A stretch of 64,000 nucleotides of DNA from Fimicolochytrium jonesii (taxonomy: Eukaryota): contig NW_026515668.1 of the NCBI RefSeq assembly GCF_025526975.1, forward strand, positions 868,001 to 932,000. Direction: 5' to 3'. The translations under genes were made by a program, and so were the position numbers. The notes beneath the pieces are model-generated. The model did no database searches, had not been told where the DNA came from, and was given only the letters and a program-made list of their open reading frames with translations. Of the stretch, positions 1 to 64,000 are shown piece by piece. Positions within the stretch are counted from its first letter, which is position 1, and each line of letters begins with the position of its first letter.

Positions 1-298
1 GAATGGGGCCAGGGACCGTGTCCTGACGATGTGCTCCCATATGCTGTAGATACGAAGTTAGGAGGACACCGCTTGTGTAAAGTTTGAGGAGCATATCGCA
101 ATCGTAGGGCTGAGAACAAAAGACAACGATTATACTCGTCCAGTTTCTGGTGCCGTAGCCGCGGAAGTTTTCAGTGTGTTTCAGTAATAGCACATACATA
201 CACCCCGTGGAACCCAAAAATTTTGTAGATCCTGATGCCCCCCCCTCCCTGGCCAAATCGCTATCCCCTCCCCTTCCTTCCCTTCCATGCCACCTGAC

Positions 299-1851
299 TC
301 ACTCAACCAACCCCCTCTCCCTCAAAACCCGCAAAAGCGCCTCACATTTCTCAAACGCCCTCGTCGGCAGACTCACCAACGGTCTCCCAAAGGGTGTCGG
401 GGCGGGCGTCTTGCGTTTTCGCGTCGGCGGCGGTTTAACTTCATCCACCCCTTCTATCATCGGTCCAGGTAACCCTTCCGCTACTTCCCCTGCACCTCCT
501 GTTTCCGATGGAGTCGTCGTCGTCTTCACAGACGTGGATGACCCGTTCACCTGAGGCCGCCCGGGAGGTATGATGATCGTGCCCAACCCACTAGAGTGCC
601 CCGCGCCCCGGCCCCAGCCCCTACCCCTGCCAAGAGCCGAAAAAGTCATCGCCGTCCTCCCCCTCGGAACCCCATAGAACGATCCCGGCTTCACACCCCT
701 CCCCTGCTGTGTCTGCGTTTTGCGTCCCGGGGGTGATATCAGCGCTTTTGTAAGCACCGGTTGTCCCCTCCGCGGCGTTGAGGGGGGATCGAGGGAGTGG
801 GGTTTGAAGTAGTCAGTGATGATGGAGGAGGCGCGGCGCGGGCGGCGGGTTGTTGTTGAGGAGGAGTCCGGTGGGAGGGATGTGGCCCCTCGGGAGAGAC
901 GGGAAGGGGCGGGGTAGTCCGCGTCGTCGGGGTCTGAGTCCGGTGGGAGCGGGCGTTTGCCTGCCGGTGGTGGGGCGGACCCATCGTCTTCGTCGTCGTC
1001 GGTGTGGGAGCGCTCACGGCGACGTCGGATTGGCGCTGTACTCGATTGCGCTTGTAATGTATTATCATCCACCGCGTCCCCATCCACCTCGTCATCAACC
1101 CCAAACGCCCAAGTGGTCACAAAAGCCCCCCTCAGCAACTTCGCCGGGTATTTGGTGATAACCGCGGCATTGACATTCCCCCCTCGTCTCGGATAAGTCG
1201 GCGCGATGGACAGATCAGCGGTAGATGCTTCCATCATGCGGCGCTTGTAGAGCTGGTGGCGGACATACTCCTTTTCGCGGTTTTTGAGGCGGCGTTCGGA
1301 GTATTCGTGTTTGCGGTGGCGGTGGAGGTAGGTGGTGTCTGATAGGTGGTCCTGGGGCTGTGAGAGATCAGGGTCAATGGCAGGGTTCATGGGGGATTGG
1401 GTATGTGGGGGGAAAGACAAGGACTCACGGGTGGATCGTTGGGATCATCCTTCGGGAACAAGTCATGGATCTTTTGATTGATCTCTCTCGCTGTCAGTTC
1501 CTGGAAATCGGGAATATCGATCTCGCGGTGGCCGTGGACCAGGTTCTCCGGTGCTTCGATTGGCTGTACAAGGGCGATATGTGCGGGTTGGGGGTGAAGT
1601 GTCGTGTTGTGATAGTCGATGCAGTCGGCTAGCTCGGCGGTGGATTTGACGATGTGGAGCATGAAGGAGCCTGTGATGAGGGGGGGTTGCTCGTGGCATG
1701 TTGAGGGTGGGTGGGGTTGTGAGGGTGAGTCTGGAGGGTGTGCTTGATGTGAGCTGGGGCTCGGGCTGGTGGAGGTGGTGTTGCGCTGAACCGATGTGCT
1801 GCGGGTGGATGGGCGGAGGTGTGGTGCTGGAACATCCGAATTTGCATACAC
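299..1851 (-). CDS. PEHE/Sas4-like domain protein (candidate MYST acetyltransferase-complex subunit) with low-complexity C-terminus; start uncertain
   Basis: The segments EIDIPDFQEL and DHLSDTTYLHRHRKHEYSERRLKNREKE are joined across a GTGAGT..CAG intron at ~1358-1428. Together they resemble the PEHE (MSL1/KANSL1) and Sas4 motif. Confidence 0.5.
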
Positions 1852-2933
1852 AGTGGGAATCCATCAAACAAGATGAAGTGGTCGGATAACGAGAGAATAG
1901 AAAAGAAGAAATGATATTCAATACGCTTTTTGCAGCTACAAAAGGGATCGAAGAAATTCAAAGTTTGTATTTACGTGAAGATTCTATAACGGTCGTCTGC
2001 CTGTCACGGAGCTGTCTGCTATTTGAAGGTTCCCGGCTTTCTAATAGACTCATGCCGACTATCTTTTCTAGCTCTTCGATCGCTTCTTTGAATTTACCGA
2101 CATAGACTCCTATGGAATGAGGAAAGGGTTAACGCTTCGTCACCGAGTGTTTGGTCGCCCCGCAACCCACCTTAGGGCCTAATGCTAATAGGGATGCTTT
2201 GCCTCACATGACTGATCCCCACCTCTCTGAAAAAGGTCCAGCCGCAAACGATTTAATCTCGGTCGGTCGGTGAAGCTGATGAGAACGGTGAGAGATTGCG
2301 GTTGTTACCTGGTGGTGGTCGGCGAAAGGATGAACTGTACACAGCTGCTCGCAATTGCGTTGCGAAGGAGGAAGTTAGTGGGCCGCCGACAGCTTTCGCA
2401 ATTGCGTTGGGAAGGCACGTTAGGCCGCGCGTCTAGAGGCGGCATGGTTTACCGAGGGTTTAGGGGTTCATGCGCGAGTAAGCCTTCCGCGCGAGTCTTT
2501 CTTATGCTCGCATTCTACATGGGGGCCGATGGTCGTATGTACACATGGGGGGAACAGGTGAGATGCACGCCTGTGGGAATGTTACACACACTACCAAGAC
2601 AGCCTCTGCCCCATGCCCATTGGACATCTGATTGGACATGGACGTCCGGATAGGATCGCCCCTGCCCGCCCCCCGACAGTTCCATTGACTTCTGGGCCTC
2701 CTCACTCACCCAGAGGGCATCATCACACTTCTGGCTGGGCCTTCTCCCCACCGACTGGCCACCACATCGCACACCGACCGCCCATCACATCATACACTTG
2801 TGAGCATTGTTGCACCCACCCCACGCGCTACAGGTACGTTTGCGTGAGTGTTTTCGCAACCCCATTGGCGCAGGTTCCTTTCCTTACATCCTCCACTCAC
2901 CCTTGTTAGCATCCCATCTTCGGTCAGGTCATC

Positions 2934-5900
2934 ATGACCTCCGACGACGACCCCACCCACGAAGAACTCATGGCCATGTGGAAGCAGCAGAGAGCACGGG
3001 GGAATGAAGCTGCTGAATGGAGGGCGGCGGCAGAGAGGGCGGCGGCAGAGAGGGCGGAGGCAGAGAGGGAGGCGGAAACGGGACCGAGTGCGACCACTAA
3101 GGTCGCTGCCAAGAAGCGAGGCGGGAAGCAAGGCGGGAAGCAAGGTGGGAAGCAAGCAGTCGGGAAGGCGACAAAGGCAATTGCGGCGGCTGCCGCGGAG
3201 AACTGCAAGCCAATTGCAGGACATGGCGGACACCAATGACGAGGACTCGAACGACGCCATATCCATCCACAGTGAAGGCCATGACATGGGGCCGCCACCG
3301 CGACCCGCACCCAACCCTGCTTCCACTGCCGCACCCAAGCCCGCTTCCACTGCCGCACCCGAATCCGCTTCCACTGCCGCACCCGAATCCGCTTCCACTA
3401 CCGCACCCGAATCCGCTTCCACAACCGCTTCCACTGCCGCACCCGAATCCGCTTCCACTGCCGCTTCCACTGCCGCACCCGAATCCGCTTCCACTACCGC
3501 ACCCGAATCCGCTTCCACTACCACTTCCACTGCCGCACCCCAATCCGCTTCCACTACCGCACCCGAATCCGCTTCCACTACCGCTTCCACTGCCGCACCC
3601 GAATCCGCCACCGTGCCCACGTCCGACATTCCTGAAACGATCCCCGCCACCGTGCCCACGTCCGACAACCCATCTAGCCAGGCGAAGAAGAAGATCAGGC
3701 TATCGGCGCTTGCCCGAGTTCGTCAACGAAACCACGGTGGTCAGTTCATGAGGGACACGCCGACCGACATCAATGTATCATCCGTTTTCCATGCCTCCGG
3801 AATCGTTGGGGATCGTTCGAATTACAAGTACACGATGATGCAGAGCATCCTGCATACAATGAACGCCATGGACACTTCCGCTCTCACTATGATGCACGCA
3901 TTGTTGTTCAGTCCCTTCGAACAGGTGCTGCGAGAAGCACATCTACGTGTCAAACGATGCCATTTTCAATCCCACCAAGAATGGCAGGACGGGATTGAGA
4001 GTTTTATATCGGGAATACATCAGAGGATGATTGAACTGTTCAGCACGAAGTTGGATTTGATGGGGGGCCATCGAGTTGATCTTCTCTCCCTGGTCTTGGC
4101 TGAACGAGAGCACGCGTCCGAGGAGGAATGGAAGGAGAAGGAGAGGGAGAAGGAGATAGAGGACAGGCAGCGAATGTAAATATACTATGCAGTTTGCTGT
4201 TTCTGTTTGAGTCTTGGAATGAAAATTGAGTATCATTTCGTGAATTTCGTGTCAGATCCATTACCTATGCCAGAGGAATGTTGTCGCCGCCGTGCTCGCC
4301 GAGCGACGGACAAACTCCAACCAAACCGAGCGACAAACAACCTCGATTGGGGCGGTTGGGGATAAACCCTGGGGATTTCGGGGCGGTTGGGGCGATGAGC
4401 GGGGTGGGGAATCCGATTGTTGTGGAGGAGGCGGGGCGGGGGGGTGTGGCGGGCTTGGTTGCGCCGGTGCTGATTGTCGGGGAGGGGCGCCGACGGGGTG
4501 GCGGGAGAGGGATGGTGCGGGTGTGGATGCGGATTTGGTGACGGAGGAGGCGAGGGGGAGGTGGGGAAGGCATTTAGGGTGGTTAAGTGAGGCTGAGGAA
4601 GGTCGACCAGCTGCGGAGGGTTCGGAATCCCCTTCGGACTCTATTTCGGGAGGCAAACGGAAACGAGGGATTCCGTCACCCCCCCCCCCCCCCCCCCACC
4701 ACCAATAACCCCCAACGACACCATCAGCGCCCTCCTCTCCACCCCGACCGCGCTCTACACCACGGCCTCCATGGGCGGCACCTCGCTCAAACCGCCCGGA
4801 CGCATTTCCTCCTGCGCACATTATAGTGCGTCCATTGCGTCCATCCACGCCCGCCGCGTCGTCACATCACCCCCGGGTGGTCACATCACCAATCGGAGCG
4901 ACGGACAAACTCCGAAGTGGGCCCCAATTACCACTGATGGCTGGCTGACCAGATGGTATCGTTCCGCGGCACCGAACGCGTTGGTGTATGCTGCCACTGA
5001 GATAACGCCGGTGAGAAAGAAAGACAAAGTGGCGTACGTCCCATCTGGAAAACAAGTCACGCTATCGGCGGGTGACCTGTGATTGGAGGACAGGCAAGGA
5101 AAACCGCTCTTTGCCGTCTTTCACGGCCAGATGGCACGGGATTATCTGGACCAAAGTCAAAACCCTTCACAACGCTCAGCAACTCCGTCCGTCAAGGGTG
5201 AGCATTTCGGGCTCACCCCTGAGCAGGATGCAGTTGTGACGCAGACTCTCTGGCGCCTGTATCAGGACCGCTCCGACATACCAGCAAGGGCAAAATCGTC
5301 TAACGTTCGATACGACGGCACCACCGATACTACCATCTTCAATGCCGGTATACATATCCCGCACGGTTCCGTGGCACAGATCCCCGTGCCGACGAAGGAG
5401 ACTAGGGACCACGAGAAGGCTTGGGCTGAAATCGTGAACGTCTTCCAGGAGACTGGGGCATCGTCGAAGCTCTGCGATGTTAAAGATTTCTTGGAGGGCA
5501 CTGACTGGCGTTCCATCCTCTCCAGCACTATCCCCGCCGAACTCCTACACTACATTGGAGGCGACCCGACAAAGCCAGAGGACCTGGTGATGCCCGGATG
5601 TTTCTGCGCCGTGAATTTCAACAACGTTTGTCGCACCCATTTCGACACGCAGAATCACGATTGGTGTCTGATGACGGCGCATGGATGGTTCCTTCGCGGG
5701 GAGTTGATTCTTCAAATGGACAACGGTACGGAGTATTTGGGGCCGATCTGGCCAGGCGACACCGTAGCCGGCTTGATGCACTGTATTCGGCACAGGAGCT
5801 CAGCATTTGAGGGGAAATTCCGTGGAACTGTCGTTTGGACGGTGAAGAAACAACTACGCGACTTGAGGAACAAGCATCCCCTGCCCCCGTTGGGAGTGGC

Positions 5901-6976
5901 CCCGTGCTCCCAACGACCTCTACCTCTGGGCCGGCAATGTGGAAAGGCGAGCCGTGGCCAAAGGTGGATGAAGAACACCTCGTCTTCCTTGAACGCGTAA
6001 TCGGCAGCACGAATATGCCGGTGGGCCAGGCTGTCGGTAAAGGAAAAGGGGCCCTGAAGATACCGGCAGAGTCGTCGATTATAGACCCCGCTACCATTGA
6101 GAAGATTGTCAAAACCGATAGCTGGCTGAATGATCAAGCTGTCAACAGGTGCGTTCCTTTTTCTGATGCGCACGTCTCATTGTTGTCTCTCACTGATGCT
6201 TTTCGTTGGATGTTACTGCTCCATATATATAGGTGGTGTGCGTTGTTACAAGCCAGGTCATTACAGCACCCGACCATTTATCCACCACTGCTAGCGGTTG
6301 GATCCACTTGGCTCCAAAGTGCCAAAATGGCACGGAGATCCAGTGTCCCTATTCGGTTTGTTCCGGTAAGAAAAGTTTTGGACTTTATTACCGTCCTGCG
6401 CTTCAACCAACTTTCCGTTTTTTGGTTGTTGTTAAGCGGTCTGTCAACGTCGCAGAGTACAACATACTGCTATTCCCAACAAACCCAGACAATCTGCACT
6501 GGGTCCTCTGGGTCCTGTTTGCAATACTCGTCGCGGTACCGGTGCCCAGGACTGCAAAACCACTACGCCCTGGTTCGCCGTTAACCAGACATGAAAACCT
6601 ATCCATCGTTTTATTTGACTCCAAGGCTTGCCCAGGCGACAAGTACTACGTTGATAAGATGGCCAATATCGGCTCCATCTTGTGGGATTGGTACACCAGG
6701 GCCACTGAAGCCCCCCTCAAAGACGCACCTACCATTGCCGCCCTCTTCACACCTCAACAGACAGATGACCAGAACTGCGGTACGTTTGTGTGCATGATGG
6801 CTGATGCCATTGCCCGGGGTGCTGTGGGTGAGGTCACGGAATCATGGGCCGATGATCCACAGACCGCCGTCAATGCCCGCCATAACATCGCACTGAGCAT
6901 CGTATTGGCGACATTTCTTAATGATGGGGATGCTCATCAGTATACGAATGTGACAAAGTGCAAGATCTATGACTGA
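2934..6976 (+). pseudogene. Decayed multi-exon gene: repeat-rich N-terminus + TET/JBP-like 2OG-Fe(II) dioxygenase + Ulp1/C48 cysteine peptidase
   Basis: Dioxygenase motifs HFD..N, GELIL, PGD..H..RH and R-x-T-V-V lie in 5083-5870. Peptidase motifs WLNDQAVN, HW, FDS and QQTDDQNCGTFVC lie in ~6120-6800. Introns are at 4176-4255, ~6149-6232 and ~6366-6436. Lesions: in-frame TGA at 5080-5082, frameshifts at ~3210 and ~5880, and a 595-bp insert. Confidence 0.7.
3316..3612 (+). repeat. Coding minisatellite (CCGCTTCCACTGCCGCACCCGAAT-type units; ASTAAPES repeats)
   Basis: Near-identical 12/24-bp tandem units are directly visible. Confidence 0.95.
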
Positions 6977-7162
6977 CTGTAGCAGTAGTCCTCTAGATTT
7001 CAATAGCAGCAATGTAGTAGTCAAAACGGCGTACATACATACATACATTCTAATAATCAGAATGGCAGTTTCTTTGCCCAGGTGAGCGTAACGGTAATCC
7101 TCACAAAAATATGCCCTACACTGCCCCCAACCGTAGGTAACGCCCAGAGGCTCTCCCACCCT

Positions 7163-8216
7163 TTACAAAACCGCCACGAGCTTCTCTGCACTGACTCGTC
7201 CGTTGGCCGAATCATCCAACCCCTTCAATACTCCCTCCAGTCCTTCCAGCTTGGTAACTTTGTTGACCTTCAACCTCCCCTGCACAAAGTACTCCAACAC
7301 CTCCTCATCAAGGACCTTCGCCACAAACTCCCCAACGGCGGGAGCAAGCCCCATAATGAACTTGAAACTGATCCCCTCGGGCGAGTTGAAGTCCGGGCTG
7401 GTGATGGAGACGATCTTTGCGGGGATGTCTGCGTTCGCCCTCAGAACTTGAGACAACTTCCCGATGGCGTCGCCGTGGCCGACAAGGTCCAGACCAGCAC
7501 GCGCGCGCCCGGCGGTGAGTTTCTTGATTTCCTCCACCACGTCGTCGCGCTTATAGTCCACGACGTGGGATGCACCCAGGCTGCGGACGAGCTCATGGTT
7601 CTTGGGGCTCGCGGTGGCGATCACGTTGTAGCCGGCCGCTGAGGCGAGTTGGACGGCGTACATGCCGACGGAGGTGGCTCCGCCCCAGATGACGACGTAT
7701 TCCGGGGCGAACCACCTGGTGTGGGTGTTGGGGCGGGCAAGCTTGAGTCCGTCGTCGGCAAAAAGGGTGTAAACGGCGGTCGACAGAGCAGTTGGGAAGG
7801 TGGCGCCGTCTTCGAAGGATAGGTTGGATGGGAGCTTGAAGGTGCGGATGGCCTCCGCGGTGCTGTACTCGCCGAACGCGTTTCCGGTGGTCAAGGCAAA
7901 GACCTTGTCGCCGGCCTTGAATCCTCGTTCGGCGGCTTTGGATCCTACTTTTGTGATCTCTCCGCTGACGTCGTAGCCGAGACGGGTTGGCCAGGACTCG
8001 ATCAAGAATCCGAAGTTGGACATTTTCCAGTCGATGGGGCTGAAAAGGAAGTAGGGAGTTAGTATCGTGTTTTCGATTGGACAACGAGATGCGCGTAGCC
8101 TACTTGATTGAAACAGCTTTGCTCTTGATGAGGACTTGGCTGTCAGAGACGGTCAGCTCCGGCACGCTTTCGATGACCAACTGGCCTTTCTCCTTGACGA
8201 TGACTGCTTTGGACAT
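7163..8216 (-). CDS. Medium-chain dehydrogenase/reductase, enoyl-reductase-like
   Basis: MSKAVIVKEKG..VLIKSKAVSIN|PIDWK is joined over an intron at ~8040-8103. It also has LGYDVSG, WGGATSVG (NADPH binding), ASPKNHELVRSLGA and a C-terminal VSAEKLV. Confidence 0.9.
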
Positions 8217-8807
8217 TGTGGGCGCGGTTGACGTTGATAACAAGGATGCCGTGAGTGGTGTGCTTCTGTTCGATTCTCGGTTGAAAGAGAAGAGAGCAAG
8301 GCCTATTGCGAGGGGAAGGACGAGATATGTGCTGTATTTAAGGAACCGAAAGCTTCCTGCGAAGTGTGAAATGGAAGTGCTGGATGAGTGAAAGGCGAGA
8401 GGAGGCTCTGGCGCGGACCCGCCGTACCTCCGAGCGTCGTAGTAGTAGGCATACCTTGTTATGAGCGACGGAGAGGAGGCTGCTCGATACTGTACTTTCA
8501 GGAAAAGAGAGAGAGAGAGAGGGGGGGGGAGGGGGGGGGGGGGGGGGTGTTGGCAAGCAAGCGTCGTGGAAGCCTCCTTCAAGAAGCTCTGACGTTGCGC
8601 TCGCCCATCTCATAAACCACTGTTAGGCAGCCGCTTTGCAACGGGGTGTGTGCAGCAGGTAAGTCACAGCTGCGTATGGGAAGAAACACGCCGTCAACCT
8701 GCGCGAAGTCCACCCCCCCCGCTGTCAGAGAGACGCACACAACAGACACAACACCCCCGCAACCTTCCCAACTGGCCGCTCCAGAACAGCTGTGCGCTCC
8801 CTTAACG

Positions 8808-10769
8808 ATGCCGCCCAGACCCTCAACAGCCTCAACAGCCAAGACCCGCCTCGGGCGCCTCCTCGCTTTCGCCCTCCCTTTCGCCCTCCTTGGCCTCCTC
8901 GCCCTCGTGCAAACCTCCGCCGCCGCCGCCGCAGCCGCCGCAATAACAACAGAAGAGTACAAAGCCGTCAACAAGCTCGTCACCCACATCCCCCCATCAA
9001 AATTCGCAGAAACAATCGCAACAAGCACCCGCCTCGTCTTCTTTGGCTCAAACAGCTGCCCACACTGCCGCGAATTCACTCCCGCATGGCTGAAAGTCCA
9101 GCAACGGGTCGATAACCTCGAGAAGGAGTTTTACCTCCACAAAGTCGAATGCACGGGACGGGCCGACAACGAGGACCTGTGCAATGACCAGCAGATCACC
9201 GGCTACCCTACCGTTCGGCTGTTCCATAACGGGAAGCAGATCGATGAGCCGGCAGACGTGCAGGATTTGGAGAACCTGAATGTGTATGTGGACGGGCAAA
9301 TCGCGAAATATGCGTCCGACAAAGTGGCCCTGGAGAACTTGAAGGCGTTGGCTGCGGCGGCGCCGGGGGGTGTCGAGGGGCAGAATATCAACCTGGACGG
9401 GCGGATGGTGCATTTGACCGACAAGACGTTTGAGATCATGACCAACAACACGCCGTGGTTTGTCATGTTCCATGCGCCATGGTGCGGGCACTGTAAGCAG
9501 CTCAAGCCGGTGTTTGAGGACTTGGCGCCGGCGATGAGGGGGAAGGTTAACATCGGCGCACTCAACTGCGACGATCACCCTAAGCTGTGCAAGAGACACA
9601 ATGTGCGGGGATACCCCACCGTCAAATTCCTGGAACTGCCGGGGACAAACATAGAGTACAAGGGAGCGAGATCGTACGATGCGCTCAAGAACTACCTGAC
9701 CAACCTATCAGGCCGAAAGGCCCTCGAAATCGTTACGTCCGCGCAAATCCCCAAAATCCTCCAACAAAACGAAGTCGCCTTCTTCCTTTCCCTCGGCGGC
9801 CGCTACATCCAACACTCCGACGCCCTCAAAGCCTTCAAAACCGTCGCCACCAATTTCCGCAATGACGCCCGCTTCTACGTCACCATCGACTCAGCCGCCA
9901 ACACCCTCTTGAAACCCCCCCCAGGCAACCCGCACCTCCTCGCCCTAAAAGACAACGGCGAAACCACCATCCCCTACATCGGTGACTACCACAACACTGA
10001 CTCCTCCCGTCTCTACATGCGCCAATTCATCGCCGCCCACAGGTACCCTCGCGTCACCCACCTCGACGCCAACAACCAGGAAGAGATCCTGGGCGGGGAT
10101 CGCCTGGTCGTGATGGCCGTCATTGAGCCGTCCTCCGCGCGCCGCACGAGCATCAATAACGCGTTGAAGGACGCGAGCAGGGCGTGGGCGAAGAAGGAGG
10201 AGGCGGAGAAGTTGCATGATCTGGTGGTTTTCACGTGGTTGGATGGGGTCAAGTGGGAGAATTATGTGGAGAGGGTGTATGGACTTAATCGGGGGATGTT
10301 GCCGGCGCTGGTTATCTCCGATCCGAAGGTGCGTCTCTTTATCCCCTGTGCGCAGTGAGCGTCCTTTCTACTACGTGAGGTATGAACTAAAATGGAACTT
10401 GCAGGAGGACAAATACTACGACACAGACAAAACAGGCCGCTCAATCGGCTTCGACAAGGAATCCCTCCTCGCCGCCATCGACGAGATCCTCGAGGGCGTC
10501 GCAAAGGTAATGTAAAATGCCCAATCCCCATCCCCCCCTCACCCATCCTTCCCATCCTCACACCCCCTCTCCCCCTCCAGCCCAAATACACCGCAGGAAT
10601 TCTGGGCCGCACCTCCCGCAAGCTCTTCAAATCCCTCGACGGCGTCGCAACAACCGCACGGAGTAATTTCTGGACACTGTTGTTTTTCAGCGTGCTGGTG
10701 GGCGTGGCGTATGTGTATGGCGCGATTCCGGGGTTGAAGAGGGGGAGGAATGATCCGAAGGCTGAGTAG
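8808..10769 (+). CDS. Membrane-anchored protein disulfide isomerase (Eps1/TXNDC5-like)
   Basis: Signal peptide, thioredoxin domains with CPHC and WCGHC, two 3' introns (~10329-10404, ~10507-10579), a C-terminal TM helix and a PKAE end. Confidence 0.88.
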
Positions 10770-11124
10770 GAAGGAGGGGGTTTTGATGTGTAGGGTAGAT
10801 CTTTGATCAGGGGGAGTTCTTTTTGTGACTGATTCCGCGGATCCGATTGGCGACTGATTAGGCGAATGGTCAACTGGCCCGCACATACCACTACCGGCTC
10901 ACCTACACACCTCGTGCTCTGAAGCATTTCTGGCTGGACACAAAACCTCCGCGCGTCAATGCAACAAACGTGCACTTGTGGGGAACATGGAGACCGCTCG
11001 TCAACCACGACCGCTGGGATATTCCTGATGGATGGGCCGCTATAAGCTGTTTTGGAAAGTTTGGAGTGGACCGGGGGCCTGTTCTGCCTTCCCGACCTGG
11101 CAATGTTATTGGCTGTTGAACAAC

Positions 11125-11235
11125 TCGCGCGGCCGGCTGTTATTATTGGCTGTTACTCGCACATGTAACCCTAACTGTAGATTATACCGCGCGGCCGGCT
11201 GTTATTGGCTGCTTACTCGCGTGCAACCCTAACTG
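11125..11235 (+). repeat. Imperfect ~58-bp tandem duplication, each unit ending in AACCCTAAC
   Basis: CGCGCGGCCGGCTGTTATT..GGCTG..TTACTCGC..AACCCTAACTGT occurs twice. Confidence 0.8.
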
Positions 11236-11903
11236 TTCTGCCTAGTGTGAGTAGTGTGTGCCTGGCTTGATGTGCTGTCATCCAGCAGGCACGCAAAGGC
11301 ACACGCCCCAGATCTGTAACTGAAACTGAGCACCCAGGCGGGCCAAAACAATGAGGCGGGCCAAAGCACCCATCCCACAACATCACCCTGCCCACCATGA
11401 CCAACCATATGCACGCCATATCCCTCCCGCGGGCAGCTTCTGGTCCCTGTTGTTGTATTCCCCGCCAAGGTCACAACAACCAGAACCTACGCCACGACTC
11501 ACGCACCCAGTTCTGAACCGCCGACTTTCGCTGGTAGGTCATTCAACATGGTGCAACGCATTCTCTCCAACACTACCTCCGACACTACGCAGAAAGTGCT
11601 GAGGAGTGTTGCTGCATATATGCTCATGTACTTGTGAACGCGGGTCTCACGCATCGCTTTTGTTCAACAACAGTTTTCGACGGCAGCAAAAACCACAGGT
11701 TCCCAAAGTACATACAGTACGAAGTCTGCAGCAACACACACCGGCTTAACTCGTTCAGCAGAGCTCATTCGTAGCAGCTGCGCACGACAAATCAGCAGCG
11801 CAATCAACCCATCCGCCACACAATCGAGGTGCCAAAGCACAACGGAGCCGCCCAAAAACAGCCGAATACACATCTACCGTTCAACGGAGGATTGGACACC
11901 GCT

Positions 11904-12888
<985 letters not shown>

Positions 12889-13692
12889 GGGGATGTATGA
12901 GCGACGGTCGATGGACGGTGATGGTATCCGAGCCCGTCGCAGACATTGTATAACTGCAGAACCCCATATAGACGCACCCCAACCCTGGATCTGGACAACT
13001 TGGTTTGGTTTCACGTCTCCGAATCCCTTTGTCCATGTTACTTGTATGTCAAATATCCCTTTTTCTCTTCAATCATATCCGACCTTCTTTTTTGGACCTA
13101 GGTTTCTACAGTATCTCGTAGCTTGCATGTCCATCCAATCCTCCATGTTCAGACGACTCTTTCCGTGCACGAGCGGTGGAATCTATGGGAGATCAGGCGC
13201 GAAGCCTCCCAAATTTCGCGCGCAAGGGCTGGCGTCGGCGGCGTTGCCGCCTCTAGACGCGCGGCCTAACGTTCCTTCCCATTGGACACGCTTCCCATTG
13301 ACCAATGGGAACCCTACGTGGCCTTCCCATTGGCCAGTAACGCCGCCGACGCCAGCCTATTATAAGTCGGGTAGCAAAAAGCCGTGTCTCCTTGAAATCT
13401 CCTATCAACCCGGACTCCACTCCATCTGGCCTCCTTATTGTAGATATATCCATTAAGCGTGGAGTCCCATCAAGCGTTCCTATTGTATGTAAGAACCTCA
13501 GAAACCTTCTCCCCCAGTCTTTGTCTTTCTTGCGGGTCCTTCTCCCCCAGTCTTTGTCTTTCTTGCGGGTCAACCGCTGTATATATTTATATGTGAATAT
13601 GAGAGAGGTGCGCTTCGAAAGTGTATGGTTGTGAGGAATATTGATATTCTATTGCTGGTGCGATACTGCATACAGGAAGTGTGGAGCGCTTT

Positions 13693-15357
13693 CTACAACT
13701 TAGCGGTTGGTTTGTGGATGGATGCGTCGAGACGCTTGGCGACGTGGTCGATGAACTCTCGGGAGGTAACGTAGTGTTCGCGCTTCAATCTGTGATGAGT
13801 GGGGTGGGAGAAAGTGTCAATCACGCCTTTCCGGGAGATGTCCAATCTGTTGAAGGTATCTCATCAACTCACCCTTTCCCATGGATAGTCAAAGCCAAAT
13901 CCTTCGTCATAATCTCATCCTTCTCCACGGTGTCAATACACGCCTGTTCCAGAGCATCGCAGTACTTCTTCAACGCGTCGTTCCCATCCAGCTTGGCACG
14001 GTGCGCCAGTCCCCGACTCCACGCAAAGATACTAGCGATGGAGTTGGTGCTCGTCTCCTTGCCCTTCTGGTGTTCACGGTAGTGACGGGTGACCGTGCCG
14101 TGAGCGGCTTCGGCCTCCATGGTCTTTCCGTCAGGGGTCAGCAGCACCGATGTCATGAGACCGAGGGAGCCGAACCCTTGGGCTAGCGTGTCGGACTGCA
14201 CGTCACCGTCGTAGTTCTTGCAGGCCCAGATGAAGTTTCCGCTGTTCTTCAGAGCCTGGGCGACTTGGTCATCGATCAGACGGTGCTCGTACCAGATACC
14301 CAGCTGCCTGAACTTGTCAATGTACTCCTTCTCGTAGATTTCTTGGAAGATGTCCTTGAAGCGGCCGTCGTACACTTTCAGAATGGTATTTTTGGTGGAA
14401 AGGTACAATGGCATCTTGCGCTGCACAGCCATTTGGAAGCATGATTGCGCGAACCCGCGGATGGAGTCGTCTGTGTTGTACATGCCCATCCCTACTCCCC
14501 TTCCCTTGAACTCGTAGACGGTGAAAGATTTTGTTGGTCCGCCGTTCGCTGGTTTGAACGTCATCTCGAACGTGCCTGGTCCGTCGGCAATGAAATCTGT
14601 TGACCGGTACTGAGATAGGGTGGGGTAGGAGCAATCAACGTTCGCTCTTTTGTGTGGAATTTTCGACCGGGTCCCACTCACCTGATCACCGAAAGCGTGA
14701 CGACCAATAATGATGGGATGTGTCCACCCCGAAACGAGACGAGGCACGTTCTTCAGTAAAATGGGTTCCCTGAAGACAGTACCATCCAGGATGTTCCTGA
14801 TCGTTCCATTCGGCGATTTCCACATCTTCTTCAGCTTGAACTCCTCTACTCTGGCTTCATCGGGGGTGATGGTGGCACATTTGATGCCGACGTTGTACTT
14901 TTTGATGGCCTCAGCGGCCTCGATGGTGACCTTGTCATCCGTTTTGTCACGGTACTCCATCCCCAAGTCGAAGTACTTGATGGGCACGTCAACATACGGG
15001 AGAACCAGTTTCTCCTTAATCCAAGCCCAAAGAATGCGCGTCATTTCATCACCGTCGAGTTCGACGACCGGGTTCTTGACCACGATCTTGCCTCCACTGC
15101 CACTCGCAGCGGTGGCCATCCCGCGACTGCTGCTAACAGGACTGGTGGCGAGGTTGATGGCGCGGTAAGGCTGAAGAGGGGCCATTGCTGTTGCGGACGT
15201 CAAGCGAGGAAGAGCGGAAGTGCCGCGAGAAAGGAGGAAGCTACAGGGGAAGACGCAAAGTGAGTTTGGCGAGGTTTCGAAAGGGGAAGACGCAAAGTGA
15301 GTGGGCGAGGTTAGGAAGCGACCTCCCACCCGGATCCACTGGGACGCACCTTCTCAT
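13693..15357 (-). CDS. IDP1: NADP-dependent isocitrate dehydrogenase
   Basis: [42 protein letters not shown] and [12 protein letters not shown]. Micro first exon ATG AGA AG at 15357; last exon ends PTAKL*. Confidence 0.97.
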
Positions 15358-15426
15358 AACTGTTTCCGAGATGCGGGGAGTTTGCGAGCAGAAGCAACAA
15401 GGAAGTTGGGCGTCAGGAGGGGTTTA

Positions 15427-15493
15427 AAAGGCGCCTCACTCACTCTGCCGAGATGCTTAGCGTTCTGGAAAACCGTTAGAAACGTTCGGAGCG
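15427..15493 (+). repeat. 67-bp direct repeat, copy 1 (upstream of TRP4)
   Basis: Matches 17309-17375 with 2 mismatches. Confidence 0.92.
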
Positions 15494-15722
15494 TTCGTAA
15501 CTTTTCTCGCCCTCCCTCCGCCGCCTCCGTTTTCCCTCCCCATCCGTTTTCCCTCCCCAGCCAGTCACTGCTGCACTAGGACCCGCAGAGGACCCGCAGA
15601 GGACCCGCCTGCCAACCAGAATATACTGTACTTATAGTAAAGTACGTACGGAGTGGAAGGACAGTCTCCTTCCTCTTAGAACATCCTCTCTCGCCAGTTC
15701 CCAACCTCGGACTCCCGACACA

Positions 15723-17260
15723 ATGACCACGGACACCACCAACACCACCACAACCACTACGGTAGCGCCGGCCGCTTTACCCACCAAGGCTACCACCGAC
15801 ACCACTTCCCACCGCCACCCCTTCGCCCACTATATCACCCTCCTCCTCTCCCCCACAGCCGCCACAACCTTCACTGCGCCCCTCGCTCGCTCCGCTTCAC
15901 TCGAAATAATGGCCGGGCGAGCAACAAACGCTCAAATTGGCGCTTTTCTTGTGCTCTTGAAGCAGACGGGGTTGGAGACGGATCCTGCGATTGTCGCAGC
16001 AGTGGCGAGTGCGATGAGGGAGGCTGCTTTGGGGGTTGAGAAAGGGTGCGTGAACGGGGATACTGGAGATATCGGGGAGTGGGTGGATATTGTGGGCACG
16101 GGTGGGGATGGGATGGACACTTTCAATGTTTCGACTGCGGCTGGCATTGTTGCTGCGGGGGCGGGTTGTTCTGTTGCCAAGGTACGCGAACGAGAGTGAG
16201 CCCACTGTTATACCGAGCGTCAGCTAGTCACCTTAGCCCGGGGACGCAATACTCCCTCACCAGAGCTCTTGGCGAGCGTTGTACTTTCTGCGAGCGAAGC
16301 GAGCAGCTCGCGCTCATGAACGCTTCGCGAGCAAGCATCCATCCTGGCATTCCTTCATGTATTGACATCCATTTCATTTCCTCATTGGTTTAGCACGGCA
16401 ACCGCGCATCATCATCGAAATGCGGGTCGGCCGACGTGTTGGAAGCCCTCGACTGTCACCTAACAAGCGTGACCCCCGCCTCGGTCCCCACATTAGTCAA
16501 CAAACCCAACGGTGGCTTCTGTTTCCTGTTTTCGCAAAAATTCCACCCGGCCATGAAATACGTCGCGGCTGCCAGGAAAGAGTTGGGTGTGCGCACGATC
16601 TTCAACCTGTACGTTGTATCATCACAGTGTCTTTAATCACCATTACACTCTATTTAACACACCTCTATTCTATCTCCGCCATCCAGTCTCGGTCCCCTCT
16701 CATCCCCCGCCCGCCCGACCCGCGTAGTAGTCGGCGTCCACACCCCCTCCCTCGGCCCCATGATGGCCGAATCCCTCCGTCTCTCCGGCGTCACCCGCGC
16801 CTGGGTCGTCTGCGGCGCGATGGGTCTCGACGAGATCTCCCCGGAAGGCGCCACGCACGTGTGGTCGCTCACGGAATCGGGCGCGGTGGAGGAGGGCATT
16901 GTCACGCCGGCGGATTTTGGGTTGGAGGGTGGACCGTTGAGGGATGTGGTTGGGGGTGGGAAGCGGGAGAATGCGAGGTTGATGAGGGAGGTGCTGAGGG
17001 ATCCTACTGCTATCTCATCCTCTGAGACCCCCACGACGTCAGAACATACGAGAAAGGCGATAACGGACTTCATCCTCCTAAACGTGGCCGCATTGCTCTA
17101 CGTCGCGGGCAAAGCGCCCTCCCTGGTTGCGGCCGTGGAGCTGGCGAGGGAGAGTATCAACAGTGGAAAAGCGTGGGAGGCGCTTGTGGCGTTTAGGGAT
17201 GAGACGCGGAGGTTGAGGGAAGTGGAGGGCAGGGAGGGCGGGGATGTGGGGTTTGTTTAG
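15723..17260 (+). CDS. TRP4: Anthranilate phosphoribosyltransferase
   Basis: [49 protein letters not shown] and GLDEIS; introns at 16182-16393 and ~16609-16687. Confidence 0.97.
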
Positions 17261-17308
17261 GGGTTGACAGGGTTGAAAAAGTTGAAAGGCGCCTGTCTGA
17301 CAGGGTTG

Positions 17309-17375
17309 AAAGGCGCCTCACTCACTCTGCCGAGATGCTTAGCGTTCTAGAAAACCGTTAGAAACGTTTGGAGCG
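17309..17375 (+). repeat. 67-bp direct repeat, copy 2 (downstream of TRP4, upstream of ARPC1)
   Basis: Matches 15427-15493. Confidence 0.92.
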
Positions 17376-17710
17376 AGGCCCGCATATCCCCTAATCTGCA
17401 GATGGCAGATGGCACGCATAACCCTAATCTGCACAACAGAAGTTACCCTCCATTGTCCGTTAACTTCGTTGGTGAGTTGGGCGCGTGCGACTAAATAGCG
17501 GGACGCAACCGACCAGCCGCCATAGCGCCAAGGCACTACATTCCATCTTGCACTTCGCTCACAAACATCTGGAAACAGCGGCTCCCGTTCGCTCCAAACG
17601 TCGTCCTCACCTCTCACACCACAAAGGGCTTAGTCGACTGTACAGAGTCCTAGCCCTCATCGCGCCGCGCGCACATTGCCATCTCGTTTCGCAAAGAACC
17701 GCATTTCGTC

Positions 17711-19308
17711 ATGTCGGCCCCAGAAGTCCACCAACTTGCCACAGGCATCCCAATCACGTGCCACGCCTTCAACAAGGATCGCACCCGTACGTCTCATGCT
17801 ATCGTTGAGTCCGTCAACTGTTCACAGAAACAACGACTTATTCCTGGTACTTACAGAGGTCGCTGTGAGCCCCAATAACAACGACGTCGAAATTTACCAG
17901 AAGAATCGCGCTGGCGGCTGGGACTTGTTGCACACGTTGGCCAAGGTGAGTAGGCACCTCGCCGTTGCTTGAGGGAGAGGTGTTTCCTGCTTACCCTCTC
18001 TTTGCTTCAGCACGACAAGCTCGTCACGTCGATAGATTGGGCACCCAACACCAACCGACTGGTGACCTGCTCGCAAGACCGGAACGCGTATGTTTGGGAC
18101 TGGGATGCGAAGCTGGGCCGTTGGGAGGCAAGCCTGTGTCTTCTGCGTATCAACAGGGCAGCCACTTTTGTCAAGTGGAGCCCGAAGGAAAACAAGTTCG
18201 CCGTCGCTAGCGGTGCACGTCTGATATCTGTCTGTTACTTCGAAGTGGAGAACAACTGGTGGGTTGCCAAACACATCAAAAAACCCATTCGTAGCACTGT
18301 TACCTCGGTGGATTGGCATCCGGACAACATCCTTTTGGCAGCTGGATCTACGGATATGAAGGTATGTTGTCATGGCGTTCGGTTCTTGCACGGACAAGGA
18401 ATTATAACTAGCGACGCCTAGGCTCGGGTCTTCTCGGCTTACGTCAAAGGAGTTGATGCCCAAATGTAAGTTCCGATATTGGATCATTTACCTTATGGAG
18501 GAGGGGAAAGCTGTGCACAACGCTAACAGAAGCGCATCTCCAGTCCTGCACCCGTTTGGGGAGAGAAACTACCATTCAACACCGTATGTGGCGAGTTTTC
18601 CAGCGCATCCGGCGCATGGGTCCATAGTGTTGCGTTTTCACCCAGCGGAAACTACGTGGCGTTTGCTTGTAAGTCTCAAAGAACGTGTCTTCATGACGTC
18701 CTTCAGTACATGTCTGATCGTCAATTGTGTTACAGCCCACGACTCTACCGTCGCTATTGCGAACGGACCGAACAACCCTGTGGTCACCATCCCGACCGGT
18801 GGCCTTCCGTTGGTCTCCATCATCTTCACGTCGGAGACTAGCATTGTCGGCGTGGGACATGATTGCACGCCGTACCTCCTTGCCGAGCGCAACGGACAAT
18901 GGTAAAAGTTGCGTCGTATGCCACTCCAATGTCTTCTACCCATTCTCATAACCTGCGCATGCCCTCTCAGGGAAGTGGTCGGTAAACTCGACCAAGGACA
19001 GAAGAAGGCTGCCGCCGCGAGCTCGGCCTTCAAGATGTTCCAGCAGATGGACAGCAGGGCGCAACAAAGTGCGCCCAAGGTTGAGCTGAACACGACTCAC
19101 CAGAATACCATCACGTAAGTCGGGCCTTTGGGAACAAGGTATGGCTGTGGCAGGGGAATTTTCTGAACAGAAACATTTTATGAACAGCTGCGTCCGTCCC
19201 CACACTGGCGCATCCGACAGCGTCAGCAAGTTTTCTACCAGCGGCGTCGACGGAAAGCTGGTCATTTGGGACCTCCTGTCGTCCGGCCTTGCTGGGCTCA
19301 AGATCTGA
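17711..19308 (+). CDS. ARPC1: Arp2/3 complex subunit 1 (WD40)
   Basis: [70 protein letters not shown] and HQNTIT; multiple introns. Confidence 0.96.
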
Positions 19309-19730
19309 GGTCCAACATGGGTTGTCCTTGTAATGACGTCGGCTTCAGTCGTGCGTCCGGCTACGTTTATACATTGTGCTTGTGAATGGAACATGTAAAA
19401 TATAGGAATCCCAATGCTCCCCTGCGGTTCAACAAAGGAAACAATCCTACAAGGGAGTGGTGGGGAGAGGGGAGATGGGGGATGGAATTGTGCGAGTTCT
19501 AATAGGGAATTGCTAACGGCGCTACCCGTGTTTGCTATCCACGCTACCCTCCACTTAACACTTCATAAGCGACATAAACAACCTACAGCCAGGGAACATA
19601 AAGCTGTTCCCCCCGAAGGAATAAATCAGCGACTGCCGCAACGCCAAATTCACGTGAGTGACCGACATTGATTTCAATTAGAGGGGGGGCACAGCTTTAT
19701 GTTCCCTGGCTGTACCATAACAAACTTCGG

Positions 19731-19777
19731 CCGGTTAGGGCTAGGTGTTACTAACCCTAATCCTAACCCTAACCCTG
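19731..19777. repeat. Head-to-head telomere-like repeats (GGTTAGGGCTAGG / CTAACCCTAATCCTAACCCTAACCC)
   Basis: Directly visible, ~230 bp upstream of the uL22m ATG. Confidence 0.85.
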
Positions 19778-20008
19778 ACTGGGGCACTCGACAATTAGAG
19801 TATGCGTGCTTAAAGGTTAGCGTGGGTACACTTGATCAGTGTGCAAGCAGGCCGTCGACTTCTGCGGGCGGCTATGCTCGGGAGTCGCACCCGCAAGCGT
19901 GTTCTCATGTGGCCCTCGCTTCATCCACTTTTCGTCGTCGTCGTTCTTGCAAGGAGAACTCCATTTGCAGACAGCATTTTCCCACGGCGCTCCAAACTAG
20001 CCACAGCC

Positions 20009-21049
20009 ATGCTCTCAATATCAGGTATCGGGCTTCGTATGCCTCCGCTTCTTTGATCATGTCCTCCCAACCCCTTGTCTTCCGGGCCAATTCTCTCACG
20101 TCCTTGTCCTCACACTCCTACTTTCCCGTTGCAGGCACCCGATCCGTTGTGCAGAGATGTGTTGCCTCAGTGATATCAACAAACACCTGCAGGTACTGAA
20201 AAAGGGGCACCCAGTCTACCTTATCTCGCTCCGAGTTATCCTCTGTTACTCAAACGCCGTCGTTCCGCACAGTAGTAGATCCCTAGCAACAACGACCCCC
20301 GGCGAAATCCGCCGCCCGCAAGTCTACACCCACGGCACCGTCGCCGCCACCTCCCCGCACTCGACCGCACTCTCGCACCTCCCTCCCACGCCCGCCACCC
20401 ACTCCGGCCCGCGTCTCAGCGGCCCCAAAACCCGCCGCGCATTCATCGACCGGCTGATTTCCGACGGCGGCGACAAAATCGTCACCTTTCGCAAAAATAT
20501 CCTTCACACAGAATACACGAGATTCCTGACGCTGTGTGATCAGATAAAGGGGCAGCCGGTGGACAGTGCGTTGTTGCAGATGAGGTGGTTGAGGAAACCG
20601 GTGACGAGGAAGATGGAGGCGGCTGTGGGGGAGGCGATTGTGAAAGGGAAGGAGGAGGGGTTGGAGTTGGGGAGGACTTATATTGGTGGGTAGCTGAAGA
20701 CGAGGTAGCTGATTGCTCAGGGAGAGAGAATCATTAGACTGACAGGTCCCCATCTCTGTTTCGCATAGCTGACGCATACGTGAAGAAAAACGGCGCCATC
20801 CTCCAAACGCAACTCCTCAAAAAGTACCTCCGCGGACGAGGGCGTTACGGCGCGACTCCCCACCCGATCACCACCTTACTCGAAATCACGCTCCAGGAAC
20901 GGGATACGCCGTTCAAGGCGGTGCAGAAGGATCCGCTGGAGTGGGTGCGGGAGAGGTTGAGGCAGCGACAGGTGCTGTTTGCGAAGAGTGCGGAGGAGGT
21001 TTATAGGGAGGTTAGGGGGAGGAGGAGGATTAAGGAGGTCTACTGTTGA
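20009..21049 (+). CDS. MRPL22: Mitochondrial ribosomal protein uL22m
   Basis: Spliced presequence MLSISGTRSVVQRC..; core LCDQIKGQPVDSALLQMRW..YI|ADAYVKKNG..RGRGRYG..LEITLQE. Confidence 0.8.
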
Positions 21050-21188
21050 AATGAGGGAATCTGAGGGCGTACGAGAGAGGGTCCTGCGTAACACGTGTAT
21101 TTAATCCATTGTCCTATGCAACACAGACTCCAGATGCATGTTGAAAGTCCATCGTCCTTACGCCGTGGCCTACACTGTGAAAATCTCC

Positions 21189-22289
21189 CTAAGAGCCAAC
21201 CTTCACGCCCACCACCACCTCCATCCCCCCCAGACTCTCCCCCTCATCCTCCGCCAACACGTCAAACCCAACTTCCCGCATATAATTCCCCACCCACTCA
21301 CTACTCAACGCCAGCTTATGGTACCACGACTTGCACATATCCCACGTCCCATTGCCCTTGCGCACGTAGACGAGGTCATGTACTTTCACGCGGCGGCCGC
21401 TGCCGCATGGTGCTATTTCCCGTGCGGCGGAAGACTCGACGTGTGCCTGGTGGTGGTGGGGTGATGCGTTGATGCTTGTTGTATTTCCATTAGTCTTTTG
21501 ATTCCCCGCAGCGAGGCCGTTGAACTCCTGCTGCGGTGTCCGTTTCCCCGTACAGTCGCCCTCGACGTATCCAGCGTCGCCGGTGTCTACATCACATTCG
21601 CCTTCCCATTCCAGGAAGCATGTGAAGATGGTCGAGCTGTCGGATTGGACGGGGACGAAGCGGTCTGTGCCGCGGAGTGGGCGTGTGAGGTCGCGGAACT
21701 GCAGGACCAGCCTCCCGCCGGGTTTCAACGCCGCGTGGGCATCCGCGACGACTTTGCGGACCTCGTTGAGCGTCGCGAGGTGGGATAACGTGTCCCCCAT
21801 GCAGACGATGACGGCGGCGGTGGCGTCTGGGACGTACGATGGGAAGAGGAGGAGGTCGTCGTGGGCTGTGGTGAGATGGTGTGAGGGCAGGTTTTGGTGC
21901 GGGAGTTCGGAGGTGAGTTCAGCGAGCATTTGTGGGGATGCGTCGAGGGCGAGGACGGTGTAATGCAGATGAAGAAGGGGGATGGTTTGGAAGCCCGGTC
22001 CGCAACCCAGATCCACCGCCAGGGGTCTCTCCTCATCGTCCCCGGGTGGTGGTGTGATTTTCGGGAGGTAACGTTGTAACAGGGTACGATTTTGAGCCAG
22101 TTTCGTGGCGAACCCGCCAAAGAGCCAGATGTAGTGTTCGGTGAGGAGACGGGCGTAGTGGGTTTGGACTTGGAGGTAGTTGGAGGAGGTGAGGATTGGG
22201 CGGGTTGGGGAGGTGAATGTAAGGGGTGGGCGGGGTTGTTGCGGGTGTTGGTGGCCGCCGGTTGGGAGGGGTTGGGCGGCGTCGCACAT
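21189..22289 (-). CDS. Class I SAM-dependent methyltransferase, intronless, bacterial-like
   Basis: AVDLGCGPGFQ, LDASPQML, VCMGDTLSHL, LKPGGRLVLQFRD. Confidence 0.88.
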   Translation of the reverse strand: MCDAAQPLPTGGHQHPQQPRPPLTFTSPTRPILTSSNYLQVQTHYARLLTEHYIWLFGGFATKLAQNRTLLQRYLPKITPPPGDDEERPLAVDLGCGPGFQTIPLLHLHYTVLALDASPQMLAELTSELPHQNLPSHHLTTAHDDLLLFPSYVPDATAAVIVCMGDTLSHLATLNEVRKVVADAHAALKPGGRLVLQFRDLTRPLRGTDRFVPVQSDSSTIFTCFLEWEGECDVDTGDAGYVEGDCTGKRTPQQEFNGLAAGNQKTNGNTTSINASPHHHQAHVESSAAREIAPCGSGRRVKVHDLVYVRKGNGTWDMCKSWYHKLALSSEWVGNYMREVGFDVLAEDEGESLGGMEVVVGVKVGS

Positions 22290-22800
22290 TGCGGGTAGAT
22301 AGATGGTGAGGAGGTTAGGGAGGAGGGAGCAGACAGTTGGCGGGGGGTAGTTGTTTCCCTCTCGAAGGAATAGTGACTGCAACGAGAGCCTATGAGACGG
22401 CTGCTCTTGCGGTAGGATATCTACTTACTTGGGGGCGAGTGTCAGAAAGGCCGGTCGGTGTTCGTTGGGGGAAAAAGATGAAGAGGGCAGCGGAGAACTC
22501 AGGGGAGACTCTGGGGGAGGGAGCGCGTTCTTCCGTGAGTCATCACCGCCATTGCGCAATCCGCGTGCAAGAAGCAGTCGGGATGATGTCTGTTAACGAA
22601 AGGGTTAACCCTAACCCCTCCTGACATTCCTCTAAGGCAGAGACTGTCCACTGGCTTCCAGGCAACGTGCACTAGTAAGCATAACGGCATTGCAGGGGCT
22701 TTGCAGCCATAGCAATCGCCCCGCCTACGGCGGCTCTCTGTGGAATGCAAATGCAGAATGTCACCTGAATGCGATTCTGTCTGTGCAGGAATGGCAGGAG

Positions 22801-22837
22801 CTTGACCCTAACCCTAACCCTAACCCTAACCTAACCC
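22801..22837 (-). repeat. Interstitial (TTAGGG)n array in a divergent intergenic region
   Basis: CCCTAA x4-5; another GGGTTAACCCTAACCC lies at ~22602-22617. Confidence 0.9.
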
Positions 22838-23089
22838 AGATCAGATGCGCCCTGCCATCCCTCAAGATGTCCGCCTGTTCGGACGGTTGTCAGTCCCCGG
22901 CAGACGATGTTTGACCTGACACCCCGACCACCCCTCACTGACGTTGAGCGCATTAATACTGGTGAAGCATAAGAGAGTACATACGTGTACATATATGAAA
23001 GCTGCTCGCGTGCACCGTTGGAGATTGCAAAGAGTGTTTGAGGAAACCATTTCCACGGGAGTTCAACTAGAAAGAAGGGAAGGGTAGGG

Positions 23090-25260
23090 ATGGACGCCGA
23101 GCTCCGCAAGCTACCGCTTTCACAGGACCTGCTCAACTACTACCGCGACCGGCTAGGTGCGTTTGTATGTGTGTGTGAGCTTAGACTTACCCAACCGCCT
23201 TTCGCTCACTCACTCACCCCATGCGTCCCCCGCTTACTGCACTCCCCGGTACCTCGTTCAGAAAAATGCGAACAAGACTACACCGCCTCAGCGTCCTTGA
23301 TCGACACTGTGCGCGTGCACCACGACGAAGTGCACCAGGCGACATGGGAGGCTCATAAGCGCGCGGGAGAGATTGCGGATTTGCAGGCGGCACTGAGTGA
23401 GGCTGAGGTTGCGCTGTTTGAGGAGAAAAGGAGGGTGTTGAAGTTGTTAGCGGAGGTTGATGAGTTGAAGGGTAGGTTGTGGGAATGACGGGTGTATGGC
23501 GATTGGGGGTTCGGGTTGTGTCGTGTTGTTGGAAGTGTCGGGAGGGATAGCAAACCAAAGACGAAGCGGAGCAAACCGATGCCCGAGTTGAGGGCATAGG
23601 GTAACTTCGAACGCAGCGAGGGCTGGGATGCTTGAGCGCCGGGCGACGAGGAGGGTGGGTAAGGCGAGGGAAGCGACGTCCGTGGCAGCTTGCAGCGAGC
23701 GCCAATCCTAACTCTAAGCCGCCGCGATCATTGCGCCCGCCACCATCTCATGCCTAACGCCATGCATTCGCATTCATATTCCACAGTGCAAGAGCTGAAA
23801 GACCGCAAAAAGATCCGATACCTGTTGAAAATTGGGTCACGCCCAGAAGCCGAGACGACCTATTTCCGGGACCAGCTCGATAAGCGGCTTGTCAAGATCG
23901 CGCGCGATATGGGTGGCGGGATTGATGAGTTTGATCAGGTAGGGGTGCATTCTTCGTTGTTTGGGGTGTAAATGGGTGTGGGTGCCTGATTTTGGTGGAC
24001 GTCGTGTCACGCAGGCGGTGCTGGATAGACACACGGAGGAAGAGGACATCCACATCATGGAGGACGAGGTCGCGGCGTTGAAGCTCACGGTGTCATCACT
24101 ACGCACCCAGTTATCCGATCAGGTAACACCCCCCCCCCCCCCCCCCCCCCCTCCCAAAAAGAATAATTGCAGTCGACAAAACCACTAACCGGATCGCAAC
24201 AGGCGAAAAACTACGAAGCAACAATAACAGGCCTTCGCCGCGACCGACAGCTCCAAATGGACGAAGAGCGGGTGCGCCGACAGCATGAAACGCAGAAGAT
24301 GGCGGATCTGTTGGAGAAGTGTCAACGGCTGAGGGCACTGAGTAGGGAGAATATCCGAGGTGCGCGAAGTGGAACCTTTGAGCCACCGTGTGCCGCTTGT
24401 GACTGATGTCGCCCACCGTGATGATGTCGTTTAGAGCTGATACACACCAAAAAATCTACACACGCGTACGAACGCCGCCTCATGGAGGAGCGCAGCACGA
24501 TGGTCGAGCAGTTGCACCAATGCCAGAAGGAGCTTGCGGCTGAGAAGGAGAAGGTTGAGGTTGCTGAGAAGGTATTGTACGTGTGCCTCTGAGGGCTGGT
24601 GGACATGTATGACTGATAGGATTGGCTTTGCGGGTTTGTAGCTCGTGGAAGAACGACTGGTGCGCAAACAGGAACACATCGTGCATGAGCTAAGGACGCA
24701 GTTGGGAAAGTATGAGAAGGAGGTTAATACTAATAACGTAAGTCGCGGGACAAATGGTCATCTTGTCACTTTTGGGAGTCCCCTCTGAAGGTTGGTTTTT
24801 GCAGGCAAAGCTGGAGACGATTGAACGCGCGCACCGCAAACGTGTCAGCCATCTAGAAGCCCGTCTTTCCGCCCTCACCGCCAGGTAAACCCTCCCACAT
24901 CCGCAGGCCCCTCCTAGCCAACCCACTACTAACATCCCCCAAACAGCTACGCATCCCTCAAACGCCGCCGCGACTTTGAAATCGAAGGCTTCACCGCCGA
25001 CATCTCTTCACTGCGCAAACAGCTCAAGCATCTCGAGCGAAGTATACTCAAATACGCGCCCCTAGAGGACCGCGAGCTTGTGTTGCTGAATATCGCGAAG
25101 GAGACGGGGGAGAGGGTTGCGAAGATGTCAAGTGATTTGCATGGGTTGAAGGTAAGGTTGAGCAAGTAGTGGCATATGTACCTTAAGCTGACAGTGGACC
25201 GATTTGGTGCAGGCAAAGGTGTATGCGGCGGATAGGGATCTTCGGATGGTTCCGGTGTGA
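23090..25260 (+). CDS. CCDC77: Coiled-coil domain-containing protein 77 (centriole-associated)
   Basis: LPLSQDLLNYYRDRL|EKCE, EIADLQAALSEAEVALFEEKRRVLKL..ELKDRKKIRYLL, and RRRDFEIEGFTADISSLRKQLK; ~10 exons. Confidence 0.85.
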
Positions 25261-26035
25261 AGCTTGTGGGATTTGCGTTGGACATGCAACGCCTTGCCGT
25301 ACGCGAGCAGCAGCAACAGCAGCACACATTGCATTTGACGAGAAAAACTGAAGGCGGCCGGCGGGGGGCGTCATCACCGGTTGATGTTTGTCGGCAGAAC
25401 GTGGTGCTCGATCTTTTGCTGCCGTAATGAGTGCTCAACATTTTGGATTGGGGGCGATGAAGTGGTCATTTTGGCGGGGCTTTGACGAGCAGATGGGGAT
25501 CGCCTGATGTTAGGCGACAGCATGAATGGATGGAATCGTCAGACATATATATCCCGTGACAAATGAAAGGCGACATCATCAACGATGTGATGTTGGATTG
25601 TACCAGTCGTACGACTCTCCTATTTCCAGCGGTTCGCGAAGACGGTCAAGGAATATCGTACCGGTGCATCGACCCTTGATCTCGACCTGGTCCGAACTCT
25701 GGCAAGCCGCTCGTGGAATCGGGACGGGCCATACCAGAATCGATAACCCGCACTTCCCGTGGGATCGCCAATCACCATGGCCTGCAACCTGGAAGCATAG
25801 TAGTTGCAGGATGTTTCGGTGGTAGCCTCCGCGTGAGTCAAACGGAAGAGCTCATTCGGCCCAACGGTGTACCCGTGCCAAAGGTCTCGTATCATACTCG
25901 ACCCGGTACTTCCCGCGGTGCGTGCAGCCGGGCAAGTGAGTGCCAGAGTCCAACGCAAAGGACAGTCCAACGCACTTTTCTAGCTTTTCTTAAGAAGGGT
26001 TAGCTGATTTTTGCTGCGGATGGTCCGATGTCTTT

Positions 26036-26133
26036 AGTGTGCCCAACGCTTTTGATACCTAATTTGTACCATAACTTCCACGACTGAACAATCATGCAAG
26101 TCTCCTGTGTATGCATTCAGTTCATACCTACAT
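26036..26133 (+). repeat. ~98-bp dispersed repeat, copy 1
   Basis: Near-identical to 50889-50987. Confidence 0.9.
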
Positions 26134-26339
26134 TCCGGGCATGTCCCAAAAGGGTTGAAATAAATGAAAGGCCACCCTACATCATGTCTATATCCTACAC
26201 CAACCAGCTCTACACCTACGCCCCCCACCTACGCCCCCCACCTACGCCACCTACCCTTAAATCATATGTGTCAGATACCCCACCACCTGTCCCAGCGCCA
26301 ATTTCGAAAAGATGTCGTTCAAGAGCCGAATCTTTTTTT

Positions 26340-27524
26340 CTACTCCTTCTTGCCACTCCTCAATTTATCCCTCCGGGCATAGATCTGCGCCGTGAACGGC
26401 CCCTCGAACGATTCAACCGCGATGGCGTAGACGAGGTAGACGACGGCTGTTAGGACCAGGCCTGCTGGGCTTCCTCTCCTACAAAAACAACAAATCGGGG
26501 TGAGTGTTTGAGAAGCGGGGGATGTGAGTGGGAGGCGATGGGACCGGGGGGGGGGGGGGGGGGGGAGAGAATTTTACCAGAGAGCACCGCCGAGGAAACA
26601 GAGTGTGGATCCAAAGTACATAGGGTTTTCGATCAGGTTGAAGGGGAAGCCGGTCACGCGTTTTTCCATAAGGATGCCAAAGTAGTCGCCTAGAAAACAG
26701 AAGGGATACGTTCTCAATATGCATCTCAGCCATGACCGAAAACATATCCCCACCACCCCCTCCATGCCCCGCACCTACCCAAGTAAGTCCCCGTAATCCC
26801 CAACTTGAACATACTACTCAACACCAGCACGTTGCCCACCGCCATGCTCGCCACCGCATACATCTTGATGAACGAGTGGTCCAGCAGTTCTGTCACCGGT
26901 TGATGGTCCATCGCGACCGTGAACAGATAGTCGCGGAGGAGACCGAGGGTGAAGATGGCGAAGGCGAGGAGGTAGCAGCCCCGAATGGGAGACCCGAGGA
27001 GGCGGGTGAGGCTTTGGTTGCGGTATTCTGCGAGATGAGGTGGGTGGTGAGTAAGTGGAGATTGGGGTTTCTGGTCTGCTGGCGACGAGGACGTTGGGTG
27101 CCAGCTCCGCTAGAACCGAGGAACGTGACTTGCCATTCGTCAAGTATGCTCGCGCGAGCGCCCAGCTGACTCGAGCTTACCCGCTCAGCCATTGCTCTCC
27201 GAGACCCCCAGTGTTTGCTGTCACCCGTGGACGCTCATTCAGGTCCAGCTCCTGAGGCCCGCTGTCGGTTGCTCGTCCCCGCTCCGCTCAACATTCTCAG
27301 GCATTCCAGCATCCTAACGTTTGCAACGCTTTCTGCGACTTCACAACCATTTCACAATCCCCTGCCTCACAGAATCCCGACGTACCGTTCCTAGCAACGA
27401 TATTCCACATGGTGGGGTTAAACACAATACTCCCAGCGGCTATCCAGAGCGAAGGGTGGGCCCAGTTGATTTGAGCGAAAGCGTCCAGCGCATTTTCGAG
27501 CGGGTTTGTTGCGGTTGCAGTCAT
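26340..27524 (-). CDS. OPI3: Phospholipid (PE/PMME) N-methyltransferase
   Basis: [54 protein letters not shown], and [10 protein letters not shown]. Confidence 0.95.
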
Positions 27525-27727
27525 GGTTTGTTGGTGTTGAGAGATGTTGGGGGTGGCAGGTGGTGAGCAGTGGGAGGGAGTTCTGACGTTGAGCAAGTCG
27601 GACGGGAACACCCGCTTCCAAAAGTTGGGGCGTCCGGCCCGTCACGTAAGCACATGGTTCGGGTCTGGCACACTGACTGGCGCATGTTCCCCTCTGCTGC
27701 AATTCTGAATCCCATAGAGGACCTAAA

Positions 27728-28658
27728 ATGTCAGGAGACCCATCACAGCAACTGGCGTCACCAGCAGGGGGACCAGGAGAGCCGAAGCGATCGACAACAA
27801 CAGATGCTGACGGGACACCATCACCGGGTTCCAAACACGCCGCGAGCTCGATAGAATCAAAACCTGCGCTGGATGTCCCCACTGCCACAAACACAGATGG
27901 AACCAACGGTTCGGCACCGACGATAAAGATGCCTATCGCGACCAACAAATTCAGGTGCGGGCTTATCTTTGCTCTGCGCAGGGGAAGCATGTGCTGTTAT
28001 GATGGTGGATAGACATCCCTCGTATCAGCACATTGGCTAAAATCACGAGAAAAACAACAGCAACGACGGCTCCTTCGCGGAAAGGTTCAAGCTAATGCAT
28101 GCCGAAGCAGAGGAGAAGCGGAAAAACGAGGAGGCGGTCAAGAAGTAAGTGTGTGCGAAGGCGGCCCTACGGGGGGGGGGGGGGGGGGGGGGGGCGGAGA
28201 AGTTGTCCGGGTAGCTCTGCAGAGTCGGAAGACAACACGACCCTGCAGTGCAACCCATCCTCCAAACCCTCCATGCGCCCGGTCGTTCATTCCCCGATGA
28301 ATCCAATCATTCTTTGTTTGTTGTTGGCATTATGTTTCTGATGATATGAGCGTCTTCCAGGAAAACAACCTGGGAATCTTCTTTCGTAAGTCCCCCCATG
28401 ATTCCCACCCCATCCTATACCCAGGCTAATACCGCATACCCATATCACTCACAGCGCACCCGCGGCAAGCGAAAAAAGGGAACAACAACCGCCTCATCAG
28501 AAGGCAGTGCGGCCAAAAAAGCGAAAGAAGGGTTTCCAGAGACAGAGACGACCGAACTGGACGAAGCGGCGTCGGCTTATTTGAAGGAAATGGCGAGGAT
28601 CAAGGAGAAGTTGCCGGGTGGGGACAAGGGGAGTGGTGTTAGGCCTTTGGTCAAGTGA
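27728..28658 (+). CDS. TRIR/C19orf43-like small protein
   Basis: Spliced NKF..NDGSFAERFK motif and C-terminal AYLKEMARIK..VRPLVK*. Confidence 0.7.
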
Positions 28659-28935
28659 TGGGATGGATGGCATTTGGGGAGTACAGATTGGGGATTACAG
28701 AGACGGACAATATCATGGATGATACGAAATGGAATCGATAAATATTGAATTTATCTACATGTACTGGAGGAATTCCCTACATGTACTGTACACCACTACG
28801 TACAGTCTAGGCTTTGCACGAATACCGAAAACTCTCTCGTTCTACGGGAGTATATCCGCGCCGGCACAGCTTGCTTACAACTTCCATTAATCCCCATATT
28901 CACTCATGATCCACCTTCAGCATCACCTCCTCCCT

Positions 28936-29663
28936 TCACTCCTCATCCTCCTCCTCCTCGTCCTCCTCATCATCATCAAAATCACTCCACCCGCCATCAT
29001 CATTATTCTCCGCCGCCACGACAATCTTCTTCGCTCCATCCTCATCCCCCCTCTCCATCTTCCTCAAATACGACCTCCGTTGCCGCTCGGTCATGGCCGC
29101 AAGGAACCGTTGCTGCTCTTGCGATTCTTTGAGCAGGTCTGCGGGGGTTTTCACTTCTGGTCTGGGCAATTAGAGATGTAGACGTTCTGTAAGTGTTCGT
29201 CTCCGTGAACAATCTTGATTATGGGTGAACTTACTGGACGATATCAGTCCCCTCCTGGCACTTGGCACACACCTTCCTCGTCTCCGCACACCCTTTGCAG
29301 AGCACGTGGTAGGCGTCCGTGACCCGTTTTTGGTGGCAGGCGAGGCAGGTTTTGGGTTGCGTTAGCGGTTTGTATTTGTTCATTCGTTTCCTAAAAAGAT
29401 CACCCAAAATCGTGAATCACCCGTTCCCCGAATTCAAAAAGCCCCCAACCATACCCGGAAAAGACTCCGTCGTCGTCTAACCACACCCACCTCCAATCAA
29501 TGATATCCAAACATCTCTGACAAATCCCTTTGGCGGGCGTGTTGTATATCTTCACGGCGGCGGCGTTGTTTTTGTTGGGCTTGAATGCGAAGGAGTTTTG
29601 GTACTTCTGGCCGGACTTTTGCGTGCCTGATTTGCCTTTTGACGAGGAGACCTTTGGTGTCAT
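28936..29663 (-). CDS. C9orf85/DUF2039-like Cys-rich protein
   Basis: QKYQNSFAFKPNK, GICQRCLDIIDWR|KRMNKYKPLTQPKTCLAC..AYHVLCKGCA..VCAKC, and an acidic tail. Confidence 0.85.
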
Positions 29664-29956
29664 TTTGATGGAGTGTAAGGGGGCGTCTCGGTGGGGGATG
29701 GCTGACGAAGGTCTGGTTCTGGTGGGAATGGGGTCTGGTCGGCCAGCGGTTCCAGAGAGTGCCTCCGGAGCGCCGAGTTGCTGGTGAGTATGATTTTTTT
29801 ACGTACGAGTACTGTACTGCGCGAGTTGCTGTAACAAGCAGACGCGGCATATATGTATGATAGCATACGGGTCAAAAGGTAGTTGGCTTGCCTGTGTACA
29901 TACAGTATATACATTCTCTGGGTTCCTTCTGAGTTTCCTATTCGCTGTAGCACATA

Positions 29957-31559
29957 ATGTCGACGAAAACGCACTCACGAATTGACACAGAATACAGCGC
30001 GGACGCCGTCGAATCCTGTCCTATTCCAGGATGGACGTCGTTGATAGCCGTGGGTACATATCAGGTCGTCAAGGATGGCACGTTGTGGGCGCCGGCGTCC
30101 GCGACGCAAGTGCCGAGTGATTCCAGCACACCTGAAGACAGCGGGATAGCGGAGAGTGAGAACGAAGGGCACTCAGACCCAGCGGCGAGCAGACTGGGGC
30201 GCCTCCTTATGTACAATGTCTCGAAAGGGGAGATTGGACTGGATGTGTGAGTTTCCCTGCGAATCAAGCGAGAAATTGCTCGATGTGGCAGTTTTCTTAT
30301 TGATCGACGCTCGTCAGAAAGGAAGGAGGAAAGTCGCCGTGACTGTGGGGCGATCCTTGACATGAAGTGGTGCGTGGCCGATGGGCATACTCACGCTTTC
30401 AACGGGATCGTTCCGTATGACTGACCTTTTGGTATAGGTCACAACAAATGATTGCGGAGAAGCCTTGCCTCGGCGTGGTGGATTCACTGGGGTCAACGCA
30501 TCTCTATCAGTTCGATGAGGTACAAACAGTGAAGAGTTCTGGAACAGGGGGGAGGCCACATGGCTGATGGGAATGTGCAATCTTCCCAGGACTCAGCCAA
30601 GCCCAATCCAGTAGCTTCCCTGCACAATGGAAAGGATGGAGTTCTGAACCTCTCTCTAGAATGGTCCAACCGCTTGAATGCCGAGGGGTCTCCGCGGATC
30701 GTATTCAGTTCAAGTGACGGAAGCATTTCCCAGCTTGCCGTAGCTGACGGCGAGTTGCGTCTTCTGCAAGAGTGGCATGGACACGATTACGAAGCATGGA
30801 TCGCCGCTTACAATTGTTGGGACACAAACGTTGTTTACACTGGCGGGGATGATTGCGCGTTGAAGGGCTGGGATCTGCGCATGGATCCGTTATATTCTAC
30901 GTTCACAAGTAGGAGGTGGGTCGCAGGAACTAAACTTCTGAGAAATCCGCGTCTATCTGACCTCTGGCGTGTCAGGCACGAGGCTGGTGTGTGCAGCATC
31001 CAAATGAATCCGCACAAAGAGCACCTGCTGGCAACCGGAAGGTAATCCATCCACCCACGTCACGATGACCGTCGTTTTAGCCGTCACCTCTAAACACACT
31101 GCTCCCAGTTACGACGAACGTATCCTGACATGGGACACGCGCAAAATGCGATCCCCACTAATTGACCACCACATCGGCGGAGGCGTATGGAGACTTAAGT
31201 GGCATCCCACGAATTCACAGCGCCTTTTGGCTGCATGCATGCACAATGGATTCCATATCTTGGACGTTGATAGCGGTAAGCGAATCACAGGACAATGTTC
31301 GTGCTAACACCCCATCTGACAACTTGTCCCTTGTCCTCTGGTGCTGATCGGGAAAATGAAAGATGCGGCTAGTGTGGAAGTTCAGGCGAGCTACATGGAT
31401 CATGCCTCTCTGGCGTATGGGGCTGACTGGTGGTATGGAAGTGATCAGATAGCTTCTAGACTAGAGAAGGCCGATGGAGGTAGTGAAGGAGTCCAGGATA
31501 CTGTTGCGACATGTTCGTTCTATGACCACTCTTTTCATGTTTGGGATGCATTCAAATAG
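29957..31559 (+). CDS. DPH7: Diphthine methylesterase (WD40; DPH7/RRT2/WDR85)
   Basis: [72 protein letters not shown]. Confidence 0.93.
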
Positions 31560-32003
31560 ATATGTAAGTTTGATTCCGATCATATCCCAAAAATGTGTGT
31601 TCTTCGTTCATGCAACATCGTGTTCCCCTCCGTATATGGATGGGCGGTTTTTGTGGGCGAGACGAGTGGCGGGAAGAGTCGGTTGGCGACGGCGGGGGCT
31701 GATGGGTTTGTTAAGGTATGGACCATACCATCTTTTTCGCTCTTGCATTCGGGCGCAGACTAACGATCAATAACGGTTGTGTTGTAGCTTTGGGACGTTG
31801 TTCACCACCCGTAGAGGACAAAAAGGATTTTCCCACGATATGACATTTTGTACACTAGAACACGGCTTGCGAAAATCGCGTACGATCAAAATCGCGTACG
31901 ATCAAAATAACCAGAAAGCGTCTACCTAGCACAACCTAACCGAACTCACAAAGAGACTATCCTGTCCGCACACGCCGCAACTACCTTACAGCGACGCATA
32001 ACT

Positions 32004-33119
32004 TCAAACCGACATCTTCATCTTGATCGTCGGCAACGGGTCATACCCCTCCAGCCTCACGTCCCCCCACTCCAACCCCTCCAACATCCGCACCGCCTCC
32101 TCAACCGTCCCCGCACCCCCGTCCTTTCCAAATCTCACGGTCGGGAACGGTCTCGGCTCCCTCCCAACCTGCTCGCTCAACGGCTCCACATGATCCGCAT
32201 AGACATGGGCATCGCCCATGACGTGGATGAATTCGTGGGCCTGTGTACCCGTGACGTGGGCGAGCATGTGGGTGAGCAGGGCATAGGAAGCGATGTTGAA
32301 GGGGATGCCGAGGCCGAGGTCGGCGGAGCGTTGGTAGAGCTGGCAGGATAGGCGGGGGGGTTTCTGTTGCTGGGTGTCGGTGGTGGTGCCGTTGTTGTTT
32401 TCCGGCGGCGGTAAAGTGACAAAGAACTGGGCGAGGACGTGGCAGGGCGGGAGGGCCATCTCGCCGACGGCGGTCGGGTTCCAAGCCGAGAACAGGATCC
32501 GGCGGTCGGTGGGACGTTCCATGATCAGCTTGACGACCTCTTTCAGTTGGTCCACGCCCTGTCCTTTGTACGAGGTGTCGCAGTCCACATAGCGAGCCCC
32601 GAAATGCCGCCACTGGAACCCGTAGACAGGCCCGAGATCGCCCTCCCGTCGATGCGTTAACCCGCGTGCATCCAGCGCCGCGCGACTCCCATTCCCATCC
32701 CATATCTTGACTCCCTTCCCGCTCAAAACGGTCGCATCGGTCAGTCCACGGATGAAGAACATGAGTTCCTCAAACACGACGCGGAGGGCGACGCGTTTGG
32801 TTGTGAGGAGGGGGAGGGTGTTGTTGGCGAGGGAGAAGCGGAAGGGTGGCGGGGCGAAGAGGGCCAGGGTGCCGGTGCCGGTGCGGTCGGGGCGCGGGGT
32901 GCCGTGGGCGAGGATGGTGGAGACGAGGGAGAGGTATTGGTATTCGGGGTGGGAGGTTGGGGTTGGGAGGTACGGATTTGGGAAGGGGTGGGGGAGGGCG
33001 AGTGGGAGAAGAGTAGGAGGTGAAGCTGCGGTGGCCTGCATTTTGGAGGTTGAAGGTTGAGCGCTGATGATGTGGTCGGTGAGGGCGAGGGGTGGGGGCG
33101 TTGCGGTAGCGGCCAACAT
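32004..33119 (-). CDS. CDC21: Thymidylate synthase (start uncertain; ORF open to 33326)
   Basis: DRTGTGT, PLLTTKRV, GDLGPVYGFQWRHFGA, MALPPCH, LYQRSADLGLGIPFNIASY, GDAHVY, KMKMSV. Confidence 0.98.
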   Translation of the reverse strand: MLAATATPPPLALTDHIISAQPSTSKMQATAASPPTLLPLALPHPFPNPYLPTPTSHPEYQYLSLVSTILAHGTPRPDRTGTGTLALFAPPPFRFSLANNTLPLLTTKRVALRVVFEELMFFIRGLTDATVLSGKGVKIWDGNGSRAALDARGLTHRREGDLGPVYGFQWRHFGARYVDCDTSYKGQGVDQLKEVVKLIMERPTDRRILFSAWNPTAVGEMALPPCHVLAQFFVTLPPPENNNGTTTDTQQQKPPRLSCQLYQRSADLGLGIPFNIASYALLTHMLAHVTGTQAHEFIHVMGDAHVYADHVEPLSEQVGREPRPFPTVRFGKDGGAGTVEEAVRMLEGLEWGDVRLEGYDPLPTIKMKMSV

Positions 33120-33476
33120 TGCTTGCGCTTTTTCTGTGAGCTGCTGAGCAGACAGGAGGGAGGTAGCGAAGGAGCGATGGTGGGGAGGGGCCACTTCAGG
33201 TCCTACTGGATGGAGTTGCGAGCGAGCGTTTGACGGTCTTCGTGGCTGCGTTCCTGGACATCCATCGTCTGGACATGACATGCGGGGGGGGGGGTCGTGT
33301 CCGAATGCGTCCGAGTCGCAGCCCACAACAGCCTCCCGCGCGCGTCACAGCCAATGGGGTTCGGCCTCACCCTAACAGCTCATGGACGGAAAGGGCCAGG
33401 ACCAACAAGACAGAGGAACGTTCCCTGTTCTGTTCACCTCCGCCGTTCGCCCCAACAAGAGTCCGGCACAAACCCC

Positions 33477-35184
33477 ATGCGCCAACAACGCATAGTCATC
33501 CTAGGCGCTGGTATCTCCGGCCTCTCCGCCGCCTGGTACCTTGCACGGTACGCCGGCGCCGCCGCTGCGACGCGAGCACTACCCCCGCTCAAGATCACCG
33601 TCGTGGAGAAACAGCCGCGGGTGGGTGGATGGGTGCAGACTTTGCGAAACAACGGCGACGACGGTGATGTGTTTGAGCTGGGACCGCGGACGCTCAGACC
33701 GGTCGGAGTACCGGGGGCGACTACGTTGGAGATGGTAAGGTTTCGACTTCATCCTACTCCTTGGTATGCCCACCCGTTTATGAATATTTCCATCCCCACA
33801 GGTCCACAAGCTAAACCTCCAACCCCACCTCCTAACAACCTCCAAAACCTCCCCCGCCGCCCTCAACCGCTACATCTACGCTCAAAACTCCCTCCACCAC
33901 CTCCCGACCTCCCCACTCGACCTCCTCCTCCCCTGGCGCTCCCAATCCCACTCCCCGCTGCTAAAAGGTATCCTCCCCAGCATCCTCCGCGAGCCCTTCG
34001 TCAAACCCCGCCCCCCACCACCGGATCCGGAGACGGGGTACGCGGATGAATCGGTACATTCGTTTGTGTCCAGACGGTTTGGCGTGCGGGTTGCGGATAA
34101 TCTTGTGAGCGCCGTGTTGCATGGGATATATGCGGGGGATGCGAGGCGGTTGAGTGTGCGGAGTGTTATGCCGGTGCTGTGGGATGCGGAGAGTAGGTCT
34201 GGGAGTGTTATTCGGGGGCTTGTTGCGCCGGCTCCGCCAAAAGCATCAGTGAAGACACCATTTGCGATTGGCGATGGAGAGGAATCCGCGGAGGAGTTCA
34301 TCGCCGATGTGCAAAAGAACGCGAGCATTTATTCCTTCAAGGGTGGCGTGCAGACCCTCACCGACGCGCTCAAAACCGACTTGTTGAGTCGCAACTCCAC
34401 CGACGTGCAGGTCGAGATCCTACAGGGCACCGTCGACCGGTTAGATCTCCCCCCAAACCCAGACTCCCCCGCCAACGTCCACCTCACATCCAGCCCCACC
34501 CCCCTCCGCGCCGACCACATCATCTCCTCTCTCGCCGCCTGGGACCTCCAACGCCTCCTCCCCCCCACATCCCCTCTCATCCCCCTTCTCGACACCATCA
34601 AAGGCGTGACGGTGGGTACAGTCAACTACCTCCTCCGCGGCGCACCTACGACCGTCCTACCCGTCAACGGGTTCGGATACCTCGTCCCGATCACGGAACG
34701 CACGCCGATCTTGGGCACCGTGTTTGATTCATGTGCGATGCCGGTCCAGGATGTGCGCGGGGACACGACCAGGGTGACCGTGATGCTGGGCGGGCATAAA
34801 TTCTCCGAGTTCTTTGGTGCCGTCGATAAGAAACTCTCCCCGGAGACGGTTCGGGCAATCGAACACGCATCCGAGGTCGCGATCCATTCCCATCTACAGA
34901 TCCCGCGGCTCAACACACAGGGCGAACCGGTGGTGTTGAACCGATACACGGCGGTGCATAGGGACTGTATACCGCAGTATACGGTGGGGCATCGGGAGCG
35001 GTTGGGGAGGATGCACGGGGTGCTAGTGGGGGGCAGGATGTCAGTTTGTGGGGCGAGTTATGGGGGCGTCGGGGTGAATGATTGTGTGGTTGGCGCGAGG
35101 GATTTGGTTAGGGGGTTGGTTGAGCGGGGGTTGCAAGGGGCGGGGAAAAATGTGTCGGGGTTGGAGAAGTTCGCTGAAGAATGA
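33477..35184 (+). CDS. HEM14: Protoporphyrinogen oxidase
   Basis: ILGAGISGLSAA, RVGGW, FELGPRTLRP, GIYAGD, GFGYLVP, CIPQYTVGH, GVGVNDC; one intron at ~33734-33801. Confidence 0.95.
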
Positions 35185-35655
35185 GGGGTGGGCATGGCGG
35201 GATTCAGCCCTGCCACACTCGATATCCTACGCCCCACTAGATCAGCGCACCATCCTGCGATTCGCTGTATTCATATAGCCATACAGTAGCTCATAGCCCA
35301 TAGACCACGGCGCATATAGCAATCTGCCAATGAACACACTCTCGAGCATTAGACTGCATATAGTAACTTTAATGTGTCATTGAGTACATATGATTCAAAA
35401 ATGAGAAAACTGACTATGGCAAACAGATGAAGACCTAGTTACGGATCGTGGCTATTCCTACCTGAGCTTGAAATGAAGCAAGTTTACTGCAAAAGCTTCT
35501 GCACGTGCCGCTGGAGTGAGCGGCGTGAAGGTCTTCGCAGCCACTTATGAAGTTAAGACGCGAACCGGAGGTTCGAACACATACAGTACAGTACGATTTT
35601 GGTATCGCCTAGCACCGGCCATGACTTGATCGGCGCCACAACTGCCACCACTACC

Positions 35656-37635
35656 ATGCTCCGCCGTCTAACGCCCGCACTGAGGCCTGCTTTGCCGTTG
35701 AAAGCCAGTCCCCTCCCACCCGGTTTTCTCGCCATCATACCCCTCCCATTCCCCGCCCGGTCCAAAAGCAGCAAAAGCAAGAAACCCGTTCCAACCCTCT
35801 CAGCCTCGGAAACACCACCCACATCACCGCCACCCGGGCCACCCACACCCGTAACCCCACCGCCAACCCCCTTCCGCACAACCTTCGACTACAAACAGAA
35901 AATACACTGGTACCCGCAACACCAGTCCCGCGCACTCCGACAACTCCGGAATGGGATACACCAGATTGACGTTGTGGTTGAGGTCCGGGACGCTAGGATT
36001 CCGTTGACGAGCAGGAATCCGAAGTTTGATGAGGTTCTGGCGAGGAGGCCTAGGCTGGTGGTTTACAATAAGGCAGATTTGGCGAATCCCAATATGAAGA
36101 AGGTGCGCGAGCAGAGTGAGCGGGCGGAGCGATAGTGAGCGGATATTTGGGTCTGCGGCGAGCGATCGCGAGGGTGTCTGCGCCGAGCGGAGCAGGATGA
36201 CTACGCCGAGCGAAGCGAGGTGCAGGGTTGGTTGCCATGGGAAAGCCGGAGCGATGGTTGCGCGAGGGATAGCGAGCGAATGCCGGTGCGAGTCCCCGCG
36301 CCGCAGGCGCAACTCTAGCCGGGCAGTACATGCGAGCGATTAGCCGAAGGGTCGTTTTCATCACACATCGGCCAACATCATTGTCGAAAAAGTGAAGCGA
36401 GCAGGGGTTTGTTTTATCCCGCTCTCAATCCGCCGATCACTTTGCTTTCAACTCGTGGCTGACTCATTGCATGGCGGTTCACAGATCATTATAGAAGGCT
36501 TCAAGAGAAACTCGGCGGATCCAGTGATCTTCACACAGGGAACAAAAGACGAGCATGCAAAGCGGATTTTGGATTGGGCATTAGGTGCGCACTTTGATAC
36601 AAATGCGGAGAAGAACATGCCAGGGATGTGGGCGTTGACTAGGCTCTTGCTGTTCGTAGAAAAATATCGCGAAGCGCCGCATAGATACCCTTACATGTCG
36701 ATAGTGATTGTCGGCTTACCCAACGTCGGCAAGTCCACCATTATCAATTCGCTGCGGCGTTCGGGCGTGTCCAAAGGTAGGTCGTCACAATCACAGATGC
36801 CTTTGTTCGTGCATTCCCAACATCCAATCTCACCCATACCTCCACTCCCACCCCAACGCAGGTAAAGTCAGCGCAGTAGGACCCAAAGCAGGCGTAACCC
36901 GCGCGATTCAAATGCGGGTCAAAATCTGGGAAAAGCCGCCGATCTACCTCGTCGACACCCCCGGTATCTTCGACCCGCACATCTCGCACCCGATGCAGGG
37001 GCTGAAGATTGCGCTGACGGGCGCGACGAACGATCGGTTGACGGAGGAGCAGAATGTTGCGGATTATTTGCTGTTTAGACTGAATAATTCGGGATTGAGG
37101 GAGAAGTGCGTTTCGTTTTGTGTTTTCGTCGTTGTTCCTTGTTCCCCCTTCTGTTTGCATCTGACTGACACATTTTTGGCATTTCATCAATCACAGATAC
37201 CCACCCCTCCTAAACCTAACTCACCCCACCGACTCCATCTCCTTTCTCCTTACCCACATTGCCCTCACCCACAACTTCCTCCTCTCCACCCACTCCCACT
37301 CCTCTCTTCCCCCACCCCTCCCTACCACGACCACCACCTCAACATCCCCCTTCACCCTCGCCTTTGACGAAGACGACCTTACCCACTCCCACCTTACGAC
37401 GGATACCCCCTCTTTGACCACTCCGAGGAATGCGGAGGGGAAAGAGTTGGATATACCGCGGGCGGCGAGGTACTTGATTGGGTTGTTTAGGGAGGGAGTT
37501 TTTGGGGGGTTGACGTTGGATGAGGTGAGTAGGGAGGGGATGGAGAGGTGGATTAGGGGGGAGGAGGGGAAGGAGGAGATAGGTGGGGAGGAGGGGCGGG
37601 GGGGAGGTGTGGAAGTTGTAGAGCGGGACATGTAG
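35656..37635 (+). CDS. MTG1: Mitochondrial ribosome-associated GTPase (RbgA/Mtg1 family)
   Basis: HWYPQH, EVRDARIPLTSRNP, NKADL, GLPNVGKSTIIN, GVTR, LVDTPG, FREGVFG. Confidence 0.93.
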
Positions 37636-38329
37636 TTAACGTGCGGTGTTGGTGGCTTTCGGATACCCGTAGATGCCTTCGTATGTAATGAAACTCGACA
37701 TTACGAGCAAGGCTGCCCCATGCGAGTGGCATCACTTATTGCCGAGACTGATCAATCAACCTCAACATCCCGCCCATCCCGTGCGAGAGAAGCTGTGTAA
37801 GAACAAACTCAGCAATTAGCCCTTTAAGATCCGGCATGCAGTTGAATGGAAACTCCATGGATGTGTAGGGTGCTGTAGATATGACCAAAGATGCCACCGG
37901 TTGCCCGAGAAGTTGCCGTGGTGTGGCCCATGGCCGCGTGAAGTCCGTACCGGTGAGGCCCGGTGTTCTCTTCGAATAATACTGAGAAGTTGCCATCATC
38001 GACTGGGATACCCGAGACGCCACGGCCGCCGCTTGTTGCCTGCATCATCATCAGCATGATGCCGTTCGGTTGGTCGTTAACCCGCAATACTCGTGAATAC
38101 CCATAAGTTGGCGCATCAGGCTCCTGGCCTGGATTGCACAAGAGGCGCTCGTTTTCGTCGCCGGGAAGTATGGCAGCCAACTCTTGCAGCGCCTCCTCCC
38201 GGTTGATGCCGGTGGCCTGTACTATTAACTCGTATACGTACAGTACTCCGGGTCGGTGTCCGTGAACTCATGATTCTGCGGGCACGGCATGGTTGTTATC
38301 ATTGACCTCCGGGGCCAGAAGTTCTGCTC

Positions 38330-38500
38330 GTGTACATACGTTGGTGGAGTGGCGTTGTAGAGTCGCAAGACATCGACGTGAAACGTTGGATGTTGACGGG
38401 ACAGGGTGGCCGGAAGGCGTAGCGTGAACGTGTTCGGGGTTGGTCCTGGCTTGACCACCGGAAACCGGCCGAGGTACCGGCCGGGGCAAGATCTTGAGGC
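38330..38500 (-). mobile_element. Ty3/Gypsy integrase C-terminal (GPY/F) fragment
   Basis: RYLGRFPVVKPGPTPNTFTLRLP..HPTFHVDVLRLY, which parallels the segment at ~63790-63910. Confidence 0.7.
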
Positions 38501-39099
38501 TCGAGTTGGGTAGTTCCTTGTATATGGGCTCCGGGTAAGATGCGGGTATCTCATGACACTCCGACACCCCCGAGAATTCGTCGAAAATCGACTCCAATGC
38601 ATCAACCTCAACGAAACGACCCCAGGACTTACACCGAACGTTCCGCCTCCCCATCCACCGCTTCCACAGCTGCCACCTCCACCTCCACCTCCACGCCATC
38701 CAAGAAAGCAAAACATCGTCATATCGAACACCACGTCACCTGCACAGATGAGATCTCGAACGTTTCTTGGTTGGCCGGCCGGTAGGTACCGTGCTTCGTT
38801 TGTGGTTTTCCTCCGCTCGTGGTTTTTCGCGAGCGTCGTGTTACTGTCAAAATCGCGAGGTGGAATCCGTTTGGAAATGTGCCACTATTTTTGGCCACGG
38901 CACTGGCAGCAACTTGGCCGCAACATTCGTAGCACGGCAGCCATATATAGCAACTGGAGCGGTCCGCCATGTGGTTGCCGGTTGGTAAGTGGAAAAGCCG
39001 CAGGGCTAAGTGAGAGTATAAGAGCAATGCCAGAAGTGTTTGCCGCCCCATCGAACGTTTTTCCAAGTTTCCAATAATATTTACAACCAGCACTTCAGA

Positions 39100-40422
39100 A
39101 TGACCCCGCTGCTCAAGTTGGGCGTCCTTGTCCTATTGACGTCGGCTTCTGTCGCCAACGCCGACAACCACCTTCAAGCTCGCCAAGCTGTTGTCTCTGG
39201 CACTCCCGTAGCTCAGGCACCCGCAGCGACAAGCGCACCGGTGGCCGCCGCACCTGCAGCGCCAGTAGCAAGTACTCCCGCCGCCGCAGCGCCTCCCGCG
39301 ACTCCGGCCGCCCCAGCGGCAACTTCGGCTGCAGCTGCAGCGCCCGTAGTGCCCGCGGCTCCGGTGGTGACATCCGTCGTAGTACCAGTAGTGCTACCGT
39401 CGGTGACGGCCGTGATTCCAGTTGTCTCCACACCAGTTCCTCTCGTTGTGAGCTCCATTCCAATCCCCGCAGTGTCCTCAACTTCGGTACGAGCCAGCAC
39501 GACATCTACTCCGACATCTCGGGTTCCCACCTCGACCCTAGCGGAGACGTCGACAACCTCCACAGTGTTACCCGCAGCGACGGCGTTACCTGCGGCGACG
39601 GCAAATATCATTGCGCCAAATACGGACCCAGTGAACCAGGAGTACTCGTCGTTCTCTCAAACGGCAGTTATCGGGATATCTGTTGCAGCAGGGGCCATCG
39701 TCGTCGGAGCAGTCTCCATCTTCGTGTTCAGAAAGGTTGCGAATAGCCGGGCCAGGAACGGTAAATCAGCTCAACTTGCTTTTGCGGTTCACACGAGAAG
39801 AAAGACACACAGTGGAAACGGAGGAAAGGCGATGGTATCCAGCAATGCCAACAGTCAATCGACGCTTGTTAGCAACACATCCGTGAATGATGTTCATGCG
39901 GGTCAGCCGGGAAGCGCCATTGAGCACCCGTCCTTTGGTCGCGTCAAGCACGACGGACCCGGTGTCGAGGGGCTGCACGCCAGCCCTGCTGACCACGAGT
40001 ACTACCACCAGCCCACCTCGCAAGTCATCAATGTTGCGCCGACACCCACTGGCAGGATGATACCAGAGGGTTATTACTACGACCCATACACCTACGCACA
40101 TCCGACGGAGATGATGGCATCGGTCGCCGCGGTCGCTTCCATCCCACATCCTCACCCTCACGCCCACCCACAACCCCACCACTACCAGCAGCCAATGTAC
40201 TATGAGGTTGACCCGTCCCACGATCCAAACATGAGCATGCCGCGCCCAATCCCACCGCACATGGCGGGCATACCGCACGGACAGTATCCAACTGAAGTGT
40301 ACGAGGTGTACTACCCACAACAACCATACCACCCGCAGCCATCATTGACTCGACAGCCATCATTGGAGGAAATGTATTACCCCGCAGCAGAGGATGAAAG
40401 CGGTAGCAATAGAGGTCATTAG
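39100..40422 (+). CDS. Type I membrane protein with Ser/Thr/Ala/Pro-rich ectodomain (Mid2/Wsc-like architecture)
   Basis: Signal peptide, STAP-rich region, TM helix VIGISVAAGAIVVGAVSIFVF followed by RK, and a Tyr/Pro-rich tail. Confidence 0.75.
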   Translation: MTPLLKLGVLVLLTSASVANADNHLQARQAVVSGTPVAQAPAATSAPVAAAPAAPVASTPAAAAPPATPAAPAATSAAAAAPVVPAAPVVTSVVVPVVLPSVTAVIPVVSTPVPLVVSSIPIPAVSSTSVRASTTSTPTSRVPTSTLAETSTTSTVLPAATALPAATANIIAPNTDPVNQEYSSFSQTAVIGISVAAGAIVVGAVSIFVFRKVANSRARNGKSAQLAFAVHTRRKTHSGNGGKAMVSSNANSQSTLVSNTSVNDVHAGQPGSAIEHPSFGRVKHDGPGVEGLHASPADHEYYHQPTSQVINVAPTPTGRMIPEGYYYDPYTYAHPTEMMASVAAVASIPHPHPHAHPQPHHYQQPMYYEVDPSHDPNMSMPRPIPPHMAGIPHGQYPTEVYEVYYPQQPYHPQPSLTRQPSLEEMYYPAAEDESGSNRGH

Positions 40423-41424
40423 CCTATTAGATCTAGAGTAATTCATTCGTAGGTGCAACAGTGATCCATTGGAATATTGCTCCTGTGTATCATAGAGAGC
40501 GCGTATTGAGCCGAACACAATCAACGATTTTGGGACTGCTTGTCGTACATGCATCAAATAGAGCGCCCCGGGTAGAATCGACCGATGGTTCAAGAGGTTC
40601 CTCCGGCTCGGTTCCCTTCTGAGAGACGTCGGAGGTTGCGAGTAGGAATACGAGCGGCGGTGATAACGCGACGCGTTCCTTCCTTCCTGCGCTCTTCCGG
40701 GCGGGGAAGGGCAGTATTTGGCGACGGCGGGTTTGGAGGGTTGCGAGTGGGTTGGGGGAGGAGTGGAATGGGAGGGAGACTAAAAAAAGACCCGAGTGTC
40801 AAATAGTCTGGAGACGTATAAAAGCAGGAGGGTCTCGCTGGCGCCCCTTTTCTTGGCCGCACGTTACGCGTCTTGCGAGCTCCTCTTTCCACCTTTTCAC
40901 CCCTGAATCATCAATAGGCAGAATGGCTGTAACAACTCTCGACATCTCCTTTCATCACGCTCATAAGCGTTTTGAATCCACAACCCAACTCGTTGGAGTG
41001 CTTATCTTCTTGAGTCTGTTTCCGCTGACCATTGTGCAATCTGCTTTCCAAGTCGAATTGGAGAGACGGAGTAAGTCTTCTTTTTTGTATGCTTATGCAG
41101 AGTAGAACAATAAAAATGAACAGTATCCCTTTCTTTTTACAGAGTCCGAACGCAAGCAGCTGCGTGATAACGCAAACGCTGTCAATACAATATTTGACGA
41201 GGTGGAGCGAATGCGGGCGGCACGAGGAGGCAAGCGCCCTTTGAAGATTCTCGCTGTCGGAAAGAAGCCTCTACCGATACCTGTAGATTGTCATGACAAA
41301 GCTGACACCTCTTCTCGGCATTGATCCACTGAGATCCACTGCTTGCGGAGAAGGTGTCGCGTTTGAATCGCGATGACGAGCTCCTACAAAGAATGGTTGA
41401 TGATTGGCCTGATGGTTTCCCGGC

Positions 41425-42000
41425 TCGTTTCCAGCTCTGTGCCGCGCGCATTCGTTCCTGGATGAGCGTCACCATGTCGCCCATACGCTTCATCCATACG
41501 TCAGCGGGGGTGTGGGCTTCCTCTTGCATGCCCATGTTGCGCGGGGTCTGAGGATGGAAACCGAGGTCGGCCTGAAAGGGGGTCATTCCAGTGCTGGCGT
41601 TGACGCTATCGTTGTATCCGAACTCCAGCGCCGAGATGTAGCGACTCCAATTTCGCCCATTGAGGTCTGGGTTCGCCGCTATCATCTGTTTGATGGTCTG
41701 GATGGCGCGTTCTGACTGACCGTCGGATTGTTGATGGTTCGCGGTCGCTATTGCTGTGTGGAAACCCATATAATCGGGTATGGTTCTCCACATCTCCGAG
41801 GTGAGCTTCGAGTCGCGGTCGGTGACGATAGTGGTCGGTATACCATGTAAGCGGACGATGTTGTCGACGAAAAGTTGGCCAAACCCTTCCGCAGTGATCG
41901 TGCAGTGAGTAGGAACGAGGTGCACGCGCTTCGTCAAGCGGCAGACAAACACCGCAAGGAGGTCACGCCCGCAGTCGTCCTCAGGCATGTAGGCAAAGTC
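41425..42000 (-). mobile_element. Ty3/Gypsy integrase core fragment
   Basis: VCRLTKRVHLVP, IVRLHGIPTTIVTDRD, HQQSDGQSERAIQ, EFGYN..STGMTPF. Confidence 0.9.
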
Positions 42001-42099
42001 GACCGGGTGTTACGAGCATGTCCGCTACTTTTCACGGGGCCTGAGGGCGGATCTGCGCGTACCCATCATCGCCCAGCACCAGGCCATGGAATTGACGGT

Positions 42100-43623
42100 T
42101 GAGGACATGCACGACATTGCAAACCGTCTTGATGTGGCCCTCAACGGCGCTCGCCCCGACTACGTAGGGCCTTCGGCCACCGCCCCATGTTTGCTTCTTC
42201 GTCCACCCCTAAACCCCTGCCCGCGCTCCCCGCCCCGGCCAACCCCTGGCCGTTGAAACGAGGCGCGGCCGTCCAGCAGATCAAGGCGGAACCACAACTC
42301 AAACGACCGCGGCTGATGGTACCACGACTGACCCCAGAGGAGCGCGACCGTTGCATGCCGGAACGGCCTCTGTTTACGGTGCCGCCAACCCGGACATCTC
42401 GCCGCGCAGCGCCCGACATCCAACAAATTGAAACGGACGCACCTCCGACGCCAGGGGCGGCTGGCGGCGCCATGGTCCTCCACCCTGACCGCGAAGCTCA
42501 AGTGGATTTTTAGAGGGTCCCGGGGCGACGACCACGCCACTGGGACCCTACCAAGGTCGCCCACCCGACACCGCTTCGGGCCCGCCCAAGAGACGACGCC
42601 CGCAAGCCCACCGCGATGACGAGCTCAGGCCCCCGAAACGCGTGCGCTTCGTAAACCATACAACTGTCCGCTACTTTGAGAAACACCGACCTCCACACTC
42701 CCGGTCGCCGCGGACCATATCCAACGAAACCTCAGAACCTCTTTCCATCGAACCCCCTCCGCGCTCAGAACCCTACGAACCTCCCGTTGACAACGAACCA
42801 CCCGAACCCCTTTCCATTCAACCACGATCCCTGGGACACTCTGAACCTACCACTGATTCCCCTACGCCGAAACCCCCGCACAAAGACAAACCACAATTCC
42901 TCGAACACTCTGAACCTACCACTGAATCCCCGACGTCCACATGTGGGTCCACAACCCTAACCCGGTTAGGGTTACCAACCCTAATCCCCAACCTCACAAC
43001 CCTAGCCCGGGTAGGGTTACCAACCCTGATCCCCAACTTCACAACCCTAACCCGGTGATAACCCTAATCCCCAACAAACCACAATTCCTCGAACACTCCG
43101 AACCAACCACTGAACCCCCGACGTTCACACCCCGCACATACAGTAGACGCCACAACCATCATGGACCCCCGAGAGCCCCAGGACCCGTCGCCGTCGCAGC
43201 CGCGCAAACCTCGCGCAATCTCTGATTCACGGCTACAACCACAGACGACTGCAAGAGTACGACTTGAAGATACAATACCTCCCCGGAGAGACGAACACGC
43301 TCGCGGACTTGCTATCCCGTCGGCCAGACTATGCTCCTCGCTGTGTCAAGTGCCAGTCGCGGGCACAAGTCGAAACTTCCTCCATCGTTCTCAACACCAG
43401 CACCGATCTGCACCAGGAAGTGAAGACCCTCCTCGAAACGGACGACTACGGCCATAAGATCCTCGCCGCCCTGGCTCTTCCGGAGGCCAGGCGATCCCAG
43501 CACGAACCCCGATTTCATACGTCCGACGGGTTGCTATACTACGACAACCGCCTATACATCCCGAAAGGACCCCTGCGTGATCAACTCCTCTTCGACGCCC
43601 ACGCAGCCGACGCGGCAGGATGA
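42100..43623 (+). mobile_element. Degenerate Ty3/Gypsy gag-pol fragments with internal repeats
   Basis: LQEYDLKIQYLPGETNTLADLLSRRPDY..GLLYYDNRLYIP..LFDAH (RNase H/integrase junction), plus tandem repeats at 42830-43125. Confidence 0.75.
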
Positions 43624-44494
43624 TCATATACCAGCTGTACCACGCGTCGAAGCAATCTTGTGAGAAGTTCGTCAGCCGGCTCCTCAGTTCTCTCTTCCGG
43701 CCGACGGCCGGCAATTTCCACCCGGTACCACCGCGCCTGAGCACCGACATGTTGTCTTGCTCCCGCCGCATCCCGGTTCCTCATCGAACCCAAAAGCCTG
43801 GCCAACGACTGACCCGGCGCCACGCTCATCGTGTCCAATCCGAAACTCTCTCCGGTAACGATGTCCTGGAGGTGCCCGTCAAATATCAACTGAACCGCAG
43901 TTCCGGCAAAACGGGTACCACCGGCACTCGGTATGCCAAATCTCGTTTGAAACCCACCCCCCCCCCCCCCCCCCCCCCCCCCCGGCCTCCCCGTGAGCCC
44001 TGTGTCGTTGTTCCCCGGCCTCGATCTCCCCGGCCTCGCTCCGGCCGCGCCCCGCGAGACCCAGTCCTACGGCTACCGGGAGGGGGGTTGAAGCCTTGTG
44101 GACTAGCCATCAACGGAGCTGGCATGGTTTCGACGGCAGGTGGAGGGGAGCGTGACTTGCAGACATCTGGACCAACTGGAGAACACGCCCCTTCGGTTCT
44201 TAGAGGAAAAACCCAAAGTGGGAATGTCTGCTGGGCGGTCCGGATCTACTGTACGTACGTCCATATAAAGACACCATCGACATCGCCAGAACATGACCAA
44301 CGCCCCACTGTCTCCAAGTACTTTCTCCACGGCGAGCCCGCTCCGACTGGGGAAACAGCAACAACAAGCAGGTTTGGTATCTCACTAAACATTTCTGATT
44401 AACGGGTACGCTCAAGGAATATCACTTCAAGTTGGGCATGTTGATAAGGGGTCCTAATATGTCGGGAATGTGTTGTTCGCTATTTTGACTAAAT

Positions 44495-45417
44495 TTACTG
44501 CTTGGTCTGAAGGGACTTAACGAGAGCGATGTACTGCTTCTGAGCGTCCTCCTTGCTGGTTCCTAGATTTGAGGAAGGGTGCATTTGAATTTTGGAATTG
44601 CCAGACGGGATGGCGGGGTGTGATGTGATGGACTTACCCTTCAGCTTGGTCCAGGCGTCCCACTTGGCCTTGCCTTGGAGGTCGAACATGCCGGGCTTGG
44701 CTGAAAAGAAGAGGGACGGGCATATCGGTTAGCTCAGTGTCAGGCAGGTCAGCAAGATGAACATAGTCCAGACGGGCATATCGGTTAGCTCAGTGTCAGG
44801 CAGGTCAGCAAGATGAACATAGTCCAGACTTCGCAACCCCTATGCTCCGCCCTCGGTCAGGCCGTCCCTCCACCGGAATGACAGACCATTGTTGCCCGCC
44901 TCGCCTGTGCTGCTTTGGCCCCCCTCCCATATCCGACCGCTCGACCGCCCTCCTCTCCCTCAACGCAACACGCATCGCCAATCGAAATCAGAGTCTGCCT
45001 TCCTGGCGCTACTTACAGGTGTCATTGTCACCAACAATAGACTGCTTGAACAGACCGTAGAGCTCAAGAAGCTCGTCGTTGCTGGGCTTGTAGGTCAAGT
45101 TCTTGACGTCGGCGGCGGCTTGCACGAAGTCGGCCTGTTTCGGAGATGGTAAGCGTGAGATGCGTGATCAGGCAGGGGTGGAAATCCCAAAGAGTTGGCA
45201 TCGCTACACATCTTCTTTATCTGGCCTGCGTGCCTCCCATTACTGGTCTGGGGGCGAGCTCTCCGACCCCTGAGAAGAATGCCATCTTTCCCACGCTCCT
45301 TTGATAGATCATCTTGACCCGCCCATCCCACGAAGGCCAAGATCACCCATCAAAAGGCAACACCAACCCTCTCCCACCAGGCATACTTACGTTTCCGGTG
45401 CTTGCGGGGTCAGACAT
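44495..45417 (-). CDS. ACB1: Acyl-CoA-binding protein
   Basis: Spliced [77 protein letters not shown]. Confidence 0.95.
44715..44829. repeat. Perfect 56-bp tandem duplication in ACB1 intron 2
   Basis: GACGGGCATATCGGTTAGCTC..ATAGTCCA x2. Confidence 0.95.
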
Positions 45418-45839
45418 TGTTGCGATGAAGGAGTCGGCTATAAAGATTGGTTTTTGCTGTTGTGTTGAGCGGGCGGTCCCTCTCTCGCAGTGTCTCTTAT
45501 GCGTTGTGACGCCCGCACCACCGGAGCAAAGCGACATGTGCCATTCTGCCGTTCTGTGACTCACACACGCGCCGTGAAACGGTCACCTGCTGGATCTATG
45601 TCTGCTTACGTCACGCGAAGTCCCGCTGGCTGTCACCTCATCCTCCGCCTTTTGCATACCCGGTACCATCCAAGAAACTCTCCCAGATGCAACATACCTG
45701 CGCATAGTCCATCATTGTCTACAGCTTTCCGCATAGTCACCGCCGTCGTCCTCATAACCCGCTGGATTTTCCCAGTTCACACCACGTTTTCGTTGCGTCG
45801 GGGTTGAGCAGGCCGGCTCGTGCACAACCAGTATACACA

Positions 45840-48095
45840 ATGACATCCACCCTCGCCACCCCACCTCCCCACCTCAAACGAGCATCCACAACCGACTTCC
45901 ACCCCACACGCCACACCCGCACGTCATCCGACACCATTCCCCGGCGAACAAAGAGCGGCGCATCAAAACTGAAATGGCCGTCTCTCAAACCCGCAAAAGC
46001 GGAGTACGATCCAGACGGGACCGTGGTGGATTTGAGCGATGTTGGGCTTGACGGTGGGCATGTGGGACGGACGCGGAGTAGGGTGTTAGTTGATGGACAT
46101 CGACATGCGCGGGCGGTCTCCGCTTCCGCGATGTCGCTTACGCGGTCGGTGAGTGTCGAGTCCAATGCGTCACTGCCGGGGCCGAGAAGGTGGAGGAGGG
46201 GGTTGAAGGGGTTGTTGTCTGGGCGAAGGGGTGGAAATGGGAAGGGAGATGGGATGATCAACGCAGGTGAATATGACGGCAGCGCCCTATCGATCCAAAC
46301 CAACGATGACGACGACATTCCGACGGACCTGTACACGTCAAGCTGGCGTGGGTTCCCGTTTGCGCCGGGGAATGCAGCTGGCAGGGAGATTGAGAAGGAT
46401 CCGGTGAAGGCGGCAGCGGACTTTGATGAGTTGGTGGCGGGGTGGGGACGGTGTACGGCCGATGGTGGACGAACAGAAGATGGGGGAAGTAACGGAAGAC
46501 AGAACGGTGCACCCTCTGCAACGCCTAAAAAGCCCGGCACACACCGGCTAGTCGACCGACTCAAAGCATACGAGAACCCCGACGCCCATCAAGTAGCGTC
46601 GGAACAATATGCCTCCAATGCTACGCTCAACGCCTCGGACGAAAACGAGGACGAGTACAGCGCCACGCAATCGAGTTCCCTCAGCGAGGACGAAGTGCGG
46701 GATGGGGAAGAGTACGGGCTGTTTACGCGGAGTCGGAAGAGTCGGAGTATCCGGAGCGCCGCGAGCAGCCGGCAGGGGAGTCTGGCGCGCCGGCCGCGCG
46801 GGAGTGCCAGCGGCCGGGCCGAAACGGAGTCCTCGGGAAGTCTTGGGGCGGTTGTCGACGATGATGCTGTCTGGCAACGTGGCCTGGTCACTGTATCGGC
46901 GCCATCAACGCTATCTCGTCCCAGTACACCCATCCAACATGACTCGCCTTCCACTACCCCCGACGAAGGCGGCCAGCAACAACAGAAGCAGCAACCTGTA
47001 CCCCTACCCCGTCCAACCCGCCGCATCCGCTTCGAATCCATCTGCGCCCAAGTCCTTGGTCCGAACTGGCTCGATCAAATCACCCCACCACCCAAACCCA
47101 CGCCTTCCACCACCATACCAACCACAACAGCGTCAACACCACACCCACTCCTCCGCACCCGCACGCCGACAACGCCGAAGGGAACCGATAGCTCTTTGCT
47201 GGATCTGTTTGAGTTTGATTTGTTGCTGCATGAACGGCAGAGGATGGAGTTGAGGCAGCGGAGGGGGAGGAGGCGGGGGAGCGGGGGCGGTGGCGGCGGT
47301 TATCCGGCCACTGGGAATAAAGCGGAGGGGGGCGAGGAGGGGTGGGGTGGGTGGGTCGGCAAACTGCTCCTCTCGCGGGACCGCACCCCTGCGCATGCCA
47401 CGGCTCGCCCATCGCCCTCACCGCCGACGCCGCAGAGAGGAGGTAAACGCTCGCGACGGCCAGGACGGCGGGGCGGGTGCGGCGTACGGCGGGGGGGTTC
47501 CGGCCCCGAAACCGGCCACGGGGACGGGGACGGGGACGGGGACGAACTGGTGCATTCGATCGACTGGAGCACGCGCGCGATCGTCGCCACCCGCCGCGCC
47601 GACATGGACGCACCGCACGCCGCCAAGCTCGGCGACTCGCAACTCGCCGATCTCCAGCGCGCGTTGGAGGACGAACTGGTGGGTGGGGAGATCGATCTCG
47701 CGGTGAAACATCACCCCGTCGATGATGGACTGCACGCGGACCGTCAGGCTGCCTCAAGCGAGATGACACCCCCCCTCCACCTCGGCTCCGCGAACCTCTC
47801 CGTAGCCCTCGCGCTTCCGCCCCCGCCCCTGCACTCCCCGCCGCCCATTTCGCGGCGGTCGCGGTCATCGTTGCACCATCCGCATACGACGAATACGAAA
47901 CAAACGCGCGGCGTGAGGAAGAAGAGCACGCAGGTGCCGTGGTCAAGTATGTTTTCGTATGTGAGGGAGTGGAGTGGGCTGGGGGGGTATACCGGGTTGG
48001 TGAGGTTTTTGTTTGGGGGTGGGGAGGGGAAGGGGGTGAACGAGGGGGAGGAGCGGGAGATGCGGGAGATGCAGCAGATGCGGGATTTTAGGTAA
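45840..48095 (+). CDS. Hypothetical low-complexity/disordered protein (~750 aa)
   Basis: Uninterrupted 2.2-kb ORF with host-like composition; no recognisable domain. Confidence 0.65.
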   Translation: MTSTLATPPPHLKRASTTDFHPTRHTRTSSDTIPRRTKSGASKLKWPSLKPAKAEYDPDGTVVDLSDVGLDGGHVGRTRSRVLVDGHRHARAVSASAMSLTRSVSVESNASLPGPRRWRRGLKGLLSGRRGGNGKGDGMINAGEYDGSALSIQTNDDDDIPTDLYTSSWRGFPFAPGNAAGREIEKDPVKAAADFDELVAGWGRCTADGGRTEDGGSNGRQNGAPSATPKKPGTHRLVDRLKAYENPDAHQVASEQYASNATLNASDENEDEYSATQSSSLSEDEVRDGEEYGLFTRSRKSRSIRSAASSRQGSLARRPRGSASGRAETESSGSLGAVVDDDAVWQRGLVTVSAPSTLSRPSTPIQHDSPSTTPDEGGQQQQKQQPVPLPRPTRRIRFESICAQVLGPNWLDQITPPPKPTPSTTIPTTTASTPHPLLRTRTPTTPKGTDSSLLDLFEFDLLLHERQRMELRQRRGRRRGSGGGGGGYPATGNKAEGGEEGWGGWVGKLLLSRDRTPAHATARPSPSPPTPQRGGKRSRRPGRRGGCGVRRGGSGPETGHGDGDGDGDELVHSIDWSTRAIVATRRADMDAPHAAKLGDSQLADLQRALEDELVGGEIDLAVKHHPVDDGLHADRQAASSEMTPPLHLGSANLSVALALPPPPLHSPPPISRRSRSSLHHPHTTNTKQTRGVRKKSTQVPWSSMFSYVREWSGLGGYTGLVRFLFGGGEGKGVNEGEEREMREMQQMRDFR

Positions 48096-48636
48096 CAGGT
48101 GGGGAGGGAAGGGGAGTGGGGGTTTCCATTTTTAGTGCCAGGGTGGTTTTCTTGGGTAGGGTTTGACGTGCACGGTAGTCTAACCCGCCTAGCTTAGATC
48201 TAGGTATGCAGCTGCTCAAACCCACCATCCTCCCTCCGCATACCGATACCTTAGTTGTTAGCGGCGGCCTTTCTGCAGAGCGGCCTTTCTGATGCAACTG
48301 TAACGTCTTCTCTGATACTGCTTTTTCGACCGATTGTCGTCACGAAGTTTTTAGCATTCGCTCGTTCTCATTATGGCATGGTGTTCATTCTTGCCAATGA
48401 GAGCGTCGGCAGAGTAGATATAGCTGTTGCCATCTTTCCGATGAATTGGTAGGACAAACCTTCTGTTCGCAACCGCAACCGCAACCGTCTCCACGCGTAC
48501 TGTCGCACTTTGAAGCGCCTCACCGCGAAGAGACGCACAATTTTTCAAATCTCCCTTCCCGCTGCAAATGCACCCTCGAAGCGTTTGCCTAAAAGATCAT
48601 CTCTGTTCTCCGCCCAAATTTCTTTCGTGTGCGTTT

Positions 48637-49879
<1,243 letters not shown>

Positions 49880-50076
49880 TCAATTCCAAATCAAAGTCAC
49901 GTGCTCAGATCACCCTTTTTTAATGCGAAGGCTTGTCGAACGGGCAACTACGGGCAACGACGACGAACATCCTCCCCCCCAAACAGACGCCAAGGGCTAT
50001 CATAACACTACCAAACCCTCCAGTCCGTTCTCCCCCCCCCCCCCCCCCCCCCCCCCCCCGTCCCCAAAGCACAACA

Positions 50077-50802
50077 ATGTCCAGCGCGGCAATGAACGTC
50101 AACGCTCAACTAGAGCACCGTAAGTGAAATTCACTCCCCAGGCGCACTCCCCGTCCGCTCCCCCGTCCTAACCACCTCCACTGCTCAGTCCAATCCAAGC
50201 ACGTCGGCACAGGGCACGCCGACACCAACAAATTGTACGTGCCTCCTCACGCCCCGTCGTCCATCCCAATCCCCCCCTAACATGATCTCGATTTCTCATT
50301 AGTGAATGGGTGGTCAACCAACATCGCGACACGTACGCCTCGATCATCGGCCACAACACGCTGCTGGCGTATGCGTCGGTGGCGGAGAACGAGAGCATGG
50401 GGAGGAAGAAGTTTGAGATGGTGGAGAAGATGTTGCAGCCTTGGTATGTTGTTTCGGGGGAGGACGAGGAGAGGGAGGGGATGGGGACGAAGGGCTGTGG
50501 GATTGGGTGGTTGAAGGGAGTTGGGGTGTTGGGAGGGTAGCAGCTTTGGGGTGCTTGAAAGGGGAGCGAGGGGGCTGAGCAATGGAGTTTGTCTGCGGCG
50601 TGAGAGTGCGGACGGGGGATGGCGTGCCGGGTCTGGGGATTCGGCGGATGTGGTGAGGTTTAAGGTGGCTCCAGCGAAGTGAGGGGAGACGAGCAACAGC
50701 GAGAATTGGGATGGCTCTGATCTGTGAGAGATGTCTTGCTAACCTTCCGATCCCTCTCTTTTCTCATCACACAGCGGCCTGCCCGTCCCACGCGACGACT
50801 GA
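50077..50802 (+). CDS. SF3B5: Splicing factor 3B subunit 5
   Basis: NAQLEH|LQSKHVGTGHADTNKF|EWVVNQHRDTYASIIGH..AENES..KMLQPC|G. Confidence 0.95.
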
Positions 50803-50888
50803 TTCGACCTCGAAAAGCATCACACGCACTCTCAACGCCGTCAGTGGACCCACTCCCTTCCTGTAAATACTTTTTCCTCAGCCGCGGC

Positions 50889-50987
50889 AGTGTGCCCAAC
50901 GCTTTTGATACCTAGTTTGTACCATAACTTATCACGACGGAACAATCATACCAGTCTCCTGTGTATGCATTCAGTTCATACCTACAT
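50889..50987 (+). repeat. ~98-bp dispersed repeat, copy 2
   Basis: Near-identical to 26036-26133. Confidence 0.9.
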
Positions 50988-51816
50988 GTGGCAGCGGGAC
51001 CTAAATGTTTTCAAATTGCTGTAGTCGACTGCCCCAAGATCACCGAGGAGGTCATAAAGGTCATCATTAACCACCGTAACACCACCGAACAGGAATGGAG
51101 CCGTACTGGGACCCGTGGGGAAGAGAGCAATAAGGAGTTTGCGGGATTCGATGATGATGATGCGCAGGTTTGCTTAGATTAGGTTTTTCTTTTGTTTTTG
51201 TTGTAACAATAAAGAAAGTAACGAGACACTTTTGAAGAGCAGCCTCTTGCGCACATTATGTACCACAATTGTTGGGTGTCCGTGTCCATATTCACAGAGC
51301 TCGTGGGGTTTGAACATGGTGAATGGAGGTTGAGCAGCTCCACCTGGCGACGGTCGGCGCGACTGCGCAAACATATGTGAGCGCTGAGGTTTGGCGACGA
51401 GGCGGGGGTGACTACTGTGGAGAATTGGCACAGAAGAGCTCGGCGGAGAGTCGCAGCTCGTACACGCGACCAGGGATGGACTGGTTGTCGGTGTGTTGGG
51501 CGGACATGTTCGTTGCGGGGGAGGACGAGGGCCCCATTGCCTCTATAGAGAATGTTCTTCAAAGGCCAGAAAAAAATGCTGTTTGAGTTTCGGGTGAGGA
51601 GGAGCAAAGCACGTTGTGTTACGAGTATCATTTAAATAAAACCAAGTCCAAAAAAACACGTCAAGGCGTTGACACAAAGTTCTGAGACGAAAGGCAACGG
51701 AGCGGGATGGGTATTAGCAGAAGCGGCGCGGAGAACGCTACACTCGTCAGGAAAATGCGGGGATGCTAGCGCTGAAGTCAACAACGCTATGGGTGGTTGA
51801 CGTGCAAGGTGATAAT

Positions 51817-52356
51817 TTATCCTGATGGCGTGGCGCTGTTGACCGATTTCACTACCGATACGATGATGATGATCAGGATAACGAGGACGATGGATCCGAT
51901 GATCAGCTTGAGCTTCAGGTCTTTCCACCACCTAAAGAGTACAAAAGGGCGTTCGTGTGAGTCCTTTGCATACATAAAGCAAAAGCAGACGTAGCTGACG
52001 GTAAAAGCTTTTCGCCAACATCGTTCACCAGTCTATTCAGGAAACAGGCTTCAACGCTTGTAAAGAGGAAAAACTTACATCTGCCTCCTGACTTTCGTTG
52101 CCCCACGCTTGAATTGCAAAGCGCCTTGCTGCAGATCATCCGTCTTGTTTTGCAACGTTTCGAGACGTTCACCTCGTTGCATCACCTTCTCGATCTATGG
52201 AGGGAACGAGAGTGTGAGCATGCCAAATCGCCTCGCCTTGATCGCTTTACCCCGCCGACTGTTCCCCACACGTACGTTGTTGTGCATAATCCCTATGACC
52301 TCATCCACTTGGTTCTGGACTTGGGCCGTCTTGGCCGGTTGTGCGCTTCCGGACAT
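51817..52356 (-). CDS. SNC1: Synaptobrevin/VAMP R-SNARE (Snc1/2-like)
   Basis: Not in the ORF track. Spliced: MSGSAQPAKTAQVQNQVDEVIGIMHNN|IEKVMQRGERLETLQNKTDDLQQGALQFKRGATKVRRQM|WWKDLKLKLIIGSIVLVILIIIIVSVVK. Confidence 0.93.
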
Positions 52357-53129
52357 GGTTGCAGACGAAAGGTGAGGGGGGAAGGTGGAGTAGTGATGGG
52401 TGAAAGACGCTGAACGACGCTATGCTATGCTAGACTGCGACTGCTGTTCTATGAAACAGTGAGTGGGGAGCGGGTGAGGGGATAGAAAACGGCGCATGGG
52501 AAGAGAGTGAGTGCAGTGATGGCGAAACACCTGCGGCGATTTATACGACTTGTAATGTGGGCGGCACCAACGCTTTTTTTTGAGTGCGTCTATCCAGCGA
52601 CACACGACGCATCCCCGAATAAGTAATAAGTTTATCTTCCAGAGGTTAACGAATGAAAGCACCGGCAGCTGCAGGCTTGGAGCGGCCTGGAATGTCCATT
52701 TTAGATGGATGCTATCTTATGTCCATTTTAGATGGATACTATCTTTGGCATTTTATTCAAGCTCATTGTCCACTTCGAAGACAAAGACGCTCTCCGACAG
52801 ATTATGACAGCGCGTACCTGCAAGGGAACTGAGATGTCATTCCGGTTCCTTTGGAAATACAGTACACACAGAGGCGTGTGATTGGCTGGCTGGCTAGATG
52901 TCCTGGCCAGATTATTCTGCATGGAGGCGTGTGATTGGCCGGATTTTCTTGCGGAGGGGTCTTGATCTGGTCGGTTGCGTTTGAGTATCAAGGCGTCGCG
53001 GATCGTGGGATCGATGAAAGCAATCGATGTCAGCGTGGTCGTTAAACGGGATGCGGTGAATGGGCTCCGGTGTCAGATGGGCGAACTGGCGAGTGGTTTT
53101 TTCTCGACAACAACACTGGCCGCAGCATC

Positions 53130-53183
53130 TTAGGGTTAGGGCTAGGGTTAGGGCTAGGGCTAGGGTTAGGGCTAGGGTTAGGG
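53130..53183 (+). repeat. Interstitial telomeric array: 9 hexamers, mixed TTAGGG/CTAGGG
   Basis: Directly counted; it sits inside one copy of a local duplication. Confidence 0.95.
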
Positions 53184-53619
53184 TTGTATTGTCAGGAATC
53201 GTTGCCAATTTCACAGGGCGTCTTCAGAGTTGTCACTCTACAGTCGTCGCTCTGTGCTCTGGACGATGGGCGCACTCAACACTGGCCGCAGCATCTTTGC
53301 ATTACCAGGTATCGTTGCCAATTTCACAGGGCGTCGCCAGAGTTGTCACTCTACAGTTATCGCTCATCTTGCCGGAAATAAGTGGCCAGAAGTCTGGTTA
53401 CCTCGCCTGTCAATAGTGTCATTCTGTGACATAAGCGCCTGTCAATTTGTCGGAGGGATATTTTTCTCCAAAGAATGCCGATTAAGGAAGCCCCGCAGAC
53501 ATACAGGCACAGCGAGCAAATATCGTTTGGCGCACCACAGTTTGAGAGAGCTCCAGAAGATACGGAGATCCAGTCAAAGCCACTAAGCCAACTCCCACAC
53601 AAACCACAAACTGCCCACC

Positions 53620-54832
53620 ATGTCCGTCGCCATGGGCAGCACCCTCTCCGGCAGCCTGCACACCTCCGCGCACCCCGCCGGGGCCTCCAGCAGCCCCAAA
53701 GCCGCCATGACGGGCCCGCAGCTCGGTCCTCGCCCCGCCTACCTCCGCCACAGCAACCCCAACCTCCGCGGCGGCATCCCGCGCGAGAGCGTCTACGCCC
53801 TCATCGAGCGCGAGGTGGAGCAGGAAGCCAAGCCGCCCCGTTATACGAGCATCTATGCGGAACGGGTGAAGCATGAGTTTGGCGGGAAGAAAAGCGCGGC
53901 TAGTATGGGGCCTGCGGAGGTGCCGAGGCCGGATCCGGAACGGTGGTTGAGGAAGGGGGAGAGGGAGAGGGGGTGGAAGAGTGTTGTGAAGGGTAAGGAA
54001 CTGGGGATTGGATGCTGCTGGGTTTGATTGCGTTTGAGACTGGAGGACTGATTTGATGGGAATATCTTTTGTTTTGCAGTGGAGCCAAATCGCCCGGACT
54101 GGACAAAGCTGAAAGCACCGCTTCCGGACGCCCCGGGCATCATCCCTCGTCCGACGAAGAAGGATTTCATCAAAATCAACGCATTGGACCAAATCAACTC
54201 CAGTAAGGAAACACAACCATATACTTGATGCTTTCCCCTCCGTCAATCCTAACCAGCATGTGCCTAACCATCCATTGCAGGCGCAAAACAACCACCCCGC
54301 CCACCCCCCGCCTACCGCACCAAAAAGGACTACGGCCTCGTGCCCGCCTACCTCACCCCCAGCGACCCCAAACCGCACGCCCCACACGTCGAAAAAGTGC
54401 AGCACATCCAATCGCACCTCAAAAACACGCGGTTCCACCACCACCGCGTGCGTCTCGCGGACGAGCGCGATAATGAGAGCAGTGAAGGGCTTGTGCCGTT
54501 GCCGACGGAAGAGCGGGAGAAGATCTTGGAGGGGTTGAAGGAGCAGTGGAAACGGTTGAATGGGGAGTATCAGAGGTTGAGCTTGACAGTGGATACTGTG
54601 CCGAAGATTGCAAGGTGGGGTTGGAATAAGGGTGTCCATGGGATCTTTTTTGATGATCACGGATTTTTTTTCTGATGCGGGTGATGTGATTCGCAGGAAA
54701 GTGAACATGGAACAGCAACTCCGTCTCCTGGAGAGCAACATCCAGAAGTTCACGCACCCAAAGATTCTTGTTGCGTTCGACGACGTTTACGAGCCTGCGC
54801 TGCCATCTTCGCAAACGGCGCTGCATGCATGA
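53620..54832 (+). CDS. ENKUR: Enkurin (flagellar microtubule inner protein)
   Basis: ESVYALI..KPPRYTSIY..MGPAEVPRPDP, KKDFIKINA, KKDYGLVPAYL, and EEREKILEGLKEQW..YQRLSLTVDTVPK..RKVNMEQQL. Confidence 0.9.
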
Positions 54833-55810
54833 TCTCCACATCATTAACCAAGAAGAAAGGACTCGGGTGGGATCGAACGTATCAATCGTTCGCGGTGCCT
54901 GATGCAAACTGGATGGAGAGTTTTGGAGCGAAAGAAGGGGTGTGTTGGAGTCCCGAGTGGGATTGGACATTGACGTGTGTTTCGGGCGTGTTCCTACATC
55001 TTTACACTTGTACGCTACCATCAATCATATGCGTGATTTTCTTTTCGAAGTGGCGGCTGGGAGTCGTGCGTGGGAGTGACATTATTGTTAAGATAGGATG
55101 TAGGGGTTTTCTGAGATGCATCCTGAGTACGACGGATTGTTGAGCCTCCCTGTGCAACCTGGGAGTCACTGGCCAGAAACCCAGAAGTCACTGGTCAGAA
55201 ACCCAGAAGTAACCGGCCAGCTGTCAGTCTTGCCGTGGGCTAGCGATCCTGCTTGAAAGGGTTTGCGAGGTGTCGGTAACTTGGGCCGATGGCCCTGGTT
55301 GGGATGATGTGTCCGTCGGGCGTCGTAGCCAAATCTCTAGCAGCTTACTAGCCTACTGTAATGCGGACACCAGAGCTCATCAAAGCAATCGATTTTTGGG
55401 TCGGGAGGGCGTCGATGGACGCGATGTTGGGCGTCGATGTTGTCGGGAGGCGCACCAGATCGGCCCGACGGGAAGAAAAGGGGCCCACCGGACGGGGAAG
55501 AGGTTACGATTCTTTCACAGGACAAAACAGTAGGTGGCCAGATATCCGGGTGAATGCCAAGTCCCGCTAGTCCCACACGTCAATTTGCCGCAACGGACAG
55601 CTGTTGTGCAACAGATCGCAGAATCGATGACTTTTGCGCGTTGGGACGGCATCGGTGTGTAAAGAGTGCAATCTGCCGATGGGCGTCCATATGTGCGGGG
55701 GTACGGTACAACAGACTGGGACATGCATGCGGGGCGGAGGGAAGACAGACCAGACAGTACAGTAGCGAGCTTGGGAAGACTGCCAAGGAGGATTCGAGCG
55801 GCACCTCACT

Positions 55811-55855
55811 TCTAACCATAGCCCTAACCCTAACCCTAGCCCTAGCCCTAACCCC
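55811..55855 (-). repeat. Interstitial telomeric array (CCCTAA/CCCTAG) ~100 bp upstream of AP-3 sigma ATG
   Basis: Directly visible. Confidence 0.9.
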
Positions 55856-55951
55856 AAGTGCATGGGCATCGCGGAAGGCTGTTACTCGCGACTTCTGAAC
55901 CCACTTCTGATCCCAACCAGCATCAACTTTACAGGAAAAAGAAAAGCAAAT

Positions 55952-57024
55952 ATGCTCAAGGCCGTAATGATATTTAATAACCACGGGAAGGTGCGTCCTA
56001 CGTTTGTTTGCCCGCCACTTTGCTTCTGAGACTCGCTGAGCCAACTTGAACCAACTGACCTTCCATCTTGCCTTGCAGCCACGGCTCATGCAGTGGTATC
56101 AACAGATGGTATGAGTGGTATCTCTTTATCGCTAGTGATGACCAGATTCAAGCTTACTCTACGCTCTCTCAAAAGGATGTCAAGGTTCAACAGGAAATGT
56201 TGAAGGAAATCTTCCGCCTTGTCAACAAACGGTAGGTCTGGATGCATTCCGAAGACCCTCACGATGGCCGGGACGACTTGGAAGCGGTGTATGTGTGAGC
56301 TGATACTCATGACTTCGAATCGGATAGGCCAGATCATGTGTGCAACTTTCTGGAGGGGAGTGAACTTATTGGCGGCCAGGACACGAAGATAATATATAGG
56401 GTGAGACGAAAGAGTCACATTCGTTGGAAAACGGGCTATCGACTGACTGGTGGCGACGATCTCTCTTCATAGCACTATGCAAGTGAGTATACGGCGACAT
56501 CAGGACATAGCCCGGAATGACATACGTTGCTAATCTAGGAACCAGCGTTGTACTTCGCTTTCGTTGTGGACTCCTCTGAGAGCGAGCTAGGTAAGGAGCT
56601 AGAATGCGTTGTTAGGGTGAAGAATAGCAAGGACACTGCTGACTGATCTCTCTCAGGCATCCTTGATCTGATACAAGTCTTTGTGGAGGCATTGGATAGG
56701 ATATTCTCCAACGTTTGCGAACTGGATTTGATTTTCAGGCCCGATGAGGTACGGTCAGAGATTCATCATCGGACAGGTCTTTATCGGCGTCCTCATCTGC
56801 TTCGCTTCTGCTGCAGGTCTCGCAACTGCTTTCAGAGGTTATTTCGGGAGGGATGGTAAGGTGGTCGATTTGCACACCGGCGTTCCGCTCAGGATGTGTA
56901 CTCCAAAGCTCTTTGCGAGCAGAAAGTTGATCTCCTTTCCTTTCCGACCTTGCAGGTACTGGAGACCAACATCACGGACATCGTTGCATCCGCTGGGATC
57001 AAAAAGATTACATCCGCCAGATGA
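55952..57024 (+). CDS. APS3: AP-3 adaptor complex sigma subunit
   Basis: Spliced MLKAVMIFNNHGK|PRL.., VCNFLEG, IIYR|HYAT|LYFAFVVDSSESELG|ILDLIQVFVEALD..NVCELDLIF, GGM|VLETN; ~9 small exons. Confidence 0.93.
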
Positions 57025-57299
57025 TCCGGACCCACCGTAGGGTGCCTCTCCGTGCGTGGGGTTGCAAGAAGGGCCTGCCCAGGTGTTGGACGAGATGGAT
57101 TGGTTGACGATCAGTTTGGATTGGATAGAACTGCCCTGCCGGGGAGGAAGCTGCGTACTATCCGATGTAACGACCTTCACTACAGGCGCCAAGTGCCGGG
57201 TCGAAAGATGTTCGGGCGGTAACACGGCATAAGAGGGGCTACGCGTTGTGAACCTTTCATATCCGACTAGCAGGGCTCATTCGACAATGTCTGCAGACC

Positions 57300-57430
57300 G
57301 CATCCATGCGTGTCAAAGAGGAATGGTAGGGTAAATTCCGCAAAGGACGCTGGGCAGTTGCGGTACATAAGCCCAGACGGCCCGTCTGACTGTTACCATT
57401 CGGACAACCTGCGCATGAACCTCGGAAGCC
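57300..57430 (-). ncRNA. Candidate Fanzor omegaRNA scaffold
   Basis: Nested inverted repeats downstream of the Fanzor stop: CATGCG/CGCATG, TGTC/GACA, GAATGGTA/TACCATTC, CTGGGC/GCCCAG, CAGACGG/CCGTCTG, CCGCAA/TTGCGG. Confidence 0.4.
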
Positions 57431-57890
57431 TCTATTACTTCCATTATGCCGTGTATCCCCGCTGATGTCAGGACTCGGGACTCAAGGAAGCTGTCTCATC
57501 AGCTTCCAAGTTAGGTTCTGTCGAAGCTCGGCTGGAGTCACTCTCAGGGAGGCTCATCGAGAACATGGCGCCCCTTTCCTTCCCTCTCTCTCGCTTGCGT
57601 TGGCAAGCATCGACTGTGCATACAGTACTTGTCAGCGCCCTCCCGCCCGCCCCTGCGCTGTATTGTATTGTATTCTTTGTCGTGTGGGTTTGCCCACGAC
57701 GCTAATTACAACGCCTACTTCCACCACTCTTCGTACATGTTGTTGCGAGCGCCGGAGTCTAGACCCCCACAGCCTTTTCATCATCCAGAGATACGCAAGT
57801 TGCCATCATCGGCGACGCCTCAGGCAGAGGTACAATGATGTGGATGGCAGATAACCACCACGGAAAATGGGATGGGGTGAGGATTCTAGA

Positions 57891-58816
57891 CTACCTACGG
57901 TTACGGGAGAATGCGTCTGGTCTGCGGCCATTGCCAAACACCACCGAACGCACAATCGAGAGGAAATTCTTGGTGCTTAGGACGTCCCGATTGTGCACTC
58001 TCATCCGTAGTGGTCGTCTTCCAGGAATCTCAAATGGCGTCCAGTCTTGGTTGATACATTCGGGGTTGGGGCAACCCACCAATCCATGGACGAATTCCAT
58101 TCTTCCCTTTTGAGCTTGCCGCGGCCGAGGTGACAGCCGGCGTCAGATGTTTTTCTTCACACGCCCGTGGCAGTCTGGGCACACGGAAGACGTTCGATAC
58201 TCATCTAGCAAGTAGCATGGGATGCTGTTTCTTGCAAAGAGTGTGCGGAATCTGATTTCCATGATGATGAGTTAGCATATTAAAATACATAAAAAACAAT
58301 GATGGTCACTCACCCCTTGGTGTTTGATGACTCCTGAAAGCGCATGGTTTTTCCAGCGTCGCTCCAATCACCCAAGATGACCGCAAAATGCTTTCCATAC
58401 AGGCGTCGCATGTTCTTGATGAGCTTGGTCTCAGACTTTTGCCGCAGTGAGAACGCCTTGAATCTGTGAGCTACGTGAATCGCATTCTGGTAAAACTCAT
58501 CCAGGGCGGGATCTGGGATATGGATGGATGTCAGCCCATGTGTTACCAAAGTTGAAAATCAAAGTTGAAGTAGAACATCATACACGCATGTCAGTGATCC
58601 ACAATGAACGCTGAGAACGCCTCGATTTTCATGCTCTAGTGCGATGGAATATGTGATTCCATCTCAGCGATGCCGGCATTGATCTTTCGCTCCGTCATAT
58701 CTCTCCGAAAGTAACGAGACTTTGTCTTGACCGCCCGTTGATTGGATGTGTATCTGATGGGGTGGTGCATTCTGAGATTACTACTGCCCTGCTATCCCCG
58801 CTATCCCCGCTATCCC

Positions 58817-58847
<31 letters not shown>

Positions 58848-61027
58848 ATTCCCGCTGTCCCCGCTGTCGCCGCTATCCCCGCTGTTGCCGCTGTTGCCGC
58901 TGTCGCCGCTATCCCCGCTGTCCCCGCTGTCCCCGCTGTTGCCGCTATCCCCGCTGTCGCCGCTATCCCCGCTGTCGCCGCTATCCCCGCTGTCGCCGCT
59001 ATCCCCGCTGTCCCGATATCCCGCTGTCCTTGCTGTCGCCGCTGTCCCCGCTGTCACCGTTATCCCCGCTGTCCCGCTATCCCGCTGTCGCCGCTATCCC
59101 CGCTGTCCCGCTATCCCGCTGTCCCCACTGTCGCCGCTGTCCCGCTATCCCGCTGTCCCCGCTGTCGCCGCTGTCCCCATTGGCGCCCTCCTCAACCGTC
59201 CCCGTCCCCGTGCCCACGATCCCCTTCGTTCGACAGACATTCCGCAATCAGCTGAAATGTACCTAAATGGCCGCTCCTTCTTGATGTCTCGACAGAACAA
59301 GAGGTCACGCTTGCCCAGATCAATGCTGACGATGTTTGGAGCCTCCCTTAGTACGGCGATGTGGTGCTCAAAATACAGCTGTTTGACTTCTTCCTGCATT
59401 TGGGCTTTGCTGCGCTTCCGGGCGCGATGGCCGTACTTGAGCCCTGGCTTCTTGAAGTGGATGGTAGCGGAATACCCGTTTGTGCTGATTGACCCATCAA
59501 ATTTGAGACCAAGCTTCTTTCAATGCTTGAAGACCTTGTCCTGCAATCCGTCATTCAGCGAGGTGAGGTGAGTGAAATAAGCGCAGAGGGATAGAGACTT
59601 ACATTCACGTTGAGAAACTGCCCCCACAGCTCCCGCTTGCGTTGATCGGTGAGTTTCCCCATGCGATGGCAGCCCAAGGCCAGGATATGAGTGGTTAGGA
59701 TCTTCGTGTCGATCCAAACAGATGACTGGATTCGAGATTTGCGCAGCGGGATAGCGGAAAACAGCCGCATTCCACGGCGCTCATAGAGGCATGAGAGCTC
59801 ACAATAGGCACCTGTGATGAGGCGAGGCAGGTGCGGACCATGATTAGACAAAAGAGGAACCCGCGGGGAGGGGGGGGCCGGAAATATACTAACTCACCTA
59901 AATATGGCATTGCGTCCACCGCAAGGCTGTATGCAAACGGTTCATCCTGGGGAGGAAACAGAGCCCATAACTCGTCGAGGACAGTCCGCTCAAGTCGTGT
60001 GAGGCGGGCAAACTCCTCTTCGGTTGGAAATCTCTTCAAATGTCGCATACTTTGTAAACTGACGGACACGCCGATAATAGCGTCGCCGCTGCGCTCGGTT
60101 GACTCCGGCACGGAGATGCAGTACGACTTGCTTCAAACCAAGCCTTTCATTGACGTAGCGCAGAAGCATTTGCATGAAATGCTCTTTTACGTTAACTTTG
60201 AGGTTTGTGAGGATGCTCGTAGCCGTGTACGCTGCGGTCTGTTGGCAATTTCGCATGCGGATGGGGGCGAATCCGTGAACATCACAGTAGTCTTGAACCC
60301 ACAGACGCAACTCTTGCGCGATGACTGGATTGCCATTGTAGCCTGGATTGTTTAGCAGCTCAAATATCACACTGATGTGCTTGTCGGTGATGTCCGGGAA
60401 ATCGTGTAGAGGATGATCAGCTGCGGTCAGCAGAGCAGACGTAACAGTCAGGACATTGTTTTATGGCAAATATACAGTGCACCTCAAAAACTCACCAAGG
60501 TAGTACTTGAGAAAGAAGGTGGTGTGGCGCGCAAGGATGTGAACATTGCCGATGAACGTTGTCAGGCGCTCCCTTTGAGCTTGATTTTGATTATGGATTC
60601 GGTGAAGCAAAACCTTGGTGCTGGCATGTGTTTGCGGGCTGGGTCGTTGAACTGGTGGTGGTGGCGGGGGCTCAAGCACCAGGGATCCACCCGGTGTGCT
60701 GGGAAAAAGGAAAGGGATGGGAGCGGGGAGGTTCAACGGGCGCTGCAGACCCCTGTCCGCGGTTGAAAGCCCTCTCTGCGGCTGCTGCTGCTGCCCGTCT
60801 TCATCGCCGGAGCTCTCGCCAACCATGTCTGCAATTGCTTGGGGCAAGTGGCGTTGGACCGAAGGTGGGAACTCGAATTGCGGGGGTTGCAATGGTGTGG
60901 CTGGCAGACGTATGGGCAACCGCAGGGTAACCGGAGTAACCTTCCTCCTCTTCCGCCGCCGTGGTGTGGTTACTCCGGTAAAGATGCCACACCACAGGTG
61001 CCCCTGGAGCGCCTGGTGTGATGACAT
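57891..61027 (-). pseudogene. Fanzor1 (eukaryotic TnpB-like RNA-guided RuvC endonuclease), six introns, inactivated
   Basis: RuvC-I SIDLGKRD; VILGDWS..KG|FRTLF; RuvC-II LLDEYRTSSVCPDC; Zn finger VHGLVGCPNPEC; RuvC-III HNRDVLS. Also TNLKVNVKEHFMQMLLRYVN and FSAIPLRKS..IDT. Four in-frame stops and one frameshift. Confidence 0.92.
58788..59180. repeat. 9-bp-unit minisatellite (CCGCTRTCS) within Fanzor intron 4
   Basis: About 40 tandem units between the GT donor at 59262 and the AG acceptor at 58754 (minus strand). Confidence 0.95.
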
Positions 61028-61239
61028 GATGGCTGTGCTGTGCCTTAAGCCAGCCGAGACGGGTGTTGCAGGTGATTGCCGTGAAGCGTAAGGGGAGAGC
61101 GCGAAGAGTGAGGAAGAGTACGTAGAGTGAGGATCCCCACGTTTTTTATTTACACACGTGTAAAGGATGTGGGGTAGCTTCCAGGGCAGCTAGCTGGGCA
61201 GCTAGGGTACGTAGCTTCTGAGGTTGATTCTAGCTCCTC

Positions 61240-64000
61240 CCACTCCGCCACTTGGCCCCCAATGAACTCGACGAGCTACGGCAGCAACTCGAGCGCCTAT
61301 CATCCCGCAGGTGGATCTCCCACTCAAGAGCCCCTGGGGGGCACCCGTGCTGTTTGCCCCGAAGAAGGACGGTGGCCTCCGCTGCTGCACCGACTACCGG
61401 GCCTTCAACAAGATGACCCATAAGGACGCCACGCCCTTCCCGAACCTCAACGTGCTTCGGGACCGCTTCGTCGGCATGAAGGGCTTCACCGCTATCGACA
61501 TCCGTGATGCCTACCACTGCATCCTCATTCGGGAGGAAGACCGCAAGAAGACTGCCTTCCGGACGCGCTTCGGCCACTTCCAGTACAACGTATTACCCTT
61601 TGGGCTGATGAACGCGCCCGCGACGTTCCAACGCCTCACGAACAAACTCCAGGGCGACAAGTACGATTCATACCTCATCTCTTACCTCGATGACATCCTT
61701 ATTTTCAGCCCCGACATGGACTCACACATCGGGCATGTCACCGAAGTGCTCAAGACCCTCTCGGCTCACCGCCTCCACGTGAAACCGTCCAAATGTCAGT
61801 GGGCAGTGGACCAGGTTGAGTTCTGCGGGCACGTGGTCGGTAAGGACGGCCTTTCCATCGCCCCGTCCAAGGTCGAGGCTGTCCGCGCTTGACCCGAACC
61901 CACCAGCGCCCTTGAGCTCCTCTCCTTCATGGGGCAAATCAACTATGTCAAGGAATACATTCCGCATTATGCTGACACCGCCCTCCCACTGACCAACCTT
62001 CAATCCGGCACCCGCCCGTGGCAGTGGGGCGCCAAGGAACAAGCAGCATTTGACAGCATCAAGGCGCGCGTCGCCGATGCCCCTTGCCTGGCGTTCTTCG
62101 ACCCCGATAAGTTCCCCTACGTCTTCTCTGACGCGTCAGGCTTCGCCGTAGGGGGCTGGATCAGTCAGGCCACGGACGGCGACTTTCCCATGCCGAATCC
62201 ACTGCCCACCACGAAAAAGGGCCTCAATGACCTTCCGCGCCTCTGCGTCATCTCATATGACTCACGCAAGATGGCTCCGGCCGAAACCCGATACCCCGTG
62301 CACGAACAGGAGCTCCTCGCATTGGTCAAAGTGATCCGCGCTAACCGCCACTACCTCATCGGTCGCCAATTCCGTGCATTGGTCGACCACAAATCCCTCA
62401 TATACCTCCAGAATCAGCCTCATCTCTCCCGGCGCCAGGCCGGATGGGTGGAGTTCCTTCAGGACTACGACTTCAATATCGAATACCTCCCCGGCGAGTT
62501 CAATCGCATCGCCGACATACTCAGGCACCCCGCTGTACGCCCTGAAGTGCGCCAGCTGTCAGATGAAGGTCGAAGTGTTCTCCATTGTCACCGGGACACC
62601 TCTACCGGACATCACTGGCCGCCTCCCTACCGACGCCGAGTGGCTCACTGCGCTCGACGATGACAAGTTCTGCAAGGACACCCTCGCCCACCTGCAGACC
62701 ACCGCAACGAACCCCGATGACCCCTCTACCCTCTCGGGTTTTGCCCGCCGCCTCACGCGCGACGACCGCGGCTTCCTTTTGTACCATGGCCGCCGCTACG
62801 TCCCCAAGGGCCTTCGGGGCCCCCTCCTCAGGTTCTATCACGACTCCCTGGCCAACGGCGGCGACTCGGGTGTCCAGCGCACCGTCGCCAAACTCCTCGC
62901 GCTCTACTACTGTCCCCGCCTCGAGCGCAAGGTCCACCATTATGTCCGGACTTGTCCCGACTGCCAACGCAACAAGCAGGCTTCCAACTTCGGGCGCCTA
63001 CGCAGCATTCCGGTCCCCAACGAGCGCTGGCGTTGCGTTGGCTTGGACATCTACTTCCCCACGACGAACTCTAAGGGGGGGGAAGCGGGAGACGAGTCCG
63101 TCATGGACAAGGGAGCCGTCCTCATCCTGGTGGACTACTTATCCAGCCGCGTAATCCTCCTCGAGACCCACCCCAAGGCGACGGCAAAGGAACTCGCCCA
63201 GCTGTTCTTCGACCAGGCCTTCCGCATCACGGGCATGCCCCACACAATCATCAGCGATCGGGACACCAAATGGACCGGCGCCTTTTGGAAGCACCTTCTG
63301 AAGTGCGCCGGCGTAGAGCAGGAACTCTCGTCGGCACGCCACCAACAGACCGACGGCAAGACGGAGAACGTCATCAAGACAATCAAGAAGATGATGGTCC
63401 CCTACCTGAACTACACCGGCTCAAACTGGCGCGAGATGCTTCCCCTCCTCGAGTACAACTACAACAGGACGCCCCAGACCTCCACGGGCATGTCCCCGTA
63501 CGAGATCGACATCGGGTACATCCCAAAGGTACCAGACCAATGGGGACCAGCGACCCAACAGAGCAACTGAAACAGGCCGATCGAAAGTGCATTGAGGAGC
63601 GCATGCAGCAACTGACCGAGGTGAGCCGCATCGTTCAGCACAGACTCCGAGAGGCCCAGGACAGGCAGGCAAGATACTACAACAGGAACAAGAATACGGA
63701 CGCGTTCGTAGTAGGCGACCAGGTCCTGCTGAACCGCGAAGGCATCCAGATCAAGAGTATCTCGGCCCGAAACAAGAAGCTGTCCGCGCTATGGATCGGG
63801 CCCTTCAACGTCAGCAGAAAAAGGCCCCACCCGGACACCTACGAGCTGGAGCTCTCCCACGAGTTCAGTGGACTACACCCGGTGTTCCACGTCAACATCC
63901 TACGCAGGTACAACCCTCCGGAGAACGGCCCATACCGAAAAGTGGACGCACCACCCCCCCCGGAGGAAGTCAGCAGCAAACTCGAACACCGAGTTAAAGA
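61240..64000 (+). mobile_element. Ty3/Gypsy (Tf2/chromovirus-like) pol: RT-RNaseH-integrase, 5'-truncated and degenerate, runs off the window
   Basis: SPWGAPVLF..KKDG, PFGLMNAPATFQ, YLDD, SDASG, HEQELLA, DHKSL, SDRD, HQQTDGKTE, WIGPF, HPVFHV. Stops at 61890-61892 and 63568-63570; frameshift at ~62525. Confidence 0.95.

What the first reader, a model, noticed from the sequence alone, without database searches (positions are those of the whole stretch)
2934..6976. Reconstructable TET/JBP-like dioxygenase fused to a Ulp1 SUMO-protease domain in a decayed accessory gene
Seen: five ORF pieces can be joined. Intron 4176-4255 puts ORF 3004 in frame with the 4278 frame. Removing the 595-bp insert continues into the 4771 frame. 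A single TGA (5080-5082) separates this from the HxD..H..R dioxygenase. Adding one C to the C4 run at ~5878-5881 joins the WLND/HW/D/QxxxxNCG peptidase. Known: fungal TET/JBP genes travel with KDZ (Kyakuja-Dileera-Zisupton) transposons, and Ulp1-like domains occur in Zisupton-type elements. Inference: one polypeptide may couple DNA-base oxidation with deSUMOylation, a possible anti-silencing cargo in a chytrid. No transposase was recognised in the window.
Basis: partly seen in the sequence, partly recalled or inferred. Interest (0 to 1): 0.8.

Follow-up and report, generated by a model that had tools for sequence, protein, structure and literature searches.

The report
Dead TET/JBP gene abutting SUMO-protease cassette
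A likely chytrid fungus carries a broken gene for a predicted DNA-base-oxidising (TET/JBP-type) enzyme directly upstream of a multicopy SUMO-protease-like cassette, but the two are out of frame where they meet and no relative found joins them, so this is most likely shuffled transposon-cargo debris rather than one two-enzyme protein.

Summary
The pieces are real; the fusion is not supported. The intron (4176-4255), an 18-bp repeat 595 bp apart, the TGA at 5080 and the +1 join all check out. The dioxygenase is TET/JBP-like (ESM Atlas 0.96; HxDxxN…H…R, no AlkB second Arg), though Pfam misses it and the fold test was inconclusive. The TGA lies inside a block conserved in relatives, so this copy is likely dead. 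The peptidase is Peptidase_C48 (E 4e-7). None of 6 dioxygenase homologue clusters carries Ulp1; 2 carry a PHD finger. None of 3 Fimicolochytrium jonesii Ulp1 paralogues carries TET. The frame break falls in the ~65 nt between the two homology blocks, where the TET C-terminal helix is lost. There is no DNA transposase in the window and no terminal repeat or target duplication around the locus. Best reading: a decayed mosaic of mobile-element cargo. What remains new is a divergent TET/JBP lineage in a likely chytrid. A genuine fusion has about 20% probability.

The parts
2834..2909 (+). Likely 5' (UTR) intron, GTACGT..TTAG, 76 nt, upstream of ATG 2934
   Evidence: Splice signals and size like host introns; inferred, no RNA data
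2934..4175 (+). N-terminal piece of unknown origin. ATG 2934 frame stops at 3237-3239; frame break near 3195-3217; Ala/Ser/Thr/Pro tandem repeat 3248-3643; helical-looking region to 4175
   Evidence: Translation, repeat. No Pfam family above cut-off, no Atlas hit, no match to the TET homologues or Ulp1 paralogues beyond low complexity
4176..4255 (+). Predicted intron, 80 nt, phase 2; holds the stop of the upstream frame
4301..4913 (.). Two 18-bp direct repeats (4301-4318, 4896-4913) enclosing a GC-rich segment with a long C run; insertion or scrambled duplication
4870..5877 (+). Divergent TET/JBP-like 2OG-Fe(II) dioxygenase region. Nonsense TGA 5080-5082, an insertion of about 18 codons near 5130-5183, HxDxxN 5638-5655, H 5791, R 5821. 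The C-terminal W-x-x-L helix of the homologues is absent
   Evidence: Atlas, alignments, homologue HMM built without the window E 7e-50. Annotated in part as P0004, 289 aa from M5132 to stop 6000
5866..5931 (+). Junction between the two homology blocks; contains the frame break and three homopolymer runs (5878, 5884, 5900)
5931..6976 (+). Ulp1/Peptidase_C48 cassette. Uninterrupted 294-aa spliced ORF from ATG 5937 (introns 6149-6232, 6366-6436); H 6497, D 6617, Q 6758, C 6776; in-frame 9-nt duplication just after the catalytic His
   Evidence: Pfam PF02902 E 4.4e-7; about 80% identical F. jonesii paralogues; translation

Best explanation
The locus is most likely a decayed mosaic of mobile-element cargo, in which a likely dead, TET/JBP-like dioxygenase gene was probably joined by recombination, out of frame, to a multicopy Ulp1-like protease cassette. 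Shown: the lesions, the two homology blocks, the frame break between them, and the missing TET C-terminal helix. Also shown: the cassette recurs in F. jonesii behind unrelated N-termini. Inferred: the intact ancestor of the dioxygenase used Fe(II)/2-oxoglutarate (HxD, H, R) to oxidise a methylated DNA base. 5mC is the likeliest substrate, because the residue three after the Asp is Asn rather than the Gly/Ser linked to 6mA activity in CcTET. It would have helped its carrier transposon escape methylation silencing, as proposed for other fungal TET-bearing elements. The present copy would give at most an N-truncated 289-aa product lacking conserved strands. The Ulp1 ORF is still open but has no evident promoter of its own and an in-frame duplication beside its catalytic His, so it is probably decaying too.
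For: (a) The TET homology ends at about 5835-5866, and homologues continue into a conserved W-x-x-L helix that neither window frame encodes. Cassette homology starts at 5931, tentatively 5907. The frame break lies in that ~65-nt gap of a 3213-nt reconstructed CDS. Two random breaks would hit it about 4% of the time, or about 16% if breaks are homopolymer errors (3 of 36 runs). A random join is out of frame 2 times in 3. These are my estimates. (b) 0 of 6 TET homologue clusters (P0005, P0006/10, P0007/11, P0008, P0012, P0013) has Peptidase_C48; 2 have an N-terminal PHD. (c) 0 of 3 Ulp1 paralogues has TET upstream, and they show two unrelated N-termini. Their own damage: P0002 lacks the His/Asp region, P0003 lacks the Asp strand. 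(d) A search for longer (467-2000 aa) relatives of the dioxygenase found none among 603 candidates (weak evidence). (e) The TGA sits inside the conserved 'IVED.dG.PL' hairpin. (f) GC3 is 0.59-0.64 against 0.73-0.79 in four host genes. The locus sits between ordinary host genes.
Against: The homologues come from 1.1-6.2-kb contigs and were probably called without splicing, so a downstream spliced Ulp1 exon or neighbouring gene could be missed. No genome or reads were available, so unannotated fused paralogues and assembly errors were not tested. One base does restore an in-frame join, and a C4 run lies there. The two parts are co-oriented with almost no spacer, and the Ulp1 part has no lesion that breaks its frame. 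No element ends or transposase were found, so 'transposon cargo' is itself inferred.
Confidence: 0.62

Rival explanations
1. A genuine ancestral TET/JBP-Ulp1 fusion gene (about 1050 aa, 3-4 introns), carried by a transposon as dual anti-silencing cargo, later inactivated by a nonsense codon, two frameshifts and an insertion.
For: Single-base repair joins the frames, the 18-bp repeat removal keeps frame, and all splice sites are canonical. Both domain types are known cargo of DNA transposons: TET/JBP in 11 lineages (PMC12730594), Peptidase_C48 in Helitrons (PMC11417382). The cassette appears fused to other N-termini in the annotated paralogues, although gene predictors force such joins.
Against: The break coincides with the module boundary and the TET C-terminal helix is lost. 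No fused relative from either side. The N-terminal join has no homologue support, and part of the 'insert' aligns better with TET homologues.
Confidence: 0.2
2. Two or three separate, adjacent genes of one mobile element (N-terminal gene, TET gene, Ulp1 gene), telescoped together by internal deletions; the linkage is ancestral but the products were separate.
For: Transposons usually encode such captured domains in separate ORFs (PMC11417382 section 22; PMC12730594). The window lacks the WWNR motif that all three paralogues have just before PAMW, consistent with deletion at the junction. The Ulp1 ORF is open from its own ATG 5937.
Against: The three paralogous cassettes are not preceded by TET in their annotated proteins, though their DNA context could not be read. 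No element ends.
Confidence: 0.13
3. An intact host gene whose breaks are assembly errors.
For: Long homopolymer runs are common in this window; a C run lies at the proposed break.
Against: A nonsense substitution, two frame breaks, a 595-bp scrambled segment, a ~54-nt in-frame insertion and a 9-nt duplication are too many and too varied. Neighbouring host genes read cleanly.
Confidence: 0.05

Closest known systems
TET/JBP dioxygenases of fungal DNA transposons (PU, AG and PE types; Kojima 2025, PMC12730594; CcTET)
   Same: Same motif order by eye against Table S1: an N-terminal hairpin with D-x-x-G, then N-x5-H-x-D, a G-x-x-x-G strand, PG, H and a terminal R. Atlas top hits are Tet_JBP clusters, mostly Basidiomycota.
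   Different: Host is likely a chytrid; 'chytrid' occurs 0 times in that paper's main text and supplement. No significant sequence hit to Pfam Tet_JBP or to solved TETs. Closest relatives are unnamed environmental proteins at 25-40% identity, some with a PHD finger. No carrier element is seen, and this copy is broken, whereas the paper describes those coding regions as mostly undisrupted.
Transposon-borne Ulp1/Peptidase_C48 domains (Helitrons, PMC11417382; Zisupton and plant MULE elements, both recalled and not confirmed by my searches)
   Same: Divergent, multicopy, partly decayed C48 domain with His-Asp-Cys and oxyanion Gln.
   Different: Not attached to any transposase in the window; recurs behind unrelated N-termini in F. 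jonesii. SUMO specificity is untested; C48 also covers deneddylases and deubiquitinases (own knowledge).
AlkB/FTO-type dioxygenases
   Same: Same DSBH metal triad; FTO is the top, non-significant Foldseek hit (E 0.06, TM 0.17) of a low-confidence model.
   Different: No second Arg six residues after the terminal Arg (AlkB RxxxxxR, recalled) in the window or in any of the 6 homologues shown; all ten best family-bearing Atlas hits agree with Tet_JBP.

Membership tests
TET/JBP 2OG-Fe(II) dioxygenase | HxD..H facial triad plus terminal 2OG-binding Arg | tested here: met
   H5638-x-D5644, H5791, R5821; invariant in all 8 rows of alignment A3
TET/JBP 2OG-Fe(II) dioxygenase | Profile match to Pfam Tet_JBP (PF12851) | tested here: inconclusive
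   Window: no hit. 1 of 8 aligned members (P0007) hits at E 0.064, below cut-off. Atlas features 0.96, 205 of 256 shared, 27 of 30 hits Tet_JBP clusters
TET/JBP 2OG-Fe(II) dioxygenase | TET-type DSBH fold rather than AlkB or prolyl hydroxylase | tested here: inconclusive
   Models at pLDDT 35 and 45; Foldseek gave no match at E<=0.001 and ranked FTO first at E 0.06; the wider structural comparison did not run
TET/JBP 2OG-Fe(II) dioxygenase | Oxidises 5mC, T or 6mA in DNA | not testable with these tools
   Needs an assay of an intact homologue
Ulp1/Peptidase_C48 | Pfam PF02902 above cut-off with His, Asp, Gln, Cys | tested here: met
   30.4 bits vs cut-off 20.7, E 4.4e-7; residues located
Ulp1/Peptidase_C48 | Cleaves SUMO conjugates | not testable with these tools
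   No assay possible
KDZ (Kyakuja-Dileera-Zisupton) transposon | Linked KDZ transposase or CxC domain | tested here: not met
   0 of 194 six-frame ORFs of 110 aa or more outside the locus hit a DNA-transposase family at E<=1e-4; only LTR-retrotransposon domains. Short or spliced remnants could be missed
KDZ (Kyakuja-Dileera-Zisupton) transposon | Terminal inverted repeats and/or 7-8-bp target-site duplication around the cargo | tested here: inconclusive
   Only eight scattered exact 8-bp matches between 1950-2934 and 6960-7170, none extending; decayed ends or a TIR-less Kyakuja would not show
   Out of frame here; 0 of 6 TET homologue clusters and 0 of 3 Ulp1 paralogues fused

The most novel reading that the evidence does not exclude
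A chytrid transposon lineage evolved a single protein joining a TET/JBP DNA-base oxidase to a Ulp1-type SUMO protease, erasing a DNA mark and a protein silencing mark together. It did so in a fungus whose genome is rich in 6mA; this locus is its decayed relic, and intact copies await in unannotated or related genomes.
Probability: 0.2. Interest if true: 0.7.

Novelty: new variant of a known kind. Interest (0 to 1): 0.36.

Why it matters
Even without the fusion, the locus likely extends TET/JBP genes to Chytridiomycota. The 2025 survey of TET-bearing fungal transposons covers only rusts, mushrooms and Pezizomycetes (PMC12730594). It also exposes a small divergent subfamily that Pfam misses, with intact environmental members, two of them PHD-TET proteins that would couple histone-mark reading to base oxidation. 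F. jonesii has over 1% 6mA (PMC11258239), and CcTET oxidises both 5mC and 6mA, so the substrate of this lineage is a testable question. A true TET-Ulp1 fusion would be a new anti-silencing architecture, but the evidence here favours accidental juxtaposition in a pseudogene, which limits the interest.

Tried and rejected
No whole genome is held for this window, so paralogue DNA could not be read. Sequencing runs: none was listed; no evidence either way on reads or expression. Related loci: none confirmed in metagenome contigs (101 and 70 pattern matches, 0 passed tblastn) or viral contigs (27 matches, 0 passed). No match in phage records or meaningful PHROG family. Sequence and profile searches of solved structures found no TET. 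Single-sequence fold was meaningless (pLDDT 35). P0009 (E 3e-4) was dropped from the homologue count because it lacks the catalytic motifs; P0014 and P0015 were listed but their sequences not examined. A 651-nt intron 4176-4826 also gives an in-frame join but is far longer than neighbouring introns; not favoured. The 37-bp inverted match 2408-2444/13245-13281 was considered as element ends and rejected: it would enclose housekeeping-type genes, and the right arm is part of a local 131-bp palindrome. No CpG depletion in the TET part (o/e 1.01) and mild in the Ulp1 part (0.80), not diagnostic. Iyer et al. 2014 (PMC3918813) is not held, so its treatment of SUMO peptidases or chytrids was not seen. 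Searches for a published TET-Ulp1 link listed none by title; I read passages only in PMC12730594, PMC5751038, PMC6416283, PMC12062965, PMC11417382, PMC3417536, PMC6431247, PMC13297926, PMC11258239 and PMC13533422. Earlier scan notes: nothing for this genome or sequence.

Full report
1. OBSERVATION. Intron 4176-4255 has GT..AG ends and 80 nt, close to neighbouring host introns of about 68-78 nt. An exact 18-bp repeat lies at 4301-4318 and 4896-4913. Among all exact 18-mers repeated at 200-1000 bp spacing in the window it is 1 of 12; the other 11 belong to one tandem array. Removing the 595 bp keeps the frame. One TGA (5080-5082) precedes the dioxygenase core, and one added base near 5880 reaches WLND. 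That join, however, goes out of frame before the catalytic Ulp1 residues and then stops. Two more introns are needed (6149-6232 and 6366-6436), and both fit the spliced paralogue P0001. There is also a second frame break: the ATG 2934 frame stops at 3237-3239 and the long frame takes over near 3200. A likely 5' intron lies at 2834-2909 (inferred from splice signals).

2. ORGANISM AND CONTEXT. The Ulp1 exon finds two proteins among 709 candidates, both named Fimicolochytrium jonesii, at 80-81% identity; a third is a cluster member. The window is therefore likely this chytrid (Spizellomycetales) or a close relative. The dioxygenase core is itself on record as a separate 289-aa protein, P0004. 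Neighbours are ordinary host genes: zinc dehydrogenase, protein disulfide isomerase, isocitrate dehydrogenase and others. 0 of 194 other six-frame ORFs hit a DNA-transposase family; only LTR-retrotransposon domains appear, far downstream. No terminal repeats or target duplication stand out around the locus. GC3 is 0.59-0.64 against 0.73-0.79 in four host genes.

3. THE DIOXYGENASE. Pfam gives no hit. The ESM Atlas gives 0.96 to Tet_JBP clusters, with 205 of 256 features shared and 27 of 30 hits. HMMER over 1.8 billion representatives gives 6 hits at E<=0.001: the window's own protein, four real relatives (29-40% identity) and P0009, which I dropped for lack of the motifs. A profile search added P0012 and P0013 (only the best 7991 candidates were scored, and it missed P0004 and P0007, so it is incomplete). 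All 8 aligned rows keep H-x-D, H and R. None of the window and 6 homologues shown has the second Arg typical of AlkB (motif recalled). By eye the motif order matches the PU, AG and PE TET domains in Table S1 of PMC12730594 (parts 1 and 9 of 20 seen). Against this, the fold test is inconclusive: pLDDT 45, best Foldseek hit FTO at E 0.06 and TM 0.17, and sequence searches of solved structures found no TET. I put TET/JBP at about 85%. The TGA falls inside a conserved hairpin (F-I-V-E-D in homologues), and homology continues upstream of it, so it is a nonsense lesion. The window also has about 18 extra codons absent from all homologues. The residue three after the metal-binding Asp is Asn in the window and in 5 of 6 homologue clusters (Ser in P0006/P0010). 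CcTET has Gly there, linked to 6mA recognition (PMC12730594 section 3.4). I therefore infer a pyrimidine, probably 5mC, substrate; the TET2 Asn parallel is recalled.

4. THE PEPTIDASE. Peptidase_C48, 30.4 bits against a cut-off of 20.7. From ATG 5937 the spliced ORF is open for 294 aa with His, Asp, Gln and Cys in place, but a 9-nt duplication follows the His (LHWVLWVLF against LHWVLF in P0001 and P0003). The paralogues are damaged in other ways: P0002 lacks the His/Asp region and P0003 the Asp strand. They carry two unrelated N-termini, neither matching the TET region.

5. IS IT A FUSION? 0 of 6 TET homologue clusters has a C48 domain. All six run through a W-x-x-L helix into a low-complexity tail and stop, and 2 of 6 have an N-terminal PHD finger. 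0 of 3 Ulp1 paralogues has TET. A search for longer dioxygenase relatives found none (weak by the tool's own note). An HMM of the homologues built without the window matches it at E 7e-50 but ends at about 5835-5866. Confident cassette homology starts at 5931, and neither frame encodes the homologues' last helix. The break thus lies in the ~65 nt where one module ends and the other begins. In a 3213-nt CDS two random breaks would land there about 4% of the time, or about 16% if they are homopolymer errors (3 of 36 runs). A chance join is out of frame two times in three. That favours out-of-frame juxtaposition by roughly 4- to 16-fold (my estimate). Limits: the homologues sit on 1.1-6.2-kb contigs and spliced downstream exons could be missed; no genome, paralogue DNA or reads were available.

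6. MECHANISM. Most likely (0.62) a pseudogenic mosaic made by recombination among mobile-element cargo modules. Its TET part descends from an enzyme that oxidised methylated DNA bases and likely helped its element evade silencing, the role proposed in PMC12730594 (discussion) and not yet tested there. Rivals: a true ancestral fusion (0.20), separate genes of one element telescoped by deletion (0.13), assembly error (0.05).

7. PRIOR KNOWLEDGE. PMC12730594 (parts 1-4 of 7 read, plus term searches) reports TET/JBP in 11 DNA-transposon lineages of rusts, mushrooms and Pezizomycetes, including Helitrons. 'Chytrid', 'Ulp', 'SUMO' and 'protease' occur 0 times in its main text and in its supplement as held, where long cells are cut. 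PMC11417382 (section 22 read) lists Peptidase_C48 and a 2OG-Fe(II) oxygenase among domains captured by Helitrons, mostly in ORFs separate from the transposase. PMC5751038 (passages) lists KDZ elements in Basidiomycota, Rhizophagus, Mucoromycotina and Allomyces, and few DNA transposons in five chytrids. PMC11258239 (passages) gives F. jonesii over 1% 6mA. Ulp1 in Zisupton is recalled only; one search found no held paper with both terms. Iyer et al. 2014 could not be read, so a chytrid or SUMO-peptidase mention there cannot be excluded. Five searches listed no TET-Ulp1 fusion.

8. VERDICT. Observation partly confirmed, interpretation partly supported. New variant of a known kind: a divergent TET/JBP lineage in a likely chytrid, dead at this locus and adjacent to a Ulp1 cassette. 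Interest 0.36; the fusion reading has probability about 0.2 and would merit about 0.7.

Noticed in passing
P0007/P0011 and P0008 (JGI/IMG proteins): Intact-looking relatives of the dioxygenase carry an N-terminal ING-like PHD finger (Pfam E 2e-4 and 2.5e-5): a PHD-TET architecture in unnamed environmental sequences.
   Followed up: partly
window 3248-3643 vs P0001/P0003: The window's tandem repeat read on the minus strand (VE..ADSG units) resembles the repeat that P0001/P0003 carry on the Ulp1 strand (tblastn E 0.007 with filters). A possible shared module in opposite orientation; weak.
   Followed up: partly
window 2408-2444 and 13227-13357: A 37-bp stretch upstream of the locus matches, inverted at 97%, part of a 131-bp palindromic element with 19-bp perfect arms; possibly a small non-autonomous element family.
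   Followed up: partly
window 15421-15493 and 17303-17375: A 73-bp direct repeat (95%) flanks a gene with Glycos_transf_3 domains (anthranilate phosphoribosyltransferase-like).
   Followed up: no
window 22793-22843, 42950-43084, 53131-53185, 55803-55858: Interstitial telomere-like CCCTAA/TTAGGG runs; the pair at 53.1 and 55.8 kb is inverted and 2.6 kb apart.
   Followed up: no
window 61266-64000, 41182-42009, 38228-38884: LTR-retrotransposon remnants: RT, RNase H, integrase zinc finger and SH3 domains with stops and frame breaks at 61-64 kb, an integrase-like ORF at 41-42 kb (by eye), an SH3 fragment at 38 kb.
   Followed up: no
window 58657-59263: 9-bp tandem array giving a collagen-like (Gly-x-y) frame on the minus strand.
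   Followed up: no
window 21192-22424 (-): Class I SAM methyltransferase ORF without apparent introns (Methyltransf_25 E 3e-13).
   Followed up: no
P0002 residues about 410-480: The N-terminal part of this Ulp1 paralogue holds a globular-looking W..GWP segment with no Pfam hit. It recalls, from memory only, small domains of fungal transposon accessory genes.
   Followed up: no

Follow-up and report, generated by a model that had tools for sequence, protein, structure and literature searches.

The 64,000-nt window analysed here, from the Spizellomycetales chytrid Fimicolochytrium jonesii, carries on its minus strand a Fanzor1 gene that has lost its reading frame. Our reading, which we hold to be very probable, is that the gene belongs to the SpuFz1 clade, has six introns and is broken, that it is one of many copies of what was likely a non-autonomous DNA transposon, and that it likely decayed under methylation.

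Gene structure of the window copy

The six GT-AG introns proposed in the preliminary description were all borne out in position and length, as was its claim of a continuous reconstruction, which reads in frame 0 from the ATG at 61027 to ~60030 and continues in frame 1 as far as the stop at 57891-57893. The spliced read-through of the window copy comprises 756 aa in seven exons:

60496..61027, minus strand: exon 1, with the ATG, a Pro/Gln-rich extension, the NLS-like motif PRRRKRRKV and the start of the WED/REC core
60421..60495, minus strand: intron 1, 75 nt, GT-AG
59898..60420, minus strand: exon 2, REC domain, with a +1 frameshift at ~60031
59812..59897, minus strand: intron 2, 86 nt
59603..59811, minus strand: exon 3, REC/WED
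59541..59602, minus strand: intron 3, 62 nt
59263..59540, minus strand: exon 4, WED and RuvC-I, with a stop at 59520-22 and the catalytic D at 59321-19
58754..59262, minus strand: intron 4, 509 nt, with a 9-bp minisatellite
58584..58753, minus strand: exon 5, with stops at 58636-38 and 58591-93 and its last base altered (D571Y)
58513..58583, minus strand: intron 5, 71 nt
58314..58512, minus strand: exon 6, RuvC, with the GDWSDAG block
58252..58313, minus strand: intron 6, 62 nt
57891..58251, minus strand: exon 7, with the catalytic E at 58202-00, the C4 zinc site, a stop at 58143-45, W681R, the catalytic D at 57986-84 and the terminal stop

Junction 13-mers of the six introns are contiguous in 17, 15, 20, 23, 23 and 17, respectively, of 41 predicted paralogue gene models, many of them partial (seven models found later stand outside this count), and the full-length paralogue P0031 aligns without breaks to the single-exon SpuFz1. 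Together, these observations place the gene structure far beyond chance. The paralogue models P0004, P0009, P0014, P0016 and P0020 read into sequence matching introns 1–5, that of intron 5 being read into by P0004 and P0016. Since the models read into identical intron sequences, other copies appear to retain the introns, which would fit spread at the DNA level rather than by retro-copying.

Intron 4 is long (509 nt, vs 62–86 nt in the other five) because a 9-bp minisatellite of 44 copies, at 58787-59178, makes up most of it. Its inner part appears inverted relative to P0020, whose sense strand matches the opposite strand of 59156-59263 (local search, E 6e-8), and in paralogue P0033 the repeat is oriented as in the window. 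Both ends of the intron form an imperfect inverted repeat. Intron 4 may be orientation-polymorphic, either as a small nested TIR element or through an inversion.

Identity as a Fanzor1

Exon pieces match the SpuFz1 chain (PDB 8GKH) independently of one another, with E-values of 2.8e-14 for exon 2, 4.1e-14 for exon 4 and 5.9e-27 for exon 7, and exon 7 also matches PpFz1 (E 2e-11). P0031 (XP_052925929.1, 761 aa), which covers the whole read-through at 86.6% identity, aligns to 8GKH over residues 129-759 with E 4.6e-149. Single-sequence AlphaFold gave a pLDDT of 34, and a fold of P0031 based on a 60-sequence alignment was used instead (pLDDT 82; residues 1-125 below 50, core mostly above 90). The best fold matches of this model were SpuFz1 (E 4e-51, TM 0.90 by target), PpFz1 (E 2e-30) and GtFz1, followed by Cas12f and TnpB; it shows the WED/REC/RuvC/TNB arrangement and groups with Fanzor1, as the fold of a paralogue rather than of the window copy itself. 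The motif D-X(125,275)-[TS]-[TS]-X-X-C4 zinc finger-X(5,50)-RD, by which Bao and Jurka (2013) define Fanzor1 (PMC3627910), is found in the read-through as D, TSSVC, CxxC, CxxxxC and NRD, interrupted by stops, and equivalents of SpuFz1 D383, E541 and D606, the RuvC triad, are present by alignment. The exon matches, the P0031 alignment, the fold and the tree described below thus agree with the earlier assignment to a Fanzor1 close to SpuFz1.

The preliminary description had made this assignment depend on a match to TnpB/Fanzor profiles. Pfam indeed gave no significant TnpB/Fanzor family in nine exon pieces or in ten full or partial homologues, including full-length P0031 (best score Cas12f1-like_TNB, E 0.072), but this test is weak, and the identity is established by the matches to PDB sequences and folds. 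Many paralogues carry a precomputed PF26935 tag.

The Pro-rich N-terminal extension with its NLS-like motif was likewise confirmed: ~128–134 aa precede the core, PRRRKRRKV occurs in 15 of the 41 paralogue models, and elsewhere in the 60-sequence alignment no other row has more than 46 aa before the core.

The Fimicolochytrium jonesii family

Database searches returned 48 F. jonesii gene models on 28 contigs, all labelled 'uncharacterized'; the loci are fewer than 48, since some may be split into two models. The best models are 81–92% identical to the window read-through and none is identical. In a tree of 35 rows, made from selected long sequences, the window copy groups with eight F. jonesii models with 100/100 support, on a long stem (0.63 changes per site) with short, star-like tips. 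Chytrid and soil-metagenome Fanzor1s, including an S. punctatus protein, are the neighbours of the family. The 64-kb window holds no second copy of the element or of its flanks, and a metagenome scan with paralogue P0013 found no close copy (0/91 candidates). A viral context was rejected: viral contigs gave only five distant loci at 21–27% identity, and the neighbours of the gene in the window are host-type (clathrin adaptor small chain and enkurin).

All five catalytic and zinc motifs are kept in 10 of the 41 paralogue models, among which P0031 is the sole full-length one. Relative to the family majority, P0031 is changed at 20 columns; one of these changes, T659K, falls in the defining [TS]-[TS] motif, at a position where 50/56 homologues have T. 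P0013 shows nine differences, in a model that lacks the first 195 aa. On these sequences, a surviving active copy in the family is possible. The earlier suggestion that intact paralogues may be new programmable nucleases was, nevertheless, overstated, as the only full-length model is altered at a conserved site. Similarly overstated was the view that mining based on open reading frames would miss the gene: although the family is absent from two published tables (see below), its paralogues are already RefSeq gene models and within reach of protein mining.

One F. jonesii model, P0037, joins a tyrosine-recombinase-like N-terminus (Pfam Phage_integrase, E 5.6e-4) to a Fanzor fragment. This arrangement, seen in that model only, probably arose when annotation fused the fragment with a DIRS- or Crypton-like element next to it.

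A candidate omegaRNA downstream of the gene

57840..57868, minus strand: candidate omegaRNA 5′ end and first stem-loop, with the motif and spacing of the SpuFz1 and PpFz1 guides

Starting 24 nt past the stop, the sequence reads TTTTCCG, followed after 6 nt by a complementary stem around a TTATC loop (57868-57840). The published SpuFz1 and PpFz1 omegaRNAs start with an identical motif and spacing, according to the Saito 2023 supplement (PMC10432273), and the ends of SPu-1 and SPu-2 are described with the motif and stem-loop too (PMC3627910); the first stem-loop is reported as the conserved part of Fanzor1 omegaRNAs (PMC11423790). The combination also occurs in loci L014 and L018 (2/41 loci), while in L007 the corresponding position after the stop is occupied by TTTTTCCG and another hairpin. 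It occurs once in the window, with 0.13 and 0.65 occurrences expected for two patterns chosen post hoc, so only its position is informative. The hairpin is present in all five folds of the candidate region, whose folding has only a modest advantage over shuffled sequences (z -0.87 to -2.06). The stretch 57864-57823 is matched by the tail of P0033 and is therefore common to another copy. Rfam gave no hits in 56000-62000, and MAFFT on five 3′ regions yielded no useful alignment. From the motif and its placement, an omegaRNA start near 57868 is predicted as likely.

Retention of this first stem-loop raises the alternative that the locus, although its protein is dead, still donates guide RNA in the manner of the ghost Spu-1 elements, its omegaRNA loading the protein of another copy. 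Ghost omegaRNAs are reported to work with SpuFz1 (PMC10432273), and the 10 models with all five motifs would be the candidate partners. However, compared with the TTATCG loop, that of the window copy carries one additional base, a truncated Gypsy element adjoins the upstream region, and an intact protein copy is so far hypothetical. We regard continued guide donation as unlikely, though well short of far-fetched.

Candidate element ends, possible carrier and neighbourhood

57765..57780, no strand: weak candidate right inverted repeat, matching 61159-61174 at 14/16 nt
61135..61174, no strand: weak candidate left end, formed by a hairpin (z -1.83) and the left repeat arm
61237..64000, plus strand: neighbouring Ty3/Gypsy pol, 5′-truncated at ~61237-61240 (homology to Gypsy relatives starts at 61234-61240), with Pfam RVT_1, RT_RNaseH, Integrase_H2C2 and SH3_Tf2-1

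No terminal inverted repeats of the SPu-1 type (~30 nt, with TA duplication and CA upstream) were found in 57300-61400. The 14/16 match of the candidate repeat was equalled by 8 of 300 shuffles and 22 of 300 random pairs; TA precedes the left arm, and no clean TA follows the right arm. The earlier statement that no transposase is adjacent holds for the flanks scanned, 53001-57900 and 61001-64000.

These ends also bear on whether the carrier was a Helitron2-type rolling-circle element instead of a Spu-1-like TIR/TA element. Non-autonomous Helitron2 elements are described with short asymmetric inverted repeats (ATIRs), one at a 5′ hairpin and one 20-30 bp from the 3′ end, before a hairpin, and with ends in common with an autonomous Helitron2 (PMC3627910). 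The left arm lies within the hairpin at 61135-61174, and past the right arm there is a short palindrome, an arrangement suggestive of such ends; the missing clean TA after the right arm points the same way. On the other hand, the candidate repeat is statistically weak, TA does precede the left arm, the closest characterised relative resides in a TIR/TA element and, at locus L013, 135-nt inverted repeats surround a related gene. A Helitron2 carrier seems to us unlikely on balance.

The left flank of the Fanzor copy is bounded by the truncated Gypsy, whose pol is frameshifted and whose RT is 72–84% identical to Powellomyces hirtus proteins. We rejected the idea that the Fanzor element split this Gypsy in two by inserting into it, as 53001-57900, beyond the gene, contains no gag or protease match. 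Another Gypsy-like fragment is located near 43250. On the 3′ side, the closest host gene is an intron-containing clathrin adaptor small-chain gene (56000-57100, plus strand; Pfam Clat_adaptor_s, E 5e-9). Telomere-like TTAGGG arrays at 53130-53365 and 55164-55857, ~2.6 kb apart in inverted orientation and with short duplications adjacent, flank an enkurin-like gene, and further telomere-like arrays occur at 19751, 22805 and 42950.

Residues that contact the target motif

Mapped by eye on the P0031/8GKH alignment, the equivalents of SpuFz1 Q129, Q130 and Y345 are kept in the family, and that of N133 is A. The REC loop is shortened at SpuFz1 R96, with no basic residue there in 20 of the 21 models covering the loop. 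The arginine equivalent to R96 in GtFz1 is R85, and R85A is reported to abolish GtFz1 activity (PMC11423790). Given the absent R96 equivalent and the A at N133, a family protein, if active, would likely recognize a TAM other than CATA. Moreover, since the REC-loop arginine essential in GtFz1 is absent from the family, a copy free of lesions might itself have little or no activity.

This absence, together with T659K in P0031, the most complete model, could indicate that the whole family was catalytically or DNA-binding dead before it spread, with the gene as passive cargo of a mobile element. The Phlyctochytrium relatives, however, also lack the arginine, and an S. punctatus orthologue with K at the R96 position has a reported TAM (PMC10432273). 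In addition, along the long stem branch the family majority has retained the triad, the zinc site and almost every near-invariant Fanzor1 residue, which argues for selection until the burst. Death of the whole family before its spread is quite improbable in our judgement.

Lesions and decay

Pseudogenization, as first described, was confirmed: after splicing, the gene contains one frameshift (an extra base at ~60031), and the only stops are the four listed above. A functional Fanzor1 gene calls for an open reading frame, which the window copy lacks even when spliced, and it cannot make the full protein.

The RuvC and zinc sites had been considered intact. The three acidic residues and the CxxC/CxxxxC cysteines are indeed present, but the active-site motif is damaged, its IDLG being a mutated DPG; the proline is L in the window copy and P in 27/30 paralogues and 52/56 outside homologues. 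W681, conserved in 19/19 paralogues, is R in the window copy. In the alignment of P0031 with 8GKH, it corresponds to SpuFz1 W570, reported to stack on omegaRNA U5 (PMC10432273). A tryptophan predicted to bind the guide RNA thus appears lost, and the damage exceeds that listed in the preliminary description. In D571Y, the altered base is the one preceding the intron 5 donor. The change of TDG to TNG in the WED domain (N in 22/27 family rows, D in 54/56 outside) might be taken for a lesion of the whole family; we rejected this, since N is also found in Gaertneriomyces and P0036.

The window copy departs from the family majority at 27 of 665 well-defined columns. Twelve of these 27 private changes fit a CpG transition, vs 4–10% expected under uniform models (P 4e-6 or less); among the 18 private transitions, the same 12 compare with 12% expected. 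Three of the 12 CpG calls have an alternative non-CpG codon. Of the four stops, two can be explained by CGA to TGA and a third is a transversion, while the fourth falls at a variable site; stop sites are open in the paralogues (R 24/24, K 25/28 and R 16/18). Counted against methylation decay, bulk CpG depletion is slight, with an observed/expected ratio of 0.91 in the coding sequence and 0.94 in the window. 5mC in Spizellomyces is reported to be confined to transposons (PMC12695648). We infer that the window copy likely decayed under cytosine methylation. That the lesions are assembly errors or recoding and the copy is functional is scarcely credible: a single-base insertion is a typical long-read error, but against this stand four stops, of two kinds, where the paralogues are open, missense changes at conserved positions and a CpG bias not expected from errors.

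Proposed function of the ancestral element

In the ancestor of this copy, the transcript would have been spliced to encode a protein of ~760 aa, and the N-terminal NLS on its disordered tail would have directed nuclear import. The protein would bind an omegaRNA from the 3′ end of the element, starting near 57868, whose last bases would be flanking DNA and serve as the guide. By cutting matching empty sites next to a TAM, it could favour retention or re-copying of the element, with a transposase presumably acting in trans.

We also entertain, as a speculation that is probably wrong in at least some of its parts, a wider scenario in which the family acquired its six introns and the disordered tail of 130 aa, rewired its reader of the target motif through loss of the REC-loop arginine and replacement of N133, and burst to at least 30 copies, one or a few of them still active with a new TAM and armed with varied guides from the dead copies, the window copy among these. 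SpuFz1 is among the best-characterised eukaryotic programmable nucleases, and a 42%-identical family with changed TAM contacts could, therefore, plausibly yield an editor with a different target range. It also provides, in a chytrid, a case of a transposon-borne nuclease with apparent intron gain and CpG-biased decay. The window locus itself is dead and leaves the understanding of how Fanzors work unchanged.

Comparison with known systems

Fanzors that are intron-rich and bear an NLS had been presented as notable. Both features are present here, but both are already published (PMC10530073, PMC3627910). Jiang Data S1 (3,655 rows) and eight Saito files, with cells covered up to 400 characters, contain no match to a 9-mer specific to the family, and a control motif in these tables returned only SpuFz1-like rows among the matches listed. 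Judged by titles, the open literature on Fimicolochytrium and on chytrid Fanzors yielded no description of the family. It is, apparently, unlisted in these two published Fanzor tables and may be listed elsewhere.

Close relatives of the family include Gaertneriomyces semiglobifer P0051 (54% over 250 aa), Phlyctochytrium arcticum P0041 (39%) and loci L006-L010, which belong to the same clade. The notion that all close relatives are intronless was rejected, as the metagenomic relatives L006, L007, L009 and L010 carry GT-AG introns; one position is common to all four and absent from the F. jonesii family. Conversely, where L006, L007, L009, L010 and L011 cover the six family intron positions, they show no insertion or break (ten metagenomic loci examined of 36 fetched). 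From these alignments, the simplest reading would be that the lineage of the family gained its introns within a clade in which introns are both gained and lost. L007:1245-3100 and L008 hold a close relative, a Fanzor1 gene with two introns that is followed, past its stop, by an omegaRNA-like start and that may be intact. At L013:293-3152, a related Fanzor1 gene lies between inverted repeats that are 89% complementary, apparently a complete element.

Multi-exon genes like those of the family are described for Chlamydomonas Fanzor1 (CRe-1, 2, 3/CrFNuc, in Helitron2) and for the intron-rich Fanzors of Jiang 2023; together, these are reported to have 5–10 exons and up to ~9.6 introns per kb (PMC10530073, PMC3627910). 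According to the same accounts, these Fanzors are also amplified with their introns in non-autonomous DNA elements and have an N-terminal NLS on a disordered tail. They differ from the family, however, in host kingdom and subclade. PpFz1 of Parasitella parasitica (PDB 9CF0-9CF3) shares the Fanzor1 fold and the motif and spacing of the first omegaRNA stem, at ~20% identity, and has an FRI insertion that is missing from the family by length and alignment.

SpuFz1 and its element SPu-1 (PDB 8GKH, 9CEU-9CEZ; PMC10432273, PMC3627910) have a fold and domain order in common with the family, at ~42% identity over the core. The D383/E541/D606 equivalents, the zinc site, Q129/Q130 and Y345 are shared with SpuFz1, and the omegaRNA-like TTTTCCG and stem-loop after the stop, the many copies, the lack of an internal transposase and the Gypsy neighbour with SPu-1; for Spu-1, PMC10432273 reports Gypsy insertions in Fanzor loci and no enclosed transposase. 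In contrast to SPu-1 and SPu-2, which have one exon (PMC3627910), and to the ~630-aa reading frame of SPu-1, the window gene has seven exons, six introns and ~756 aa. Before the core, the family has ~134 aa vs ~20 in SpuFz1. The N385 equivalent is G, that of R96 is absent, that of N133 is A, the 30-nt terminal inverted repeats are missing and the window copy is broken. The window thus holds a real but dead copy of an ordinary, apparently unlisted Fanzor1 family.
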